Program-made: the position numbers and the translations under genes | The notes under the pieces: model-generated | Database searches by the model: none | What the model saw: only the letters and a program-made list of their open reading frames with translations | What the model was told of the DNA's origin: nothing | Shown: one piece after another, positions 1 through 64,000 of the stretch | How positions within the stretch are numbered: the stretch's first letter is position 1 | Layout: each line of letters opens with the position of its first letter | Assembly (NCBI RefSeq): GCF_054482595.1 | Contig: NZ_CM137008.1 | Strand: one strand, 5' to 3' | Length of the DNA: 64,000 nt

Positions 1-431
1 AACTGGCTCGTAAAGAAGATATGCAACTGAGTGCTCATATTAACCCAGAGACATTTGACGTTGAGTTAATTGATGAGAAGGGATCTGTCATTAATCGTAA
101 GTTACTATCTGCCGGTGAAAAGCAGATTTATGCCATTGCTATTCTTGAGGCGCTAGCAAAAACTTCTGGTCGTGATTTGCCGGTGATTATTGATACGCCA
201 TTAGGACGTCTGGATTCACAACATCGGGATAAACTAATTAACCATTATTTCCCATTTGCCAGCCATCAAGTGGTGCTATTGTCTACCGATACGGAAGTGG
301 ATGAACGTTATTTTGTTGACCAATTACGTGATGATATTTCTCATGCTTACGAGATAGTATTTAACACGCATACTAAATCATCAGCGTTGAAGCCCGGTTA
401 TTTCTGGGAATTAACTAAGGAGGCTATCTGA
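1..431 (+). CDS. dndD: DNA phosphorothioation protein DndD, C-terminal part (gene starts upstream of window)
   Basis: Frame is open from position 1; translation contains SMC/ABC-type signature LSAGEKQ followed by D-loop-like IIDTPLGRLD, as remembered for DndD C-termini. Stop TGA at 429-431 overlaps the dndE ATG (TGATG). Confidence 0.75.
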   Translation, partial: LARKEDMQLSAHINPETFDVELIDEKGSVINRKLLSAGEKQIYAIAILEALAKTSGRDLPVIIDTPLGRLDSQHRDKLINHYFPFASHQVVLLSTDTEVDERYFVDQLRDDISHAYEIVFNTHTKSSALKPGYFWELTKEAI

Positions 432-787
432 TGCTCCCGAATCGAATGGTGCTGAATCGTCAGACTGAAGAGCAGCTTAAAAGATTGAAAGGGTATACAG
501 GGATCACACCTAATGTCGCTGCCCGATTGGCATTTTTCCGCTCGGTGGAGAGTGAGTTTCGCTATTCATCAGAACGGGATAATCGGAAACTAGATGGTTC
601 GCTGGTGTTGGATAAGATTACGTGGCTGGGGGAGACATTACAGACTACGGAATTGGTATTGAAGATGCTTTATCCGCAGTTAGCTCAGAAGGATATGGTT
701 AAAGCATGGGCTGCGCATGTGGAGGATGGGATTGCGGCGTTAAGGAATCATAAGAGTCTATTAAACTTTATTAAATCAATAGATTAA
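431..787 (+). CDS. dndE: DNA phosphorothioation protein DndE (118 aa)
   Basis: Small protein directly coupled to dndD; motif GITPNVAARLAFFRS resembles the DndE family; size and position are typical for dndE as last gene of dndBCDE. Confidence 0.7.
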   Translation: MLPNRMVLNRQTEEQLKRLKGYTGITPNVAARLAFFRSVESEFRYSSERDNRKLDGSLVLDKITWLGETLQTTELVLKMLYPQLAQKDMVKAWAAHVEDGIAALRNHKSLLNFIKSID

Positions 788-795
788 GAATTTTT

Positions 796-826
796 AGGCC
801 ATCCAAATTAACAATATGGATGGCCT
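796..826. terminator. Perfect 10-bp inverted repeat (aggccatcca / tggatggcct, 11-nt loop) between convergent dndE and DGQHR genes; possible bidirectional terminator or RNA-stabilising hairpin
   Basis: Inverted repeat read directly from sequence; no clean U-run on either side, so terminator function is uncertain. Confidence 0.35.
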
Positions 827-845
827 GAACAAAATTTAGTCAATT

Positions 846-2006
846 TTAAAAATCTGTTTTGACATTTTCGTTTAAATAATCATATATTTTTCGCTGACCC
901 ACAGTTGTTGATGTATACTCTGTATTTTTTGTAAACTCCTCAGGATTCACAGTTTTCAATGCAGAGCACAGCTTTTCAATATTTTCTTTGTTAATTTTAG
1001 GCATGTCCATCAATTTTTTACGTAGAAACTGAAATAATGCAGAAATACCGACAGATCTAACTAACACTGTGCCTTTCTCAATACATACATTAGCCCAAAA
1101 ATGATCTTTTATCGCTGAAAAATAAATTTTCAATATTTGCTCTATCGCCTTATCATTGCCTTTTATATAAAACCATCGCAATGGGCTTTTATCCTTGCTG
1201 TTTTTATTATCAAGCCTGCCCCTTCCTTTTTCTTTTTCATCCGAATCAATTGCATTGATGGTATATCTATCAGCACGAGGGTTTTTAGATATTAGTGATA
1301 ATACACCATCAATAAATACAGACGATGATATAGACCAGTCATTTTCAGTAATTTCATTCAATACTCTATTTTTTAATCGTCTGTAGAAAGGATATTCATC
1401 TGTTTTATTAAATTTCTCACTAAAATATACAGCAAGCAAATCAGGAGGCCAATACTCTCTGGATATATCATCAAGAGAGTATCCAAAGAGTCTATATGCT
1501 AAACTTTTAGGAACTTTTTGTTGGTTAAAATTAATTGTTGAAAATATAGTTGCTTGATTGGATGGTGGTAATGAGTTATAAATTGAACAAGGTAATTGAA
1601 TATCTTTATTCTTAGCATACTTAAATCCTAATAATCTGTGCTGTCCATCGATAATAGAACATAATCTTAGATTTATATTCGGTATTATTATCTTATATAA
1701 TCAATTCTCACTTTTTTTAAACTCCCATTTGTCATCTTCCTTTGCAGGTGTACCATCTTCATTATGATTGACAGAGAGTATGATTGAGTTTGGAAATGCA
1801 GCCTCATCGGAGTCTATGAATTTTGCTATGTCTAAGGCTCTTGGCATAGACTCTTTCCTCTGCACACCTGATATTTCCCCATCATCCATTTCCGCCTGAT
1901 TCACATAAATACATTTCAATAAATCTTCGGCAGACATAACCGTCTGAAAGAATTCGCCGTATGGTTGGGTGACCTTAATTGCATGGATCTCAATAGAATT
2001 AGACAT
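846..2006 (-). pseudogene. DndB-like DGQHR-domain protein interrupted by an in-frame TGA (codon 102, plus-strand 1701-1703); possibly pseudogene, readthrough gene or sequencing error
   Basis: Minus-strand frame is continuous from ATG at 2006 to stop at 846-848 except for one TGA; N-terminal part has DndB-like AIKVTQPYGEFFQTVM and GVQR motifs, and the region just after the stop reads CSIIDGQHRLLGF (DGQHR signature). Very AT-rich. Confidence 0.65.
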
Positions 2007-2525
2007 TTATAGCCCCTCACCTGGCTCATCATTAGAACTCATATTCCTTAATTCATCAGACACTAATGAATCTGGAGTTACAGGGATTTTAAAATCAGGC
2101 TTAACAACGGTAATGGAAAACCATAATATTATAGTTATAATAAGTGATGAAATTAACATGAAATTGACGTCATTTTTTAATCCAAAAAATAAAAAAACAA
2201 ATGATATGAACCATAAAAATATTGAACAAGATATTCTAACTTGTTTACGGTGCCTTTCAGATAAAGAAATAGGATTTTCGTTCTCGTCATCTCTGGATAA
2301 ACACTCCGCGGCTAATACGCCCAATGTGGTAATAATAAATGAAAAAATAGAAAAACCCAACTGCGTATTATCTTTTAAAAATAATGGGCCAATCCATATT
2401 CCGCAGGTTGATACAAATAATGTCACCAAAGATATAAAAATAAATTTTGGCTGAATAATTCTTGGATATAATCCTAAGATATCTTTCCACAAGTTCACCC
2501 AATGTATCATATCATTTCTCGACAT
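2007..2525 (-). CDS. Small hydrophobic protein with about 4 predicted transmembrane helices (172 aa), function unknown
   Basis: ORF with four long hydrophobic stretches; its TAA stop (2007-2009) directly abuts the ATG of the DGQHR gene (translational coupling); AGGG Shine-Dalgarno-like sequence upstream; 37 bp downstream of the dptH stop on the same strand. Confidence 0.5.
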   Translation of the reverse strand: MSRNDMIHWVNLWKDILGLYPRIIQPKFIFISLVTLFVSTCGIWIGPLFLKDNTQLGFSIFSFIITTLGVLAAECLSRDDENENPISLSERHRKQVRISCSIFLWFISFVFLFFGLKNDVNFMLISSLIITIILWFSITVVKPDFKIPVTPDSLVSDELRNMSSNDEPGEGL

Positions 2526-2562
2526 GCTTTTTACCCTAACCTTGTACTATCTACAAAAATAA

Positions 2563-5500
2563 TCAAAAAACAAGCTCCCAAAACGCTCTATCTCGCATCT
2601 TGCTAACCCGCTTATCCCCATCAACATACAGACTGAAATGTTTTTCAAGCTGCCGAATCTGCCCCATTAACGACTCCTGTTCGCCCTTATCATCCACGTT
2701 GAATACAGCCTTGATATCCGCATTTTTAATTTCGGACACACGATGAATAACCCAGGTTAGAATATATGAAGCGTAATTGTTCTCTCCAGTTTTGAAGTGG
2801 GTAATTTCCTGCGTTGACAGGATCGCTCCAACACCATATTCACGACCTTCCTTAAGGATCTTCCTCAGACTGGAAAAGTCCTGGCGCATAAAGTTATCTG
2901 CCTCATCCACCAGAATCATCTTGGTGAGCTGACGATAATCCCCCTGAATCACTGGCTTGCCGCGTTTTTGCATTTGTGCATAAAACAGATCCAGGGTTAG
3001 CGCAACCACCAGGTTTTGAATCTCTGATGAGTAGCCAGCCAATTCGATAACTGTGACACCATCCACCAGATCATACAGACTCGTCATTTTCTCTGGGTCT
3101 GTTTCAAATATCTGAAACCCAGCTAAGTTATAAAGCGCGGCGTACAATGAGTCTTCTTCTACTTTTTCCTGAGCCAGATATCGCTGCCACACATCTTCTA
3201 TGGTCGGTGCAACACGGTTCCAGGTTGAGCGATCATGAGGCACTATTCCTGCTAATTCATAGCACTCCATGATTAGCGTAACCAGTTTCATACGCTGTTT
3301 CACACCCAGGTTATAGGCTTTCCCCATTGTTTCAGAAAATGCGATTGCGGTATGTCTGGGTAACATGGGCATATCACCAAACAGTGACAAAGGGTTATAA
3401 GGTAGTAACGATAATTGATATTTCTTACCGCCAGTAGCCTTCAGAAAAGCCTCGTCCACATAGTCAGATTTATAATCAAAGATCAGTAAACCAATCGATT
3501 TTCCATCAACGTTACAGGATTGGTTACGCATTAATTGTGTCACCAGCGATTTGGTAAATTGCGTTTTCCCGGTCCCCATCGTACCGATGATGCCTGTGTT
3601 GGTATTCATAAACTTCGTGGTGTTGGTCGGTTCCCAGAATAACGGGGTTTGCCGTGTAGCGTCATGACCAAATAATACTTGTAAGGGTACAGTGCTGACC
3701 TCTGGTGTCGGCTTTGGAATATCAGGTCGTGTGTCTGGCGGTGTCGTTACCTGCACTCCCGATGCTGATGGAGATGGGTGCTCATCACTCTCTGGCTTCA
3801 GACGGTATTTATCTGGTACCCGGTAGCGTTCAGCCAATGGCAATTTACCTTCACGGGTAGTGATTAACGAGGATAGTAATGAATAAGGAATTTCGATCTG
3901 TAAGATATTCGCTGTCGTCTCTTTATAGGAGAGATCGAAGCAAGATCCGCTGTCTACATGTGCAACAACAAAGCCATTAGCATAGTCTTTTAACTCACCC
4001 AACTGATAGTCACCGGTCAACCACCATTCGCGGCGATCCAACAGGGGAGCCAGCTTATCACTGTCCAGCACACCGTACAGCTGAAGTTTCTCTACCTGCA
4101 TCAGCACCTGTCGAATAAAGAGCGCGCGATAAAGTTGCGATGCCAGTGTATGCGGCTCCAGAATATCCTGCTGTAAATAACGTTTAAGCTCAGCAGCCTG
4201 CTGGCCCGCATAGTTGTAATCTGGTCGAGCGCCGGTTTTGACTTCCAGCGGCAGTAAATAGAGACGGTTTTCTTTAAAACCAACAAAGAGCACATCATCA
4301 GAGATTGCGCCTTTACGGTACCCCTGTAGATTTCTTGATAAATCGCTTTCCTTCATCTTTAGCCCGACGTTACCAGATACGCGAATCATTTCGGCTACAG
4401 ATAGCGGTACCCAGCAGATATCAGACTCACTCAGCATGGACTGTACAAATTTATACGCGCCAATGATGCCATATTTCTCTTTGCGCTCTTTTTCACTGGA
4501 GCGCAACATCTTCAGCAACCACTCACCGTTAAAAGCATTAAATTCGGCAAGTAGATGCTGGCTATCAACGGCAGATTGCCCGGACTGGCTTTCGGTCTGG
4601 AGCAGGCGGAGGAATAGATCGACCTGCTTCGTTACCGTCACTGCATCGTAGCCTGCACAACTAGTGTACTGATCGGAATAGTGGATCAGCACAACATCTT
4701 TCTGGCTAGTAAAGAAGTCAAGAGTAACTTTAGGGTCAATAATGGTGGTCCAGAGTGCACTGTTGTAAGAATAATTGAGTAGCTGTTTAAAATTGCCGCT
4801 TACGGCCAATCCAATCCCTTGTCCGTGGTATTGACTGTTGCTCTGACGCGCTGGCTGCCACAGGCAGCCCACTAACCGGGCAAGTCGTAGAGCGCAGTAA
4901 GATTCAGTATCAACATTCCGCAGGCCAAACGCGGTAAAGTAAGCATCCCCCTGTGTTTCAGCTCCTTCTCCGGAAATCAGCCCATGACACAGTACACCGC
5001 TGGCAGCATCCTCAATGCGGATCTGGCGGCAATCCACCGGAGCTGTATTGGTGAAAAACGCCAAATGTGCATAGGCCAATTTGTCGCTTTCTGACGGCAG
5101 GACAAATTTGCTGAACGTTAACCGACTGCGTAACAGGTCAATCAGCATATCGGCCTCAGCTCGCCACGCACCGCGGTTCAGGTCAAGGTCGTTTTTAAGC
5201 TGTTCATAGCTGCCACTCTCGGCAAAGCGATCAAACATATTTGGCAGCAGGCGTTCATCGTAGCAATTTACATGCACCGAAATAGCATGCTCTTTTTCCT
5301 GCTTAAAATATTCCACTAACCCCAGAAACAGTTCTTTCGCTGTTCCCTGATTAATAGCATTAATAATCAATGCATTGTTTCCGGGACTCTGAAATAGCCG
5401 GGCGTAGGCTTCGGTAAATTCATTGAGCTTGTCTTTTACCAAACGTTTTACGTAATCGTGGCTCACCTGGCGCTGGGGAACGACATCGATCCAGAAGCGA

Positions 5501-7638
5501 TTTTCTTCCACCGGCTGCAACTGTGCGTATTCGTGTTCACTGTGGTAAACGAATGGCATCAAGCCGGACACCACCAGACGATCAAGCGTAATGGTCGGTA
5601 GTGTGGCAAATGACGCTGAGTCGTATTGTTCCTGCTCTGCGCAGATAGTTTGTACCAGTTGTAAATGGTAGGCCAACACTAGGGGATGCAACGGGGAGAG
5701 ACGTTCATGACTGTCGACATTACAAATACCCAGATGCAGCAGGCGCTTTTCCTGCGCTGTTAACGCTCTGCTCAACTCGATTTGTTGAAGCGCCTGTTCA
5801 AAGGTCGTCACTATATGGCTTACCAGCGCGCAGTATTCTGCTGACCACGATACTAGGCTAGGTAAAGTACCGCAGCGCTGGTAGTAGAGGAATAATTGGT
5901 CGTAGGCGTTATAGAGATCGGGGTGGATGGCAACGAGTTCATCCAGCGCAAACGCGCTATCGTCATCTCCTGTCCCCAAAAGACGTTGATCAACTAATGA
6001 GGCTTCCAGCGCCAGTAACTGCTGGCGAACACCGACAACCTTGTGTTCGGTATTATCAAGAATGATACGACCCTTCAATCGGTTCCAGGACGCATTCCCG
6101 TCTTCTTTGAACAGTTTATTGAAACGACTCTGGTCAAAAAGTAGCGGTAAGGTTAACCCTTCTTCGGCTCCCGGCCCTTCGATATTGAATGCCAGACAAG
6201 AATCACCTGAAACAAGCTTAAATTGGATCAGATCGCTTTGATTTGCCAGTGTTTCAAAATTCACCAATGCATAATGCTGGCAGTCAATATCACCATTTTC
6301 TTCATCCAGTATACAGACTTGGCTACCCGACTCAGCGATTCGTAGTTCGTTGTCTTCGCGTTGGAGTGTGATTTGTGGTTTACCTGGCTCGATACGGAAA
6401 CAATGCTGAATATCGTCTAGCCAGAATTGTCCTTGTCTGACCAGTAACAGGCGGAACTTGTACTCTTCGGCTGAATTATTGCGATTAGTCAGTTCGAGGC
6501 TAAAGAAGCAGGGATTCCCATCGAAAGGAACCGACGCCATAATACGGGAGCTTTTACCCCCTGCACGACTAATTCGCCAGAAACGCTCTTTTTTTAACTG
6601 ACGATGATGCGCAATTTTTATCTGGTTATCCTGAAGATCGTTGCCCTGAAAGCAAAACTCCAGCTCAGTTTGCGATTGTTCGGGTGGTACCTGTACCAGT
6701 AGGCTGATATCGCGCTTGCCTGCTTTACTTGCGCTTTTCGCCCGTTGCCAAATCACGCCATTTTCGACCGTGATATCATCCAGTACCAGTTTTTGTTCGC
6801 GGTTCTGTTCTTTTTCGTTTAGATAAACAGCGAAATCAAGCTCGCGCCAGTCGTCTTTATCATTGAAATGTTCCTGAATAAATTTGGCGCTGAATTCAGT
6901 TAATACGTTCTCCAGTTGCCCACTGTAGCGTTCAACGCTGTCCTCGATTTGACGAAATAACTTCCTGTTTTCATTCAGTCGGGTATGGAGCTGTTTCTGG
7001 CTAAAATTCAGTAGTTCATCATCTTTAAACAGCGATAGCTCGGAGAAATCCAGATTGCCGTCATCCAGCAGGCGATACAACGACGAGAAGCCAAATACGG
7101 TCGCACCTTCATCCAGTACCGTTGTTCGTTGATCCTTTAATAAGCAACGCGACAACTCTGAACGGTTGTTGTCCGTCGTGATCAACTTTTCCAATTCATG
7201 ACTGAAGGTTTCGGGGTGCCAGATAGCTCCCGGTGCCGCGACGTCTTTTGTGCTGTTAATCAGGGTGTCCAGCATGCTGTTATGAATAATCAGCAGTGCA
7301 GTTTTGGCAAACACCCCGCTGCGGCCAGCAACTTCATCGCGTAAATGGGATATGTAGTTTTCCGTGAATGCTGGCGCTGCGGCTCCGTGCAGCACCGGAA
7401 TAAGCTGAATACCATTACAGGAGAGACAGGCAAGGCGCTGCTCTGGCGCAATTTCCAGATGATTGTCACCTGCCAGGTCAACAAAAGCCTGCCAGAGTTG
7501 TAGAGCATTGTCAGGGTCAGGAGATTTAAACTGGTAACGCTCACCAGGTTGAATAATGCCACTAACCCATTCAATAAAGGTTTCCGCCAGATAGGTTTCA
7601 TACTGTTTTACGGACATACACGGCGTCTCCACTGTCAC
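2563..7638 (-). CDS. dptH: DptH/DndH-like large ATPase/helicase-type protein of the phosphorothioate-dependent restriction module (1691 aa)
   Basis: 5076-bp ORF with Walker A (GIIGTMGTGKTQF) and Walker B-like (ILVDEADNF) motifs; third gene of a three-gene operon adjacent to dndDE; gene sizes match what I recall for dptFGH of Salmonella/E. coli dnd islands. Start may be the downstream ATG at 7617. Confidence 0.75.
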   Translation of the reverse strand: MTVETPCMSVKQYETYLAETFIEWVSGIIQPGERYQFKSPDPDNALQLWQAFVDLAGDNHLEIAPEQRLACLSCNGIQLIPVLHGAAAPAFTENYISHLRDEVAGRSGVFAKTALLIIHNSMLDTLINSTKDVAAPGAIWHPETFSHELEKLITTDNNRSELSRCLLKDQRTTVLDEGATVFGFSSLYRLLDDGNLDFSELSLFKDDELLNFSQKQLHTRLNENRKLFRQIEDSVERYSGQLENVLTEFSAKFIQEHFNDKDDWRELDFAVYLNEKEQNREQKLVLDDITVENGVIWQRAKSASKAGKRDISLLVQVPPEQSQTELEFCFQGNDLQDNQIKIAHHRQLKKERFWRISRAGGKSSRIMASVPFDGNPCFFSLELTNRNNSAEEYKFRLLLVRQGQFWLDDIQHCFRIEPGKPQITLQREDNELRIAESGSQVCILDEENGDIDCQHYALVNFETLANQSDLIQFKLVSGDSCLAFNIEGPGAEEGLTLPLLFDQSRFNKLFKEDGNASWNRLKGRIILDNTEHKVVGVRQQLLALEASLVDQRLLGTGDDDSAFALDELVAIHPDLYNAYDQLFLYYQRCGTLPSLVSWSAEYCALVSHIVTTFEQALQQIELSRALTAQEKRLLHLGICNVDSHERLSPLHPLVLAYHLQLVQTICAEQEQYDSASFATLPTITLDRLVVSGLMPFVYHSEHEYAQLQPVEENRFWIDVVPQRQVSHDYVKRLVKDKLNEFTEAYARLFQSPGNNALIINAINQGTAKELFLGLVEYFKQEKEHAISVHVNCYDERLLPNMFDRFAESGSYEQLKNDLDLNRGAWRAEADMLIDLLRSRLTFSKFVLPSESDKLAYAHLAFFTNTAPVDCRQIRIEDAASGVLCHGLISGEGAETQGDAYFTAFGLRNVDTESYCALRLARLVGCLWQPARQSNSQYHGQGIGLAVSGNFKQLLNYSYNSALWTTIIDPKVTLDFFTSQKDVVLIHYSDQYTSCAGYDAVTVTKQVDLFLRLLQTESQSGQSAVDSQHLLAEFNAFNGEWLLKMLRSSEKERKEKYGIIGAYKFVQSMLSESDICWVPLSVAEMIRVSGNVGLKMKESDLSRNLQGYRKGAISDDVLFVGFKENRLYLLPLEVKTGARPDYNYAGQQAAELKRYLQQDILEPHTLASQLYRALFIRQVLMQVEKLQLYGVLDSDKLAPLLDRREWWLTGDYQLGELKDYANGFVVAHVDSGSCFDLSYKETTANILQIEIPYSLLSSLITTREGKLPLAERYRVPDKYRLKPESDEHPSPSASGVQVTTPPDTRPDIPKPTPEVSTVPLQVLFGHDATRQTPLFWEPTNTTKFMNTNTGIIGTMGTGKTQFTKSLVTQLMRNQSCNVDGKSIGLLIFDYKSDYVDEAFLKATGGKKYQLSLLPYNPLSLFGDMPMLPRHTAIAFSETMGKAYNLGVKQRMKLVTLIMECYELAGIVPHDRSTWNRVAPTIEDVWQRYLAQEKVEEDSLYAALYNLAGFQIFETDPEKMTSLYDLVDGVTVIELAGYSSEIQNLVVALTLDLFYAQMQKRGKPVIQGDYRQLTKMILVDEADNFMRQDFSSLRKILKEGREYGVGAILSTQEITHFKTGENNYASYILTWVIHRVSEIKNADIKAVFNVDDKGEQESLMGQIRQLEKHFSLYVDGDKRVSKMRDRAFWELVF

Positions 7639-8923
7639 TCATTCGCTCCACATTTCCCATACGTTCATAAAACGCTACCAGCGTTTGTGCCGACTGGTTA
7701 TCCAGATAAAATCCGCGCTGTTCAAAGCCGCGCAGCAACTCATGCAGGCGTAGTTTGTCATTTTTACCCACAGTGAGATTGGTCAGCAGCAGCAGACGAT
7801 CCTGATTCAGTACCAGTACTTTTCCCGCCCGACCACGTACCTGAATGAAATCGGTGCAGATCTGGGTTTCAAGCTCGTTGATGTATTTCCGGTTAACTGT
7901 CGCACGATCAGATTTCTTATCCTGAAACTGTTCAACAGCAACGGTTAATAATTGTTTAAAAGCTTCTTCCAGCGTAACGGCTTGCGTATACTTCGATGCC
8001 GAAAGCTCGCGTTTTTCGATAAACTCCTGCAAATAATTATTGAGATCTTGCAGTAATTGAGATGAGTTATCAGAAAAATTTAAGCAATCCTGATAGACCT
8101 GCCAGAGTGGACGCTTCTTATCTCCTTTTATTTGTAGAACTTCCAGCGCGGAGAGTATTGGGAAAAGTTTTTCACTTTGACGAGCGAACCACTTATAACC
8201 AAAGCGTTTTATTTGATCCCGTTCAGAACTGGCTTTTTCAGTGTCGAGAATAAAGAAAAGCGACTTACTTTGTGGCTCGCCGTCCTGCCAGTTGTCCAGA
8301 TTGAGCGCTAGCTGGGCACACCAGCTAAAGGCATATAAACGCAGAGTATTAGTCAGTTCTTGTAACAAATATTGAGGGTGTTCTGCCAAAAACGCCAGAT
8401 CAGACTGAAAACAAGTCACCAGATAGGGAAGGTAGGGTTGTTCTTCAGAGAATGGGCCTTTTCCCAATAACTTTATTTTTTCATTGAGCTTATTTAGCAT
8501 TTGCTGCTCAATGAAGTTCAGCTTATCCTGGATAGGATATTCCAAGCTGAAATCTCCCATTAGATTAGCAAACAGAGTGCCAAGGCGTTTATCGGCCATT
8601 GAAGCGCCACTTATTTTTTCGCCATCAAACTGAGCATGAAATAGTAAAAAAAGCGGAGATACACGAAAGATATCTTCACTGGAAAAATACATCCGTTCCA
8701 GTACAGTCCAGAATGCTGGTTCATCAAGCAATTCTTGCAAATGAGCCTTGCAATCATCGCGAAATTGACTGGGAGTATAGGCATCAATTTTACGCTTCAG
8801 GGCGTAACTAAGCACCAATCCGGTGACAAATTGCCAGTTAATATCATTGTTTTTGTTACGTATCGGCAGATAACTATCCAGTTGATTATTACCTACTTTT
8901 AACGTCGTTGCGATAGGGTACAT
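7598..8923 (-). CDS. dptG: DptG/DndG-like protein (441 aa)
   Basis: 1326-bp ORF between dptF and dptH on the same strand, 4-nt gap from dptF stop; size and context match dptG. Confidence 0.7.
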   Translation of the reverse strand: MYPIATTLKVGNNQLDSYLPIRNKNNDINWQFVTGLVLSYALKRKIDAYTPSQFRDDCKAHLQELLDEPAFWTVLERMYFSSEDIFRVSPLFLLFHAQFDGEKISGASMADKRLGTLFANLMGDFSLEYPIQDKLNFIEQQMLNKLNEKIKLLGKGPFSEEQPYLPYLVTCFQSDLAFLAEHPQYLLQELTNTLRLYAFSWCAQLALNLDNWQDGEPQSKSLFFILDTEKASSERDQIKRFGYKWFARQSEKLFPILSALEVLQIKGDKKRPLWQVYQDCLNFSDNSSQLLQDLNNYLQEFIEKRELSASKYTQAVTLEEAFKQLLTVAVEQFQDKKSDRATVNRKYINELETQICTDFIQVRGRAGKVLVLNQDRLLLLTNLTVGKNDKLRLHELLRGFEQRGFYLDNQSAQTLVAFYERMGNVERMSDSGDAVYVRKTV

Positions 8924-8927
8924 TCCA

Positions 8928-10577
8928 CTAACCCTCCATACCGCTAATGGTGATCATGTCGTCGTCCGCTTTAGCGCGATAAACTCGCCGCCCACCAGCA
9001 TAAAACTTGATTTCGCTGCTGGATTTGGCCTGTTCAGTAATCAAATCAACGATTTCGTCCAGTAGAACAATGGCATTTTTATCGTATTTATTGGGGCGAT
9101 AGCCATTGTTTAATTTGTTCAAAAGTTCAAATAAATTAAGTCCGATACGAACTGGTAACAGAGAGTTTTGCCCAACTTTTAAATGCACGTCGAAGCCAGT
9201 AGGGTGGGCCGTATTTTTATTGCGGATGGCCTCCCAGTCAGGTTTCAATTCGACTGGCGCGGTTATTTTTACCCCACCATATTCACCTAAAAAGAACTCT
9301 TCTTTTTGCATACTCAATTCCGGCGCTTTGCGGTTTGCATAGCGCTGAATACCAGCAATAAGTTCGGATGTATAAAACCGGTTCAGTGCTTTTTTCTGCT
9401 CTGAGTCAGCGATGTAATTTTTGTGCAGATGCCAGATTTCTGAATAATGCTCAAATAAAGATTCATTGAAGAATACGGAAAATTTCTGATGATAATTATT
9501 CCCCAGAGATTCATCCTGCAGCAACCAGAAGAGCCGAATTAATGAAGCCGCATCACCCGGATTAACGCACTGGCGATCAAATCTAATGTGTAATGGCGCG
9601 AGTGCAGCTAAAAAATCATCCAGTTCAGGGTCAACCAGGCCCAATTCGTAGCGCAAAATAAACTGATCGATTTCATAGGTGTGCAGCCTAGCAGGATCAA
9701 AATCAGAAACTTTTTTAATCAGGTCGTTTTCTGCCCCAGTGAAAAGATTATCAAATAAATACCCCGGCCCCATAAGCAAATGATGCAGAAAATCCAATAG
9801 AGTTCGGGTTGTCACAAACTGATCTTTAATCAGGCGGGCCTTAAAGAGCTGAGTGATGAGAACATCCTGAACACCCGGCAGACAAAGTAATTTATAGTTA
9901 GCAACTTCTTTCAGCTCAGGGTTAACGGTCTCATCATGTCGAAAAATAAACTGAAACAAATTACTATCATCATTACGGGTTAAATTATCCAGTAATGTTT
10001 TAATAAACGATGAATACTGTTTTTTTTCATTAAACTGGAATTTAGGGTAATGCTCAAAGTCAAAAAAAGAACAATGCCCACTGCGGTATGGGCGGCTTTC
10101 TTCCTGATCTGCTGACAAGAAAGAATCGATCGCAGTGCGGATCGCCAGATGGCATTCAGCACCTTCTCTGGCAAAATTGGCGAGCATCCCGGTATTGATG
10201 CCTATAAGCAAAGGAGATGAGTATTGGTGATGATTGCTAAATAAATCATTTAAAGCATCAATAGCTGATTGCCGGGGAGCAAAGCTGTGTGTTGCATCCA
10301 GATGAAAACTAAAGCGCTGCTGATAACGAGGGTTTGACTTACAACGGGTCAAAATTTCGGACTTTCCATCACCACTACTGCCACACAAAAAGATGATTTC
10401 ACCGGGCTTAGCAACATCCAGATAACGTTGCAGCTCAGTTTCAATTTCTTGTTTAACAAAGAGTTGTTCTTTTAACTGATCGAACTCATCCTTTTGACGA
10501 TGCGTTACCGTGGTTACGGAAAACGAAGATGACTTCGCAAGTACACCCAACGCTTTACGTAATGTGATTGCGCTCAT
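8928..10577 (-). CDS. dptF: DptF/DndF-like P-loop ATPase (549 aa)
   Basis: 1650-bp ORF with Walker A-like motif FLCGSSGDGKSEI; first gene of the operon, preceded by an AT-rich 5' region. Confidence 0.7.
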   Translation of the reverse strand: MSAITLRKALGVLAKSSSFSVTTVTHRQKDEFDQLKEQLFVKQEIETELQRYLDVAKPGEIIFLCGSSGDGKSEILTRCKSNPRYQQRFSFHLDATHSFAPRQSAIDALNDLFSNHHQYSSPLLIGINTGMLANFAREGAECHLAIRTAIDSFLSADQEESRPYRSGHCSFFDFEHYPKFQFNEKKQYSSFIKTLLDNLTRNDDSNLFQFIFRHDETVNPELKEVANYKLLCLPGVQDVLITQLFKARLIKDQFVTTRTLLDFLHHLLMGPGYLFDNLFTGAENDLIKKVSDFDPARLHTYEIDQFILRYELGLVDPELDDFLAALAPLHIRFDRQCVNPGDAASLIRLFWLLQDESLGNNYHQKFSVFFNESLFEHYSEIWHLHKNYIADSEQKKALNRFYTSELIAGIQRYANRKAPELSMQKEEFFLGEYGGVKITAPVELKPDWEAIRNKNTAHPTGFDVHLKVGQNSLLPVRIGLNLFELLNKLNNGYRPNKYDKNAIVLLDEIVDLITEQAKSSSEIKFYAGGRRVYRAKADDDMITISGMEG

Positions 10578-10794
10578 AACTTCATGTTCTCAAAAGTAGG
10601 ATTATACCTATTCTATAAAAGCTATCCGCTGATATCTATAGGCACTTTGAGACATTTATTACGGGCAATTTTAAAATTGTATCTTTTCCATCCGTACACA
10701 AAACACATCCAGAGATGGCGGGGAAAATCCATCTATCAACCAGTTCCACTTTGGAAATTGCTTGATTAGTAGTATCTTAATCAAACACATACGC

Positions 10795-10975
10795 TAAATA
10801 TTACCCCCGATTGATTTTCGCATAGTCAAACAGCGTAATCGATCTCTCCCTATTCGCATCCAGAAAATCAGCCCACCATACTGCAAATCAGCTCGCGCTC
10901 ATCCAGATGTTCTGCCTTATGGATATACGCCCCCTTACCGATGTGACTCATCTGACGTTCAGCCGCTTTATCTCA
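10795..10975 (-). pseudogene. Decayed 3' fragment of a P4-type integrase gene (remnant of a second int copy)
   Basis: About 180 bp with roughly 75-80 percent identity (by eye) to the 3' end of the intact integrase gene at about 13930-14110 (for example gcatccagaaaatc...ttatggatatacgc...ctcatctgacgttca shared); same orientation; 5' two-thirds of the gene absent. Confidence 0.6.
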
Positions 10976-11072
10976 TGTTGTTCTGGTCTCAATACTTCCA
11001 TGCCGTTGCAATTACCTCTTAAACCAGCCCTTACCATTTTTATGGGTACGATAAGAAAACTTTATCGGGCAC

Positions 11073-11103
11073 GATCGATTTTATCGATCGATTCGATCGA
11101 AAA
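11073..11103 (+). promoter_or_regulatory. Cluster of three GATC sites inside tandem tcgatcgat-like repeats, about 90-115 bp upstream of the outer-membrane protein gene
   Basis: GATC at 11073-11076, 11086-11089 and 11095-11098, each inside CGATCG; read directly from sequence. Regulatory role is hypothetical. Confidence 0.3.
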
Positions 11104-11189
11104 CATTCCTTTTACCTTATCTTTTTCATGGTCTTAGAATGAGCAACCCCATTTATCGTTCGGGGAAAGTGATAGCGGAGATGATTGAA

Positions 11190-11930
11190 ATGAATAAGGT
11201 TATTGCGGTTTCAGCGCTTGCCATGGCAGGCATGTTTTCGACCCAGGCTCTGGCTGATGAAAGCAAAACAGGCTTTTATGTGACCGGTAAAGCAGGTGCT
11301 TCTGTTATGTCACTTGCAGACCAGCGTTTCCTGTCGGGGGATGGAGAGGAAACATCAAAATATAAAGGCGGTGATGGCCATGATACGGTATTCAGTGGCG
11401 GTATCGCGGCCGGTTATGATTTTTACCCGCAGTTCAGTATTCCGGTTCGTACGGAACTGGAGTTTTACGCTCGTGGAAAAGCTGATTCGAAGTATAACGT
11501 AGATAAAGACAGCTGGTCAGGCGGTTACTGGCGTGATGACCTGAAGAATGAGGTGTCAGTCAACACACTGATGCTGAATGCGTACTATGACTTCCGGAAT
11601 GACAGTGCATTCACACCATGGGTATCTGCAGGGATTGGCTACGCCAGAATTCACCAGAAAACAACCGGTATCAGTACCTGGGATTATGGGTACGGAAGCA
11701 GTGGTCGCGAATCGTTGTCACGTTCAGGCTCTGCTGACAACTTCGCATGGAGCCTTGGCGCGGGTGTCCGCTATGACGTAACCCCGGATATCGCTCTGGA
11801 CCTCAGCTATCGCTATCTTGATGCAGGTGATAGCAGTGTGAGTTACAAGGACGAGTGGGGCGATAAATATAAGTCAGAAGTTGATGTTAAAAGTCATGAC
11901 ATCCTGCTTGGTGTGACTTATAACTTCTGA
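11190..11930 (+). CDS. Outer-membrane beta-barrel protein, Hek/Tia/Hra-like adhesin/invasin family suspected (about 246 aa precursor)
   Basis: Start chosen at internal ATG 11190 preceded by GGAG at -12; typical signal peptide MNKVIAVSALAMAGMFSTQALA then DESK; alternating aromatic/glycine-rich beta-strand pattern; C-terminal YNF with terminal Phe typical of OMP beta-barrels. Family name is from memory only. Confidence 0.65.
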   Translation: MNKVIAVSALAMAGMFSTQALADESKTGFYVTGKAGASVMSLADQRFLSGDGEETSKYKGGDGHDTVFSGGIAAGYDFYPQFSIPVRTELEFYARGKADSKYNVDKDSWSGGYWRDDLKNEVSVNTLMLNAYYDFRNDSAFTPWVSAGIGYARIHQKTTGISTWDYGYGSSGRESLSRSGSADNFAWSLGAGVRYDVTPDIALDLSYRYLDAGDSSVSYKDEWGDKYKSEVDVKSHDILLGVTYNF

Positions 11931-12103
11931 CGACACTGCTCCTGAACGATAATACGTATATTTAGCAATTAAGATAATTGCGTATCTTCTGCAATTAAAC
12001 AGAAATACCCTGCAGTCTATTACTGCAGGGTTATCTGTTTCACAGATAATTTCTGATTTTTATTATCCTGTTCTCTTCATCATAATGTTGTCGATATACT
12101 CCG

Positions 12104-13603
12104 ATGAATATCAGAAAACTGTTTTGTCCGGGAAACACACCCCGGATTTTATTGTTTTTATTCTTTTTTGTTGTTTCTGCAATAACCACAATTGCATGCG
12201 GATACACTGAGAAGAATGCCACAGGAAATGTGCTGCTTCTGTTTCTCCTTCTTCTCCTTGCACACAGAAATACCCTCACATCCATTACAGCGCTGTTATT
12301 TCTGTTCTGTTGTGCACTGTATGCGCCTGCGGGTATGACGTACGGTAAAATCAACAACAGTTTTATTGTCGCGTTGCTGCAGACCACGGCTGATGAGGCT
12401 GCAGAGTTTACCGGGATGATTCCTGTTTATCATTTTCTGGTCAGTGCCGCGATTCTGGTATTCATGGTGATTTTCTGGCGGACACACCACCGCGGTCACC
12501 GTAACTGGCTGGCACTGCTGCTATTCGTATTATGCTCTGTAAACAGCTGGCCGTTGCGGATGGTTAAAGGAACTGTTGTGGGGACAACTGACACATTGCG
12601 TGAAATGCAGCGTTATAAACAACTGAGTCAGCACGGGGCTGATAACTGGAAAATCCTGCCGGGTGTGCCGTTGTATGACACGATTGTTATCGTTACTGGT
12701 GAGAGTGTGCGCAGGGATTATATGTCGGTATATGGCTATCCCGTGCCAACCACGCCGTGGCTGAATACTGCTCCCGGTTTATTTATTGACGGCTATACAT
12801 CGACAGCAGCCAGTACCGTACCTTCCCTGAGCCGGACACTGATTTATGACTATGAGCAGAACCCTGACTCCGGCAACAACGTGGTGGCGCTGGCAGCAAA
12901 AGCAGGATACAGCACATGGTGGATATCCAATCAGGGAAAACTGGGAGAGCATGACACACGCATCTCTGTTATTGCTTCTGATGCGGAGCATACCGTTTTC
13001 CTCAAGAAAGGCAGCTTCGCTTCCCGTAAAACGGATGACATGTTGTTGTTACAGGAAACAGAACGTGCGCTGGCGGATAAATCCTCGCCGAAGGTGATTT
13101 TCCTGCACATGATTGGCTCTCATCCGAATCCGTGTGACCGACTTAACTCCTGGCCGAATTATTACCTGGAGCAGTATCCCCGAAAGATTGCCTGTTACCT
13201 CGCCAGCATCAGTAAACTGGATAACTTTCTCGGTCAGCTTGATGGTATCCTTCGCCGGCATTCCCGTCACTTTGCAATGCTTTACTTTTCTGACCATGGG
13301 CTGTCGGTCAGCGACAGTGCTAATCCTGTTCATCATGATGGTCATGTGCAGGGGGGCTACAGCGTTCCCCTGATTATTACCGCCAGTGACATCACGTCTC
13401 ATCAGTCCGTCAGCAGGAAAATCAGTGCCCGTAATTTCGCAGGCATTTTTCAGTGGCTGACCGGTATTCGTACCGAAAATATAACGCCATTCAATCCGCT
13501 GACAGACGAAGATAATGAACCCGTTATGGTTTTTAACGGAGAGAAAAATGTGCCGGCAGACAGTCTGAAACCGCAGCCACTTATTCTTCCGGACCACAGG
13601 TAA
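12104..13603 (+). CDS. Inner-membrane sulfatase-family / phosphoethanolamine transferase-like protein (YhbX/YjgX-like, 499 aa)
   Basis: N-terminal hydrophobic helices followed by a periplasmic domain with motifs IVTGESVRRDY, HMIGSHPNP and LYFSDHG, typical of the alkaline-phosphatase-superfamily PEA transferases; position next to the leuX integrase matches the K-12 yjgX locus. Confidence 0.6.
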   Translation: MNIRKLFCPGNTPRILLFLFFFVVSAITTIACGYTEKNATGNVLLLFLLLLLAHRNTLTSITALLFLFCCALYAPAGMTYGKINNSFIVALLQTTADEAAEFTGMIPVYHFLVSAAILVFMVIFWRTHHRGHRNWLALLLFVLCSVNSWPLRMVKGTVVGTTDTLREMQRYKQLSQHGADNWKILPGVPLYDTIVIVTGESVRRDYMSVYGYPVPTTPWLNTAPGLFIDGYTSTAASTVPSLSRTLIYDYEQNPDSGNNVVALAAKAGYSTWWISNQGKLGEHDTRISVIASDAEHTVFLKKGSFASRKTDDMLLLQETERALADKSSPKVIFLHMIGSHPNPCDRLNSWPNYYLEQYPRKIACYLASISKLDNFLGQLDGILRRHSRHFAMLYFSDHGLSVSDSANPVHHDGHVQGGYSVPLIITASDITSHQSVSRKISARNFAGIFQWLTGIRTENITPFNPLTDEDNEPVMVFNGEKNVPADSLKPQPLILPDHR

Positions 13604-13926
13604 TCATATATGGCAAACTGTAATACAGTCTCTTGTACTGAAAAGGATTCTGTATAGAATAGAACCTGTATTCATATCAGCACAAGGGACCACCAAATCC
13701 CGGCAACATTCCTTACGTCAGTTATCCCGCATCACCCTGTGGGTGCGGGATTTTTTATGATGTTTCTTTTTATTGAATATATATAAATAACGAATAACTG
13801 CGGATTCTGATAATCCACCTGCAGGGAGCAATCCGGTAAACATTTAATACATCAGTTAATATCGTTTTGCCTTTTTAACAAAGAAAATATTCATGGAGTA
13901 AGTTCCCGGGCATTTGCCCGGGATGA

Positions 13927-15192
13927 TTACTGTTTTAATGGATTATTAATCTTTGCATATTCAAATGGACTGATAAATTTTTCTCTGTTTGCATCCAGAA
14001 AATCGGCCCACCATTGTAGCATCAAGCGGCGTTCTTCCAGATGCTCTGCTTTATGGATATACGCGGCCCTCACTGAATTTCGCTCCATGTGGCTCATCTG
14101 ACGTTCAACAGCATCACGAGACCACAAACCTGATTCGACCAATGAACTACAGGCCATTGTTCGAAAGCCATGACCACAAACCTCTACTTTTGTATCATAC
14201 CCCATGACCCGTAACGCACTATTTACCGTATTCTCACTCATGGGTTTGTGCGAATCGTGATCACCAATAAATATCAAGTCATGGGCCCCACAAAACTGTT
14301 TTATCTGCTTTAAAATTGCAAGAGCTTGCGTTGAAAGAGGCACTAGATGCGTTGTACGCATTTTTGAGCCTCTATGGGAATGTTTCACTCCAGGAATAGG
14401 CTCCCGCTCCGGTGGGATAGTCCATATAGACGCTTCGAAATCGATCTCTGACCAACGAGCAAAACGCAGCTCACTGGACCGAATAAAGATCAGCAAAGAG
14501 AGTTCTGTCGCCCATCGGGTTAGCGGCCTACCAGTATAGCTATCTATTTTTGTAAGCAACTCAGGGATGCGCTTTAATTCAAGCGCGGGACGATGTTGTC
14601 GATTACAGGAAGCAACCGCCCCAGCCATCTCTTGTGCCGGGTTATAATCAATTAACCCACTTTGCACTGCATAGCGCATGATGGCTGTAGTGCGCTGCTG
14701 AAGACGAGCGGCCACTTCAAGACGTCCAGACATTTCTACGGCCTTAATGGGTGCTAATAAATCTCGAGTTTTTAACTCAGCGATATTACGTTCACCAAGC
14801 GCTGCAAAAAGATTATCTTCCAGACTTTTTAGCACACGATGGGCGTGATCTTCAGACCACTTTTTATTGGTGCCATGCCACTCAATCGCGACTTCTTTAA
14901 AGGTTCGTGCTTTACTCTGTTCAACCTTATCATTTTTCTTTTTGTCTCCCGGATCGACGCCATTCGCAAGCAGCTTACGCGCCTCGTCACGACGTACTCT
15001 GGCATCCGCTAGTGTGATTTCAGGATAAACCCCAAGTGCCAGCATTTTTTGCTTTCCCTCATAACGGTACTGCAAACGCCAGTACTTAGAACCATTTGGA
15101 TGGACAAGCAGATGCATACCGCCACCATCAGTCAGCTTATATTGCTTATCCGTTGGCTTGGCTGCTCTGACTTTGATATCTGTTAATGCCAT
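13927..15192 (-). CDS. intB: P4-type tyrosine recombinase/integrase (IntB-like, 421 aa)
   Basis: Translation MALTDIKVRAAKPTDKQYKLTDGGGMHLLVHPNGSKYWRLQYRY... is a typical P4-family integrase N-terminus, with C-terminal catalytic region motifs (HGFR, Y near the C-terminus); start is adjacent to the 3' end of tRNA-Leu. Confidence 0.85.
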   Translation of the reverse strand: MALTDIKVRAAKPTDKQYKLTDGGGMHLLVHPNGSKYWRLQYRYEGKQKMLALGVYPEITLADARVRRDEARKLLANGVDPGDKKKNDKVEQSKARTFKEVAIEWHGTNKKWSEDHAHRVLKSLEDNLFAALGERNIAELKTRDLLAPIKAVEMSGRLEVAARLQQRTTAIMRYAVQSGLIDYNPAQEMAGAVASCNRQHRPALELKRIPELLTKIDSYTGRPLTRWATELSLLIFIRSSELRFARWSEIDFEASIWTIPPEREPIPGVKHSHRGSKMRTTHLVPLSTQALAILKQIKQFCGAHDLIFIGDHDSHKPMSENTVNSALRVMGYDTKVEVCGHGFRTMACSSLVESGLWSRDAVERQMSHMERNSVRAAYIHKAEHLEERRLMLQWWADFLDANREKFISPFEYAKINNPLKQ

Positions 15193-15207
15193 GCGTATTC
15201 CCTCCCT

Positions 15208-15265
15208 GTTGGTACAAGCATTATCGAACCGGAAATACCATCATCTGTACCAACATATGTTGGTA
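15208..15265 (-). promoter_or_regulatory. Repeated TGTTGGTA motif: perfect 18-bp palindrome taccaacatatgttggta (15248-15265) plus a third copy (15208-15217) upstream of int; candidate integrase/regulator binding sites in the int promoter-att region
   Basis: Motifs read directly from sequence between the int start codon (15192) and the leuX terminator. Confidence 0.3.
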
Positions 15266-15341
15266 GATGTACGTTGATATCGGTTGACCTTGAGAGAGTT
15301 AATATAGCGGGAAAGGTAGATAAACACTGGATTTCAGGCAT

Positions 15342-15366
15342 AAAAAAAGACCTCAGTTGAGGTCTA
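15342..15366 (-). terminator. Rho-independent terminator of leuX
   Basis: Hairpin agacctcagttgaggtct followed on the minus strand by a U-run (plus-strand A7 at 15342-15348), immediately 3' of the tRNA. Confidence 0.6.
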
Positions 15367-15378
15367 TTTACATACTTT

Positions 15379-15463
15379 TGGTGCCGAAGGCCGGACTCGA
15401 ACCGGCACGTATTTCTACGGTTGATTTTGAATCAACTGCGTCTACCGATTTCGCCACTTCGGC
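15379..15463 (-). tRNA. leuX: tRNA-Leu (anticodon CAA), leuX
   Basis: Minus-strand 85-nt sequence GCCGAAGTGGCGAAATCGGTAGACGCAGTTGATTCAAAATCAACCGTAGAAATACGTGCCGGTTCGAGTCCGGCCTTCGGCACCA, recognised as leuX with encoded CCA; P4-type integrase immediately 3'. Confidence 0.9.
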
Positions 15464-15658
15464 ACTGAAGAGGTATGCGGAAAACGTTGTGGATTATACC
15501 TGTCGCACGCCACCATGCAAGCGCCAGCTTGCTCGCACCTCGCTAAGTGCTGAAATTTTCAGCATTGCATACAGCGATGTGTAACCTTTGTCACACTCCA
15601 GGCACCCCGCCCTGCCATGCTCTACACTTCCCAGACAACACCAGAGAAGGACCAAAAA

Positions 15659-16678
15659 ATGTCGATGATAAAAAGCTATGCCGCAAAAGAAGCAGGCGGC
15701 GAATTGGAAGTTTATGAGTACGATCCCGGTGAACTGAAGCCATAAGATGTTGAAGTGCAGGTGGATTACTGCGGGATCTGCCATTCCGATCTGTCGATGA
15801 TCGATAACGAATGGGGATTTTCACAATATCCGCTGGTTGCCGGGCATGAGGTGATTGGGCGCGTGGTGGCACTCGGGAGCGCCGCGCAGGATAAAGGTTT
15901 GCAGGTCGGTCAGCGTGTCGGGATTGGCTGGACGGCGCGTAGCTGTGGTCACTGCGACGCCTGTATTAGCGGTAATCAGATCAACTGCGAGCAAGGTGCG
16001 GTGCCGACGATTATGAATCGCGGTGGCTTTGCCGAGAAGTTACGTGCGGACTGGCAATGGGTGATTCCACTGCCAGAAAATATTGATATCGAGTCCGCCG
16101 GGCCGCTGTTGTGCGGCGGTATCACGGTCTTTAAACCACTGTTGATGCACCATATCACTGCTACCAGCCGCGTTGGGGTAATTGGTATTGGCGGGCTGGG
16201 GCATATCGCTATAAAACTTCTGCACGCAATGGGATGCGAGGTGACGGCCTTTAGTTCTAATCCGGCGAAAGAGCAGGAAGTACTGGCGATGGGTGCCGAT
16301 AAAGTGGTGAATAGCCGCGATCCGCAGGCACTGAAAGCCCTGTCGGGGCAGTTTGATCTCATTATCAATACTGTGAACGTCAGCCTCGACTGGCAGCCTT
16401 ATTTTGAGGCGCTGACCTATGGCGGTAATTTCCATACAGTCGGTGCGGTTCTCACGCCGTTGCCGGTTCCGGCCTTTACGCTGATTGCGGGCGATCGCAG
16501 TGTCTCTGGCTCTGCTACCGGTACACCTTATGAGTTGCGTAAGCTGATGCGCTTTGCCGCCCGCAGCAAGGTTGCGCCGACTACCGAACTGTTCCCGATG
16601 TCGAAAATTAACGACGCCATCCAGCATGTGCGCGACGGTAAGGCGCGTTACCGCGTGGTTCTGAAAGCTGACTTCTGA
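15659..16678 (+). pseudogene. ahr: Zinc-dependent aldehyde reductase Ahr (YjgB) with in-frame TAA at codon 29 (15743-15745)
   Basis: ATG at 15659 gives [28 protein letters not shown] then TAA, then the frame continues [16 protein letters not shown]... through the full MDR-family alcohol dehydrogenase to 16678; the ORF track only picks up from GTG 15755. Confidence 0.65.
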
Positions 16679-16807
16679 TCTCTTTGCCGGGTGCCTGTCG
16701 CCCGGCACTTAAATCTCTTTGGAAGGCGTCTCGCAATCTGCTGAATTTAGCGGTGAAGAGTGCGCAGCCGTTGCCTATACTCCAGGCAGGAAACTGGAGG
16801 AAATCTC

Positions 16808-18310
16808 ATGAGCGAACCCCTGTTAATTGCCCGTACGCCGGACACAGAACTGTTTTTACTACCCGCTATGGCTAACCGTCACGGACTGATTACTGGCGCA
16901 ACGGGGACGGGTAAAACCGTTACGCTGCAAAAACTGGCAGAGTCATTGTCGGAAATCGGCGTGCCGGTGTTTATGGCTGATGTGAAAGGCGATCTGACCG
17001 GTATCGCGCAGGCAGGAACGGCGTCGGAAAAACTGCTCACAAGGCTTAAAAATATCGGCGTCAATGACTGGCAACCGCATGCCAATCCGGTGGTGGTGTG
17101 GGATATCTTTGGCGAGAAAGGCCATCCGGTGCGGGCGACGGTCTCGGATCTGGGGCCGCTGTTGCTGGCGCGGCTGTTGAATCTCAACGATGTGCAATCT
17201 GGCGTGCTGAATATCATTTTCCGCATTGCTGACGATCAGGGGCTGTTACTGCTCGACTTTAAAGATCTACGGGCAATTACCCAGTACATCGGCGATAACG
17301 CCAAATCTTTCCAGAATCAGTACGGTAATATCAGTAGCGCATCGGTTGGTGCCATCCAGCGCGGGCTGTTGTCGCTGGAACAGCAAGGCGCAGCACACTT
17401 CTTTGGTGAGCCGATGCTGGATATCAAAGACTGGATGCGCACCGATGCCAACGGTAAAGGCGTTATTAATATCCTCAGCGCCGAGAAGCTTTATCAGATG
17501 CCGAAACTGTACGCCGCCAGCCTGCTGTGGATGATTTCAGAGTTGTATGAACAATTGCCGGAAGCGGGCGATCTGGAGAAGCCAAAACTGGTGTTTTTCT
17601 TCGACGAAGCACATCTGCTGTTTAACGATGCACCGCAGGTACTGCTGGATAAGATTGAGCAGGTGATAAGGCTTATTCGCTCAAAAGGCGTGGGCGTCTG
17701 GTTCGTTTCGCAAAACCCGTCTGATATTCCAGATAATGTGCTCGGCCAGCTCGGTAATCGCGTTCAGCACGCTTTGCGGGCTTTTACGCCAAAAGATCAG
17801 AAAGCAGTGAAGGCAGCGGCGCAAACCATGCGGGCTAATCCGGCGTTTGATATCGAAAAGGCAATCCAGGAACTGGGGACGGGCGAAGCGTTGATCTCGT
17901 TTCTCGATGCAAAAGGAAGTCCTTCTGTGGTGGAACGGGCGATGGTGATTGCGCCTTGTTCGCGGATGGGACCGGTGACGGAAGATGAGCGCAATGGCTT
18001 GATTAATCACTCTCCGGTGTATGGCAAGTACGAGGATGACGTGGACCGGGAATCCGCCTATGAGATGTTGCAAAAAGGCTTTCAGGCCAGTACCGAGCAG
18101 CAAAATAATCCCCCCGCGAAAGGGAAAGAGGTAGCGGTAGATGACGGCATTCTTGGTGGATTGAAGGATATTTTGTTCGGCACTACCGGACCACGCGGCG
18201 GGAAGAAAGATGGTGTGGTGCAAACAATGGCCAAAAGCGCCGCTCGCCAAGTGACGAATCAGATTGTACGCGGGATGTTGGGGAGTTTGCTGGGGGGGAG
18301 AAGAAGGTAA
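16808..18310 (+). CDS. yjgR: P-loop NTPase YjgR (DUF853 family, 500 aa)
   Basis: Translation [37 protein letters not shown]... with Walker A; real start at internal ATG 16808. Confidence 0.85.
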
Positions 18311-18311
18311 G

Positions 18312-18362
18312 TCAGGCGAGATTTGTCTTTGCCTGATGCGACGCTGGCGCGTCTTATCATGC
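18312..18362. repeat. REP (repetitive extragenic palindromic) element
   Basis: gcctgatgcgacgctggcgcgtcttatcatgcc-type palindromic unit after yjgR. Confidence 0.5.
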
Positions 18363-18470
18363 CCACCCCACTGCAATATATTGAATTTTAATTATTTTTC
18401 AGGAATGAACGAAGCACACTTTGCTAACAATAATAAAGGGAGCTTTCGCTCCCTTTATTCGTTCATTTGG

Positions 18471-19553
18471 TTACGATTTTCTCATTAACAGCCACAGGCT
18501 GATTAAGAAGAAGCTGGCGCTTGGCAACAGTGCGCCAATGATCGGCGGGATGCCGTAAACCAACGTCAGCGGACCGAAGATCTGGTCCAGTACGTAGAAG
18601 ACAAAACCGAAGCTGATACCGGTGACCACACGCACGCCCATCGGTACGCTACGCAGTGGGCCAAAGATGAACGACAGCGCCATCAGCATCATCACCGCCA
18701 CGGATAGCGGCTGGAAGATTTTGCTCCACATGTTGAGCTGATAACGTCCGGCATCCTGACCGCTCGACTTCAGATACTTCACGTAGTTGTGCAAACCACT
18801 GATGGAGAGTGCATCCGGGTCCAGCGCCACCACGCCCAGTTTGTCCGGTGTGAGGTTGGTTTTCCAGGTGCCGCTCACCGTCTGCGAACCGGTAATCTGT
18901 TTCGGATTGGTCAGATCAGATTCATCAACCTGCGACAGACGCCAGACTTTATGTTCCGGGTCAAACTTCGCAGTAGCGGCATAGCGTACGGATTGCAGAC
19001 GACGATTCTCGTTAAAGGCATAAATGCTGATGCCACCTAACTCTTCGTCACCTTTAACCCGCTCAATGTAGACGAAGTTGTTGCCATCTTTCGCCCATAA
19101 GCCTTGCTGGGTAGAGAGCAACGAGCCGCCGTACATCGCCTGCGCACGGTAGTTACGCGCCATCTGTTCGCCCTGCGGCGCAACCCATTCGCCAATCGCC
19201 ATCGTCAGCAAGACCAGCGGAATGGCGGTTTTCATCACCGACAGCGCCACCTGCATACGGGTAAAACCAGAAGCCTGCATCACCACCAGTTCGCTGCGCT
19301 GCGCCAGCATCCCAAGACCAAGCAACGCCCCAAGCAGAGCCGCCATCGGGAAGAATATTTGCACATCTTTCGGCACGCTCAGCAAGGTATACATTCCTGC
19401 GCCTAACGCGTCGTAACTCCCCTGCCCGGCTTTTTTCAACTGATCGACAAACTTGATAATGCCCGACAGCGACACCAGCATGAACAGCGTCATCATGATG
19501 GTTGTGAAAATAGTTTTACCGATATAGCGGTCAAGTACGCCAAAAGGTTGCAT
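18471..19553 (-). CDS. lptG: LPS export ABC permease LptG
   Basis: Translation MQPFGVLDRYIGKTIF... recognised as LptG (360 aa); overlaps lptF stop. Confidence 0.9.
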   Translation of the reverse strand: MQPFGVLDRYIGKTIFTTIMMTLFMLVSLSGIIKFVDQLKKAGQGSYDALGAGMYTLLSVPKDVQIFFPMAALLGALLGLGMLAQRSELVVMQASGFTRMQVALSVMKTAIPLVLLTMAIGEWVAPQGEQMARNYRAQAMYGGSLLSTQQGLWAKDGNNFVYIERVKGDEELGGISIYAFNENRRLQSVRYAATAKFDPEHKVWRLSQVDESDLTNPKQITGSQTVSGTWKTNLTPDKLGVVALDPDALSISGLHNYVKYLKSSGQDAGRYQLNMWSKIFQPLSVAVMMLMALSFIFGPLRSVPMGVRVVTGISFGFVFYVLDQIFGPLTLVYGIPPIIGALLPSASFFLISLWLLMRKS

Positions 19554-20653
19554 CACACCGCTCCTTTACGCGAAAAACTGGCGCGCAGGCGGCGGACCGG
19601 CACGGTGTCCCAAAGGTTGAGAACAATCGCCAAAGCCAGATAAATCAGGTTAACGGTCCACATCCACAGCGTCGGGTCCAGCTTACCTTTACCGCCGTTC
19701 GATTTCAGGGAGGTCTGGATCAGGAAGAAAAGTAGATACAGCAGCATGGCTGGCAGCATCGACAGTACGCGTCCCTGACGTGGGTTAACCACGCTCAGCG
19801 GTACGACCATAAGTGCCATCATAAACACGGTGAATACCAACGTGATACGCCAGTTCAGTTCTGCGCGAGCACGATCGGTGTCAGTGTTCCACAATGTGCG
19901 CATGTCCATCTGGTCGGTATCGTTCGGGTCGAGCGCCACCGCCTGGTGACCAATGATCGCCTGATAATCCTGGAAGTCCGTAATGCGGAAATCACGTAAC
20001 AATGCAGTGCCTTCGAAGCGCGTTCCCTGGTTGAGAGTGACGACCTGGGAGCCGTCGCGCAGCTGGGTTAAATGTCCGGAATCGGCCACCACCACAGAAG
20101 GACGTGCATTACCTTTTGGTCGAATTTGTGCGAGGAACACATCTTTGAAATCGCTGCCGTCAACGCTTTCGATGAACAGCACCGAGCTGCCATTAGTCGC
20201 TTGCTGGAATTGCCCTTGCGCCAGCGCCGCCATGCCAGGGTTCGCTTTCGCTTCTGCTAACACTTCATCCTGATGACGCGATGACCACGGTCCCGCCCAC
20301 ATCACGTTAACCGCCGCGACGATTGCCGTGAATACCGCAAGGATCATTGCCGCTTTCACCAGAACCGCTTTGCTCAGGCCGCAGGCATGCATTACCGTAA
20401 TTTCACTTTCGGTATACAGTTTGCCCAGCGTCATCAGCAGCCCGAGGAACAGGCTTAATGGCAGGATAAGCTGCGCCATTTCCGGCACGCCCAACCCGAG
20501 AAGGGAGAGCACCAGATTCGCCGGAATATCGCCGTCAACCGCTGCGCCGAGGATCCTCACTAACTTTTGACAGAAGAAGATCAAAAGCAAGATGAAGAGT
20601 ATCGCCAGCTGGCTTTTGAGCGTCTCCCGCACCAGATATCTTATGATTATCAC
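19553..20653 (-). CDS. lptF: LPS export ABC permease LptF
   Basis: Translation MIIIRYLVRETLKSQLAILFILLLIFF... recognised as LptF (366 aa). Confidence 0.9.
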   Translation of the reverse strand: MIIIRYLVRETLKSQLAILFILLLIFFCQKLVRILGAAVDGDIPANLVLSLLGLGVPEMAQLILPLSLFLGLLMTLGKLYTESEITVMHACGLSKAVLVKAAMILAVFTAIVAAVNVMWAGPWSSRHQDEVLAEAKANPGMAALAQGQFQQATNGSSVLFIESVDGSDFKDVFLAQIRPKGNARPSVVVADSGHLTQLRDGSQVVTLNQGTRFEGTALLRDFRITDFQDYQAIIGHQAVALDPNDTDQMDMRTLWNTDTDRARAELNWRITLVFTVFMMALMVVPLSVVNPRQGRVLSMLPAMLLYLLFFLIQTSLKSNGGKGKLDPTLWMWTVNLIYLALAIVLNLWDTVPVRRLRASFSRKGAV

Positions 20654-20916
20654 TTTAAATACGCCCGTAAAAACTCGTCTTTTGCAGGATTTTAGCTTGT
20701 TTCATGGCTTAAACGTCATTTATTCTCTTGAGTCGTCGAAATCGTCGCTAAGATAATTATACTCAACGGATTCACCTCTCAGATTTTGTTCTGACGTGCC
20801 AATGCCGTAATAACGTTAAGATTAACACGAAGTCATCGCAACAGCGGACATGAGTTACGAAAGCTTGCAATTCTATCTGTAGCCACCGCCGTTGTCTTTA
20901 AGATTCAGGAGCGTAG

Positions 20917-22431
<1,515 letters not shown>

Positions 22432-22439
22432 TTGCGTCA

Positions 22440-22735
<296 letters not shown>

Positions 22736-22783
22736 CGGTGTATACCTGATGCGTATTTAAATCCACCACAAGAAGCCCCATAT

Positions 22784-23227
22784 ATGAAAAACGCAACGTT
22801 CTACCTTCTGGACAATGACACCACCGTCGATGGCTTAAGCGCCGTTGAGCAGCTGGTGTGTGAAATTGCCGCAGAACGTTGGCGCAGCGGTAAGCGCGTG
22901 CTCATCGCCTGTGAAGATGAAAAGCAGGCTTACCGGCTGGATGAAGCCCTGTGGGCGCGTCCGGCAGAAAGCTTTGTTCCGCATAATTTAGCGGGAGAAG
23001 GACCGCGCGGCGGTGCGCCGGTGGAGATCGCCTGGCCGCAAAAGCGCAGCAGCAGCCCGCGCGATATATTGATTAGTCTGCGAACAAGCTTTGCAGATTT
23101 TGCCACCGCTTTCACAGAAGTGGTAGACTTCGTCCCTTATGAAGATTCTCTGAAACAACTGGCGCGCGAACGCTATAAAGCCTACCGCGTGGCTGGTTTC
23201 AACCTGAATACGGCAACCTGGAAATAA
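22784..23227 (+). CDS. holC: DNA polymerase III chi subunit HolC
   Basis: 147-aa translation [57 protein letters not shown]...; stop overlaps the valS start. Confidence 0.9.
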
Positions 23228-26082
23228 TGGAAAAGACATATAACCCACAAGATATCGAACAGCCGCTTTACGAGCACTGGGAAAAGCAGGGCTACTTTAA
23301 GCCTAATGGCGATGAAAGCCAGGAAAGTTTCTGCATCATGATCCCGCCGCCGAACGTCACCGGCAGTTTGCATATGGGTCACGCCTTCCAGCAAACCATC
23401 ATGGATACCATGATCCGCTATCAGCGCATGCAGGGCAAAAACACCCTGTGGCAGGTCGGTACTGACCACGCCGGGATCGCTACCCAGATGGTCGTTGAGC
23501 GCAAGATTGCCGCAGAAGAAGGTAAAACCCGTCACGACTACGGCCGCGAAGCTTTCATCGACAAAATTTGGGAATGGAAAGCGGAATCCGGCGGCACGAT
23601 TACCCGTCAGATGCGCCGTCTCGGCAACTCCGTCGACTGGGAGCGTGAACGCTTCACGATGGACGAAGGCCTGTCCAATGCGGTGAAAGAAGTTTTCGTT
23701 CGTCTGTATAAAGAAGACCTGATTTACCGTGGCAAACGCCTGGTAAACTGGGATCCGAAACTGCGCACCGCTATCTCTGACCTGGAAGTGGAAAACCGCG
23801 AATCGAAAGGTTCGATGTGGCACATCCGCTATCCGCTGGCTGACGGCGCGAAAACCGCAGACGGTAAAGATTATCTGGTGGTTGCGACTACCCGTCCGGA
23901 AACCCTGTTGGGCGATACCGGCGTGGCCGTTAACCCGGAAGATCCGCGTTACAAAGACCTGATTGGCAAATATGTCATTCTACCGCTGGTTAACCGTCGT
24001 ATTCCGATCGTTGGCGACGAACACGCCGACATGGAAAAAGGCACCGGCTGCGTGAAAATCACTCCGGCGCACGACTTTAACGACTATGAAGTGGGTAAAC
24101 GTCACGCGCTGCCGATGATCAACATCCTGACCTTTGACGGCGATATCCGTGAAAGCGCCCAGGTGTTCGATACCAAAGGTAACGAATCTGACGTTTATTC
24201 CAGCGAAATCCCGGCAGAATTCCAGAAACTGGAGCGTTTTGCTGCACGTAAAGCAGTCGTTGCTGCGGTTGACGCACTCGGCCTGCTGGAAGAAATTAAA
24301 CCGCACGACCTGACCGTTCCTTACGGCGACCGTGGCGGCGTAGTTATCGAACCAATGCTGACCGACCAGTGGTACGTGCGTGCCGATGTACTGGCGAAAC
24401 CGGCGGTTGAAGCGGTTGAGAACGGCGACATTCAGTTCGTACCGAAGCAGTACGAAAACATGTATTTCTCCTGGATGCGCGATATTCAGGACTGGTGTAT
24501 CTCTCGTCAGCTGTGGTGGGGTCACCGTATCCCGGCATGGTATGACGAAGCGGGTAATGTTTATGTTGGCCGCAACGAAGAAGAAGTGCGCAAGGAAAAT
24601 AACCTCGGTGCCGACGTTGCCCTGCGTCAGGACGAAGACGTTCTCGACACCTGGTTCTCTTCTGCGCTGTGGACCTTCTCTACCCTTGGCTGGCCGGAAA
24701 ACACCGACGCCCTGCGTCAGTTCCACCCAACCAGCGTGATGGTATCCGGCTTCGACATCATCTTCTTCTGGATTGCCCGCATGATCATGATGACCATGCA
24801 CTTCATCAAAGATGAAAATGGCAAACCGCAGGTGCCGTTCCACACTGTTTACATGACAGGTCTGATTCGTGACGACGAAGGCCAGAAGATGTCCAAATCC
24901 AAGGGTAACGTTATCGACCCGCTGGATATGGTTGACGGTATTTCGCTGCCAGAACTGCTGGAAAAACGTACCGGCAATATGATGCAGCCGCAGCTGGCGG
25001 ACAAAATCCGTAAGCGCACCGAGAAGCAGTTCCCGAACGGTATTGAGCCGCACGGTACTGACGCGCTGCGCTTCACCCTGGCGGCGCTGGCGTCTACCGG
25101 TCGTGACATCAACTGGGATATGAAGCGTCTGGAAGGCTACCGTAACTTCTGTAACAAGCTGTGGAACGCCAGCCGCTTTGTGCTGATGAACACGGAAGGT
25201 CAGGATTGCGGCTTCAACGGCGGTGAAATGACGCTGTCGCTGGCGGACCGCTGGATTCTGGCGGAGTTCAACCAGACCATCAAAGCGTACCGCGAAGCGC
25301 TGGACAGCTTCCGCTTCGATATCGCCGCTGGCATTCTGTATGAATTCACCTGGAACCAGTTCTGTGACTGGTATCTGGAGCTGACCAAGCCGGTAATGAA
25401 CGGTGGCACCGAAGCCGAACTGCGTGGTACTCGCCATACGCTGGTGACTGTACTGGAAGGTCTGCTGCGCCTCGCGCATCCGATCATTCCGTTCATCACC
25501 GAAACCATCTGGCAGCGTGTGAAGGTACTTTGCGGTATCACCGCCGACACCATCATGCTGCAGCCGTTCCCGCAGTATGATGCGTCTCAGGTTGATGAAG
25601 CGGCGCTGGCCGACACCGAGTGGCTGAAACAGGCGATCGTTGCCGTACGTAACATCCGTGCAGAAATGAATATCGCGCCGGGCAAACCGCTGGAGCTGCT
25701 GCTGCGTGGTTGCAGCGCGGATGCAGAACGTCGCGTAAATGAAAACCGTGGCTTCCTGCAAACCCTGGCGCGTCTGGAAAGCATCACCGTGCTGCCTGCC
25801 GATGACAAAGGTCCGGTTTCCGTTACGAAGATCATCGACGGCGCAGAGCTGCTGATCCCGATGGCTGGCCTCATCAACAAAGAAGATGAGCTGGCGCGTC
25901 TGGCGAAAGAAGTGGCGAAGATCGAAGGCGAAATCAGCCGTATCGAGAACAAGCTGGCGAATGAAGGCTTTGTCGCCCGCGCACCGGAAGCGGTCATCGC
26001 GAAAGAGCGTGAGAAGCTGGAAGGCTATGCAGAAGCGAAAGCTAAGCTGATTGAACAGCAGGCTGTTATCGCCGCGCTGTAA
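23227..26082 (+). CDS. valS: Valine--tRNA ligase ValS
   Basis: 951-aa translation with class I HIGH ([15 protein letters not shown]) and KMSKS motifs and a C-terminal coiled coil. Confidence 0.95.
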
Positions 26083-26106
26083 TCAAAACACAGTGATGAA
26101 AACGAA

Positions 26107-26132
26107 GGCCGGAGCATGCTCCGGCCTTTTTT
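26107..26132 (+). terminator. Rho-independent terminator downstream of valS
   Basis: Palindrome ggccggagcatgctccggcc followed by a T6 run. Confidence 0.6.
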
Positions 26133-26137
26133 ATCTC

Positions 26138-27334
26138 TTACAGAAATGGTAAAGAAGGCATGATTCCCCGTGAAATACTGGCTAAGAAGCCTTTATCTGG
26201 TTGTTCTTCTTTATTGATTAAAGGAAGGTCATCCAAATCGCCCAGCAAATACGTATTTTTTGCCTGCCAGTCAATCATCCATATTTTCAGCAGTGGATAA
26301 GCCAGACCGCCCGTAATCCCGGATATCACCACCAACGCACACATGCGATAAAGCATACCGTGGTATGTTAAAGTTGAGCGAAAACGAATACGCCCATCAT
26401 TCAGTGACAGGTTGCTCATAAAATGATTTCGCAACGACACCGTTAAATAACTGGTGCTAACAGCAATCCCAAAATAATAGATTAACTGCGCGATTATCAT
26501 TTTACGCTGCATTTCCATAAATTGCTGTAAATTCTCAATATCATCATTTGCATACACAGAACTATCATACGCATTTAATATTTGATCGAAGATAATATAA
26601 CCAGCAACAGCGAGAAAAGGTAATAAAGCTAAAAATGCGAGGATGGCATATTTTATACAATACGCAGTATCTAATTTCACCTTGAAACGATGTATACCGA
26701 AACTGGTATTGCTCCAGAGAAAACTCATTACCAGGCTATATAAAGTACCATTAAAAATACCAATGGAAACAATACCAACTATTGCCATCAGAACCACAGA
26801 TATAATAACACTACTTGAACTATTGGCATGTAGCATCTTTGTCGAGATAAAGAAAACAGTCCCCATCCCAATGGCCATTAAAATCGGCAAGAAAAAGGTT
26901 ACCCACCAGAACCCTTTCATAGAGCAATTAAAACTAAATCTTACGCCGTTGAGACTAGTCATCAAGGCCTGATAACGCAGTCCTTTTACTGCCATAAATA
27001 TAAGCAAAACCAACAGTGACAAAGTCAAAACACAGCCAACAAGCGGCATATCTGCTGACACTGTCATTAAGATTGCGAAATAGAAAAAAACAAAAACAAG
27101 ACAACTAAAAAAAACATTCCCACCAGTAATTCCATAAGAAAATCGTTGTCCGTTAACTTCCATATTAGCATAGAGATAACGCCTACATTTCATTAATGCC
27201 CATGGTAAATAGATACCTAGCGTTATAATCGTTAACAACACATTCACCACACAAATAAGAAAATATCTCTCACCTGTACCATGAAAAACAAACGAATGGG
27301 ACGGAACATCCATTTCATTAATAACTTGAGCCAT
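26138..27334 (-). CDS. yjgN: Inner membrane protein YjgN (DUF898)
   Basis: Polytopic membrane protein at the K-12 yjgN position; start probably at internal ATG (MAQVINEMDV...). Confidence 0.8.
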   Translation of the reverse strand: MAQVINEMDVPSHSFVFHGTGERYFLICVVNVLLTIITLGIYLPWALMKCRRYLYANMEVNGQRFSYGITGGNVFFSCLVFVFFYFAILMTVSADMPLVGCVLTLSLLVLLIFMAVKGLRYQALMTSLNGVRFSFNCSMKGFWWVTFFLPILMAIGMGTVFFISTKMLHANSSSSVIISVVLMAIVGIVSIGIFNGTLYSLVMSFLWSNTSFGIHRFKVKLDTAYCIKYAILAFLALLPFLAVAGYIIFDQILNAYDSSVYANDDIENLQQFMEMQRKMIIAQLIYYFGIAVSTSYLTVSLRNHFMSNLSLNDGRIRFRSTLTYHGMLYRMCALVVISGITGGLAYPLLKIWMIDWQAKNTYLLGDLDDLPLINKEEQPDKGFLASISRGIMPSLPFL

Positions 27335-27526
27335 AAAAATTCCCTGAATTAAAAAATCCATTGATATAATTTATAGATACAGACAGTAAAATGTTCTGCC
27401 ACGTTACAATACTCTTATCAGTAATAGGCTGGCAAAAACTTTATTGCTTTATAAGATGCTTGCGCACGTAAGAAGAGAGTGGTATTAAACAAATGTATAA
27501 TTACTTTATTTTTATTGGGTTAAACT

Positions 27527-28030
27527 ATGAATAACATTGCGCCGCAATCACCTGTAATGCGTCGCCTGACGTTGCAGGATAATCCTGCTATCGCCCGCGT
27601 CATTCGTCAGGTATCCGCCGAATACGGTCTTACCGCTGATAAAGGCTACACCGTCGCCGATCCGAATCTTGACGAGCTGTATCAAGTGTATAGTCAGCCT
27701 GGTCATGCATATTGGGTGGTTGAGTACGAGGGTGAAGTGGTCGGCGGCGGTGGGATTGCGCCATTAGCAGGTAGTGAATCGGACATTTGCGAACTGCAAA
27801 AGATGTATTTTCTTCCGGCTATTCGCGGCAAAGGGCTGGCAAAAAAACTGGCCTTAAAGGCGATGGAGGAGGCAAGAGAAATGGGCTTCAAACGCTGCTA
27901 TCTGGAAACGACCGCTTTTTTGAAAGAAGCGATTGGTTTGTATGAACATTTAGGTTTTCAACATATCGACTATGCACTTGGCTGCACGGGCCATGTTGAT
28001 TGTGAAGTGCGGATGTTGCGCGAACTCTAA
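27527..28030 (+). CDS. yjgM: GNAT-family N-acetyltransferase YjgM
   Basis: 167-aa translation with acetyl-CoA binding region ([18 protein letters not shown]); position matches K-12. Confidence 0.8.
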
Positions 28031-28075
28031 AAAAATGCCCGCTAGTGTGTGCTATCGGGCATTTTAATCAATTAA

Positions 28076-28492
28076 TTAGTGGCGAACACCGTCATCGTCT
28101 TCATCGACAAAATCTTCATCGTCGCCGTCTTCGCCGTTGGGATCTTCAAAGTAAGTGCCCCAACCGTCGTACTCAACGTCAAATTTCTCCGCCAGCGTCA
28201 TCAGTTGTTCAACCTGGGCATCGATCAGATCGGCATTCAACGCGCACTCGCTGAGGATGTCGCAGCAAATCACGATATCACCATCTTCAACTTCCAGCTC
28301 TTCTGGATCGGTCACTTCGTAACCGAGTTTAAACGCTTCAACTGCCGCTTTTTCCAGAGTTTCCAGATCGTCTGCGGAAAGATGGTGTTCGATGGTATAC
28401 AGCGCGTCCGGATCGCTGCCATCTTCCAGTAATTCTTCAATAATCAAACGTGTTTCTTCACGCTGTTCTTCCAGTTGTTCCGGGTTTGCCAT
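28076..28492 (-). CDS. rraB: RNase E inhibitor RraB (YjgD)
   Basis: 138-aa highly acidic protein [39 protein letters not shown]... Confidence 0.85.
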
Positions 28493-28653
28493 GGCTCATT
28501 CCTCTTAATGTCCTGCCGATACTCTTATTGTCACACACCACTGACATTGCCTCCACCTTTGTGACAAAGATTTATGCTTTAGACTTGCAAATGAATAATC
28601 ATCCATATAAATTGAATTTTAATTCATTGAGGCGTTAGCCACAGGAGGGATCT

Positions 28654-29658
28654 ATGTCCGGGTTTTATCATAAGCATTTCCTGAAATTACTCGATTTCAC
28701 GCCAGCTGAACTCAACAGCCTGCTGCAGTTAGGCGCGAAGCTGAAAGCCGATAAGAAAAGCGGCAAAGAAGAAGCCAAACTCACTGGTAAAAACATCGCG
28801 CTCATCTTCGAAAAAGACTCGACCCGTACCCGATGCTCTTTCGAAGTTGCCGCATATGACCAGGGTGCTCGCGTTACTTATCTCGGCCCAAGCGGCAGCC
28901 AGATTGGTCATAAAGAGTCGATTAAAGACACTGCCCGCGTGCTGGGTCGCATGTATGACGGTATTCAGTATCGCGGCTATGGTCAGGAGATTGTCGAAAC
29001 ACTGGCGGATTACGCTGGCGTGCCGGTATGGAACGGCCTGACCAATGAGTTTCACCCCACGCAGTTGCTGGCGGATCTCCTCACCATGCAGGAGCATTTA
29101 CCCGGTAAAGCATTCAACGAAATGACGCTGGTCTATGCAGGTGACGCACGTAACAACATGGGCAATTCGATGCTCGAAGCTGCGGCGCTTACCGGTCTGG
29201 ATTTGCGTCTGGTCGCGCCACAGGCATGCTGGCCGGAAGCTGCGCTGGTTACGGAATGCCGCGCCCTGGCACAGCAAAATGGCGGGAATATTACGCTGAC
29301 GGAAGATGTAGCCAAAGGAGTTGAAGGTGCTGACTTTATCTATACCGATGTGTGGGTGTCGATGGGGGAAGCAAAAGAGAAATGGGCAGAACGGATTGCA
29401 TTACTGCGTGATTATCAGGTGAACAGCAAGATGATGCAGTTGACCGGTAACCCGGAGGTCAAATTCCTCCACTGCCTGCCCGCGTTTCATGACGACCAGA
29501 CGACGCTTGGTAAGAAAATGGCGGAAGAGTTTGGCCTACATGGCGGAATGGAAGTGACTGATGAGGTCTTCGAATCTGCCGCCAGCATTGTTTTTGATCA
29601 GGCGGAAAACCGTATGCATACCATCAAAGCAGTGATGGTCGCGACGCTCAGTAACTAA
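28654..29658 (+). CDS. argI: Ornithine carbamoyltransferase ArgI
   Basis: 334-aa translation with STRTR and HCLP motifs; genomic context (rraB, yjgL) favours argI over argF. Confidence 0.9.
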
Positions 29659-29674
29659 TTGATATCGCTATAAA

Positions 29675-29706
29675 GATGCCGGGAAATACAAAACTATCCC
29701 GGCATC
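29675..29706. terminator. Bidirectional hairpin terminator between convergent argI and yjgL
   Basis: 10-bp stem gatgccggga / tcccggcatc with a 12-nt loop, T-rich flanks on both sides. Confidence 0.5.
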
Positions 29707-29714
29707 ACATTATT

Positions 29715-40767: not shown

Positions 40768-42189
40768 ATGATGAGCAAAATAAACCAAACGGATATCGAT
40801 CGGTTGATTGAACTAGTCGGCGGGCGCGGCAATATTGCGACGGTGAGCCACTGTATTACTCGCCTGCGCTTTGTCCTCAACCAACCGGCCAATGCCAGAC
40901 CGAAAGAAATTGAGCAACTCCCCATGGTGAAAGGCTGTTTCACCAATGCCGGGCAATTTCAGGTGGTGATTGGCACCAATGTGGGTGATTACTATCAAGC
41001 ACTAATAGCGTCAACCGGACAGGCGCAGGTTGATAAAGAGCAGGTAAAAAAAGCCGCCCGGCAGAATATGAAATGGCATGAGCAGTTGATCTCTCATTTC
41101 GCGGAGATCTTCTTCCCGTTGCTGCCCGCGTTGATTAGCGGCGGTTTGATCCTCGGTTTTCGCAATGTGATCGGCGATTTGCCCATGAGCAACGGTCAGA
41201 CGCTGGCGCAAATGTACCCTTCCCTGCAAACGATCTACGATTTTCTGTGGTTGATCGGTGAAGCGATCTTCTTCTACCTGCCGGTCGGTATTTGCTGGTC
41301 AGCGGTGAAAAAAATGGGCGGCACGCCGATCCTTGGTATCGTGCTTGGCGTGACACTGGTTTCCCCCCAGCTGATGAACGCTTATCTGCTCGGGCAGCAG
41401 CTGCCGGAAGTGTGGGACTTTGGCATGTTCAGCATCGCCAAAGTGGGCTATCAGGCGCAGGTGATCCCGGCACTGTTAGCCGGGCTGGCGCTGGGCGTTA
41501 TTGAAACTCGCCTTAAACGCATCGTACCGGATTACCTCTATCTGGTGGTGGTGCCCGTCTGTTCGCTGATCCTCGCGGTGTTCCTCGCCCATGCGCTGAT
41601 TGGTCCGTTTGGTCGCATGATTGGCGATGGCGTTGCCTTTGCGGTACGTCACCTGATGACCGGCAGCTTTGCTCCGATTGGTGCGGCATTGTTTGGCTTC
41701 CTGTACGCGCCGCTGGTGATCACCGGCGTACACCAGACCACCCTTGCTATTGATTTGCAGATGATTCAAAGCATGGGTGGCACGCCAGTGTGGCCGCTGA
41801 TTGCGCTGTCGAATATCGCTCAGGGCTCCGCCGTGATAGGCATTATCATTTCCAGCCGCAAGCACAATGAACGCGAGATCTCCGTGCCTGCCGCTATCTC
41901 CGCCTGGCTTGGGGTCACTGAGCCTGCAATGTACGGCATCAACCTGAAATATCGCTTCCCGATGCTGTGCGCGATGATTGGTTCTGGTCTGGCAGGATTG
42001 CTATGCGGCCTGAACGGCGTTATGGCGAATGGTATCGGCGTAGGGGGCCTGCCGGGAATTCTCTCGATTCAACCGAGCTACTGGCAGGTATTTGCGCTGG
42101 CAATGGCTATCGCCATCATCATCCCGATTGTACTCACCTCGTTTATCTACCAGCGGAAATACCGCCTGGGCACGCTGGACATTGTTTAA
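40768..42189 (+). CDS. treB: PTS trehalose-specific EIIBC component TreB
   Basis: 473-aa translation with EIIB cysteine motif (VSHCITRLRF) and polytopic EIIC domain. Confidence 0.9.
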   Translation: MMSKINQTDIDRLIELVGGRGNIATVSHCITRLRFVLNQPANARPKEIEQLPMVKGCFTNAGQFQVVIGTNVGDYYQALIASTGQAQVDKEQVKKAARQNMKWHEQLISHFAEIFFPLLPALISGGLILGFRNVIGDLPMSNGQTLAQMYPSLQTIYDFLWLIGEAIFFYLPVGICWSAVKKMGGTPILGIVLGVTLVSPQLMNAYLLGQQLPEVWDFGMFSIAKVGYQAQVIPALLAGLALGVIETRLKRIVPDYLYLVVVPVCSLILAVFLAHALIGPFGRMIGDGVAFAVRHLMTGSFAPIGAALFGFLYAPLVITGVHQTTLAIDLQMIQSMGGTPVWPLIALSNIAQGSAVIGIIISSRKHNEREISVPAAISAWLGVTEPAMYGINLKYRFPMLCAMIGSGLAGLLCGLNGVMANGIGVGGLPGILSIQPSYWQVFALAMAIAIIIPIVLTSFIYQRKYRLGTLDIV

Positions 42190-42238
42190 TTTTCTTCGGG
42201 GCGCAATTGCGCCCCCTCGCATTTGCAGGAATAACGTA

Positions 42239-43894
42239 ATGACTAATCTTCCCCACTGGTGGCAAAACGGCGTTATCTACCAGATTTATCCAAAGAGTTT
42301 TCAGGACACCACGGGTAGCGGCACCGGCGATTTACGTGGCGTTATCCAACGCCTGGACTATCTGCATAAACTGGGCGTTGATGCCATCTGGCTAACCCCC
42401 TTTTATGTCTCTCCCCAGGTCGATAACGGTTACGATGTAGCGAACTATACGGCGATTGATCCCACCTACGGCACGCTGGACGATTTTGACGAACTGGTGA
42501 CGCAGGCAAAATCGCGCGGGATTCGTATCATTCTCGATATGGTGTTTAACCATACCTCTACCCAACATGCCTGGTTTCGCGAGGCGCTGAACAAAGAAAG
42601 CCCTTACCGCCAGTTTTATATCTGGCGCGATGGCGAACCAGAAACGCCACCGAACAACTGGCGTTCAAAATTTGGCGGTAGTGCGTGGCGCTGGCATGCG
42701 GAAAGCGAACAGTACTATTTGCATCTCTTTGCACCAGAACAGGCGGATCTCAACTGGGAGAATCCAGCGGTACGCGCAGAGCTGAAAAAAGTCTGTGAAT
42801 TCTGGGCCGATCGTGGGGTCGACGGGTTGCGCCTGGATGTGGTGAATCTGATCTCCAAAGACCCGCGTTTCCCTGAAGACCTGGATGGCGACGGGCGTCG
42901 CTTTTACACCGACGGGCCACGAGCACACGAGTTTTTGCACGAGATGAACCGCGATGTGTTTACGCCACGCGGGTTAATGACCGTAGGTGAAATGTCCTCC
43001 ACCAGCCTTGAGCATTGCCAGCGATACGCGGCACTGACAGGCAGTGAATTGTCGATGACCTTTAATTTTCATCACCTGAAGGTCGATTATCCCGGTGGTG
43101 AAAAATGGACGCTGGCTAAACCTGACTTTGTGGCGTTGAAAACATTGTTCCGCCACTGGCAACAAGGAATGCACAACGTGGCATGGAATGCCTTGTTCTG
43201 GTGTAACCACGATCAGCCGCGCATTATTTCTCGCTTTGGTGATGAAGGTGAATACCGCGTGCCTGCGGCAAAAATGCTGGCGATGGTGCTGCATGGCATG
43301 CAGGGAACGCCGTATATCTACCAGGGCGAAGAGATTGGCATGACCAACCCGCATTTCACGCGCATTACTGACTATCGCGACGTGGAGAGCCTCAATATGT
43401 TTGCCGAGCTGCGCAACGATGGTCGTGATGCCGACGAGTTATTGGCAATCCTCGCCAGTAAATCCCGTGACAACAGCCGCACGCCCATGCAATGGAGCAA
43501 CGGCGATAATGCCGGGTTTACGGCTGGCGAACCGTGGATTGGCCTGGGCGATAACTATCAACAAATCAACGTAGAAGCCGCGCTGGCCGATGAGTCCTCG
43601 GTGTTTTACACCTACCAAAAGTTAATCGCACTGCGTAAGCAAGAAGCCATCCTGACATGGGGCAATTACCAGGATCTGCTGCCAAACAGCCCTGTATTGT
43701 GGTGCTATCGCCGTGAATGGAAGGGGCAAACCTTGCTGGTCATTGCCAACCTTAGCCGTGAGATCCAACCCTGGCAGCCAGGGCAAATGCGCGGCAACTG
43801 GCAGCTTGTGATGCATAACTACGAAGAAGCCTCACCACAACCCTGTGCCATGAATTTACGGCCTTTTGAGGCTGTCTGGTGGTTACAGAAGTAA
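42239..43894 (+). CDS. treC: Trehalose-6-phosphate hydrolase TreC (GH13)
   Basis: Start at internal ATG 42239 (MTNLPHWWQNGVIYQIYPKSF...); GH13 alpha-amylase family motifs (GVDAIWLTP, GLRLDVVN). Confidence 0.9.
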   Translation: MTNLPHWWQNGVIYQIYPKSFQDTTGSGTGDLRGVIQRLDYLHKLGVDAIWLTPFYVSPQVDNGYDVANYTAIDPTYGTLDDFDELVTQAKSRGIRIILDMVFNHTSTQHAWFREALNKESPYRQFYIWRDGEPETPPNNWRSKFGGSAWRWHAESEQYYLHLFAPEQADLNWENPAVRAELKKVCEFWADRGVDGLRLDVVNLISKDPRFPEDLDGDGRRFYTDGPRAHEFLHEMNRDVFTPRGLMTVGEMSSTSLEHCQRYAALTGSELSMTFNFHHLKVDYPGGEKWTLAKPDFVALKTLFRHWQQGMHNVAWNALFWCNHDQPRIISRFGDEGEYRVPAAKMLAMVLHGMQGTPYIYQGEEIGMTNPHFTRITDYRDVESLNMFAELRNDGRDADELLAILASKSRDNSRTPMQWSNGDNAGFTAGEPWIGLGDNYQQINVEAALADESSVFYTYQKLIALRKQEAILTWGNYQDLLPNSPVLWCYRREWKGQTLLVIANLSREIQPWQPGQMRGNWQLVMHNYEEASPQPCAMNLRPFEAVWWLQK

Positions 43895-44287
43895 ATCTTC
43901 CCTAAGCCCCGGTAATGCCGGTCATTCCGGGGTTTTGTCTGTCAGCATGTTGTTTTTGTTGATTTTTCAACCAGCAAATTCATTAAAAAATTTACATAAC
44001 GCTGTAGCGCCCGTCATCCGTACGCTCTGCTTTTTACTTTGAGCTACATCAAAAAAAGTTAAAACATCCTTGATGCAAAGCACTATATATAGACTTTAAA
44101 ATGCGTCCCAACCCAATATGTTGTATTAATCGACTATAATTGCTACTACAGCTCCCCACGAAAAAGGTGCGGCGTTGTGGATAAGCGGATGGCGATTGCG
44201 GAAAGCACCGGAAAACGAAACGAAAAAACCGGAAAACGCCTTTCCCAATTTCTGTGGATAACCTGTTCTTAAAAATATGGAGCGATC

Positions 44288-46426
44288 ATGACACCGCATG
44301 TGATGAAACGAGACGGCTGCAAAGTGCCGTTTAAATCAGAGCGCATCAAAGAAGCGATTCTGCGTGCAGCTAAAGCAGCGGAAGTCGATGATGCCGATTA
44401 TTGCGCCACTGTTGCCGCGGTTGTCAGCGAGCAGATGCAGGGCCGCAACCAGGTGGATATCAACGAGATCCAGACCGCAGTTGAAAACCAGCTGATGTCG
44501 GGTCCATACAAACAACTGGCTCGTGCTTACATCGAGTACCGTCACGATCGCGACATTGAACGTGAAAAACGCGGTCGCCTGAACCAGGAGATCCGTGGTC
44601 TGGTCGAGCAGACCAACGCCTCGTTACTCAACGAAAACGCCAACAAAGACAGCAAGGTGATTCCAACCCAGCGCGACCTGCTGGCCGGGATCGTGGCTAA
44701 ACACTATGCACGCCAGCACCTGCTGCCGCGTGACGTGGTGCAGGCACATGAGCGTGGCGATATTCACTATCACGATCTCGATTACTCGCCGTTCTTCCCG
44801 ATGTTCAACTGCATGTTGATCGACCTGAAAGGCATGCTGACCCAGGGCTTTAAAATGGGGAACGCCGAGATTGAACCGCCGAAGTCGATCTCTACGGCAA
44901 CCGCGGTAACTGCGCAGATTATTGCTCAGGTCGCCAGCCATATTTATGGCGGCACCACCATTAACCGTATCGATGAAGTGCTGGCACCGTTTGTCACCGC
45001 CAGCTACAACAAACATCGCAAGACCGCAGAAGAGTGGAACATCCCGGACGCCGAAGGCTACGCTAACTCTCGTACCATTAAAGAGTGCTACGATGCCTTC
45101 CAGTCGCTGGAGTACGAAGTAAACACCCTGCACACCGCCAACGGTCAGACGCCGTTTGTAACCTTTGGTTTTGGCCTGGGCACCAGCTGGGAATCGCGCC
45201 TGATTCAGGAATCGATCCTGCGTAACCGTATCGCAGGCCTCGGTAAAAACCGTAAAACTGCGGTGTTCCCGAAACTGGTGTTTGCGATTCGCGATGGCCT
45301 GAACCATAAAAAAGGCGATCCGAACTACGACATCAAACAGCTGGCGCTGGAGTGCGCAAGCAAGCGCATGTATCCGGATATCCTGAACTACGATCAGGTA
45401 GTGAAAGTCACCGGTTCGTTTAAAACCCCGATGGGCTGCCGCAGCTTCCTCGGCGTGTGGGAAAATGAAAACGGCGAGCAGATCCACGATGGTCGTAACA
45501 ACCTCGGCGTGATCAGCCTGAACCTGCCGCGTATTGCTCTGGAAGCAAAAGGCGATGAAGCCACCTTCTGGAAGCTGCTGGATGAACGTCTGGTGCTGGC
45601 ACGTAAGGCGCTGATGACCCGTATCGCTCGTCTCGAAGGCGTGAAAGCGCGCGTGGCCCCGATCCTCTATATGGAAGGTGCTTGTGGCGTGCGTCTGAAT
45701 GCTGACGATGATGTTTCTGAAATCTTCAAAAACGGTCGTGCGTCTATTTCGCTGGGTTACATCGGCATCCACGAAACCATTAACGCGCTGTTCGGCGGCG
45801 AGCATGTATATGACAACGAGCAGCTTCGCGCGAAAGGTATCGCCATTGTTGAACGTCTGCGTCAGGCAGTGGATCAGTGGAAAGAAGAAACGGGTTATGG
45901 TTTCAGTCTCTACAGCACGCCGAGTGAAAACCTGTGCGACCGCTTCTGCCGTCTCGATACTGCTGAGTTTGGCGTGGTGCCGGGCGTGACCGATAAAGGT
46001 TACTACACCAACAGTTTCCACCTCGATGTGGAGAAGAAGGTGAACCCGTACGACAAGATCGACTTTGAAGCGCCTTACCCGCCGCTGGCGAACGGTGGTT
46101 TCATTTGCTACGGCGAGTATCCAAACATTCAGCACAACCTGAAGGCGCTGGAAGATGTCTGGGATTACAGCTATCAGCATGTACCGTATTACGGCACCAA
46201 TACACCGATTGATGAGTGCTACGAGTGTGGCTTTACCGGTGAGTTCGAGTGCACCAGCAAAGGCTTCACTTGCCCGAAATGTGGTAACCATGACGCCTCC
46301 CGTGTGTCGGTAACTCGCCGCGTGTGCGGATATTTAGGTAGCCCGGATGCACGTCCGTTTAACGCTGGTAAGCAGGAAGAAGTTAAGCGCCGCGTTAAAC
46401 ATTTGGGGAATGGGCAGATAGGTTAA
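44288..46426 (+). CDS. nrdD: Anaerobic ribonucleoside-triphosphate reductase NrdD
   Basis: 712-aa translation with C-terminal glycyl-radical region and zinc-ribbon cysteines (CYECGFTGEFECTSKGFTCPKCG). Confidence 0.95.
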   Translation: MTPHVMKRDGCKVPFKSERIKEAILRAAKAAEVDDADYCATVAAVVSEQMQGRNQVDINEIQTAVENQLMSGPYKQLARAYIEYRHDRDIEREKRGRLNQEIRGLVEQTNASLLNENANKDSKVIPTQRDLLAGIVAKHYARQHLLPRDVVQAHERGDIHYHDLDYSPFFPMFNCMLIDLKGMLTQGFKMGNAEIEPPKSISTATAVTAQIIAQVASHIYGGTTINRIDEVLAPFVTASYNKHRKTAEEWNIPDAEGYANSRTIKECYDAFQSLEYEVNTLHTANGQTPFVTFGFGLGTSWESRLIQESILRNRIAGLGKNRKTAVFPKLVFAIRDGLNHKKGDPNYDIKQLALECASKRMYPDILNYDQVVKVTGSFKTPMGCRSFLGVWENENGEQIHDGRNNLGVISLNLPRIALEAKGDEATFWKLLDERLVLARKALMTRIARLEGVKARVAPILYMEGACGVRLNADDDVSEIFKNGRASISLGYIGIHETINALFGGEHVYDNEQLRAKGIAIVERLRQAVDQWKEETGYGFSLYSTPSENLCDRFCRLDTAEFGVVPGVTDKGYYTNSFHLDVEKKVNPYDKIDFEAPYPPLANGGFICYGEYPNIQHNLKALEDVWDYSYQHVPYYGTNTPIDECYECGFTGEFECTSKGFTCPKCGNHDASRVSVTRRVCGYLGSPDARPFNAGKQEEVKRRVKHLGNGQIG

Positions 46427-46447
46427 TCTTCACTCTGCGCTAAGCAA

Positions 46448-46575
<128 letters not shown>

Positions 46576-46583
46576 GCGAAATA

Positions 46584-47048
46584 ATGAATTATCATCAGTA
46601 CTATCCTGTCGACATCGTCAACGGCCCCGGCACTCGCTGCACCCTGTTTGTCTCCGGGTGTGTTCATGAATGCCCCGGTTGCTATAACAAAAGCACATGG
46701 CGGGTAAATTCTGGTCAGCCATTTACCAAAGCAATGGAAGACCAGATCATTAACGATCTGAATGACACTCGTATCAAACGCCAGGGGATTTCCCTCTCCG
46801 GCGGCGATCCGCTGCATCCGCAAAACGTGCCGGATATTCTGAAACTGGTACAACGCATCCGCGCCGAGTGTCCGGGTAAAGACATCTGGGTGTGGACAGG
46901 CTATAAACTCGACGAACTCAACGCTGCGCAAATGCAGGTTGTTGATTTGATTAACGTGCTGGTCGACGGCAAATTTGTGCAGGATTTAAAAGACCCTTCC
47001 CTGATCTGGCGCGGCAGCAGCAATCAGGTGGTGCATCATTTGCGATGA
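46584..47048 (+). CDS. nrdG: Anaerobic ribonucleotide reductase activating protein NrdG (radical SAM)
   Basis: 154-aa translation with cysteine cluster CVHECPGCYN. Confidence 0.9.
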   Translation: MNYHQYYPVDIVNGPGTRCTLFVSGCVHECPGCYNKSTWRVNSGQPFTKAMEDQIINDLNDTRIKRQGISLSGGDPLHPQNVPDILKLVQRIRAECPGKDIWVWTGYKLDELNAAQMQVVDLINVLVDGKFVQDLKDPSLIWRGSSNQVVHHLR

Positions 47049-47092
47049 TAAGTTCCCTGTTACCTGAGTGCAGGCAACAGGGAAATAAGGAA

Positions 47093-47482
<390 letters not shown>

Positions 47483-47662
47483 TCACTTCCTTTTTTATTT
47501 ACACTTCATCCTTCACACTGCCTCATCGACGACTACGCTCATTCGACCGGATCACGTACTGCGAGTACGCTCCCCGGCCCTCATTCACTTTCCGTCTCGA
47601 TGCAGTGCGAATGATTTTGTGTAATTTTTTAGTTTATAGCGCGGCAGGTCGCGCCAGTTTTT

Positions 47663-49015
47663 TTACTGTCCGGCGATTTTCATCTCCGGCAACAGCACAG
47701 AACCACACTGTATATTACTGCGTGTTTCAATATCGTTACCGACGGTGACAATATTGCGCCACATATCTTTTAAATTACCTGCGATGGTGATTTCGCTAAC
47801 CGGATACTGAATTTCGCCGTTTTCTACCCAGAAGCCCGCCGCACCACGGGAATAATCACCGGTAATTGCACTCACGCCCTGGCCCATCAATTCCGTCACC
47901 ACCAGCCCGGTGCCCATCTCTTTGAGCATCTGCTCGAAGCTTAGACCTTGTCCGGCAATCCGCCAGTTGTGAATACCGCCCGCATGTCCGGTGCTTTTCA
48001 GCCCCAGTTTTCGCGCCGAATAGCTGGTCAGCAGCCACTGAGTCAGGATGCCATCTTTAATAATATCGCGACGCTCGGTGCGCACACCTTCGCTGTCGAA
48101 TGGCGTCGACGCCAGCCCTTTCAGCAGATGCGGATGCTCTTCAATGGTCAGCCAGTCCGGCAGAATTTGTTTACCCAGCGAATCCAGCAGGAAGGTAGAT
48201 TTACGGTAAACCGATCCACCCGCTATCGCCCCCACCAGATGGCCAAAAAGCCCGGTTGCCACTTCATTGGCAAAAATGACCGGCGCTTTCATGGTGGAGA
48301 GTTTACGCGGTGACAGGCGCGATAAAGTACGGCGAGCACAGTCGGCCCCAACCCACTCTGGCGTTTGCAGATCGCTCATCGCACGACCAATGGTGTAGGC
48401 GTAATCACGCTCCATATCGCCATTTTCTTCGGCAATTACACAGCTGGAGAGCGAATGACGCGTTGAGCAGTAACCCTGCAACATGCCGTGGCTGTTGCCA
48501 AAAACTTTGACACCGTAGTGGCTGTTAAAGCTGCCACCTTCGGTATTGGTGATGCGTTTGTCCGCCTGCAATGCCGCCTGTTCTGCGCGGGCCGCCAGTT
48601 CAATGGCTTCATCCGGGGAAACTTCCGCAGGGTGGAACAAGTCGAGATCTGGTGCGTCAAAGGCCAGCAGCTCTTTGTCTGCCACGCCGGCACAGGGATC
48701 TGGCGAGGTATAACGGGCAATATCCAGCGCCGCCTGTACAGTACGGGCAATGGCCTGCGGGCTTAAATCGGTGGATGATGCGCTACCTTTGCGGTTCTGG
48801 TGATAAACAGTGATCCCCAGCGCGCCATCGCTATTGAATTCAACATTCTCCACTTCACCATAACGCGTGCTTACGCTAATGCCGGTGGTCTTGCTGACGG
48901 CAACTTCCGCACCGTCCGATTTGCCTGAGGCCAACTCCAGCGCAGTGGAAACTGCTTCTTCCAGAATCTTGCGCTGCGCTTCAACTTGAGAGATTACTTT
49001 CATTGCAAGTGCCAT
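47663..49015 (-). CDS. pmbA: Metalloprotease PmbA (TldE)
   Basis: 450-aa translation at the K-12 pmbA position. Confidence 0.9.
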
Positions 49016-49108
49016 AATGTAGAGAGTTTCTCTGAAGTCTAACAGAGAACCGTTTTTCAGTGCGCATCTTAACTGGTAACATTAGCCTCTTTTTTTAAGG
49101 AGCCTGAG

Positions 49109-49660
49109 ATGACTAAGCAGCCCGAAGACTGGCTCGACGACGTTCCCGGTGATGACATCGAAGACGAAGACGATGAAATTATCTGGGTCAGTAAAAGTGA
49201 AATTAAACGTGATGCCGAGGAGCTAAAACGCCTTGGCGCGGAAATTGTTGATCTGGGGAAAAACGCGCTGGATAAGATCCCGTTAGATGCGGATCTGCGC
49301 GCGGCTATTGAGCTCGCCCAGCGTATTAAGATGGAAGGTCGCCGCCGCCAGTTGCAGCTCATCGGTAAGATGCTGCGCCAGCGCGACGTAGAGCCTATTC
49401 GTCAGGCGCTGGATAAGCTGAAAAACCGTCACAACCAGCAGGTGGTGCTGTTCCATAAACTGGAAAACCTGCGCGATCGTCTGATCGATCAAGGTGATGA
49501 CGCCATCGCTGAGGTATTAAATCTGTGGCCCGATGCCGATCGTCAGCAACTGCGTACTCTGATCCGCAACGCGAAGAAAGAGAAAGAAGGGAATAAGCCG
49601 CCGAAATCCGCACGCCAGATTTTCCAGTATCTGCGCGAACTGGCGGAGAATGAAGGGTAA
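49109..49660 (+). CDS. yjgA: Ribosome-associated protein YjgA (DarP, DUF615)
   Basis: 183-aa translation with acidic N-terminus and basic C-terminus. Confidence 0.85.
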
Positions 49661-49684
49661 TTTTCGTTGTTGATGTGAGTATGG

Positions 49685-49800
49685 TTTGCCGGATGCGGTG
49701 CACCTGTAGGCCTGATAAGACGCATCAAGCGTCGCATCAGGCACTATGCTCAAATGCCGGATGCGGCGTGAACGCCTTATCCGGCCTACGCACACTATAT
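49685..49800. repeat. REP elements downstream of yjgA
   Basis: gccggatgcggtgcacctgtaggcctgataagacgcatcaagcgtcgcatcaggc and gccggatgcggcgtgaacgccttatccggcctac units. Confidence 0.5.
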
Positions 49801-49815
49801 CAGGCTAAGGCCGAA

Positions 49816-51189
49816 TTACTGCGCGGCTTCCGCTTTCTTCGCCAGACCATCCAGCAGTTTCTGATGGATCCCACCAAAACCGCCGTTGCTCATCACCAGA
49901 ATATGGTCGCCAGGCTGAGCGGTTTTCACCACCATATCTGCCAGCGTATCCACATCGCCACTCCAGTGTGCAGGCTGAACGCAGGCTTCTGCCACTTCTG
50001 CCACCTGCCACGGAATATGCGCCGGTTGCAGCAGGAAGACTTCATCGGCACGACCTAAAGAAGGTGCCAAATCGTCTTTGCAGATCCCCATTTTCATGGT
50101 ATTCGAGCGCGGTTCCAGCACAGCAATAATGCGCGCCGTACCACCAACTTTGCCACGCAGCGCCGCCAGCGTTGCCAGAATCGCCGTCGGGTGATGGGCA
50201 AAATCGTCATATACCGTGACGCCATTCGCTTCACCACGCAACTCCAGACGGCGACGAGCATTAATAAACGAACCCAGCGCGTTAGCGGCATCTGCCGGCG
50301 CTACACCAACATGGCGAGCCGCTGCAATCGCCATCAGGCCATTGTGCATATTATGTTCGCCTACCAGCGACCATTTCACTTCGCCCACTTTTTCGCCATC
50401 CAGCAAAACTTCCCATTCGGAAGCATCGGTGGTCAGCTTTTTCGCCTGCCAGTGACCCTGCTCACCCACCAGCTCCTGCTCGCTCCAGCAGCCCATCGCC
50501 ATGGTCTGTTTCAGGTTGATGTCGTTTTCTGGCCAGATAATACGGCCCTGCCCCGGAACGATACGCACCAGATGGTGGAACTGTTTCTGGATCGCTTTCA
50601 GGTCGTCAAAGATATCGGCGTGATCGAACTCAAGGTTGTTGAGGATCAGCGTACGCGGGCAGTAATGGACAAATTTAGAGCGTTTGTCGAAGAAGGCGCA
50701 GTCGTACTCATCCGCTTCGATAACAAAGAAGTCGCTTTCGCCCAGACGCGCCGAAACCTCAAAGTTCCCCGGCACACCGCCGATTACAAAGCCCGGTTTG
50801 TAACCACACTGTTCCAGAATCCAGGTCGCCATTCCCGCGGTGGTGGTTTTGCCGTGTGTACCGGCAACGGCCAGCACCCAGCGGTCGCGCAGCACAAAAT
50901 CGTGCAGCCACTGTGGACCTGACATATAAGGGATGTTTTTTTCCAGTACCGCTTCCACACACGGATTTCCACGGGTCATGGCGTTGCCAATAATCACCAG
51001 ATCCGGCTGCGGATCGAGCTGGCTGGCATCGTAACCCTGAATCAGTTCAATGCCTTGCTTCTCAAGTAAGGTGCTCATCGGCGGATACACATTGGCGTCC
51101 GAACCCGTTACTTCATGGCCTAACTGGCGCGCCAGCATCGCCAGACCGCCCATAAACGTGCCACAAATTCCTAAAATATGAATGCGCAT
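49816..51189 (-). CDS. mpl: UDP-N-acetylmuramate:L-alanyl-gamma-D-glutamyl-meso-diaminopimelate ligase Mpl
   Basis: 457-aa Mur ligase family translation ([31 protein letters not shown]...). Confidence 0.9.
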
Positions 51190-51364
51190 ACGTCACTATC
51201 CTTTTTTAATCTGCCGCTCATTTTACGCATATGTCGGGCAAGTGAGAAACGCATTTCAGGATAATCCGCAATTTGCTGGCGCGATTCACCTGAGCGCAAC
51301 ATTGAGATTATTTGTTAAGATTGTTGCGGTCGCTTTACTCCATAAACATTGCAGGGAAAGTTTT

Positions 51365-52363
51365 ATGAAAACGTTAGGTGAATTTATTGTCGAAAAGCAG
51401 CACGAGTTTTCTCATGCTACCGGTGAGCTCACTGCTTTGCTGTCGGCAATAAAACTGGGCGCCAAGATTATCCATCGTGATATCAACAAAGCAGGACTGG
51501 TTGATATCCTGGGTGCCAGCGGTGCTGAGAACGTGCAGGGCGAGGTTCAACAGAAACTCGACTTGTTCGCTAATGAAAAACTGAAAGCCGCACTGAAAGC
51601 ACGCGATATCGTTGCGGGCATTGCCTCTGAAGAAGAAGATGAGATTGTCGTCTTTGAAGGCTGTGAACACGCAAAATACGTGGTGCTGATGGACCCCCTG
51701 GATGGCTCGTCCAACATCGATGTTAACGTCTCTGTCGGTACCATTTTCTCCATCTACCGCCGCGTTACGCCTGTTGGCACGCCGGTAACGGAAGAAGATT
51801 TCCTCCAGCCTGGTAACAAACAGGTTGCGGCAGGTTACGTGGTATACGGCTCCTCTACCATGCTGGTTTACACCACCGGATGCGGTGTTCACGCCTTTAC
51901 TTACGATCCTTCGCTCGGCGTTTTCTGCCTGTGCCAGGAACGGATGCGCTTCCCGGAGAAAGGCAAAACCTACTCCATCAACGAAGGAAACTACATTAAG
52001 TTTCCGAACGGGGTGAAGAAGTACATTAAATTCTGCCAGGAAGAAGATAAATCCACCAACCGCCCGTATACCTCACGTTATATCGGCTCACTGGTTGCGG
52101 ATTTCCACCGTAACCTACTGAAAGGCGGTATTTATCTCTACCCAAGCACCGCCAGCCACCCGGACGGCAAACTGCGTTTGCTGTATGAGTGCAACCCGAT
52201 GGCATTCCTGGCGGAACAAGCGGGCGGTAAAGCGAGCGATGGCAAAGAGCGTATTCTGGATATTATCCCGGAAACCCTGCACCAGCGCCGTTCGTTCTTT
52301 GTCGGCAACGACCATATGGTTGAAGATGTCGAACGCTTTATCCGTGAGTTCCCGGACGCGTAA
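51365..52363 (+). CDS. fbp: Fructose-1,6-bisphosphatase class 1 Fbp
   Basis: Start at internal ATG 51365 ([15 protein letters not shown]...); 332 aa. Confidence 0.9.
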
Positions 52364-52370
52364 TCTCCTG

Positions 52371-52397
52371 CGCCTCTCCACACGGAGAGGCGTTTTT
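52371..52397 (+). terminator. Rho-independent terminator downstream of fbp
   Basis: Stem cgcctctcc / ggagaggcg with a 4-nt loop, followed by T5. Confidence 0.55.
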
Positions 52398-53391
52398 ATT
52401 GCTGCGCAATGTTGACTCTTGTCACTGGCGAACTCTGACGATTCTCCCACAGCACCGTTAACCCACGCTGTAATGCTATAAAAATAAACAACAAAATACC
52501 GATGGCGATTTTCGTCCACCATGAGCTCAGCGTGCCATCAAAGTTTATGTAAGTCTGAATCAGTCCCTGAATCGCCACGCCAAAAAGCGTCCCTAATACC
52601 GTTCCAACGCCACCGCTCAAAAGCGTACCGCCAATCACCACTGAGGCGATAGCGTCCAGTTCCACACCTACGCCCGCCAGCGCATATCCGGCCTGGGTAT
52701 AAATCGAGAAGACAATCCCCGCCAGCGTTGCCAGTCCGGTGGAGAGCATATAAATGCGAATAGTAGTGCTACGGGTAGAAATCCCCATCAGGTTTGCCGA
52801 CGTCGCATTGCCGCCAATGGCGTATACCTGATTACCAAAACGGGTACGATGCGCGAGGAATATGCCGATAACCACCACCGCCAGCATCAGCAGCCCCATC
52901 GCACTTAAGCGACCGCCGCCAGGGATTTTCCATACAAGGCTTGAGAGCGTGTCATAAACAGGATGGTTTATCGGGATCGACTCTTCTGAGATGAGATAGC
53001 TGACACCGCGCAAAAAGAACATCCCTGCAAGGGTAATGATAAATGCCGGGATCTTCAGGGCGTCGATCAAAAGCCCCATAAATGCGCCGAAGGCACAGCC
53101 CATCACCAGCACCAGCGGAAACGCCAGCAGCGGTGAGAGACCGAAATCTCCAATCACTTTTGCCAGAAACACGCCGGTAAAGGCGATCACCGAACCGACG
53201 GAGAGATCGATCCCACCGGAGAGGATCACAAAGGTCATGCCAACGGCAATGATCCCAAGAAAGGCGTTATCGGTCAGGATATTGCAGATCACTCTTGTGG
53301 AAGCAAAACCGGGAAACTGGGTCAGGCAGTAAAGATAACCCAACACAAAGACGCCGATGGTGATCATCAGTGGCAAATTACGTTTTATCAC
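52396..53391 (-). CDS. yjfF: Galactofuranose ABC transporter permease YjfF
   Basis: 331-aa polytopic permease; overlaps the ytfT stop. Confidence 0.85.
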   Translation of the reverse strand: MIKRNLPLMITIGVFVLGYLYCLTQFPGFASTRVICNILTDNAFLGIIAVGMTFVILSGGIDLSVGSVIAFTGVFLAKVIGDFGLSPLLAFPLVLVMGCAFGAFMGLLIDALKIPAFIITLAGMFFLRGVSYLISEESIPINHPVYDTLSSLVWKIPGGGRLSAMGLLMLAVVVIGIFLAHRTRFGNQVYAIGGNATSANLMGISTRSTTIRIYMLSTGLATLAGIVFSIYTQAGYALAGVGVELDAIASVVIGGTLLSGGVGTVLGTLFGVAIQGLIQTYINFDGTLSSWWTKIAIGILLFIFIALQRGLTVLWENRQSSPVTRVNIAQQ

Positions 53392-54400
53392 GGCTACGTA
53401 CTCCTTTAATCAGACTGATAAAGCGTTGCGACTGGACAATCAGCACGCAAAGAACCACCACCGCTTTTACAACCTGGTTCATCTCTGGCGGAAAGCCCGA
53501 AAGCAAAATTCCGGTGTTCATCCCCTGAATAATCAGCGCCCCCACCACCGAAAGTAGCAGGTTAAAGCGCCCGCCCATCAGCGATCCGCCGCCAATCACC
53601 ACCGCGAGAATGGCGTCCAGCTCCAGCCATAACCCGGCGTTATTGGCATCGGCACCGCGAATATCCGCCGCCACGATAATGCCCGCAATCGCCGCACACA
53701 GCCCGCTCAACACGTAGGTAAGCATGACGATGATCCGCGTGTTTACCCCGGCATTTTTTGCCGCCCGAATGTTGATACCAACGGCTTCGATAAACATCCC
53801 CAGCGCCGTTTTGCGGGTCAACAGCCAGAACAGGATAAGCGTCAGCACCGCGATAATGACCGGCGTTGGCAGGAACAACAGCGATCCACTGCCGAACCAT
53901 GAGAGATCCGGCGAGTTAAACGTGACGATCTGCCCGGCGGTGATCAGTTGCGCCACGCCGCGCCCGGCGACCATCAGGATCAGAGTGGCGACAAACGGCT
54001 GAATTTTGAGGATCGCTACCAGTATGCCGTTCCACAATCCCGCCAGGATGCCGGTGCCCAGGGCGCTTAACAAAACAATCGGCAGGCTGAATCCCGCGAC
54101 CGTCATCGCAGCCGTTGTGGCTCCGGCGATAGCCATCACCGCCCCTACGGAGAGATCAATCCCACCGGTGGCGATCACCAGCGTCATGCCAATCGCCAGT
54201 AACGCAACGGGAGCTGCACGGTTAAGAATGTCTATGGGGCTACCGAACAAACGCCCATCCTGAAGCACCACCTGCCAGAAATGCGGGGCTACCAGGCTAT
54301 CGACCAGCAGCACCAGCAATAGTGCTACCAGCTGCGGCATCCCCGTCGGCCAGCGAAAGCGCCTTTTTGGCGTAGTGGTGTCCGGAAGAGATTGAGGCAT
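53378..54400 (-). CDS. ytfT: Galactofuranose ABC transporter permease YtfT
   Basis: Polytopic permease; start uncertain (GTG/ATG near 54400-54403). Confidence 0.85.
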   Translation of the reverse strand: MPQSLPDTTTPKRRFRWPTGMPQLVALLLVLLVDSLVAPHFWQVVLQDGRLFGSPIDILNRAAPVALLAIGMTLVIATGGIDLSVGAVMAIAGATTAAMTVAGFSLPIVLLSALGTGILAGLWNGILVAILKIQPFVATLILMVAGRGVAQLITAGQIVTFNSPDLSWFGSGSLLFLPTPVIIAVLTLILFWLLTRKTALGMFIEAVGINIRAAKNAGVNTRIIVMLTYVLSGLCAAIAGIIVAADIRGADANNAGLWLELDAILAVVIGGGSLMGGRFNLLLSVVGALIIQGMNTGILLSGFPPEMNQVVKAVVVLCVLIVQSQRFISLIKGVRSRDKT

Positions 54401-54413
54401 CACACTGTTCTCC

Positions 54414-55916
54414 TTACGCCGCAATGGCGTTCATGATCGCCGGAACGGAAAGCTCTGCCAGCGGGATCTCCGCCACCTGTTTGCGATCGCGCATGATGAT
54501 CACCCGGTCGGCATAGCCCACCAGTTCTTCCAGTTCGGAGGAGATCACCAGCAGCGCCAGACCATCGGCGCATAGCATTTCAATCAGGCGGATGATCTCG
54601 GCGTGCGCACCAACGTCAATTCCACGCGTTGGCTCGTCGAGGATCAGAAATTGCGGACGAGTCAGCAGCCAGCGAGAGAGCAGCACTTTTTGCTGATTGC
54701 CGCCGGAGAGAAATTCAATCGGTTGTTCAGTGGAAGGGGTGCGAATGCCAAGCTGGCGGATAAAGCGTTCGGCAATCTCTTGCTGTTCTTTGCGGGAGAT
54801 CGGTCGCAGCCAGCCGCGCTGGGCCTGTAGCGCGAGGATGATATTTTCCCGCACCGAGGCAGCGGCGATGATGCCATCGGTTTTCCTGTCTTCCGGGCAG
54901 AAGCCGATACCCAGTACCGACGCCTGATGTGGCGATCGCAGGGTTTGCGGTTTGCCTTTGATCAACGCAGTGCCGCTGTCAGCAGGTTTGATACCGAAGA
55001 TCACTTCGGCGGTTTCGGTACGTCCTGATCCCAGCAAGCCAGCCAGACCGACGATCTCGCCGGGGCGTACTTCGAGATCAAACGGTGCGATCGTTCCTTT
55101 TTTGCCGTAATTTTTGAACGCGGCAACGGGTTTGTCGCTCAACAATGTTCGCCCGGCACGCTGTAGCGCGTGGGTATCCAGCTCGCGCCCCAGCATCATT
55201 TTTACCAGTTCGATCTGCGGTAGCTCGCACGTTTCCCGACAGCCTACGAAACTGCCGTTGCGTAAGACGGTGATCCGATCGCTGACCTGATAGACCTGAT
55301 CGAGAAAGTGAGTGACAAAAATCAGGCTGACGCCGCGATCGCGCAACTGACGCATCAGGTCAAACAGTAACTCCACTTCCTGGGTGTCGAGACTGGCGGT
55401 GGGTTCATCGAGGATCAGCACTTTGGCAGAGAGATCGATAGCCCGGCAAATAGCGACGATTTGCTGCATCGCCACCGAAAAACGGTTGAGCGGTTCGCGC
55501 ACGTCGAGGGAGAAACCGTAAGATGCCATCAGTTCGGTGGCGCGCTTTTCCATCTCTTTGCGGCGTAGAAGGCCGAAGCGTTTGGGTTCGCGGCCTATAA
55601 ATAGATTATCAGCGACCGACATATTGGGTAGCAGGTTGACTTCCTGATAGACGGTGCCAATGCCGAGTTGTTGCGCGTGGGCGGTATTTTTCGGTGAGAT
55701 AGCCTGGCCTTCCAGCCAGATGGTGCCGCGATCGGCGTGGTATACACCAGTTAATGCTTTGATTAGCGTTGATTTTCCTGCCCCGTTTTCACCGAGCAGC
55801 GCCATGATTTCGCCACGGCGCAGGCTGAAATCAACGTTGTCTAACGCTTTGACGCCGGGGAAAAATTTACTTAATCCTTCGGTGCGGAGGATCTCCTGGT
55901 GTTGGTCGGTCGTCAT
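54414..55916 (-). CDS. ytfR: Galactofuranose ABC transporter ATP-binding protein YtfR (tandem ABC domains)
   Basis: 500-aa translation with two Walker A motifs (GENGAGKST, GLLGSGRTE) and two ABC signatures. Confidence 0.85.
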   Translation of the reverse strand: MTTDQHQEILRTEGLSKFFPGVKALDNVDFSLRRGEIMALLGENGAGKSTLIKALTGVYHADRGTIWLEGQAISPKNTAHAQQLGIGTVYQEVNLLPNMSVADNLFIGREPKRFGLLRRKEMEKRATELMASYGFSLDVREPLNRFSVAMQQIVAICRAIDLSAKVLILDEPTASLDTQEVELLFDLMRQLRDRGVSLIFVTHFLDQVYQVSDRITVLRNGSFVGCRETCELPQIELVKMMLGRELDTHALQRAGRTLLSDKPVAAFKNYGKKGTIAPFDLEVRPGEIVGLAGLLGSGRTETAEVIFGIKPADSGTALIKGKPQTLRSPHQASVLGIGFCPEDRKTDGIIAAASVRENIILALQAQRGWLRPISRKEQQEIAERFIRQLGIRTPSTEQPIEFLSGGNQQKVLLSRWLLTRPQFLILDEPTRGIDVGAHAEIIRLIEMLCADGLALLVISSELEELVGYADRVIIMRDRKQVAEIPLAELSVPAIMNAIAA

Positions 55917-55944
55917 GGTTTCCCCCGGTGTAAAGCGTGCTCCC

Positions 55945-56050
55945 AGTAGGCATGATAAGACGCGGTAAGCGTCGCATCAGGCTTCAGTGCACCATCGCCG
56001 GATGCGGCGCGAGCGCCTTATCCGGCCTACGAATCGGCATCAGGCATAGC
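55945..56050. repeat. REP elements between ytfR and ytfQ
   Basis: gcgtcgcatcaggc and gccggatgcggcgcgagcgccttatccggcctac units. Confidence 0.5.
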
Positions 56051-56055
56051 AACCC

Positions 56056-57012
56056 TCAATACCCCATATTTTTCTTCTTCTCTAACTCTTCTTTTGCGGT
56101 ATCAGGCAGGTAAAGGGTGGATTTGGTTAACGTCAGCTTTTCAGGCATGGTGCCGTCTTTTTTGTATTTCTCCAGCGCGTCGAAGGCGGGACCTGCCATA
56201 TTCGGCGTCAGTTCAACGCTGGCGTTCGCCTCGCCATCAATCATCGCTTTGTAGATGTCCGGTACACCGTCAATGGAACCCGTGAGGATATCTTTGCCCG
56301 GTTTCAGGCCCGCTTCTTTAATTGCCTGAATTGCACCAATCACCATGTCGTCGTTATGGGCGTAAACCATGCAGATGTTTTTGCCGTTGTTTTCCGCTTT
56401 GATAAAGCTCTCCATGACTTCTTTGCCTTTACTGCGGGTGAAGTCACCTGACTGCGAGCGGATGATTTTGATATTTGGCGCATTCTTAATGGCTTCGGCA
56501 AAGCCTTTCTTACGGTCAATGGCGACGCTGGCCCCAACGGTGCCCTGCAGCTCCACCACGTTGCATGGTTTGCCATTCACTTCTTTTACCAGCCAGTCAC
56601 CGATCAACTTACCTTCGAGGATGTTGTCGGCAGTAACGGTGGTCATATAGAGAGATTTGTCTTTCACATCGATGGAACGGTCGAGCAAGAAGACCGGGAT
56701 TTCGGCATCTTTCGCCTCTTTTAATACCGGTTCCCAACCTGTCGCGACCACCGGAGCGATAAAGATCGCATCCACCCCTTGCGCGACGAAGGAACGTACC
56801 GCTTTAATCTGGTTTTCCTGCTTTTGCTGACCATCGGCAATTTTCAGCGTAATTCCGCGTTTTTCGGCCTCACTTTTCGCCACATTGGTTTCTGCAGCGC
56901 GCCAGCCGGATTCCGATCCGACCTGCGAAAATCCTACGGTTAATGGAGCGGCCAACGCCATAGACGACATGGCTGCCGAGACTGCAGAGACTACAAGTAA
57001 GCGTTTCCACAT
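56056..57012 (-). CDS. ytfQ: Periplasmic galactofuranose-binding protein YtfQ
   Basis: 318-aa periplasmic binding protein with signal peptide MWKRLLVVSAVSAAMSSMALA. Confidence 0.85.
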   Translation of the reverse strand: MWKRLLVVSAVSAAMSSMALAAPLTVGFSQVGSESGWRAAETNVAKSEAEKRGITLKIADGQQKQENQIKAVRSFVAQGVDAIFIAPVVATGWEPVLKEAKDAEIPVFLLDRSIDVKDKSLYMTTVTADNILEGKLIGDWLVKEVNGKPCNVVELQGTVGASVAIDRKKGFAEAIKNAPNIKIIRSQSGDFTRSKGKEVMESFIKAENNGKNICMVYAHNDDMVIGAIQAIKEAGLKPGKDILTGSIDGVPDIYKAMIDGEANASVELTPNMAGPAFDALEKYKKDGTMPEKLTLTKSTLYLPDTAKEELEKKKNMGY

Positions 57013-57321
57013 AGGGTTGTCCTCGTCGGGGTAATTATTATTGGTGAAAAGATGTTCGCGGAAAAACTATAGACAATTCGTTATGTAACGGATTGCGTTA
57101 CATCACACTTCATAAAAGTAAATAAAACGTTAATCACAAGTTTGTAATCGCTTTCATCTCACTATGAAAAATGCGGCTACGGTTATGGATTTTCCTGCTC
57201 TGTATACCGTCTTAAAACTGGCGAAAAAGGAAAATGAAGACGAAAACAAGCGAAGACATTCGGCGCGAGTTGGCTATAATACTCGGCACTTGTTTGCCAC
57301 ATATTTTTAAAGGAAACAGAC

Positions 57322-57852
57322 ATGAGCTTACTCAACGTCCCTGCGGGTAAAGATCTGCCGGAAGACATCTACGTTGTTATTGAGATCCCGGCTAACGCAG
57401 ATCCGATCAAATACGAAATCGACAAAGAGAGCGGCGCACTGTTCGTTGACCGCTTCATGTCCACCGCGATGTTCTATCCGTGCAACTACGGCTATATCAA
57501 CCACACTCTGTCTCTGGACGGTGACCCGGTTGACGTACTGGTCCCGACTCCGTACCCGCTGCAGCCGGGTTCTGTGATCCGTTGCCGTCCGGTTGGCGTT
57601 CTGAAAATGACCGACGAAGCCGGTGAAGATGCGAAACTGATTGCTGTTCCGCACACCAAGCTGAGCAAAGAATACGATCACATTAAAGACGTTAACGATC
57701 TGCCAGAGCTGCTGAAAGCGCAGATCGCTCACTTCTTCGAGCACTACAAAGACCTCGAAAAAGGCAAGTGGGTGAAAGTTGAAGGTTGGGAAAACGCAGA
57801 AGCCGCTAAAGCTGAAATCGTTGCCTCCTTCGAGCGCGCAAAGAATAAATAA
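57322..57852 (+). CDS. ppa: Inorganic pyrophosphatase Ppa
   Basis: 176-aa translation [45 protein letters not shown]... Confidence 0.95.
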
Positions 57853-57931
57853 GTTCTTATAGCGCAATAACCCTGAACACCGGGCTTCGGTTAGTAAGGG
57901 TTTTTTTATGCCCGCGATAAATAAACACACC

Positions 57932-58282
57932 TTATTCCACCACCGCCTGCAAGCGTAATAACGCCTCTTCCACCACCTCATCCGCAGCCAGACCAATACG
58001 CTTTGCCAGCCGGGCGCGTAGATCCATCATCCGCACCTGATTCACCAGCACCACGCCGTGCACATCGCCTTCTTCGCAATGTAAAGGAACGCTAAATCCG
58101 GCATAACGGGCAAAATTTCCGCCCTGCGTAATGGGGGCCACCAGCGTCATTCCCAGTTGATTAAAGGCTTGAACGGAGAGCACAAGCGCAGGTCGACCAG
58201 CACCTTGCTGTTCATGGCCGCTTGCTGGATCAAAGCCAACCAGCACAATGTCTCCCCGTTCAAATTCACTTTTCTTTACCAT
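57932..58282 (-). CDS. chpB: Type II toxin ChpB (ChpBK, MazF-like endoribonuclease)
   Basis: 116-aa translation MVKKSEFERGDIVLVGFDPASGHEQQGAGRPALVLS...; overlaps the upstream antitoxin gene. Confidence 0.85.
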   Translation of the reverse strand: MVKKSEFERGDIVLVGFDPASGHEQQGAGRPALVLSVQAFNQLGMTLVAPITQGGNFARYAGFSVPLHCEEGDVHGVVLVNQVRMMDLRARLAKRIGLAADEVVEEALLRLQAVVE

Positions 58283-58527
58283 ATTTCGTCACCCGCAGGG
58301 GTGGATTTACCCCAGACATCCTGCTCGCTAAGTTCCGCGGCGTTCATGTCACACTGTGCCAGCAGTTCATCAAGCGAGTAGCGCCTGGAGATGGGTGTCA
58401 GAATCAGTTGGTTGTTGCTCACCTGCGCTTCCACGCTCTGCCCCGGCTGTAAGTTAAGTTCTTTCATTACGATATTGGGAATGACCATACCTGCACTGTT
58501 CCCCCATCTTTTTATGGTAATACGCAT
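58276..58527 (-). CDS. chpS: Antitoxin ChpS (ChpBI, AbrB/MazE-like)
   Basis: 83-aa translation MRITIKRWGNSAGMVIPNIVMKELNLQPGQ...; immediately upstream of chpB. Confidence 0.85.
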   Translation of the reverse strand: MRITIKRWGNSAGMVIPNIVMKELNLQPGQSVEAQVSNNQLILTPISRRYSLDELLAQCDMNAAELSEQDVWGKSTPAGDEIW

Positions 58528-58739
58528 CTGCACCTCCTTAAGTTATACAAAGTATAACTCACGGTGCTACAGGAAACGTTTTACCCCTGCACATTTGTGA
58601 ACGCCAGCAGAGTTTTTTATGCGATTGCAGATATGGAAAGCGGCTCGGAGAGAAAAGCAAAAGATGGAAAAGTTACAAAAAAAAATCGCGAGATACATCG
58701 CATAAAACAACGCCACCCGAAGGTGGCGTGCTTTTATTA

Positions 58740-59081
58740 TTACTTATCCCTGTCTAACCAGTCGCCGCTTTCAATTAGCTTTAATCCATCGACGGGTCGT
58801 TGATAAACGTACATCCATGCACTCCCGTACGGCGTCTGAATCAACTGGCGCGCGTATTCACCGCCCCTGGTGCGCAAGGCATCAAGTTCGGCCAGCGTGG
58901 CGTTGTCAATACGATAAACTTCACCGTGTACTGTTCCGTTCCCCGGAACTGCGCCTGGATAGTGGCCCAGGCTATACAACTGGTAGTTATCGATACTGAA
59001 ATCGCCCAGTAACTGGGCATTGGTCATCCAGTGACTGTTGCCTTGTTTGTGGCGTAAACTGCCGTAGACAAATATTCGCAT
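58740..59081 (-). CDS. ytfP: Gamma-glutamylcyclotransferase-family protein YtfP
   Basis: 113-aa translation MRIFVYGSLRHKQGNSHWM... (GGCT-like fold motif YGSL). Confidence 0.8.
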   Translation of the reverse strand: MRIFVYGSLRHKQGNSHWMTNAQLLGDFSIDNYQLYSLGHYPGAVPGNGTVHGEVYRIDNATLAELDALRTRGGEYARQLIQTPYGSAWMYVYQRPVDGLKLIESGDWLDRDK

Positions 59082-59083
59082 TG

Positions 59084-64000
<4,917 letters not shown>

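Follow-up and report, generated by a model that had tools for sequence, protein, structure and literature searches.

A conserved GATC triplet upstream of an Hra1/Hek/Tia-family adhesin gene as a candidate Dam-sensitive operator for a LysR-type regulator

Is the outer-membrane adhesin gene of this DNA subject to epigenetic ON/OFF control? Three Dam sites (GATC) lie close together 5' of the gene in the window, by which we mean the whole 64-kb stretch of DNA that was analysed. It is proposed here, at roughly even confidence, that a LysR-type factor, most likely OxyR, uses this triplet as an operator sensitive to Dam methylation and thereby controls the promoter of an Hra1/Hek/Tia-family adhesin; sequence comparison favours OxyR as the putative switch protein, with HdfR as its main rival. 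The first-pass annotation had placed three GATC sites within 26 bp, each in a CGATCG, some 90-115 bp 5' of the start codon of the outer membrane protein (OMP) gene, and had described them as tandem repeats. The positions were confirmed (Table 1), the CGATCG hexamers start at 11072, 11085 and 11094, the distance to the RefSeq-chosen start at 11190 is 92-117 bp, and Tandem Repeats Finder returns a 13-bp period with 2.2 copies at 11072-11100 (consensus CGATCGATTCGAT).

Table 1. Coordinates of the GATC module, the predicted promoter and the adjoining genes in the window
Feature	Coordinates	Strand	Description
Conserved upstream box CGATAAGAAA	11049..11058	+	Nearly invariant in alignment of variants
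Whole GATC module	11072..11100	.	Overlapping dyads CGATCGAT-ttt-ATCGATCG and TCGATCGA-t-TCGATCGA; inverted repeats I7, I8
GATC-1	11073..11076	.	Dam site; left end of half-site X
Half-site X, ATCGATTTTATCGAT	11074..11088	+	LysR-type (OxyR-like) candidate recognition dyad, centre about -66
15-mer ATCGATCGATTCGAT	11083..11097	+	Counterpart of HdfR-dependent part of Salmonella std UAS
GATC-2	11086..11089	.	Dam site; right end of half-site X; 13 bp from GATC-1
GATC-3	11095..11098	.	Dam site; first positions of half-site Y; 9 bp from GATC-2
Half-site Y, ATCGAAAACATTCCT	11096..11110	+	Weak, promoter-proximal, abuts -35, centre about -44
GATC-free zone	11099..14258	.	Spans whole OMP and PEtN-transferase cassette
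Predicted sigma-70 promoter	11111..11140	+	-35 TTTACC, 18-nt spacer, -10 TAGAAT
Hra1/Hek/Tia-family outer-membrane adhesin-invasin gene	11190..11930	+	246 aa, 8-stranded beta-barrel; RefSeq 'outer membrane protein'
Phosphoethanolamine (PEtN) transferase gene	12104..13603	+	Conserved OMP partner

The encoded OMP is 99% identical to the single module-bearing OMP of EAEC 042, a strain used for work on Hra1 (PMC5863034); it is 69% identical to a PGAP-annotated Tia and matches PF13505 (E = 6.5e-24). Placed through the EAEC 042 copy and the PGAP Tia, it is by sequence an adhesin of the Hra/Hek/Tia/Hes family, whose members are integral beta-barrel OMPs of about 25 kDa. In UPEC, NMEC, APEC, EAEC, ETEC and LEE-negative STEC the Hra1/Hek/Tia/Hes proteins are in wide use as markers of virulence. 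The gene lies on the horizontally acquired leuX island, with dptF, an integrase remnant and the PEtN-transferase gene as neighbours and no regulator gene in the cassette. The same PEtN-transferase gene stands 3' of the OMP gene in 042, APEC O2-211, Ecol224 and SMBL; in the window the gap between the two genes contains a hairpin with a 10-bp stem (12007-12031) and a promoter-like site (12039-12066), and the transferase gene probably has a promoter of its own. A search of 10570-12110, which includes the OMP leader region, against Rfam gave no match at E <= 1. An open reading frame of 76 aa that overlaps the module (10907-11137) was judged not conserved, because the upstream flanks cannot be aligned among variants.

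A tight GATC triplet had been regarded in the first-pass annotation as a hallmark of phase variation in itself; this premise is too strong, because chance alone yields about one such cluster in 64 kb. The window has four clusters of three GATC in 26 bp against 0.87 expected, at least one is present in 57% of Markov-3 simulations of the window, and clustering by itself was consequently rejected as evidence. The triplet of the hra1-type promoter is the sole intergenic one of the four, the rest lying in mpl, ytfT and chpB, and the pattern GATCGnTnnnAnCGATC, which is formed around its first two GATCs, occurs once in the window against 0.01 expected. A short tandem repeat that arose by chance or mutation and has no regulatory role would suit the chance rate (about 0.9 per 64 kb), the presence of four clusters and the short 13-bp repeat found by Tandem Repeats Finder. 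This account is nevertheless highly improbable: the module retains 0.92 identity amid unalignable flanks, recurs in four genera at a fixed distance to the -10, and matches exactly the pattern of known operators.

Comparison of 11 diverged promoters gives a mean pairwise identity of 0.92 for the module and 0.91 for the core promoter; the spacer that separates the two has 0.55, the far-upstream flank 0.56 and the block 11031-11071 0.78. No other intergenic block is conserved as well as these two, and the promoters otherwise diverge completely upstream, a distribution that points to strong purifying selection on the GATC module. About 30% of the complete E. coli genomes (some 1,598 of 5,426) have the module, intergenic every time, with EAEC 042, UTI89/RS218, H10407 and W2-5 among the carriers and roughly 1,900 copies in E. 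coli genomes overall. It occurs also in Yokenella, Kluyvera and Buttiauxella. The latter come from a cross-species scan with 34 matches, of which those in cyanobacteria (which carry HIP1-type GATCG-rich repeats) and unrelated taxa, the majority, were treated as chance and only the five in Enterobacteriaceae were used. In Yokenella the same core stands at the same distance from a different core promoter, 5' of genes for unrelated secreted proteins; the distance of the module to the -10 is fixed even where the core promoter differs. An NCBIfam search of this alternative cargo (Yokenella proteins of 154 aa and 120 aa, Q5 of 122 aa and L029 of 239 aa) gave no match. An att or arm site of the integrase was considered as an origin of the module and rejected, since module, promoter and gene are found together in contexts that have no integrase remnant, namely next to papG, subA, atoS and an hns-like gene and in Yokenella.

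Between the module and the OMP start there is a single promoter-like site on the + strand (Table 1). The module lies about 12-40 bp 5' of the predicted -35 and at about -50 to -75, with GATC-3 starting at about -52 and centred at -50.5 relative to the predicted transcription start, which the model puts near 11147; as this start is a prediction only, all promoter-relative positions are provisional. Dam/OxyR switches have two or more GATCs within the regulator-binding region of a promoter; here all three, in 11073-11098, are in a putative region of this kind directly 5' of the predicted -35 at 11111. The strong palindromic candidate half-site X, followed by the weak half-site Y abutting the -35, has the layout of recognition site and activation site that is typical of LysR-type activators.

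A resemblance to OxyR operators is seen in the half-site bracketed by GATC-1 and GATC-2. Its sequence, GATCGATTTTATCGATC, is an exact fit to GATCGnTnnnAnCGATC, the form common to agn43 (GATCGTTTATATCGATC) and to A and C of P22 gtr, whose OxyR half-sites are associated with GATC pairs (PMC2909390); mom fits the same pattern at 11 of the 12 specified positions. X scores 8/10 against the OxyR consensus ATAGnTnnnAnCTAT, a value reached at only 17 of the 64,000 window positions, and keeps G4, T6, A10 and C12, as do agn43 and gtr A/C, while mom keeps the first three and the counterpart in Salmonella std has A4 and A6 instead of G4 and T6. Y scores 5/10 and follows X at N7, giving 13/20 for the two together. 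The whole-site score was rejected as a discriminator: agn43 reaches 14-16, mom 13-14 and gtr 18, but std, which is not a known OxyR target, has 14, as high as mom and the window, and a score of at least 13/20 is also found in 4% of random 100-nt windows. The 13-bp GATC spacing recurs in agn43 (II-III), gtr (1-2 and 3-4), mom (II-III) and std (1-2).

Each of the known Dam/OxyR systems shares some features of the window element. In agn43, as here, three GATCs lie in one OxyR-type site of about 37 bp, a core of CGATCGwTTwTATCGATCGAT is shared at 19 of 21 positions when compared by eye, the half-sites ATCGTTTATATCGAT and ATCGATTTTATCGAT each score 8/10 with GATCs 13 bp apart, and both genes encode self-associating surface adhesins on mobile islands. 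However, the agn43 operator is located 3' of the transcription start and OxyR represses from it, whereas the window element is 5' of the -35; the GATC spacing is 19+13 against 13+9, the GATC that stands apart from the 13-bp pair lies, with respect to the gene, on the other side, and beyond the core no homology was detectable between the two (best ungapped 34/57). In mom the three GATCs are 5' of the promoter, as in the window. They presumably lie at about -52 to -87, the proximal one near -52 like GATC-3 of the window relative to its predicted start. OxyR represses mom, and the phage activator C is required. Module variants with a 9-bp insertion are spaced 13+18 and reproduce, when read on the opposite strand, the 18+13 arrangement of mom; in register they match mom at 29 of 43 positions (17 of 31 outside the GATCs; shuffle p ~0.001); the window's own variant, by contrast, has the 9-bp and not the 18-bp spacing, and mom is no phase-variation system. 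In gtr the GATC pairs are likewise 13 bp apart and each brackets one 8/10 half-site. In opvAB a weak half-site, OBS_D (7/10 at -43, with GATC4 at -49.5), is located directly 5' of the -35 and is needed for activation; Y at -44 and GATC-3, centred at -50.5 on the predicted start, occupy the same position. The gtr, opvAB and window genes all concern surface structures. On the other hand, gtr and opvAB have three or four half-sites over 100-130 bp between which OxyR alternates, while the window element spans about 40 bp and has at most two or three overlapping half-sites; by analogy it appears closer to a single-site competition switch than to an alternative-site switch.

The first-pass annotation had suggested control by Dam with either OxyR or Lrp. 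Comparison supports the OxyR part, through conservation, the half-site fit to agn43 and gtr, and a promoter-proximal position like that of opvAB GATC4 and mom GATC-III. The Lrp part does not hold up, as there is neither a GATC about 102 bp away nor a PapI/PapB-type gene. A pap-like switch, in which Lrp and a PapI-like co-regulator move between proximal and distal GATC sites, is the least probable reading of all. A tia-type copy in APEC O2-211 lies directly 3' of papG, so that certain hosts might also contain pap regulators. Yet the GATC spacings are 13 and 9 bp rather than about 100 bp; the next GATC upstream, at 10841, is 232 bp away, within an integrase remnant that is missing from many variants; the cassette has no papI/papB-type gene, nor do most of the genomic surroundings of the module; and the module occurs in many contexts that lack pap. 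A Fur/Dam switch of the sci1 T6SS type was rejected as well: the best Fur-box match in 11000-11160 is 10/19, and 72 window positions score at least 12.

Natural variation of the module bears on the choice between OxyR and HdfR. Among 18 module variants, GATC-1 is kept in 17 and lost only in JNE120393 (GATC to GATT), GATC-2 is kept in 17 and lost in EC556 (CGATCGAT to CTATCTAT), and GATC-3 is at +22 in most, at +31 in four (one of them with both) and absent in the Ecol224 type. From GATC-3 to the -35 hexamer there is a constant 16 nt, the 9-bp insertion variants included. The insertion falls between X and Y, so that the X-Y spacing toggles between N7 and N16, with a second half-site of 8/10 at N16; OxyR has two known binding modes, N7 and N17, and the spacings of the element are close to both. 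The JNE120393 change is at position 3 and the EC556 change at position 13 (G to T, towards the consensus CTAT); judged against the consensus, these natural GATC-destroying mutations spare the OxyR determinants. The tia-type promoters are weaker matches, with only 4/10 for Y and 7/10 for X, which has G at consensus position A10.

The first-pass annotation had also offered an operator for some other regulator as an alternative, and this suggestion gains substance in one specific form, HdfR, since the Salmonella std UAS has the same GATC spacing and in part the same sequence. The latter has three GATCs at -242, -229 and -220 (PMC6735912), a 13+9 spacing within 25-26 bp that is identical to that of 11073/11086/11095. 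The std sequence ACGATCATAATCATCGATCGTATCGATCTATTTT is identical to the window at 22 of 34 positions, and at 13 of 15 in the segment ATCGATCGTATCGAT, which corresponds to the window 15-mer and covers the HdfR-dependent part; HdfR binding in std depends on GATC-2 and GATC-3 (PMC6735912). As in the proposed OxyR operator, the outcome would be a Dam-sensitive LysR-type ON/OFF switch, but here HdfR would bind the unmethylated GATC-2/GATC-3 dyad and activate; std itself controls an adhesin and is OFF when methylated. The Hra-family variant AR_0085, in which G4 is lost, is more std-like than the others and intermediate between the module and std. We searched the literature for a recognition motif of HdfR and found none described. 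The hdfR gene is a chromosomal gene of E. coli. Its product has been discussed as an E. coli regulator (PMC2094087). Several observations nevertheless make HdfR the less likely protein, though one still to be taken seriously. The 13-bp pair of std scores 6/10 and lacks G4 and T6, and its GATC-1 is dispensable, whereas the window module keeps both determinants and its GATCGATTTT is almost invariant and OxyR-canonical. In the 13+18 variants, which nonetheless stand 5' of orthologous genes, the std-like 9-bp dyad is disrupted. The changes that remove GATC-2 in EC556 have counterparts in std that abolish HdfR binding (PMC6735912), and in EC556 they improve the OxyR match. Finally, std acts from about -230 and needs a feedback loop of the operon-encoded activators StdE/StdF, while the window element lies at about -50 to -75 and its cassette carries no regulator gene; StdE/F-like genes were looked for in the cassette and not found.

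Still less probable is that the conserved block serves a methylation-independent factor as operator or nucleation site, either as a high-affinity H-NS site that silences an acquired gene or for another dimeric regulator of ATCGAT-type palindromes, with incidental GATCs and conventional regulation in place of bistability. The minus strand at 11078-11087, TCGATAAAAT, matches the H-NS motif tCGATAAATT at 9 of 10 positions (PMC2094087). The island that carries the locus was acquired horizontally, three variants have a divergent H-NS-family gene upstream, and perfect palindromes like these would fit a dimeric helix-turn-helix protein of any kind. However, H-NS has a degenerate motif, with validated sites fitting at 5.5-9/10 (PMC2094087); eight other sites in the window score at least 9/10, and the match at 11078-11087 is therefore not distinctive. 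Moreover, the motif omits the flanking G, A and C that complete the GATCs, though those bases are conserved, and the region is only moderately AT-rich (GC content 0.42-0.45). A methylation-independent factor would also leave unexplained the exact match in register to four proven Dam-sensitive operators and the complete purge of GATCs from the 3.2 kb downstream.

This purge concerns the stretch 3' of the triplet. The nearest GATC neighbours of the triplet are at 10841 and 14259, and the 3,160 bp that follow GATC-3 contain none, against about 13 expected from the composition of that stretch itself; zero was reached in 0 of 2,000 simulations. The OMP coding sequence has no GATC in 6 of 7 diverged variants. 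The gtr (P22) and opvAB loci are GATC-poor like the cassette of the window.

From the observed anatomy, conservation and resemblances we infer a switch whose protein, methylation states, polarity and bistability may be pictured as follows, with OxyR as the preferred regulator. After replication, the regulator and Dam would compete for the hemimethylated element. If the regulator binds, all three GATCs would be shielded and the unmethylated, bound state inherited; if Dam acts first, the methylated GATCs would exclude the regulator and the methylated state would be inherited. Two heritable subpopulations would result, one with the adhesin ON and one with the adhesin OFF. As to polarity, bound and unmethylated as ON, methylated as OFF, is slightly favoured over the opposite, mom/agn43-like polarity, because the promoter is weak and Y is at the place of the activating OBS_D of opvAB. 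In an ST131 methylome paper, a passage that lists no individual sites names competition by DNA-binding proteins as a possible cause of unmethylated Dam sites. Since the element is strongly conserved and portable and closely resembles known methylation-controlled operators, epigenetic ON/OFF switching of the Hra1/Tia-type adhesin is probable; no report of it was found in the literature searched.

A broader proposal is made more tentatively, as we find it possible but doubtful: the block may be a compact portable switch cassette, made up of a Dam-sensitive LysR-type operator and a weak promoter, that has spread on genomic islands in E. coli and other Enterobacteriaceae and puts the Hra1/Hek/Tia/Hes adhesin-invasins, and also unrelated secreted proteins, under heritable ON/OFF control, with other GATCs purged and natural single-GATC losses phase-locked. 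The absence of GATCs from 3.2 kb could then protect the switch from Dam or SeqA acting processively, and EC556, JNE120393 and the Ecol224 type would be phase-locked alleles.

In the literature searched, which included a search for the literal DNA string, no report was found that links hra1, hek, tia or hes to Dam, OxyR or HdfR, nor anything on the regulation of the Hra1/Hek/Tia/Hes proteins; primary papers were covered in part, and absence is not thereby proven. Deletion of hra1 in EAEC 042 gave no in vitro phenotype, yet Hra1 alone suffices for aggregation (PMC5863034). If the proposed switch is real, it would add a new locus to the few epigenetic phase-variation systems of E. coli (the pap family, agn43 and sci1), would offer another possible reason why the EAEC 042 deletion had no in vitro phenotype (PMC5863034), and would bear on the use of Hra1/Hek/Tia/Hes proteins as vaccines or antigens. 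The 40-bp architecture, together with its N7/N16 variants and single-GATC knock-outs, constitutes a natural allelic series for competition between LysR-type factors and Dam, and its likeness to both OxyR- and HdfR-bound operators raises the question whether the two factors may have Dam-sensitive targets in common.

The window is E. coli DNA and matches strain W2-5 at 100% identity. The GATC block (within window 11060-11104, ctttatcgggcacGATCGATtttATCGATCGATtCGATCGaaaac) lies in the leuX tRNA island, in which dnd/dptFGH phosphorothioation genes are followed by an integrase remnant, the outer-membrane protein (OMP) gene, a phosphoethanolamine (PEtN) transferase gene, a P4-type integrase and tRNA-Leu. 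A sequence scan recovered the three Dam sites (GATC-1 to GATC-3) described in the first-pass annotation, each within CGATCG, and since the RefSeq start of the downstream ORF is 11190 they lie 92-117 bp upstream of the OMP start, in agreement with the distance it gave. The tandem repetition it reported is also borne out by Tandem Repeats Finder, which returns an array at 11072-11100 with a period of 13 bp and 2.2 copies; two perfect dyads, CGATCGAT-ttt-ATCGATCG and TCGATCGA-t-TCGATCGA, overlap in the block. As a mere cluster the triplet carries low statistical weight; four clusters of three GATCs within 26 bp occur in the window where 0.87 would be expected, and at least one turns up in 57% of simulated windows. 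It is the sole intergenic cluster of the four, because the other three are inside mpl, ytfT and chpB. Tight GATC clusters elsewhere (Table) lie in mpl, ytfT, chpB and a fragment of an alcohol-dehydrogenase gene, each one a coding sequence or a pseudogene, and GATC is commoner than expected window-wide (308 vs 250 from shuffles).

Table. Coordinates and conservation of features of the OMP cassette and of related loci
Feature	Locus	Position	Strand	Mean pairwise identity (11-sequence alignment)	Detail
dnd/dptFGH restriction system	window	1-10577			complete; adjoins adhesin cassette
Far upstream region	window			0.56
GATC-1, GATC-2, GATC-3	window	11073, 11086, 11095
GATC module	window	11072-11100		0.92
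Half-site X	window	11074-11088			bracketed by GATC-1 and GATC-2
Half-site Y	window	11096-11110			begins at GATC-3
10-bp spacer	window			0.55
Predicted sigma-70 promoter (-35 to -10)	window	-35 TTTACC at 11111; -10 TAGAAT ending 11140	+	0.91	18-nt spacer; sole promoter-like site from GATC block to OMP
5' UTR	window			0.74
Start of coding sequence	window			0.77
OMP gene	window	11190..11930	+
Hairpin	window	12007-12031			OMP/PEtN-transferase gap
Promoter-like site	window	12039-12066			after hairpin
PEtN transferase gene	window	12104..13603	+
GATC-free stretch	window	11099-14258
Other tight GATC clusters	window	49475-49490, 53205-53227, 57384-57408, 15775-15802
H-NS-family (hns-like) gene, divergent	L006; L010; L053	483-854; 236-709; 1-275
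EC556 allele	L054	~401-433
Q5 type	L008	1164-1532
Combat2C1 type	L011	1111-1479
Yokenella regensburgei core	L045	4785-4804
Yokenella 154-aa and 120-aa proteins	L045	4645..4181; 4095..3733	-
UBA3516 two-GATC core	L029	13103-13122
HdfR-dependent std part	L052 (Salmonella CP074257.1)	17577-17591

The OMP is a 246-aa, 8-stranded beta-barrel protein with a PF13505 match, 69% identity to PGAP-annotated Tia and 99% identity to the single homologous copy of EAEC 042, the strain used to characterise Hra1 (PMC5863034); these matches place it in the Hra1/Hek/Tia/Hes family of adhesin-invasins. Past GATC-3 no GATC occurs for 3,160 bp, a stretch spanning both the OMP and the PEtN-transferase genes, so that the operator triplet provides the cassette's only Dam sites. 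About 13 GATCs are expected there from its own composition and zero was reached in 0 of 2,000 simulations; the gap is twice the length of the next-longest GATC-free gap in the window, and the OMP coding sequence lacks GATC in 6/7 diverged variants. The gtr and std loci do contain GATC, at the low density of 1.0-1.8 per kb. The GATC-free stretch strengthens the case that the triplet is functional. The gap between the two genes holds a hairpin with a perfect 10-bp stem (ACCCTGCAGT...ACTGCAGGGT); its T tail is weak, and we read the hairpin as terminator-like in both directions. The neighbouring dnd region has a split or duplicated dndB-like part (a DGQHR-domain protein and a short DndB), and the system includes an 'accessory gene regulator B family' gene.

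Relatives of the 281-bp upstream region, with identity from 100% to ~70%, occur in 1,685 of 5,426 complete E. coli genomes, and the bare 43-bp module was found in 1,598 genomes, intergenic every time. In an alignment of 11 representatives from different islands, with papG, subA, an hns-like gene or integrase remnants as neighbours, the GATC module and the core promoter are, judged by identity (Table), the two selected elements. GATC-1 and GATC-2 are each kept in 17/18 variants; most have the third GATC at +22 and four have it at +31, one of these carrying both, while one type has lost it. The third GATC and the -35 are always 16 nt apart, which puts the 9-bp indel after the first dyad and before the promoter-proximal part. 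In the EC556 allele two G-to-T changes 4 bp apart turn CGATCGAT into CTATCTAT, destroying GATC-2 and creating two CTAT (OxyR consensus arm); it is a candidate phase-locked variant. The cassette cargo is variable, since in some E. coli (Q5, Combat2C1) the module and promoter drive the gene of a hypothetical protein of 122 aa, with an Hra-family OMP ~220 bp beyond that gene. The module accompanies the gene and not the integrase remnant, and an integrase site was thus rejected.

The block was compared with the sequences of proven Dam-sensitive operators. K-12 agn43 reads ACGATCAATATCTAT-N7-ATCGTTTATATCGAT with GATC spacing 19+13, Mu mom has spacing 18+13, and the P22 gtr half-sites A (ATCGGTAACAACGAT) and C (ATCGCTTGTATCGAT) each lie between GATCs 13 bp apart (Broadbent et al., PMC2909390). 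The form GATCGnTnnnAnCGATC is common to agn43 II-III, gtr A and gtr C, with mom departing from it at one position (A at C12); window 11073-11089 fits it exactly, the only occurrence in 64 kb against 0.01 expected. X scores 8/10 against the consensus ATAGnTnnnAnCTAT, a level attained at 17 of 64,000 positions, and X-N7-Y (11074-11110) scores 13/20, where the same scan gives the agn43 site 14/20; 4% of random 100-nt windows reach at least 13. Aligned in register with mom, the other strand of the variants with 13+18 spacing agrees at 29/43 positions, or 17/31 if the GATCs are left aside (shuffle p ~0.001); in these variants X is followed after 16 nt by a second half-site scoring 8/10. The activating half-site of opvAB, OBS_D (7/10), has its centre at -43, directly upstream of the -35, and bears GATC4 at -49.5 (PMC4856963); the corresponding values for Y and GATC-3 are -44 and -50.5, with the TSS assumed ~7 nt past the predicted -10.

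The main rival factor is HdfR, a LysR-type regulator whose binding to the Salmonella std UAS is restricted to unmethylated DNA and depends on GATC-2 and GATC-3, GATC-1 being dispensable (PMC6735912). The three std GATCs (-242, -229, -220; PMC6735912) have exactly the 13+9 spacing of our triplet. In the std sequence, located on a complete chromosome with the Salmonella Idi ortholog as starting point, the UAS ACGATCATAATCATCGATCGTATCGATCTATTTT is identical to the window at 22/34 positions and the HdfR-dependent 15-mer ATCGATCGTATCGAT matches window 11083-11097 at 13/15; the AR_0085 variant, which has lost G4 and is intermediate to std, counts against OxyR. The HdfR-dependent part is a perfect 6-3-6 palindrome, ATCGAT-CGT-ATCGAT. 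Against the OxyR consensus this 15-mer reaches 8/10, and the std region taken as a full site 14/20, a value to be set beside the random rate, so consensus scoring cannot separate the two regulators, which may recognise very similar dyads. Four observations favour OxyR. The 13-bp pair of the module keeps the determinants G4 and T6, like agn43, gtr and mom, whereas std has A4 and A6 and a dispensable GATC-1. The 13+18 variants break the std-like 9-bp dyad and recreate the mom architecture. Natural GATC losses hit positions where GATC-type sites already depart from the OxyR consensus (position 3 in JNE120393; position 13, G to T, giving the CTAT arm in EC556); GATC-2 mutations abolished HdfR binding at std (PMC6735912). 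Finally, the module sits at the -35, compared with -230 for the std UAS, and the cassette has no StdE/F-type genes. We put OxyR at about even chances and regard HdfR as an unlikely factor.

H-NS may well silence the adhesin promoter: the minus strand at 11078-11087 (TCGATAAAAT) matches the high-affinity motif tCGATAAATT (PMC2094087) at 9/10, and some variants carry a divergent H-NS-family gene upstream. As a rival reading of the block, H-NS suffers from a degenerate motif that has 8 matches in the window and leaves the conservation of the GATC-completing bases unexplained. The H-NS-family gene is intact in Ec1117 and a pseudogene in Ecol224 and FXCREC035. The pap/Lrp model also put forward in the first-pass annotation did not hold up, as no GATC lies ~100 bp off (the nearest are at 10841 and 14259) and the cassette has no papI/papB. 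A Fur/Dam switch was rejected, the best Fur-box match at the module being 10/19, and the leader region gave no Rfam match.

Scanning 100,044 species genomes for the exact core brought up five Enterobacteriaceae records. The Yokenella regensburgei core does not differ from the tia type and keeps the same spacing to its core promoter, which is a different one; it drives a pair of unrelated proteins with signal peptides (154 and 120 aa) and no NCBIfam match, and core and genes lie inside a mobile element. In Kluyvera and Buttiauxella the core directly follows a terminator, and two MAGs carry it. In one of these, the Enterobacteriaceae MAG UBA3516, a two-GATC version (ATCGATCGATTTTATCGATCGATAATCAATTAACAATAGGT) lies next to a gene for a TonB-dependent outer-membrane receptor, in the region that separates it from a divergent ORF of 239 aa, with a second half-site ATAGGTTTTGTGAAT (7/10) seen by eye at N16 after the first.

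These comparisons identify the module as a strongly conserved, portable element of ~40 bp directly upstream of a weak predicted sigma-70 promoter, ending 12 bp before the -35, and built of a strong palindromic LysR-type half-site bracketed by two GATCs plus a weak promoter-proximal half-site starting at the third, with natural spacing variants N7 and N16. It is very probably a functional cis-regulatory element, and we consider it fairly probable that it is Dam-sensitive and gives heterogeneous expression. We propose that a LysR-type tetramer, more likely OxyR than HdfR, would bind only unmethylated DNA and block Dam, and that competition after replication would set up two states, each heritable. 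Of these, the bound one is probably ON, given a geometry like that of opvAB: here the promoter is weak, with a recognition site near -66 and an activation site near -44; repression by the bound regulator, as at mom and agn43, is a possible alternative polarity. Our literature search, not exhaustive of primary papers, found no link of Hra1/Hek/Tia/Hes to Dam, OxyR or HdfR, nor the GATC element sequence in print. From its sequence we class the element as a putative Dam-dependent LysR-type switch, one that would be unusual in its compact hybrid architecture, between OxyR-type and std-type operators, and in the complete GATC depletion of the switch cargo.

Follow-up and report, generated by a model that had tools for sequence, protein, structure and literature searches.

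An intact hra1 adhesin gene as cargo of a recombining module on a leuX-linked island of Escherichia coli

Introduction

The genes hra1 and hek are long-known colonisation factors of Escherichia coli and routine markers in virulence-gene typing; published identities of hra1 are about 90% to hek and 67% to Tia (PMC7512150). EAEC 042 "actually has hra1", according to Malberg Tetzschner et al. (PMC7512150), and the gene appears in Table S1 of the 042 genome paper, under ROD48, as a "putative sulfatase and Tia homologue". Montero et al. 2017 cloned hra1 from EAEC 042, with the primers given in their supplement, and HB101 carrying 042 hra1 is their positive control for haemagglutination, autoaggregation, biofilm formation and epithelial adhesion (PMC5539235). 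Hra1 is an accessory colonisation factor whose activity can be masked in EAEC by the Aap coat; deletion of hra1 in 042 has an in vitro phenotype only when aap is also removed, and the 042 hra1 mutant is reduced in colonisation in vivo (PMC5863034).

A review of E. coli islands describes Hek as cargo of leuX islands in UPEC 536 (PAI II536), UTI89 and RS218, and places it on leuX, pheV and pheU islands. PMC2553418 gives Hek a predicted topology of eight strands and four external loops, with a second loop of about 30 residues that is absolutely required for haemagglutination and autoaggregation (citing Fagan 2008), and reports that Hek and Tia both bind heparan-sulphate proteoglycan.

Here we compare with these systems an open reading frame in a 64,000-nucleotide stretch of DNA, referred to throughout as the window. 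We conclude that it is very probably an intact copy of hra1, carried as adhesin cargo of a recombining module on a tRNA-linked island. Gene, family and kind of context are all already known, and the discovery value is small, hra1 and hek having so long been recognised as a colonisation factor; the practical value lies in annotation, for which hra1 is the correct label. This label marks the leuX island as an adhesin carrier beside a phosphorothioation defence cluster.

The window gene is hra1

11190..11930, + strand: hra1 coding sequence (heat-resistant agglutinin 1; Hra/Hek/Tia-family outer-membrane beta-barrel adhesin), 246 codons plus stop

The 246-aa outer-membrane protein (OMP) encoded on the pheV island of EAEC 042 is identical to the window protein at 244 of 246 residues (99% at the nucleotide level), and the two conservative substitutions, L189F and L239M, both lie inside strands predicted by the structural model. 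Similarity to the characterised members Hra1, Hek and Tia covers 100% of the length. Hek of the 536 and UTI89 leuX islands, which stand in here for RS218, shares 224 of 246 residues (91%), and a protein named "invasion outer membrane protein Tia" by NCBI (P0160, locus L017), which represents Tia of ETEC H10407, is 67% identical over its full length. These 91% and 67% values match the published relations of Hra1 to Hek and Tia, and therefore the gene is the known hra1 itself, beyond mere family resemblance. The first-pass annotation, made from the sequence alone, had proposed a resemblance to the Tia/Hek/Hra family, and in this it was correct.

The published cloning primers (PMC5539235) can also be placed on the window. 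The forward primer matches exactly at 11139-11160; the reverse primer as printed has no match in the window even with 3 mismatches allowed, and matches exactly at 11911-11930 once one extra printed A is dropped. The product predicted from both primers is 801 bp, which is the published size. Inspection of the 042 islands located the gene in ROD48 at pheV, together with an integrase, a phosphoethanolamine transferase and an integrase remnant; hra1 was not found at the leuX, pheU or selC islands of 042.

A search of a large protein collection gave over 100 relatives, nearly all of them E. coli proteins, and a Hes-like protein (P0004) is 89% identical to the window protein. Another entry, P0006 (258 aa, with an MSNPIYRSG extension and several local disagreements), has the appearance of the same gene with sequence errors. 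Near-identical proteins are variously named "outer membrane protein", "porin family protein", "adhesin/virulence factor Hek", "Tia invasion determinant" and "Adhesin", and a cluster only 66% identical to the window protein carries the "OmpW family" name; no NCBIfam model names Hra1 or Hek. At least 1000 public contigs encode the exact window protein, which has the UniRef name "Adhesin". Within a set of 5,426 complete E. coli genomes, alleles with at least 99% DNA identity account for 411 records, and some Hra-family member is present in 1,815 genomes, about a third. Isolates bearing hra1 include water, animal and commensal-type strains besides pathogens.

Start codon, signal peptide and mature protein

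11139..11189, + strand: in-frame upstream extension from the start of the historic 263-aa hra1 ORF (MSNPIYRSGKVIAEMIE); primer hra1_clon1 of PMC5539235 is exact at 11139-11160
11190..11255, + strand: Sec signal peptide of 22 residues (MNKVIAVSALAMAGMFSTQALA), read from the sequence, with a predicted cut before DESK

The 246-codon ORF is an in-frame shorter form of the 263-aa ORF starting at 11139. We favour 11190 as the likely true start because a Shine-Dalgarno sequence, GGAG at 11177-11180, lies 9 nt ahead of the ATG, and because similarity between the window and the 536 hek locus begins only from this GGAG. The RefSeq record of E. coli 55989 has the identical start and an identical CDS (WP_001477155), labelled "outer membrane protein". 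A start at 11139 was rejected: it is without a Shine-Dalgarno sequence, would precede the signal peptide and is absent from hek loci. The extension is probably 5′ UTR rather than coding sequence.

An A-x-A precedes the predicted cut (MNKVIAVSALAMAGMFSTQALA followed by DE), as in a standard Sec signal; this is the segment of hra1 most diverged from Hek. The mature protein has 224 aa, with a computed mass of 24.8 kDa and pI of 4.7, and its C-terminus reads ...GVTYNF, with Phe as the final residue. [quoted passage not shown] Both the cleavable signal and the "about 225 mature residues" of the first-pass annotation agree with these values.

Barrel fold and surface loops

11472..11561, + strand: approximate surface loop 2, residues 95-124 (RGKADSKYNVDKDSWSGGYWRDDLKNEVSV), at the tip of the b3-b4 hairpin; boundaries estimated from the model

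The Pfam profile OMP_b-brl (PF13505) matches Hra1 with E=5e-24 and 85.8 bits, against a gathering threshold of 28.7, and aligns residues 9-246 with profile positions 2-175 of 175. An AlphaFold model, computed with 44 family sequences as input, has a pLDDT of 87.9 and a pTM of 0.79 and contains eight long strands (29-50, 56-77, 86-109, 112-134, 141-165, 171-196, 201-220 and 226-245); its sole low-confidence part is residues 1-23, which fall outside the barrel with pLDDT values under 50. Four long hairpins are predicted at the surface, and the model agrees with the eight strands and four external loops predicted for Hek. An OMP beta-barrel ending in YNF had been proposed before this analysis, with topology prediction as a check, and profile, model and the ...GVTYNF terminus all bear it out.

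The estimated loop 2 (residues 95-124) is identical in the window protein, 042 Hra1, 536 Hek and UTI89 Hek. By these boundaries, which are estimated from the model and are not the published ones, the window protein would contain the loop 2 sequence that Hek requires for haemagglutination, autoaggregation, adherence and invasion.

In a Foldseek search of the PDB, the nearest solved folds were NspA, the OmpA transmembrane domain, Ail, OmpX and OprG/OmpW, and the sole solved sequence relative at E<0.001 was the Neisseria adhesin Opa60 (E=8e-5, two PDB sequence entries). No Hra-family structure was found in the PDB copy searched. Scores for the rickettsial Adr adhesins (NCBIfam NF052636) reach 97 bits against a cut-off of 210; the Adr adhesins are distant relatives with the same fold, and Hra1 is not a member of their family.

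The leuX island and the hra module

10810..10966, − strand: second P4-type integrase, 3′-end remnant, frameshifted; left edge of the hra module (tblastn, residues 361-416 of 421)
12007..12041, + strand: intrinsic-terminator-like hairpin (10-bp stem, 6 G-C pairs; hairpin 12007-12031) with T-rich tail, downstream of hra1
12104..13603, + strand: phosphoethanolamine-transferase-like gene, 499 aa, sulfatase fold (ORF; CptA/EptA matches below cut-off)
13927..15192, − strand: intact P4-type tyrosine integrase of the leuX island (ORF; NCBIfam PRK09692 integrase domain, 1.9e-77)
15379..15463, − strand: tRNA-Leu(CAA), leuX, the island attachment site (ARAGORN)

The genes lie in the order leuX, P4-type integrase, phosphoethanolamine transferase, hra1, integrase remnant and dpt/dnd cluster, and leuX is likewise upstream of the island in 55989, 536, UTI89 and K-12. 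Location on a tRNA-linked island, here with leuX and a P4-type integrase, is shared with the Hra family; in related loci the integrase carries the Pfam domains Arm-DNA-bind_3/Phage_integrase. The first-pass annotation had placed the gene on a tRNA-linked island next to an integrase: the tRNA linkage stands, with both leuX and an integrase present, but the transferase gene (12104-13603) intervenes between integrase and hra1. Its suggestion of virulence or colonisation cargo on such an island fits the Hra1 and Hek literature.

The integrase remnant, comprising the C-terminal 60 or so codons, sits between dptF and hra1. It is an annotated pseudogene in 55989 and is also found beside the OMP gene in 042 (at pheV), 97_3250 (at selC) and 21AR0807. 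Because it accompanies the OMP gene at these different sites, the remnant belongs to the hra module, and it suggests an old fusion of two islands. Downstream of hra1, the arms of the terminator hairpin are conserved in the 536 locus. The module occupies leuX in the window, 55989, 536 and UTI89, pheV in 042, and selC in 97_3250 and apparently in L013; strain 21AR0807 has the module with a tia-type allele.

The transferase gene adjoins a Hra-family OMP gene in 55989, 536, UTI89, 042, 97_3250 and 21AR0807, and is always directly downstream of it, whether the OMP allele is hra1, hek or tia-type; in related loci its product matches Pfam Sulfatase. It is frameshifted in 97_3250. Coordinates in other loci are as follows.

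L002, transferase at 7257-8756
L003, transferase at 5722-7221
L016, transferase at 6932-8433
L017, transferase at 6922-8421
L021, transferase at 3982-5481

K-12 MG1655 (L022, 4495500-4506500), compared with window region 12420-15500, keeps leuX and an intB pseudogene, but of the transferase gene it retains no more than the 3′ 1.2 kb, as the yjgX pseudogene (91.6% nucleotide identity). IS2 lies at the junction, and K-12 has lost the transferase 5′ end together with the entire hra1 gene. K-12 yjgX is thus a relic of the hra module.

The DNA phosphorothioation modification/restriction cluster occupies window positions 1-10577, with dptF at 8928-10577, dptG at 7598-8923 and dptH at 2563-7638; dndE and part of dndD lie at the start of the window, and the far end of the island lies beyond position 1. 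A second copy of the leuX 3′ end, searched for in the window in order to delimit the island, was not found. In 55989 the dndB region is annotated as a CDS for a DGQHR-domain protein plus a separate "DndB" CDS, and may represent a split gene. The window differs from 55989 (L001) by 11 single-base changes in the first 15.3 kb, and fixed-offset colinearity ends just before leuX, from about 15347, probably at an indel. The window strain is a close relative of 55989, not 55989 itself, with the same leuX island.

Locus L013 (GCA_054047385.1, CM132939.1) encodes the exact Hra1 protein, again accompanied by dptFGH and the transferase. Its module lies next to a different, 393-aa integrase, beside genes for an MFS transporter and a GH31 glycosidase that look like the yicJ/yicI pair flanking selC in 042 and 97_3250; if the L013 site is selC, two different tRNA sites can host the complete island.

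Allele exchange within the module

Amino acid identities to the window rank in opposite order for the transferase and the OMP in two loci.

tia-type locus (21AR0807) against the window: transferase 96.6%, OMP 67%
042 locus (hra1) against the window: transferase 92%, OMP 99%

These opposite ranks indicate that the two genes have been reshuffled by recombination. Across the compared loci the transferase keeps 92-98% amino acid identity, and the OMP varies from 67 to 99%. Binned nucleotide identity between the tia-type locus and the window is 79-87% upstream, 58-66% at 11300-11700 and 91-99% across the transferase. The alleles seen in this position are hra1, hek, an unnamed hek-like allele (97_3250) and the tia type, and by alignment the OMP gene appears to be a variable slot in an otherwise conserved module.

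A finer pattern is seen between hra1 and hek (L002/L003). Codons 1-70 (11190-11400) have 78% nucleotide identity and 18-19 amino acid changes, mostly in the signal peptide, whereas codons 71-246 (176 codons) are 98% identical, with 8 synonymous versus 3-4 non-synonymous changes; hra1 and hek thus look like mosaics of each other. We think it quite unlikely that the conserved unit is the whole module (remnant, GATC-rich region, OMP slot, terminator and short transferase), with the OMP gene as a hypervariable cassette that can be swapped. On that reading there may be a functional link between transferase and adhesin: modification of the LPS core or of the protein, for instance, could expose or mask the short adhesin.

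A three-GATC motif upstream of the OMP gene

11073..11099, + strand: conserved motif GATCGATTTTATCGATCGATTCGATCG, with three GATC (Dam) sites at 11073, 11086 and 11095

A 223-bp region separates the integrase remnant from hra1 and contains this motif and a weak promoter-like site, TTTACC-18-TAGAAT (9/12) at 11111-11140, which is no commoner than in shuffled sequence. The motif GATCGRTTTTRTCGATCGATTCGATCG lies upstream of the OMP gene in all 16 of the module-carrying loci that we fetched (16/16), hek and tia-type loci included; examples are given below. In 536, UTI89 and 97_3250, a 369-nt hypothetical ORF lies between the motif and the OMP gene.

L002, motif at 10401-10427
L003, motif at 8872-8898
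L016, motif at 5245-5271
L017, motif at 5885-5911
L021, motif at 6464-6490

An unusual density of Dam sites at 11073-11099 was considered and rejected, as the 64-kb window contains 9 GATC triplets that each span no more than 30 bp; it is only the conservation across alleles that makes the motif notable. Methylation-dependent, phase-variable expression is known for agn43 and pap, and by analogy the three Dam sites may confer it on the OMP gene.

Proposed function and alternative explanations

In the mechanism that we propose, hra1 is cargo of a small recombining module composed of integrase, phosphoethanolamine transferase, OMP gene and integrase remnant. The Hra1 precursor would be exported by Sec and its 22-residue signal peptide removed, and the aromatic signal at the C-terminus (...TYNF) would direct insertion of the 224-residue mature chain into the outer membrane, as in outer-membrane protein assembly generally. 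The mature chain is predicted to fold as an eight-stranded beta-barrel with four long hairpin loops facing the cell exterior. By analogy with the 042 allele and Hek, these loops, above all loop 2, would bind bacteria together in autoaggregation and biofilm and would agglutinate red cells after heating; they may also promote epithelial adherence through heparan-sulphate proteoglycans and, as for Hek, invasion. We infer that the window allele would have the same adhesive activities as 042 Hra1, since only two positions differ from the tested protein and both are within predicted strands.

Automatic database names ("porin family protein", "OmpW family outer membrane protein") would make the window protein not an adhesin but an OmpW-type porin or a general channel for small solutes, and there are weak Pfam matches to OmpW, Porin_2 and Toluene_X, with OprG and OmpW among the fold matches. 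However, its OmpW scores are below the cut-offs of both Pfam (PF03922, 20.8 vs 24 bits) and NCBIfam (equivalog NF008202, 18.4 vs 287), the "OmpW family" names belong to the separate 66%-identical cluster, and the protein is 99% identical to an experimentally shown agglutinin and adhesin, 042 Hra1. Eight-stranded barrels of this size are, moreover, closed rather than open pores, as in the structures of OmpA, OmpX and NspA. We give the porin explanation almost no chance of being right; a non-adhesin porin as best homologue, which the first-pass annotation had named as the result that would count against it, is not what we found. That annotation also offered a phage receptor as an alternative, and a main role in phage or colicin reception, for which the gene would be carried and varied, suits a surface-exposed OMP whose loop-coding DNA is hypervariable (hra1 and the tia type share 58-66% of nucleotides) within a module conserved at 92-99%, a pattern that fits phage pressure. 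Immune pressure on an adhesin predicts the same hypervariability, though, and no link of Hra-family proteins to phage or colicin adsorption was found in the sequence analyses or literature examined. Such a role would add to the adhesin activity already demonstrated and would not replace it; as the main role we consider it very improbable.

A different question is whether hra1 is intact but silent in the window strain, either untranscribed or masked by O-antigen, capsule or a dispersin-like coat, with no measurable role in colonisation. The upstream promoter-like match is weak (9/12) and no commoner than in shuffled sequence, hra1 is also found in water, animal and commensal-type isolates, the 042 deletion has no in vitro phenotype unless aap is removed (PMC5863034), and PagN is masked by LPS (PMC2553418); given such masking by Aap in EAEC or by LPS for PagN, hra1 may therefore give no in vitro phenotype. 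On the other hand, the gene has an intact ORF, Shine-Dalgarno sequence and terminator as well as an intact conserved region upstream, the allele is kept at ≥99% in hundreds of genomes, and the 042 hra1 mutant colonises less well in vivo. We regard silent cargo as unlikely; it concerns expression and not identity, and is compatible with our main explanation that the gene is an intact hra1.

Comparison with known relatives

NspA, Opa60, the OmpA transmembrane domain, Ail and OmpX have the same fold class as Hra1 but only 14-20% sequence identity to it, and their loops are much shorter. Ail and Opa are likewise adhesins that act through surface loops.

Closer to Hra1 are Hes (LEE-negative STEC), Hra2 (EAEC 60A) and PagN (Salmonella), which are Hra-family or Hra-like eight-stranded OMP adhesins. 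The N-terminus of the Hes-like P0004, MIEIKKVIV, matches the hes cloning primer. In the literature, Hes is 90% identical to Hra1 and is carried on the LAA island at pheV, unlike the leuX location in the window, and Hra2 is about 65% identical to Hes. PagN has only about 54% similarity to Hek, is sensitive to heat and shows no autoaggregation (PMC2553418). Tia (P0160/L017) shares with Hra1 the family, length, conserved barrel strands and conserved GATC motif, but loops 1-3 are largely different in sequence; PMC2553418 likewise describes Tia loop 2 as highly divergent from that of Hek.

The hek loci of 536 and UTI89 have the same leuX site and the same transferase-OMP pair as the window, and differ in an extra 3.5-kb AAA-domain gene after the integrase. 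The estimated loops 2 and 4 are identical between Hek and the window Hra1, whereas the signal peptide and first strand/loop 1 have diverged and loop 3 carries G167E. Hek is also known from NMEC RS218.

The 042 locus shares with the window the three-GATC upstream region, the downstream transferase, the upstream integrase remnant and the primer sites. Hra1 is also known from porcine ETEC O9:H10:K99. The 042 island is at pheV and the window island at leuX, and the neighbouring transferase of 042 is only 92% identical to that of the window; beyond the integrase remnant, the window has the dpt/dnd cluster whereas 042 has TerB/helicase genes.

Follow-up and report, generated by a model that had tools for sequence, protein, structure and literature searches.

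The gene at positions 12104..13603 of the window (the whole 64,000-nucleotide stretch analysed here, from contig NZ_CM137008.1 of assembly GCF_054482595.1) probably encodes a functional inner-membrane phosphoethanolamine (PEA) transferase of an OpgE-like subfamily, situated in the conserved integrase-proximal backbone of P4-integrase islands. The gene and the parts of its product are placed as follows:

12104..13603, plus strand: intact coding sequence of a yjgX-type (OpgE-like) phosphoethanolamine transferase, 499 aa (ORF listing, Pfam, identical RefSeq CDS, dN/dS)
12104..12673, plus strand: N-terminal membrane domain, aa 1 to about 190, with five hydrophobic helices plus periplasmic/bridging helices, containing E98
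12395-12397, plus strand: codon of the invariant E98, within the N-terminal membrane domain
12680..13603, plus strand: periplasmic catalytic domain of sulfatase/alkaline-phosphatase fold (Pfam, PDB sequence alignments, invariant columns, paralog motifs, codon check)
12701-12703, 12815-12817, 13106-13108, and 13121-13123, plus strand: active-site codons of E200, T238, H335, and H340, respectively
13292-13294, 13295-13297, and 13331-13336, plus strand: active-site codons of D397, H398, and H410/H411, respectively

In the ORF listing of the window, the reading frame starts with ATG and runs without interruption to its full 499 aa, as the preliminary description of this DNA had claimed, and the probability of 499 random codons without a stop is about 4e-11. 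A frameshift or truncation relative to full-length relatives, which that description had named as a possible objection, was searched for and is absent: the alignment to OpgE spans aa 20-492 of the 499, and this length is full for a family of 483-523 aa. For E. coli W5-6, RefSeq annotates an identical gene, starting and ending at the same codons, with the product WP_024166268.1, “phosphoethanolamine transferase”, and the exact 499-aa protein is present on at least 1000 contigs. The gene is also named in published island surveys. Compared with the intact island alleles of leuX, pheU, pheV, and ST131, it gives dN/dS values of 0.07-0.19 at dS up to 0.26, which shows a long-standing constraint at the protein level, i.e., purifying selection. 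Minus-strand ORFs inside the gene (e.g., 13049..13597, 182 aa) were set aside, as they lie across a plus-strand gene under constraint and nothing else speaks for them.

The architecture of the product is that of the membrane-bound PEA transferases. Pfam Sulfatase (PF00884) covers aa 193-446 (E = 6.9e-37, 127.8 bits vs. a cutoff of 25), and EptA_B_N (PF08019) covers aa 44-144 marginally (23.2 bits vs. a cutoff of 22.3). Five hydrophobic segments occupy aa 10-35, 38-58, 56-79, 104-127, and 134-151, while the N-terminus and the loops 53-58 and 126-135 are rich in K/R, following a positive-inside pattern. The AF2 model is confident (pLDDT 89, pTM 0.81) and has N-terminal-domain helices at 12-31, 39-53, 57-80, 108-127, 135-145, and 149-177; it matches the catalytic domain of EcEptC structurally (E = 5e-18) and aligns end to end, over both domains, with MCR-1 (9nww_B, TMq 0.63) and NmEptA (5fgn, TMq 0.56). 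The three motifs singled out earlier were all located, GESVRRDY at aa 199-206, HMIGSHPNP at aa 335-343, and FSDHG at aa 395-399. Among 37 relatives, with identity down to 21%, E98, E200, T238, H335, H340, D397, and H398 are invariant and H411 is nearly so, and therefore the catalytic Thr and the metal ligands, the other point on which the assignment could have failed, are all in place and unchanged. These active-site residues line up with the E/T/H/H/D/H set of EptA, EptB, EptC, OpgE, and YhbX, and also, in PDB sequence alignments, with MCR-1 and EcEptC; we take the MCR-1 counterparts of E200/T238/H335/H340/D397/H398 to be E246/T285/H390/H395/D465/H466. With the sulfatase fold, the N-terminal membrane domain, and the Thr nucleophile plus Zn ligands that define this group all found, and with both Pfam domains detected, the protein belongs, as had been proposed, to the membrane enzymes of the PEA-transferase/sulfatase family.

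As to its closest kin, the earlier assignment to a YhbX/EptA-type enzyme was right about the superfamily and wrong about the nearest relative. OpgE is the nearest characterised paralog, with 30% identity along essentially its full length (aa 20-492 vs. 22-527, E = 2.6e-74, 234 bits), whereas the other characterised paralogs reach at most 107 bits, with EptA, EptB, EptC, and MCR showing 21-26% identity confined to the catalytic domain, and YhbX 33% over a 247-aa catalytic core only. OpgE was also the best-scoring paralog for every family member tested. In the NJ tree, the YjgX clade is sister to the OpgE clade, and P0059 and P0063/P0067/P0069 share a branch with OpgE_K12 apart from the YjgX clade; YhbX lies outside both clades, and EptA/MCR-1, EptB, and EptC(CptA) do not group with OpgE, YjgX, and YhbX. 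With none of the NCBIfam PEA-transferase models does the protein reach the curated cutoff; the top score is 108 bits for the CptA subfamily model (cutoff 404), and the others are those of the EptA equivalog models (57 vs. 561, and 39.4 vs. 660 for the E. coli type), EptB (47.8 vs. 493), and the MCR-type models (about 18-31 vs. about 1075-1250).

OpgE (YbiP) has been established experimentally as the osmoregulated periplasmic glucan (OPG) PEA transferase of E. coli (PMC3818809). Both proteins have an N-terminal multi-helix membrane domain and a periplasmic sulfatase domain, both share the E/T/H/H/D/H active site and a membrane-proximal Glu, and both genes look like single-gene transcription units (for opgE, PMC3818809), but OpgE has 527 aa vs. 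499 in the window protein. An ortholog of opgE would be expected at the core ompX-opgE locus and with high identity, whereas the window gene is borne on a mobile island at leuX, beside an integrase, and has the 30% identity given above; the window protein is a paralog, not an ortholog, of OpgE. EptA/MCR-1, EptB, and EptC(CptA) have in common with it the superfamily, fold, and catalytic residues, but their acceptors are lipid A and the LPS core. YhbX, a K-12 putative hydrolase, is of the same superfamily and likewise uncharacterised, and its gene adjoins the tRNA gene leuU just as the window gene lies near a tRNA, but its membrane domain cannot be aligned with ours. We also considered and rejected a kinship with the Shigella flexneri plasmid-borne O-antigen PEA transferase (opt/lpt-O): the sole small-plasmid PEA transferase found, H48 on a 7.5 kb plasmid, which we presume to be Opt-like, has 24% identity across 70% of the query and comes no nearer than the other paralogs do.

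The K-12 gene at this position, yjgX, had been given in the preliminary description as an interrupted pseudogene, and this proved correct: MG1655 b4575 is annotated as a pseudogene and has the same placement relative to leuX and intB, and the same orientation, as the window gene, of which it is the positional ortholog, while in ER2796 yjgX is flagged “frameshifted; internal stop; incomplete; missing N-terminus”. The two genes share 91.4% DNA identity over nt 314-1500, continuing past the stop, and the integrase/leuX flank shares 97.4%. In the K-12 copy, in contrast, the first 313 nt are missing, as is the adhesin gene upstream; the remnant carries a frameshift near codon 177 and stops at W350 and E472, and has FSDHG changed to FSGLG (D397-H398 to G-L), with an IS2 inserted about 84 bp past its stop. 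Other E. coli genomes also have broken copies, with the K-12-type 5' deletion, IS1 and IS2 insertions, or partial matches. The literature searched contained no work on the function of an intact YjgX-type protein, and most mentions of yjgX refer to a neutral integration site.

Around the PEA-transferase gene, the window contains the following features:

10810..10966, minus strand: degenerate C-terminal fragment of a second P4-type integrase, about 55 codons, upstream of the adhesin gene (tblastn to integrase aa 361-416)
11190..11930, plus strand: Hra1/Hek/Tia/Hes-family outer-membrane adhesin gene, 246 aa, or 263 aa from the upstream ATG at 11139 (Pfam OMP_b-brl, 6.5e-24)
12007..12031, no strand assigned: hairpin with a 10-bp stem between the adhesin and PEA-transferase genes, probable adhesin terminator
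12039..12066, plus strand: best sigma-70-like promoter match, TTCACA-16-TATTAT, 10/12, 38 bp upstream of the ATG (consensus match only)
13724..13751, plus strand: terminator-like hairpin and then a T-run, 120 bp past the PEA-transferase stop
13927..15192, minus strand: intact P4-type tyrosine integrase, convergent with the PEA-transferase gene (Arm-DNA-bind_3, Phage_int_M, and Phage_integrase; 97.4% DNA identity to the K-12 intB/leuX region)
15379..15463, minus strand: tRNA-Leu(CAA) gene leuX, with the island boundary at its 3' end

The gene thus lies beside the leuX integrase, as had been claimed. Identity to strain XH990, which is without the island module, breaks at 15378; no direct repeat of the leuX 3' end of 14 bp or more, as would mark the far end of the island or a tandem junction, was found in the window, which places the distal end of the island beyond coordinate 1. 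The 263-aa form of the adhesin is identical to “heat resistant agglutinin 1 [E. coli SMS-3-5]”, and the second-integrase fragment is annotated as an integrase pseudogene in W5-6 and occupies the same place in the pheU copy L019. The stem of the hairpin at 12007..12031, CCCTGCAG/CTGCAGGG, is kept in all five of the five E. coli island copies compared, and that at 13724..13751 is identical in L019 and altered in its 3' arm in another pheU copy, L020. Expression of the gene is putative: no clear Shine-Dalgarno precedes its ATG, promoter-like sites in the region are not above chance in number, so that the best match is not statistically distinctive, and an 8-bp deletion across the -10 of this match in the pheU alleles leaves it only partly conserved.

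A near-full-length copy of the PEA-transferase gene is found in about 1450 of 5426 complete E. coli genomes, and in 1296 genomes the adhesin gene is contiguous with it. The order adhesin, PEA transferase, integrase, tRNA recurs at leuX, pheU, and pheV, in the E. coli copies L018-L021 as well as in the Salmonella copy L006, where the homologous pair retains only 53-58% identity and the adhesin is still upstream. The gene is therefore part of a conserved integrase-proximal backbone module, not strain-specific cargo, and of the earlier suggestion of island cargo, the island location holds, but the word “cargo” does not suit a module that recurs at several tRNA loci and in roughly one in four complete E. 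coli genomes. Genes named “putative opgE / YjgX” have been reported beside integrases in the E. coli pap island, LAA, and GI-selC (PMC8946752; PMC6174562), which agree with the window in gene family and integrase-proximal position, and the O113:H21 pheV copy (L021) fits the LAA gap between hes and the integrase (PMC5539235); the window island, in contrast, lies at leuX, and in place of virulence genes it has a dnd/dpt phosphorothioation defence system. The idea that distant homologs are always on islands was rejected, given that the E. lignolyticus and Aquitalea copies lie among ordinary-looking chromosomal genes, and neither an integrase nor island genes are visible around them (the contig of the Erwinia homolog ends about 1.1 kb upstream of the gene), and therefore the YjgX-type family is not intrinsically mobile. 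Neither does the K-12 OmpX/OpgE adjacency mirror the adhesin/PEA-transferase pair; the local match between the window OMP and OmpX covers only 25 residues (E = 0.001) and the K-12 genes are convergent, which points to coincidence.

The enzyme could instead be a lipid A or LPS-core PEA transferase of the EptA/EptB/EptC/MCR kind, making the surface less negative and protecting the cell from cationic peptides and polymyxin. It shares superfamily, architecture, and active-site residues with these proteins, some database records name its relatives “lipid A phosphoethanolamine transferase”, and its top NCBIfam and PDB sequence matches are with CptA/EptC, the core heptose PEA transferase. We nevertheless hold this to be rather unlikely, given that the 21-26% identity to these enzymes stays within the catalytic domain while the OpgE alignment is full length, that the cutoffs of the lipid A and core models (404 for CptA, 660 for EptA, about 1075-1250 for MCR) lie far above the scores obtained (108, 39.4, and 18-31), and that the membrane domain, which selects the lipid substrate, is OpgE-like. 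Moreover, about one E. coli genome in four has this gene, which is not known to have been described as a determinant of colistin resistance; this also counts against a lipid A or core enzyme. C. jejuni EptC and Neisseria PptA modify proteins, and the enzyme might also act in concert with the neighbouring Hra1/Hek/Tia-type adhesin, by attaching PEA to it or by remodelling surface glycans so that this short adhesin becomes exposed. In every E. coli island copy examined, the adhesin gene directly precedes the PEA-transferase gene on the same strand, as it does in the Salmonella pair with its 53-58% identity, the two are contiguous in 1296 genomes vs. 1450 with a near-full-length PEA-transferase gene, and both are under purifying selection. 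On the other hand, the conserved hairpin and the separate promoter-like site between them make the genes look like separate transcription units, distant family members (E. lignolyticus, Erwinia, Aquitalea, the CP4-type island, and the plasmid paralog) have no OMP neighbour, and a simple explanation of the linkage is that both genes are inherited within one small module, which recombines as a whole. Hes and Hra1 alone confer haemagglutination, autoaggregation, and adhesion on E. coli HB101 (PMC5539235), so the adhesin does not depend on this enzyme. We consequently give a coupled function only a slim chance, and it is just as doubtful that the adhesin and OpgE-like PEA-transferase pair beside the integrase forms a functional unit of this island family instead of two hitch-hikers.

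Finally, the gene might look intact and still be a dispensable, decaying island remnant like K-12 yjgX, its lesions yet to come, as the many truncated or interrupted copies could suggest, together with a defensin screen in which a K-12 yjgX deletion had no confirmed phenotype, although the allele deleted there was already a pseudogene (PMC4808223). The selection analysis largely refutes this, since the dN/dS among intact alleles speaks for a long-standing constraint; the window protein also keeps all the catalytic residues, whereas the K-12 pseudogene has lost D397/H398 and gained stops, and its recurrence unchanged on so many contigs is equally at odds with decay. We regard such a remnant as highly improbable.

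Returning to a functional OpgE-like PEA transferase, its five N-terminal helices would anchor the enzyme so that its N-terminus lies in the cytoplasm and its C-terminal sulfatase-fold domain faces into the periplasm. If it works like EptA, MCR-1, and OpgE, PEA would be taken from phosphatidylethanolamine at the membrane surface, a covalent PEA-Thr238 intermediate would form at a Zn site made up of E200, T238, D397, and H398, with H335, H340, and H410/H411 assisting the chemistry of this site, and the PEA would then be passed to an acceptor facing the periplasm, so that the enzyme would modify the cell envelope. Relatives are the source here for the mechanism and the donor lipid and, most of all, for the acceptor. 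Judging from the nearest homology, the likeliest acceptor would not be lipid A but a glucan or glycan, for instance the osmoregulated periplasmic glucans; at only 30% identity, it could well differ from that of OpgE. Furthermore, carrier strains presumably have a chromosomal opgE already, and a purely redundant OPG role is thus hard to reconcile with strong purifying selection.

In summary, OpgE as the nearest characterised relative directs experiments to periplasmic glucans, not to lipid A or colistin resistance. K-12 yjgX, a locus in wide use as “neutral”, is what is left of a gene that many wild E. coli still have in intact form and under selection. The PEA-transferase gene almost always travels with Hra/Hek/Tia/Hes adhesin genes, which are used as virulence markers, and therefore, island phenotypes or GWAS hits (“putative opgE”) may involve it. 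If the pair did act as a functional unit, the enzyme might place PEA on a glycan of the surface or periplasm (OPG, LPS core, or O-antigen) or on the adhesin, and this could tune adhesin exposure, autoaggregation, Rcs signalling, or the masking of phage receptors to the benefit of the island, which would mean a new PEA-transferase specificity and a role for a gene carried by about a quarter of E. coli genomes.

The gene at the position of K-12 yjgX is an ORF of 499 uninterrupted codons starting with ATG (a run of this length without a stop has a chance probability of ~4e-11), located next to the leuX integrase and encoding, as the preliminary description had it, the motifs GESVRRDY (aa 199-206), HMIGSHPNP (aa 335-343), and FSDHG (aa 395-399). 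It is already known and annotated in RefSeq, where the same CDS of E. coli W5-6, identical in its ends and sequence, is WP_024166268.1, “phosphoethanolamine transferase”. Our analysis confirms the earlier observation and supports its interpretation with two refinements, namely, that the protein is better described as OpgE-like than as YhbX/EptA-like, and that the gene is island backbone instead of cargo. The features of the region are the following:

10810..10966, minus strand: remnant of a second integrase gene of the P4 type (~55 degenerate codons of its C-terminus), flanked by dptF and the adhesin gene
11190..11930, plus strand: adhesin/outer membrane protein (OMP) gene, 246 aa (263-aa form from an upstream ATG)
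12007-12031: conserved 10-bp hairpin, 3' of the adhesin gene
12039-12066: best promoter-like match of the region, 5' of the ATG of the phosphoethanolamine (PEA) transferase gene
12104..13603, plus strand: PEA-transferase gene
13724-13751: hairpin and T-run, 3' of the PEA-transferase stop
13927..15192, minus strand: tyrosine integrase, 421 aa (Arm-DNA-bind_3, Phage_int_M, Phage_integrase), downstream of and convergent with the PEA-transferase gene
15379..15463, minus strand: tRNA-Leu(CAA), leuX, beyond the integrase

The assignment to the membrane PEA-transferase/sulfatase family holds, with a Sulfatase domain (PF00884, 6.9e-37, aa 193-446), a marginal EptA/B N-terminal domain (PF08019, 23.2 vs. 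22.3 bits), five hydrophobic segments (aa 10-35, 38-58, 56-79, 104-127, and 134-151), and the active-site residues all being found. The N-terminus and the loops 53-58 and 126-135 are K/R-rich and loop 77-107 is acidic, a charge pattern from which we predict an N-in topology and a periplasmic catalytic domain. The homologs, from Escherichia, Salmonella, Erwinia, Pantoea, “[Enterobacter] lignolyticus”, Aquitalea, and others, span ~483-523 aa, and the 499-aa protein is therefore full length, with neither truncation nor frameshift relative to them. The catalytic Thr and the metal ligands are all present. Across 37 aligned members (21-93% identity), no substitution occurs at E98, E200, T238, H335, H340, D397, or H398, and hardly any at H411. 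These positions correspond to the E/T/H/H/D/H of E. coli EptA, EptB, EptC, OpgE, and YhbX and, in PDB sequence alignments, to the residues forming the Zn site and the nucleophile in MCR-1 and EcEptC. An AlphaFold2 model built on the 37-member alignment is confident (pLDDT 89, pTM 0.81), and its best Foldseek matches were the EcEptC catalytic domain (E = 5e-18), full-length MCR-1 (9nww_B, TMq 0.63), and Neisseria EptA (5fgn, TMq 0.56, both domains covered).

Among the five intact K-12 paralogs that we extracted, only OpgE matches the protein at full length (aa 20-492 vs. 22-527, 30% identity, E = 2.6e-74, 234 bits), whereas the matches to YhbX (33% over 247 aa, 107 bits), EptC (25%, 92 bits), EptB (23%, 55 bits), and EptA (22%, 45 bits) are confined to the catalytic domain. 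OpgE is also the top-scoring K-12 paralog for every YjgX-family member tested, and in a neighbour-joining tree the YjgX clade is sister to the OpgE-containing clade, with YhbX, EptC, EptB, and EptA successively outside. Since OpgE is the experimentally defined transferase placing PEA on osmoregulated periplasmic glucans (OPGs) (PMC3818809), the best label for the protein would be an OpgE-like paralog, neither an opgE ortholog nor a lipid A enzyme; the likeness to YhbX/EptA claimed earlier stands for the superfamily motifs but not for the nearest relative. Two of the K-12 paralogs adjoin tRNA genes, yhbX by leuU and eptB by proK. K-12 opgE adjoins the small OMP gene ompX, convergently, and the OMP of the window matches OmpX only marginally, over 25 aa locally, the resemblance of this arrangement to the window's pair of adhesin and PEA-transferase genes being probably coincidental.

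In MG1655, the same position is occupied by b4575 yjgX, an annotated pseudogene with IS2K between it and the intB pseudogene, and in ER2796 yjgX is flagged “frameshifted; internal stop; incomplete; missing N-terminus”. In our alignments, K-12 yjgX matches the window gene from nt 314 of the latter onward (91.4% identity) and shows a frameshift near codon 177, stops at the W350 and E472 codons, and FSGLG in place of the metal-ligand motif FSDHG; unlike the window gene, it has kept neither an open frame nor all of the catalytic residues. The IS2 is a simple insertion ~84 bp after the yjgX stop, and the integrase/leuX segment past it is 97.4% identical to the window. Therefore, both the description of the K-12 gene as an interrupted pseudogene and the positional orthology were correct.

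Some match to the gene occurs in 2973 of the 5426 complete E. coli genomes, and a copy with a coverage of 80% or more in 1450, with up to 5 copies per genome; the exact protein is found on at least 1000 contigs. The order of OMP gene (+), PEA-transferase gene (+), integrase (-), and tRNA (-) recurs in two pheU copies (L019 and L020), in the pheV copy of an O113:H21 strain, and in an ST131 island, sometimes with one or two genes inserted ahead of the integrase, and the integrase remnant is shared with L019, whose cargo differs. Thus, remnant, adhesin gene, PEA-transferase gene, integrase, and tRNA form a conserved unit, past which the cargo varies (dptFGH and dndBCDE in the window); the remnant itself points to an old scar, left by a tandem island or by recombination. 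The gene described as possible island cargo is, then, on an island, but as backbone shared by pheU, pheV, and ST131 islands, not as strain-specific cargo. The OMP is identical in its 263-aa form to “heat resistant agglutinin 1 [E. coli SMS-3-5]” and is annotated by RefSeq in some strains as invasin Tia, which makes it a member of the Hra1/Hek/Tia/Hes adhesin family. In the LAA island, the stretch that separates hes from the integrase, left without mention (PMC5539235), holds a counterpart of the gene, and a bacteraemia GWAS reported “putative opgE” genes beside intA/intS on a pap island (PMC8946752). A Salmonella homolog (58% identity) has an OMP gene of 53% identity directly 5', while more distant relatives (30-50%), among ordinary-looking chromosomal genes or on a CP4-type island or large conjugative-type plasmids, lack it. 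Large E. coli plasmids (92-173 kb) carry a paralog of 52% identity (511 aa, cluster of 1955 sequences) among DotM_C-like transfer, Hok/Gef, and exclusion-protein genes, also without an OMP neighbour.

The island part (1..15378) differs from W5-6 at 4 positions only, and from leuX onward the window differs from XH990 at 2 positions in ~19 kb, so that the strain has a W5-6-like island set in an XH990-like backbone. The leuX island of XH990 itself is another one, a defence island without an integrase (SNF2-related protein, DNA methyltransferase, DEAD/DEAH helicase, and phosphorothioated-DNA-binding endonuclease genes), with the boundary at 15378/15379, the leuX 3' end, and leuX looks like a hotspot exchanging alternative defence islands on one backbone. 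Window 1-10577 is DNA phosphorothioation cargo (dndD/E, a DGQHR-domain gene and a short dndB, apparently a split dndB, and the restriction genes dptH, dptG, and dptF), the distal island end being beyond the window start. Beyond leuX, ahr (NADPH-dependent aldehyde reductase, 15659-16678, plus strand) is interrupted in frame by a TAA at codon 29 (15743-15745, GELKP*DVEV), from a single C-to-T at 15743 relative to XH990, where ahr is intact, and it is therefore probably a recent pseudogene or re-initiated at GTG 15755 (307 aa). In the window (at 16678-16806), as in W5-6 and XH990, yjgR comes directly after ahr; idnK and idnD (GntII, L-idonate), which adjoin ahr in K-12, are absent from the window. 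By collinearity with W5-6, yjgN would lie at 26138-27335; the W5-6 copy carries an annotated frameshift, and the XH990 copy is intact.

That the gene is a decaying remnant is very improbable, being contradicted by its dN/dS of 0.07-0.19 (dS up to 0.26; pairwise Nei-Gojobori, five E. coli island alleles); the adhesin gives ~0.23 by the same method. A coupling of the transferase to the adjacent adhesin is suggested by their near-constant linkage (contiguous in 1296 genomes), but we hold it to be rather improbable, given that Hes and Hra1 work alone when expressed in HB101 (PMC5539235) and that both genes are apparently transcribed separately. The flanking hairpins and the promoter-like match suggest that the gene is monocistronic, as opgE reportedly is, the promoter match being weak evidence: promoter-like sites in the region do not exceed chance, its -10 match is deleted in pheU alleles, and no clear Shine-Dalgarno sequence precedes the ATG. 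A role in LPS or lipid A modification also seems unlikely, if less so, since the similarity to those enzymes is low and domain-limited, and the NCBIfam matches, all to PEA transferases, fall far under every curated cutoff (top CptA, 108 bits vs. 404), placing the protein in none of the named lipid A/core families.

Our searches of the literature on yjgX, yhbX, and opgE gave no functional work on any intact YjgX-type protein; K-12 yjgX is mostly mentioned as a neutral site for integration, and no defensin phenotype was confirmed for the deletion (PMC4808223). We consider it reasonably probable, from the combined analysis, that the protein is an active OpgE-like PEA transferase, which would take PEA from phosphatidylethanolamine, form a PEA-Thr238 intermediate at the Zn site E200/T238/D397/H398, and transfer it to a periplasm-facing glycan, with the OPGs being, by homology, the leading candidate acceptor.

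Follow-up and report, generated by a model that had tools for sequence, protein, structure and literature searches.

Between the tRNA gene leuX and the gene for a P4-family integrase, which lie on the same strand and are separated by a spacer of 186 bp, we identified four copies of an 8-bp motif, TG(T/A)TGGTA, at positions 15207-15265 of the 64-kb window (the whole stretch of 64,000 nucleotides analysed here). Judged from their sequence and surroundings, these copies are very probably the P'-arm (arm-type) binding sites of the adjacent integrase. The original prediction had named integrase arm-type sites among its candidates, and this claim is supported by copies of the motif at the distal end of the island, by a layout of the sites that resembles that of satellite phage P4, and by the co-variation of the motif with the arm-binding domain of Int.

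Repeats and genes in the leuX-int spacer

The elements of the region, listed from leuX towards and into int, are the following:

15379-15463, minus strand: leuX, tRNA-Leu(CAA), called by ARAGORN; the same gene as K-12 leuX (b4270); its 3' end is the attachment target
15379-15398, minus strand: 20-bp core GAGTCCGGCCTTCGGCACCA, the last 20 nt of leuX, identical to the annotated P4 attP core (L001 618-637)
15341-15365, minus strand: intrinsic terminator of leuX, found by a terminator scan and as inverted repeat I2; stem at 15348-15365 plus a T run; on the island side of the core
15283-15287 and 15273-15277, minus strand: two TCAAC repeats, 10 bp apart, on the core side of the arm sites
15258-15265, plus strand: site 1, TGTTGGTA, inverted relative to int; right half of the palindrome; an extra copy compared with P4
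15248-15255, minus strand: site 2, which reads TGTTGGTA in the sense of int and makes up the left half of the palindrome; at the position of the first P4 P' repeat
15236-15243, minus strand: site 3, which reads TGATGGTA in the sense of int; spaced from site 2 by 12 bp, the P4 tandem period
15219-15232, minus strand: conserved element CCGGTTCGATAATG, between sites 3 and 4; contains a GATAAT hexamer resembling a -10 element
15207-15214, plus strand: site 4, TGTTGGTA, inverted relative to int; abuts the Shine-Dalgarno sequence; at the position of the inverted P4 repeat
15200-15206, minus strand: int Shine-Dalgarno sequence GGGAGGG, recognized by sequence, 7 nt upstream of the ATG at 15192
13927-15192, minus strand: intact P4-family tyrosine integrase (intB type) of 421 aa, from the open reading frame and Pfam

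According to Pfam, the integrase consists of an Arm-DNA-bind_3 domain (residues 3-87, E = 7.6e-29), a Phage_int_M domain and a catalytic domain, and it shares 59.5% amino acid identity with P4 Int. The arm motif TGTTGGTA is unrelated to the core GAGTCCGGCCTTCGGCACCA. Read in the direction of int, the layout of the four sites is <- -> -> (12-bp period) ... <-, with sites 1 and 2 parted by 2 bp.

The perfect 18-bp palindrome that drew attention to this region, TACCAACATATGTTGGTA, sits exactly at 15248-15265. Likewise, the third half-site reported some distance away is a true copy, but its position had been misplaced by one nucleotide, as TGTTGGTACA occupies 15207-15216 and not 15208-15217. The fourth copy, which carries one mismatch, had been overlooked: TACCATCA on the plus strand, i.e. 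TGATGGTA on the minus strand, is located at 15236-15243, at a spacing of exactly 12 bp from the copy at 15248-15255. The palindrome exists because the extra inverted copy, site 1, faces site 2.

Taken by statistics alone, the cluster is moderately unusual, and it is the comparative evidence that lifts the feature above chance. The exact 8-mer TGTTGGTA occurs five times on both strands of the 64-kb window, compared with 1.77 expected, and three of these five occurrences fall within 59 bp. In Markov simulations, 0.6% of 186-bp regions contained some 8-mer three or more times; however, since about 15 other places in the window likewise have some 8-mer at least three times per 186 bp, the raw count is mildly unusual at most. 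Perfect palindromes of at least 18 bp number three in the window against 0.24 expected. The other two, AAGGCCGGAGCATGCTCCGGCCTT (24 bp, 26105-26128) and GGGGCGCAATTGCGCCCC (18 bp, 42198-42215), are GC-rich and look like terminator stems. A lone copy of TGTTGGTA at 3597 falls within a coding region that matches dptH (by its match to strain W5-6).

The terminator of leuX lies on the island side of the core, so that int needs a promoter of its own within a stretch of about 150 bp. A scan of 15100-15500 detected no sigma-70 consensus promoter there, and inspection by hand gave weak candidates only. The conserved element CCGGTTCGATAATG carries 9 nt that are identical to the T-arm of leuX (direct repeat D3, 15224-15232 and 15397-15405); it is kept in all four motif classes described below, and its TTCGAT is kept in P4 as well. 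From these features, CCGGTTCGATAATG could be the -10 element of int or an additional core-type half-site.

Distal island end and arm-motif classes

The island runs off the start of the window, within whose 64 kb no second copy of the core was found, and its P arm, which lies beyond the window, was read in matching genomes. Strain SM107, which matches window positions 12000-20000 at 100%, has at its distal end, about 77.5 kb from leuX, two tandem copies of TGTTGGTAT with a 12-bp period, separated by 57 bp from a leuX core copy. The order there is cgTGTTGGTAtc tgTGTTGGTAta, 57 bp of AT-rich DNA, and then TTCGAGTCCGGCCTTCGCACCA, a core copy without one G. The same P arm is found about 39 kb from leuX in strain W5-6, where it directly adjoins another module, one that is truly of the P4 type and has the arm repeats of P4 itself. 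This is the result of a check proposed along with the original prediction, namely a search for the motif at the distal end; the prediction was to fall if, among other things, related islands lacked the motif, and the motif occurs in both places. The same two tandem sites beside a core copy are also present in L008 (whose flanks are about 74% identical), L009 and L091, and a P arm of the window type was detected in 1692 of 5426 complete E. coli genomes.

Relatives of the region were collected by scanning one genome per species, which yielded 80 loci from many genera of Enterobacterales with integrases that are 68-94% identical. ARAGORN was run on 60 of the 80 loci and called a tRNA in 51, and all 51 adjoin tRNA-Leu(CAA). 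The positions of the sites are kept across the loci, while all copies within a locus switch sequence together, by class:

Class A (window type): TACCAACA nn TGTTGGTA .... TGATGGTA ... TACCAACA
Class B: TGAGTATA twice ... TATACTCA
Class C: TGCGGGTA twice ... TACCC(A/G)CA
Class D: like class A but with TGATGGTA; includes the Salmonella houtenae locus

Together with P4, the integrases at leuX appear to comprise at least five arm classes that share one core: P4 (TGGGGGCA), A (TGTTGGTA), B (TGAGTATA), C (TGCGGGTA) and D (TGATGGTA). When aligned to the P4 motif TGGGGGCA, all classes have TG at positions 1-2 and A at the last position, and all except class B have GG at positions 5-6. The motifs of the P arm and the P' arm agree in classes A and B and in P4. 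In class B, the P arms seen at tandem junctions (L066, L102) consist of two copies of TGAGTATA with a 12-bp period and are situated some 56-58 bp away from the core, and the P arm of L066 pairs with a class B int (L084) located 24 kb away on the same scaffold. The class C island of E. coli OkiPb01700 has lost its distal core copy, and the gene map of AR_452, which carries the same type of class C island, suggests a similar loss.

Sites 1-4 are essentially invariant across 25 class A loci from many genera. This within-class footprint is weak, because the whole 125-bp region is highly conserved within class A. The dinucleotide between sites 1 and 2 is the most variable position of the region among these loci, being TA, GA, CA, AG or AA, so that the perfect palindrome is a property of this allele, shared with K-12, and not the selected feature. 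Furthermore, site 1 is present in classes A and D but absent from classes B and C and from P4. The number of sites changes in exact 12-bp units: Serratia sp. PL17 (L046) has three tandem direct copies, whereas in E. coli JNE170426 (L091) the TGTTGGTAcaga unit is gone, site 4 is mutated and Int is truncated. The functional unit appears from these comparisons to be the 8-bp site rather than the 18-bp palindrome.

Among these relatives, which have the same core and the same tRNA but four motif classes, site specificity tracks the arm domain of the integrase. When Int is divided into thirds, conservation within a class is highest in the arm domain (residues 1-90), with 0.93 in class A, 0.91 in B and 0.96 in D. 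Between classes A and B, whose motifs differ, it is the most diverged third, with 0.64 for the arm domain as opposed to 0.79 for the middle and 0.86 for the catalytic part. In contrast, classes A and D, which share the motif, display no excess divergence of the arm domain (0.73 vs 0.72 and 0.76). Class-specific residues are found in three segments: KLTDG vs SLVDG vs KMADG in the first, MHLLVHP vs MfLLvkP vs LYLEVSA in the second, and YWRLQYR vs YWRLRYR vs YWRFRFR vs YWRMKYR in the third. By analogy with the arm domains of further integrases, we infer that these three segments lie in the sheet that contacts DNA; the solved structures of homologous arm domains are those of isolated N-domains without DNA (3JU0, 3JTZ/3RMP).

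Copies of TCAAC at a 10-bp period are found in classes A-C in two to three copies (two in the window, three in B and C), and their sequence is kept across classes whose arm motifs differ. Sites for recombination directionality factors (RDFs) are typically direct repeats one helical turn apart (PMC7498355). By this resemblance, the TCAAC repeats are candidate sites for an accessory factor, either an RDF of the AlpA/Vis type or IHF; a search of L005 with the IHF consensus gave no match near the att sites.

The missing G in the distal core copy is common to SM107 and W5-6, and this particular island may therefore no longer excise. Where the leuX core recurs at island junctions outside a tRNA gene, most of these secondary copies are one G short, i.e. 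GGCCTTCG-CACCA as opposed to GGCCTTCGGCACCA. In an unbiased set, this is true of seven of nine junctions, with L029 and L046 retaining GG. The shortened core was found in L005 (26654-26678), L094 (32303-32324), L007, L008, L009, L019, L026, L036, L047, L050, L057, L066 and L091, independently of the classes that flank the copy; P4 attP itself has GG. A scan of viral contigs revealed the shortened core at many P4-like right ends, a search biased by the pattern that it used, and a sole same-class junction (L105), on a contig that is not demonstrably circular. Either many attP sites are one G short and strands are exchanged 3' of the missing G, or attR is locked by a lesion that keeps recurring.

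Proposed function and alternative explanations

We infer physical binding of the sites by Int, a requirement for them in recombination, and autoregulation of int. In the proposed mechanism, the N-terminal Arm-DNA-binding domain of Int would dock on the P' sites and on the two tandem P-arm copies at the far end of the island, while the C-terminal domains would bind the core within the leuX 3' end and cleave it there. Such bridging of arm and core, probably aided by DNA-bending factors, would build the intasome for integration. Excision would involve the same bridging plus a directionality factor of the AlpA type; the island encodes an AlpA-family protein, whose gene is a candidate for this role.

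Bound between the terminator of leuX and the ribosome-binding site of int, the integrase would also probably lower the expression of its own gene. Such negative autoregulation through the sites is made plausible by the terminator, which forces a local promoter, by the position of site 4 next to the Shine-Dalgarno sequence, and by the precedents of P4, KplE1 and PAI I536, whose integrases are autorepressors that act from corresponding positions. In P4, Int binds close to the start site and so represses the promoter from which it is itself expressed (PMC2951348, PMC7286903), the arm sites of the KplE1 integrase IntS overlap the promoter PintS (PMC2951348), and IntI of PAI I536 is autorepressed. 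Because no promoter was detected in 15100-15500, we consider the chances of such autoregulation here to be about even.

The most serious alternative places the function of the repeats in RNA: the inverted copies would form hairpins in the 5' UTR of int (site 2 or 3 with site 4, and site 1 with site 2) that control translation or mRNA stability, and the DNA repeats would bind no protein. The 108-nt leader indeed folds better than its shuffled versions (z = -3.1, with 0 of 200 as good), and a -> / <- hairpin beside the Shine-Dalgarno sequence or the ATG is predicted in all classes and in P4. Copies that change in concert also stay complementary, which selection for RNA structure would yield just as well, and Vis has been suggested to act on the int mRNA of P4 (PMC2951348). 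However, the direct tandems of the P arm lie about 39 kb (W5-6) or 77.5 kb (SM107) off, outside int transcripts, and are unable to pair, and a single <- copy cannot pair with both of the tandem -> copies at their 12-bp period. In addition, the motif is degenerate at position 3, with T or A in class A and C or T in class C, and this leaves several class C loci with a C-A mismatch; the upstream copies, moreover, may not be transcribed at all. We therefore regard an RNA function in place of Int binding as unlikely, although an RNA role could add a further layer on top of it.

Slightly less probable still is that the 18-bp palindrome serves as the operator of a dimeric helix-turn-helix regulator, whether the AlpA-type protein of the island or a host factor, and is no integrase site. 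A perfect palindrome has the classic shape of a dimer operator, the island encodes an AlpA-family protein, and Vis of P4 represses int as well (PMC2951348, PMC7286903). The dyad itself, however, is not conserved, given the variable central dinucleotide in class A and the lack of site 1 in classes B and C and in P4. The half-sites instead occur singly or as 12-bp direct tandems, in the P arm too, which fits a monomeric arm domain, and the motif follows the divergence of the integrase arm domain. This explanation was rejected on the comparative data.

That the repeats are a functionless product of chance in an AT-rich intergenic region, as the roughly 15 comparable places and the three perfect palindromes in the window might suggest, is effectively refuted by the near-invariance of the sites in 25 class A loci from many genera, by the retention of their positions with concerted changes of sequence across classes, and by the recurrence of the motif beside the core copy at distal ends.

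Islands at leuX and comparison with known systems

If the sites are arm-type sites of Int, as we prefer to read them, knowing them delimits attL and attR of this island family in full, makes it possible to build minimal attP substrates, helps to predict which islands remain mobile, and accounts for the way in which int expression is probably held down. Natural pairs of arm motif and arm domain on one core are, moreover, a resource for studying or engineering the arm specificity of integrases. The accepted picture of such integrases remains unchanged.

leuX is the most heavily occupied hotspot of defence islands in E. coli (PMC12707154). The window positions 1-15378 are 99.97% identical to W5-6, with four mismatches in 15.4 kb, while the chromosome at 15379-30000 is 97-98% identical, with divergence beginning at 15672. 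The same island is thus found in different backgrounds, which points to recent horizontal spread, and the higher identity of its island part suggests recent activity of the module. Alignment to W5-6 shows that the cargo of the island at 1-10577 is a Dnd/Dpt phosphorothioation defence system that comprises the end of dndD, dndE, a gene for a DGQHR protein, and dptHGF. A fragment of a second integrase at about 10801-10966 suggests mosaic assembly. On the chromosomal side, ahr (yjgB) has an in-frame TAA at 15743-15745, owing to a C to T change at 15743 relative to W5-6; this stop codon cuts the aldehyde reductase after 28 codons, and ahr is therefore probably a pseudogene in the window strain.

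Islands of different classes are found next to each other at leuX. The junction P(A)-core-P'(C) was found in up to 354 of 5426 genomes (counting places that cover at least 80% of the query) and the junction of P(A) with P'(P4) in five of 5426. In further tandem joins, class B adjoins A or C, and P4-like elements adjoin each of the classes A-D. No intact junction of P(A) with P'(A) was detected in the 5426 genomes, the single example being decayed. One 43-kb contig (IMGVR_UViG_2859744465_000002, L102/L103) carries both a junction of a P4-like element with class B and a junction of class B with class C, each with a core that is one G short and with the arm motif of the left-hand island; this suggests an array of three elements, P4-like, class B and class C, where the order of the two stretches is assumed.

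Only tentatively do we propose that the classes act as orthogonal modules, such that islands of different classes stack yet move independently whereas same-class tandems are not maintained. The stacking pattern is equally explained by a class C island that is an old, fixed resident and by homologous recombination that collapses same-class tandems. If the classes were orthogonal, the few class-specific residues of the arm domain would constitute a readable code of protein-DNA recognition.

The closest known system is that of P4, whose int upstream region had been proposed for comparison; the direct, direct, inverted layout of P4 is reproduced by sites 2-4. The P4 record X51522 annotates "attP arm sequence repeats": the P arm has a tandem pair of 12-mers at a distance of 53 bp from the core, and the P' arm has another such pair (TTGGGGGCAT) together with one inverted copy at the start of int. 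The two systems have in common leuX as the target, an identical 20-bp core, the domain order of Int at 59.5% identity, a P arm of two tandem repeats with a 12-bp period about 53-57 bp from the core, and a P' arm with two tandem repeats and one inverted. They differ in the motif, which is TGGGGGCA in P4 and TG(T/A)TGGTA here, in the extra inverted copy (site 1) and the palindrome found here, and in the last inverted site, which abuts the Shine-Dalgarno sequence here but overlaps the start codon in P4. Furthermore, the element is a 40-80 kb defence island here and an 11.6-kb satellite phage in P4, and the binding and repression by Int are predictions in the present case. The arm repeats of P4 attP and the autoregulation by Int were reportedly described by Pierson and Kahn in 1987 and by Piazzolla and colleagues in 2006.

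The integrase of phage lambda is heterobivalent: with its N-terminal domain it binds repeated arm sites that flank the core on either side (P1, P2 and P'1-3), and the tandem P' sites are spaced by roughly one helical turn (summarised in PMC2951348). The N-domain of lambda Int belongs to a family other than Arm-DNA-bind_3, the number and orientation of its sites differ from those described here, and the lambda int promoter is not located in attL. In KplE1 (CPS-53), arm-type sites are likewise located in attL between the tRNA gene and int, and it is through these sites that Int and the RDF repress int (Panis et al. 2010, PMC2951348). In contrast to the window, KplE1 employs another integrase lineage, the tRNA gene argW and a motif that contains TAAA, and its promoter and sites were mapped experimentally (PMC2951348).

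Within E. coli K-12 MG1655, the palindrome and all four sites are present at leuX upstream of intB, in the cryptic prophage PR-Y (KpLE2), at L092 1105-1165 (about 4,496,604-4,496,664), with one base different just upstream of the start codon. In K-12, an in-frame TAG at codon 19 makes intB a pseudogene, whereas int of the window is intact. The K-12 record carries no annotation of arm sites, and in the literature searched we found no description of the TGTTGGTA sites of the intB/leuX-island integrase: a full-text search for the motif returned primer matches only, and the paper on PAI II536 contains nothing on Int sites. Arm-type sites of the P4 family have been known since sequencing of the P4 att site, and autoregulation of int via attL is well established. 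The arm-type sites are thus most likely an expected feature of such mobile islands and involve no new mechanism; somewhat newer is the point that integrases sharing one core appear to be split into discrete classes of arm specificity.

Follow-up and report, generated by a model that had tools for sequence, protein, structure and literature searches.

The 64,000-nucleotide stretch of Escherichia coli DNA analysed here (the window) carries an ahr (yjgB) gene whose reading frame is interrupted at codon 29 by a TAA stop codon. Judged from its sequence, the TAA allele is very probably a null allele. The best explanation is a recent, inherited nonsense mutation, a C to T transition at position 15743 that changed CAA to TAA at codon 29. 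Translation from the native ahr start is predicted to yield 28 residues and to stop short of all catalytic residues, and the strain would make essentially no active Ahr. The allele is best read as a clone-specific null and an incipient pseudogene of a redundant aldehyde reductase, and the loss is probably neutral or nearly so, given the overlapping aldehyde reductases of E. coli.

The interrupted ahr reading frame

The frame begins with an ATG at 15659-15661 on the plus strand, meets TAA at codon 29 (15743-15745, read directly in the sequence) and past this codon stays open until the normal stop, a TGA at 16676-16678. An earlier note on this DNA described 28 codons from the canonical ATG, then TAA, then the frame of the full enzyme, and the sequence reads exactly so. 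The features of the locus are as follows.

15659..16678, plus strand: ahr (yjgB), frame of an NADPH-dependent aldehyde reductase, interrupted at codon 29 (probable pseudogene or null allele); assigned by identity to annotated ahr, Pfam and PDB 7BU2
15646..15651, plus strand: Shine-Dalgarno sequence GAAGGA of the native ahr start, anti-SD duplex energy -5.4 kcal/mol
15659..15742, plus strand: 28 codons still translatable from the native ahr start, by sequence reading
15743..15745, plus strand: premature TAA, Gln29 to stop, with a derived T at 15743, preceded by CCA (Pro) and followed by G
16689..16710, plus strand: terminator-like hairpin 3' of ahr and upstream of yjgR (start at 16808, taken from the SM107 annotation); from a consensus scan, which is not functional evidence

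The hairpin suggests that ahr forms its own transcription unit. With G as the next base, UAA terminates efficiently, and proline at the C-terminal end promotes stalling and tagging by tmRNA.

In a megablast search of 5,426 complete E. coli genomes, ahr is near-universal, being present in about 5,263-5,274 of them. With positions 15560-16700 as the query, a perfect match is absent from these genomes. The 16 best matches, all with an annotated ahr, are one base off (99.9% identity, 1 mismatch in 1,141 bases), and this base is position 15743, T in the window and C in the matches. A single mismatch of this kind against annotated ahr indicates that the TAA is more than a chance break of an open reading frame. 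Orthology is given both by this near-identity and by position, since the order leuX-ahr-yjgR is kept, but the uninterrupted 339-codon frame of a functional Ahr is lacking. The locus is the ahr gene but would not be a functional member of the CAD-family zinc MDR enzymes.

The catalytic zinc ligands of Ahr are Cys41, His63, Glu64 and Cys152, and residues 1-164 belong to the substrate-binding domain (PMC7287880). All four ligands are encoded after the TAA, and none is in the 28-residue product, which has no Pfam match. The reconstructed protein matches Pfam ADH_N (GroES-like, residues 27-140) and ADH_zinc_N; domains and ligands are present in the conceptual translation, all downstream of the stop. 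It is 98.8% identical to the YjgB of PDB 7BU2, from which it differs at 4 of 339 residues (R28K, A229S, S268P and Y339F). The two share the locus leuX-ahr-yjgR, all zinc ligands and both Pfam domains as encoded in the window allele. In contrast to the 7BU2 protein, codon 29 in the window is TAA, not CAA, so that this allele cannot yield the full-length protein. Inactivation by nonsense at codon 29, one of the options raised in the earlier note, is the best supported of them: the ligands lie after the stop, and the possible restart codons have no Shine-Dalgarno sequence.

Origin and distribution of the nonsense mutation

The stop stems from a single C to T transition at 15743, which turns CAA (Gln29) into TAA. 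C is found at this position in all five outgroups with the same island and also in XH990. Because the five more distant genomes with the same island all have C, the T is the derived state. Over 15560-16700, XH990, Santai and APEC37 differ from the window solely by T/C at 15743, and five further genomes differ from it only at this base over 15379-26678. In the backbone rightward from leuX, close relatives are otherwise identical for 11-48 kb. XH990 and the window have two differing sites in 48.6 kb of backbone, 15743 and 33298; the second is uninformative for the ordering of lineages, as only XH990 has the A found there.

The T at 15743 is present in 10 of 10 independent public samples checked, which comprise six NCBI assemblies, two ENA metagenome assemblies and two SRA runs.

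NCBI assemblies with T: GCA_016785725.1, GCA_017593805.1, GCA_009822715.1, GCA_965257005.1, GCA_040048275.1, GCA_021915125.1
ENA and SRA samples with T: ERZ15808064, ERZ2916219, SRR28282955, ERR1623392

A search of the complete RefSeq E. coli genomes with 30-mers spanning codon 29, made in both common local haplotypes, gives matches to the CAA form in 4,987 of 5,426 genomes (4,181 + 806) and to the TAA form in none. The TAA allele is confined to one E. coli clone. The stop codon thus combines a derived single-base change with reproducibility in independent sequencing, as a nonsense pseudogene does, and it is not conserved across lineages (0 of 5,426 complete genomes), as a recoding or restart site would be. 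In the public protein collection, the 293-amino-acid product that starts at Met47 (P0002) is found on at least 24 contigs in 45 index blocks, and the intact form of the exact protein in 1,052 blocks. Gene callers give a spurious 293-amino-acid "Ahr" from Met47, and the clone should be annotated as ahr-negative. The T at 15743 also provides a handy single-base marker of the clone.

The leuX island and its turnover

To the left of leuX lies a dnd/dptFGH island with a P4-type integrase.

15379..15463, minus strand: leuX, tRNA-Leu(CAA), attachment site of the island (ARAGORN; Rfam tRNA, 59.4 bits)
13927..15192, minus strand: P4-type tyrosine integrase at the leuX-proximal end of the dnd/dptFGH island (annotated in SM107 and 86-24; Pfam Arm-DNA-bind_3/Phage_integrase)

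SM107 and 86-24 carry an identical sequence at the integrase (13927-15192). Identity with genomes that have an SNF2 island places the start of the backbone common to the relatives at 15379, and the 195 bp gap between leuX and the ahr start is unchanged.

The TAA allele is found next to three types of island: the dnd/dpt island in the window and in loci L016, L018 and L020, an SNF2/methylase/ResIII island in L017, and, in L022, a third type that combines ept and OMP genes with an integrase and an IS element. Intact ahr of the same allele is likewise found next to the dnd island (SM107, with a D30N variant), the SNF2 island, pap-fimbrial islands and others. When L017 is compared with L024, a CAA genome with the same island, there is one difference in 20,882 bases, and this is 15743. 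The earlier note placed the stop codon next to the island junction; this is correct as geography, but insertion of the island is rejected as the cause, as TAA occurs by three island types and CAA by the same island.

One backbone haplotype is associated with at least five leuX islands: dnd/dpt, SNF2-methylase-ResIII, pap fimbriae, a type I R-M/IS variant and another integrase type (island types were read to the left of 15379 in L017, L022 and L024-L033). This indicates that turnover of the leuX island is very fast relative to point mutation. The presence of TAA on three island types and the one-base difference between L017 and L024 mean that a single origin of the mutation needs an exchange of islands between clone-mates; otherwise the mutation has recurred. 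Such an exchange is plausible, given the five or more island types on one identical backbone.

A degraded, IS-rich genome of the Shigella type was also considered and is partly addressed: there are no repeats of 200 bp or more in the window, and the window is E. coli DNA, four SNPs from strain SM107.

A fragment of an integrase gene at 10801-10966 on the minus strand is frameshifted and is annotated as a pseudogene in all relatives. It is situated between dptF and a module of OMP and phosphoethanolamine-transferase genes, and it suggests that the island could be a composite of two integrated elements.

Neutral or selected loss of ahr

The loss of ahr is probably neutral, since the aldehyde reductases of E. 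coli are numerous and overlapping. YjgB/Ahr belongs to a group of several NADPH-dependent aldehyde reductases with a broad range (PMC3684718), and yjgB was among nine aldehyde reductase genes removed together on the condition that growth should not be inhibited (PMC4818529). Five single-step missense revertants of TAA are possible, Q29K, Q29E, Q29L, Q29S and Q29Y, and none of these pseudo-revertants on the TAA allele is present among about 15 billion proteins. The sequences provide no evidence of selection to restore ahr.

The allele resembles ordinary nonsense pseudogenes of E. coli and Shigella in that there is one derived transition with no further decay in one clone, and in that redundant paralogues exist (yahK, yqhD and others; PMC3684718, PMC4818529). 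The only oddity by comparison is a second private substitution in the adjacent codon of a sister strain. A search of the literature for yjgB as a natural pseudogene gave nothing relevant. The case is another loss of a redundant aldehyde reductase, and it neither opens nor settles a major question.

It has to be asked whether inactivation of Ahr was selected in the clone and is adaptive, not a neutral decay. The spread of the allele (45 index blocks and at least 24 contigs, where the intact form has 1,052 blocks) might be taken in this sense, as might the second amino-acid change in the adjacent codon of the sister lineage. Clonal hitch-hiking, however, accounts for the spread equally well, and there is a single inactivating allele, with neither further stops nor frameshifts of separate origin. 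Residue 30 is not conserved (it is Gln in 6c49), and D30N is probably benign. An adaptive loss is thus unlikely.

The adjacent substitution in SM107

SM107 (NZ_CP130667.1) has the same island as the window, and over 64 kb the two sequences differ by four substitutions, all G:C to A:T.

9797 and 15743: derived in the window
10988 and 15746: derived in SM107

The G to A change at 15746 results in D30N, in the codon adjoining the stop. It is private to SM107 and is found as well in a second assembly, GCA_033341015.1. The probability that two of four SNPs fall within 3 bp of each other in 64 kb is about 7e-4. Simple neutral loss of ahr gives no explanation of this adjacency.

One reading is that, in this clone, codons 29 and 30 of ahr form a local hotspot of mutation or are under selection. 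The TAA would then be recurrent, or the CAA-AAT of SM107 would be a two-base reversion of TAA-GAT. The spacing of the private G to A change, three bases off in both assemblies, is consistent with this, as is the distribution over islands: TAA is present on dnd-island, SNF2-island and third-island backgrounds, and the intact allele is also found by the SNF2 island and, as the D30N form, by the dnd island. On the other hand, one origin followed by turnover is enough to produce this distribution, as leuX islands are highly exchangeable (at least five types on an identical backbone). A species-wide hotspot at codon 29 is rejected, with 0 TAA alongside 4,987 CAA genomes. Template switching at a quasi-palindrome is also rejected, as no quasi-palindrome or repeat partner was found, and so is Dcm deamination, the context being CCACA by direct reading and not CCWGG. 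There are no pseudo-revertants at codon 29. Lesion segregation from one burst of damage does not fit either, since within each lineage the four SNPs show no strand coordination. A hotspot or target of selection at these codons is improbable.

A more specific proposal ties both changes, Q29 to stop and D30N (G:C to A:T in adjacent codons), to phosphorothioation by the Dnd system of the two strains. The three SNP loci that separate these dnd-positive genomes (9797, 10988 and 15743/15746) are 5, 5 and 9 bp from GAAC/GTTC, which we take to be the motif modified by E. coli Dnd systems of the B7A type, as here. For 15743/15746 there is a GAAC at 15731-15734. For the SNP at 33298, private to the dnd-negative XH990, the distance to a site of this kind is 193 bp. 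The proximity has a post hoc p of about 0.004 and comprises three data points, so it is a lead only, and a hotspot of this origin is very unlikely. If it did exist, damage or repair near phosphorothioates would be locally mutagenic and repeated origins of the TAA would be conceivable. That two sister strains each have a private mutation in neighbouring codons, which is improbable, is the one point here that merits further attention.

Translation after the stop codon

A clone-specific null allele is the preferred reading also when translation restarts are taken into account. Three in-frame start codons, GTG, GTG and ATG, are located 9, 15 and 51 nt past the stop, and none has a Shine-Dalgarno sequence.

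15755..15757, plus strand: in-frame GTG (codon 33), candidate restart for a 307-amino-acid product, 9 nt past the stop; no Shine-Dalgarno sequence, -1.5 kcal/mol
15797..15799, plus strand: in-frame ATG (Met47), start used by gene callers for the 293-amino-acid product P0002; no Shine-Dalgarno sequence, +0.3 kcal/mol
15747..15800, plus strand: out-of-frame (+1) open reading frame of 17 codons, with an ATG one base past the stop and a TGA that overlaps the Met47 ATG (ATGA)

The remaining in-frame codon, the GTG at 15761 (codon 35), likewise has an anti-SD energy of -1.5 kcal/mol and no Shine-Dalgarno sequence. For comparison, the energy is -5.4 kcal/mol at the native ahr start and the median at random positions is -1.9 kcal/mol. 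Neither a ribosome-binding signal nor a known RNA element is found at GTG 15755, GTG 15761 or ATG 15797; an Rfam search at the site gives the tRNA only. The overlap of the 17-codon frame with the Met47 ATG has the layout of translational coupling, although it is probably due to chance.

The earlier note also offered a restart at GTG 15755, and this, or a restart at GTG 15761, would result in an N-terminally shortened but active enzyme of 305-307 amino acids. Such a restart is very unlikely. The GTG at 15755 is indeed in frame and its open reading frame reaches the normal end, and the product would keep all four zinc ligands (PMC7287880). However, the pairing energy is weaker than the random median and far from the native value, and residues 1-32 together with positions 1-7 of the Pfam ADH_N profile would be lost in the product that starts at Val33. 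All 44 of the 44 matched solved homologues align upstream of residue 33. The product that starts at Met47 additionally lacks the zinc ligand Cys41.

The ATG at 15747 is a better start codon than GTG 15755, is the one nearest the stop and would compete with it for reinitiating ribosomes. As it is out of frame and its TGA overlaps the Met47 ATG, a restarting ribosome would be likelier to make the 17-codon peptide or the Met47 product. The 307- and 305-amino-acid products have never been reported by gene callers, and the exact 307-amino-acid product is absent from 15 billion proteins on record. A low-level restart or readthrough product may nevertheless be formed from ahr.

Translational restart proteins after nonsense codons are known from lacI and T4 rIIB, and restarts independent of a Shine-Dalgarno sequence exist in E. 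coli. In-frame GTG and ATG codons downstream of the stop are what ahr shares with these systems. Unlike them, ahr has no Shine-Dalgarno sequence at these codons, has a competing out-of-frame ATG, and would have a conserved structural segment removed.

An intact ahr with a T at 15743 introduced by faulty sequencing or assembly, the last option in the earlier note, is effectively excluded: one base only is concerned and no complete RefSeq genome has T, but the same base is found in the 10 independently sequenced NCBI, ENA and SRA samples, across three island contexts, and the window is of high quality, with 0 indels and 4 substitutions relative to SM107 over 64 kb.

Other features of the window

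A DndB-like/DGQHR gene of 386 codons adjacent to dptH (846-2006, minus strand) is split by an in-frame TGA at 1701-1703 (…KKSEN, stop, LYKIII…DGQHR…). This TGA is identical in five of the five relatives compared, and in RefSeq the gene is represented by two CDS, the second with a non-canonical Ile-codon start.

To the right of ahr, the yjgR of APEC37 (L003/L033) is annotated as 559 and not 500 amino acids; with 3 bases inserted near 16777 and 1 base lost at 18292, the yjgR frame runs on into lptG. Farther along, the pepA-holC intergenic region at about 22530-22660 is otherwise invariant, but the alignment breaks there in L018 (GCA_040048275.1), in which holC begins 95 bp before the start that it has at the other loci.

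Follow-up and report, generated by a model that had tools for sequence, protein, structure and literature searches.

An ahr-yjgR junction without idn genes in Escherichia coli, likely the empty allele of an old presence/absence locus

We analysed 64,000 nt of contig NZ_CM137008.1 (GCF_054482595.1), read on one strand and hereafter called the window. In this window, ahr (15659-16678, plus strand, stop codon TGA at 16676-16678) is directly followed by yjgR (16808-18310, plus strand, ATG at 16808), the latter name being given by the RefSeq annotation of the near-identical strain DETEC-C31. To the left of ahr lie leuX on the minus strand and then a P4-type integrase gene; to the right of yjgR lie lptG and lptF (both on the minus strand), pepA, holC and valS. 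The main features of this neighbourhood are as follows.

1-15192 (no strand assigned): leuX-linked island with dnd/dpt genes and genes for an outer-membrane protein, a phosphoethanolamine transferase and an integrase
Within the island: 3' end of dndD and dndE (~1-787), a DGQHR-domain gene, dptH (2563-7638), dptG (7598-8923) and dptF (8928-10577)
13927-15192: P4-type integrase
15379-15463 (minus): leuX tRNA-Leu, attachment point of the variable island to its left (Rfam tRNA match at 15382-15463, 59.4 bits; 100% identical to K-12 leuX)
15659-16678 (plus): ahr (yjgB), NADPH-dependent aldehyde reductase gene, left flank of the slot (96.9% nucleotide identity to K-12 ahr)
16808-18310 (plus): yjgR, encoding a HerA-like/DUF853 P-loop protein of 500 aa, right flank of the slot (96.5% nucleotide identity to K-12 yjgR)
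18471-20653 (minus): lptG and lptF, core genes continuing the K-12 order rightward (K-12 and DETEC-C31 annotation, K-12 alignment)

The leuX island of the window carries a DNA phosphorothioation defence system. Window positions 1-11000 are 100% identical to YZLc23-1, SX23, E29 and other genomes, in which they are annotated as dndBCDE and dptFGH, and at least 80% of this segment is held by only 177 of 5,426 complete E. coli genomes. The cargo of the island differs among strains: dnd/dpt genes in the window and YZLc23-1, a type I restriction-modification system in DETEC-C31 (a strain that otherwise matches the window fully across ahr-yjgR), IS elements and a broken phosphoethanolamine transferase gene in K-12, and other cargo in Nissle 1917 and 15.TR.026. 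Together with a further allele in which ahr is largely deleted (described below), these differences bear out an earlier note on this DNA, which had called the ahr-leuX neighbourhood a hotspot of gene-content variation. The phosphoethanolamine transferase gene beside the leuX integrase (12104-13603, 499 aa) is intact in the window, and its K-12 counterpart is a frameshifted, truncated pseudogene.

The idn cassette encodes GntII, the pathway for L-idonate and 5-ketogluconate, and consists of idnK and, divergently, idnD-idnO-idnT-idnR. Their products are a gluconokinase (idnK), L-idonate 5-dehydrogenase (idnD), 5-ketogluconate reductase (idnO), a transporter (idnT) and a LacI-type regulator (idnR). 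In E. coli K-12 the GntII/idn locus (idnK, idnDOTR) was reportedly described by Bausch and co-workers in 1998.

The earlier note had placed the K-12 idn cluster in the interval from ahr to yjgR, had estimated the gap between the two genes in this DNA at about 130 bp and had concluded that the cluster seems to be missing here; it named a K-12 reference with adjacent ahr and yjgR as the observation that would refute it, and proposed an alignment of the junction to K-12. The RefSeq-annotated K-12 reference (NZ_CP047127, locus L001) has the order leuX, ahr, idnK (minus strand), idnD, idnO, idnT, idnR, yjgR, lptG and lptF, in agreement with that placement, and ahr and yjgR are not adjacent in it. 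The gap in the window measures 129 bp and occupies exactly 16679-16807. When the junction was aligned to K-12 (pairwise local alignment), a break point was obtained on each side: K-12 homology ends at the ahr stop codon (window 16678, L001 5913) and restarts at window 16769 (L001 11001), 39 bp upstream of the yjgR ATG. A 90-bp stretch of the window (16679-16768) thus corresponds in position to 5,087 bp in K-12 (L001 5914-11000, idnK-idnD-idnO-idnT-idnR), which have no counterpart here. The two genomes share the slot and its flanks, with leuX-ahr on one side and yjgR-lptG-lptF-pepA on the other, whereas the window lacks all five idn genes and has the 90-bp spacer instead. A tblastn search of the whole 64-kb window with the five K-12 Idn proteins (E-value of at most 1e-3) found no idn gene, and the matches obtained were distant paralogues only, with 21-33% identity (ahr itself, bdcA and a LacI-family gene).

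The gap itself looks like ordinary DNA between genes and could be divided into the following parts.

16679-16807 (plus): entire intergenic region between ahr and yjgR in the empty allele, 129 bp (window read and K-12 alignment)
16679-16768 (plus): 90-bp spacer specific to the empty allele, without a K-12 counterpart and present in 3,222 of 5,426 genomes
16679-16690 (plus): 12-nt string TCTCTTTGCCGG, the start of the spacer, with an exact match at the end of the E. coli idn segment
16685-16720 (plus): terminator-like hairpin after ahr, with a 9-bp GC-rich stem UGCCGGGUG/CGCCCGGCA (16685-16707), the loop CCUGU and a weak U-rich tail
16769-16807 (plus): yjgR leader, common to both alleles and to other genera (aligned with K-12, Citrobacter, Enterobacter and Leclercia)

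The string TCTCTTTGCCGG deserves attention because it also ends the idn segment in idn-positive E. coli alleles, one base before homology restarts (L001 10988, L086 17078 and L088 14288). A shared run of 12 nt was reached in none of 20,000 shuffles, the longest shuffled run being 10 nt. The match is exact in E. coli only and partial in Citrobacter. The hairpin was the sole match of a terminator scan in the scanned region, and its stem was also seen in the minimum free energy fold; its tail, CUUAAAUCUCUUU, is weakly U-rich. Citrobacter werkmanii also has a hairpin at the equivalent position after ahr, although its sequence differs, which suggests that the hairpin of the window may function as the ahr terminator. 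In E. albertii the remaining upstream block of the spacer (~16720-16768) is almost unchanged, and in C. werkmanii its conservation is good; a CGCAA-N6-GAATTTA motif within it recurs, equally far from the leader, in Enterobacter cloacae and Leclercia. The 39-bp leader contains a GTTGCCTATACTCC block and a GGAGG Shine-Dalgarno sequence at 16796-16800.

A search of the gap for structured RNA gave no Rfam match at an E-value of at most 1, and the spacer folds no better than shuffled sequences (z = -1.3). A scan of 16500-16950 for a sigma-70 consensus promoter likewise gave no match. We also considered the 90-bp spacer as a degraded idn remnant and rejected this, as its local alignment scores against K-12 and Citrobacter idn DNA (14-15) are those of shuffled sequence (13.4-13.9). 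Downstream of yjgR, positions 18330-18362 weakly match the REP-derived naRNA4 family (28.7 bits against a gathering score of 59.5; E = 0.023), and a REP element is the probable explanation.

The left flank of the gap carries a change of its own. A single C>T at 15743, the sole difference between the window and DETEC-C31 over 12869-30929, turns codon 29 of ahr into a premature TAA (Q29*, 15743-15745), so that the translation reads GELKP*DVEV in the window versus GELRPQDVEV in K-12; both K-12 and DETEC-C31 have Gln at this position. The nonsense codon is private to the window: it was found in none of the 5,263 complete E. coli genomes holding this segment, the best matches being 99.1% identical, that is, one mismatch. 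A restart at GTG 15755 would drop the first 32 residues of the product. It is probable that ahr is inactive in this strain, or else the base is a sequencing error. Over the slightly longer interval ~12769-30929, four base differences separate the window from DETEC-C31, and from ~30930 the two sequences lose register or diverge, inside an ORF for a hypothetical protein of 598 aa (29715-31511) between argF and tabA.

Both flanking genes, and above all yjgR, are unusually diverged within E. coli. In comparisons of the window and of loci L086 and L088 with K-12 (L001), yjgR is 93.9-96.5% identical versus 98.3-99.5% for lptG/lptF and 97.2-99.3% for pepA. Further to the right, yjgM (27527-28030) is 93.8% identical to K-12. 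Only 33 genomes are at least 99% identical to the window over 15200-18400.

To place the window in the species, 5,426 complete E. coli genomes were used as a population sample. The contiguous leuX-ahr-yjgR stretch (at least 80% of the query) was present in 3,212 genomes and the 90-bp spacer in 3,222 (90-100% identity, at least 95% in all but three). The K-12 idn segment was present in 2,055 genomes and never on a plasmid; the ahr-idnK junction was found in 2,051 genomes and the idnR-yjgR junction in 2,052, so that nearly all carriers have the same two break points, left and right. The locus is effectively biallelic in E. coli, with ~59% empty, ~38% idn and ~3% other alleles, although this split describes a biased sample, RefSeq complete genomes with many K-12 derivatives and clinical clones, and not natural frequencies. 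K-12 is the holder of the minority allele, and the empty arrangement is the commoner one. From the counts and junctions, the spacer-carrying and idn-carrying sets of genomes appear not to overlap.

The window, with the ahr stop codon followed by the 90-bp spacer and then the shared yjgR leader, belongs to the empty allele. The same allele was found in O157:H7, O111:H8, Nissle 1917 and an ST131 strain, and idn-positive genomes include O104:H4 and ST1193. The junction and spacer of other empty E. coli (O157:H7, Nissle 1917, O111:H8, DETEC-C31) and of E. albertii are as in the window, with no structural difference, and the window spacer is 100% identical to that of O157:H7 strains; the ahr nonsense codon distinguishes the window from all other empty-allele genomes. 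As this locus is the site of 2,051-2,052 of the 2,055 idn clusters, the idn genes are almost certainly absent from the strain as a whole, beyond the 64 kb of the window.

Several rarer states of the locus were also observed. One genome of the small class of other alleles (H5) has an IS1 insertion. A third allele has lost the greater part of ahr together with the first half of the 90-bp spacer by deletion, and a short ahr fragment lies beside yjgR; this allele is carried by YZLc23-1 (L085 24657-24892) and FCI56 (L084 5807-5981), the former having the same dnd/dpt island as the window and a different ahr state. Two E. coli proteins of 556 aa (P0071 and P0073) join a LacI HTH domain to the DUF853/HerA_C domain of YjgR, the HTH part being 93% identical to IdnR over 65% of its length, and they point to rare alleles in which idnR and yjgR may have been fused by deletion. 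In MLI104K2 (NZ_CP116925, L083 9230-9840), the space between ahr and yjgR is filled by ~600-700 bp of homopolymer runs of G, C and T, which the annotation lists as a hypothetical protein. We rejected this sequence as an allele with decayed idnT/idnR remnants (84-88% identity), as the homopolymer noise is an assembly artefact; possibly it covers a real idn cluster.

Outside E. coli, the locus was followed in at least eight Enterobacteriaceae and Yersinia loci from a scan of genome contigs with YjgR, a thin survey in which the matches listed were mostly from Betaproteobacteria. Both alleles were found beyond the species. E. albertii and C. werkmanii have an empty ahr-yjgR slot with the spacer conserved (partly so in C. 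werkmanii), and the slot is filled by idnK-idnDOTR in Citrobacter sp. FP75 and C. amalonaticus, with the break points of K-12. Between FP75 and K-12 the nucleotide identity is 78-83% for the idn genes and 82-85% for the flanks; as the idn genes of FP75 diverge from those of K-12 about as much as the flanking core genes do, the idn allele would also be old. Consistent with a movable unit, the five genes are found together in unrelated contexts in Trabulsiella odontotermitis and Mangrovibacter, where homology does not extend past the stop codon of idnR. A distance of ~1.8-1.9 kb separates ahr from yjgR in Enterobacter, Leclercia and Enterobacter sp. Ag1. The slot of E. cloacae holds one 548-aa ORF on the opposite strand (L006 8217-9863), which, judged by eye, we take to resemble a dihydroxyacetone kinase and which is a third kind of occupant; similar gaps are present in L007 and L008.

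The idn cassette of K-12 has a GC content of 47.3% versus 54-56% in its flanks. According to the K-12 annotation the segment contains the five idn genes only, with no integrase or transposase, and no direct or inverted shared word of at least 8 nt was found within 80 bp on either side of the two K-12 junctions. Among the usual marks of a mobile element it therefore shows a base composition unlike the core, and neither an integrase nor repeats. The leuX island, like KpLE2 of K-12 a tRNA-linked island, resembles the cassette in being accessory and of lower GC content than the core, but it has a P4-type integrase beside the tRNA gene and strain-variable cargo, whereas the cassette has no integrase, tRNA attachment site or flanking repeats. 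Within E. coli the cassette also shows little diversity. Among K-12, an ST1193 strain and the gull isolate 15.TR.026, the idn genes are 98.8-99.9% identical, compared with 96.0-97.7% for ahr and 93.9-94.1% for yjgR, and 1,961 of the 2,055 idn-positive genomes are at least 99% identical to the K-12 idn segment. Given its lower GC content, its lack of integrase and terminal repeats, its unrelated contexts in other genera and its divergence, far below that of the flanks within E. coli, the five-gene cassette is probably an old insertion.

It is likely that the window represents the empty allele of a two-allele presence/absence locus that arose by an old, single insertion of the cassette, with the alleles exchanged since then via the flanks. 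Both alleles have fixed junctions, both are common in E. coli and both are present in Citrobacter with the same junctions. The direction of change, insertion rather than deletion, is what we infer from these sequence comparisons: ahr-spacer-yjgR would be the older state of the site, and the cassette would have entered once, as a unit, no later than in the common ancestor of Escherichia and Citrobacter, unless the allele was passed between the two. Because TCTCTTTGCCGG both starts the spacer and ends the E. coli idn segment, it suggests an entry point immediately after the ahr stop codon, accompanied by the loss of ~78 bp of spacer; this step is tentative, since the Citrobacter match to the string is partial. 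The predicted intermediate, an idn cluster together with the full 90-bp spacer, was found in no genome. Afterwards, homologous recombination within the core genes on either side, and not mobile-element machinery, would most likely have exchanged the alleles among lineages. The distribution of idn across E. coli is patchy, and a cassette much younger than its flanks within the species is as expected of recombinational spread through homologous flanks.

An alternative history starts from an idn-positive ancestor of the K-12 type, with the cluster lost by deletion in this strain or in its recent lineage. The cluster is indeed present at this site in K-12 and ~38% of genomes, local deletions are known here (YZLc23-1 and FCI56 have lost most of ahr, and some E. 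coli encode an IdnR-YjgR fusion protein), and the absence of idnDOTK from Salmonella Typhi has been read as loss (PMC6138749). A deletion, however, leaves only sequence that was there before, whereas nothing in the idn allele corresponds to the 90-bp spacer, which recurs with the same junction in at least 3,200 genomes of many lineages, in E. albertii and in C. werkmanii, and is partly conserved as far as Enterobacter and Leclercia. Since the spacer is absent from the idn allele and conserved in E. albertii and C. werkmanii, the empty allele cannot derive from the present idn allele by simple deletion. We regard a recent deletion as unlikely and largely refuted.

Two further readings concern the genome rather than its history. 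The idn genes might be retained at another chromosomal or plasmid site, given that the cassette occurs in other contexts in Trabulsiella and Mangrovibacter and that 64 kb of this genome were read, but this is very improbable when 2,051-2,052 of the 2,055 E. coli idn clusters have the ahr and yjgR junctions, none is on a plasmid and the window holds no idn gene. Even less credit can be given to a collapsed or mis-joined contig behind the ahr-yjgR adjacency. Bad assemblies do occur at this locus, as in MLI104K2 with its ~700 bp of homopolymer noise; here, by contrast, the sequence is clean and the junction is base-for-base identical to DETEC-C31 and common to thousands of independent complete genomes, so that the chance of such an artefact is close to nil. 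A broader hypothesis is that the locus is a very old polymorphism across species and genus borders, kept by niche-dependent (balancing) selection on the use of L-idonate and 5-ketogluconate, with a low-diversity cassette that recombination has repeatedly re-introduced into diverged flanks; we consider this possible but somewhat doubtful.

That idn genes are accessory is already known from pangenome studies, and their absence from this strain is real and ordinary. The idnODRKT genes were found in 83% of pks-positive versus ~31% of pks-negative E. coli, and idn is absent from the whole of one ST95 clade but present in the others (PMC8545132). HUS-associated STEC showed an enrichment of terms for L-idonate degradation (PMC4216125), and a study of meat plants picked up idn k-mers (PMC10269509). 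The idnDOTK genes are missing from Salmonella Typhi, mutation of idnD in Salmonella lowers fitness in the gut of farm animals (PMC6138749), and S. Pullorum has idnT and idnO pseudogenes (PMC6054384). These losses resemble the present case in that the pathway is dispensable, variable within a species and tied to gut versus extra-intestinal life (PMC6138749, PMC6054384); the likeness is drawn from the literature and concerns a different genus, whose closest IdnR match was 56% identical among the matches listed. We have not seen earlier descriptions of the fixed junctions, of the spacer or of the presence of both alleles in Escherichia and Citrobacter, details that leave the category of the finding unchanged.

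The significance of the empty slot is small beyond bookkeeping. Judging from its gene content, we predict no growth of the strain via GntII on L-idonate or 5-ketogluconate, nutrients that the papers cited above tie to gut colonisation, and the main gluconate system GntI, encoded elsewhere, should stay unaffected. K-12 should not be taken as the default gene order at the ahr-yjgR locus, for which the 90-bp spacer or the idn junctions offer a simple typing marker. The locus would also provide an example of a metabolic cassette swapped through homologous flanks beside a classical tRNA island.
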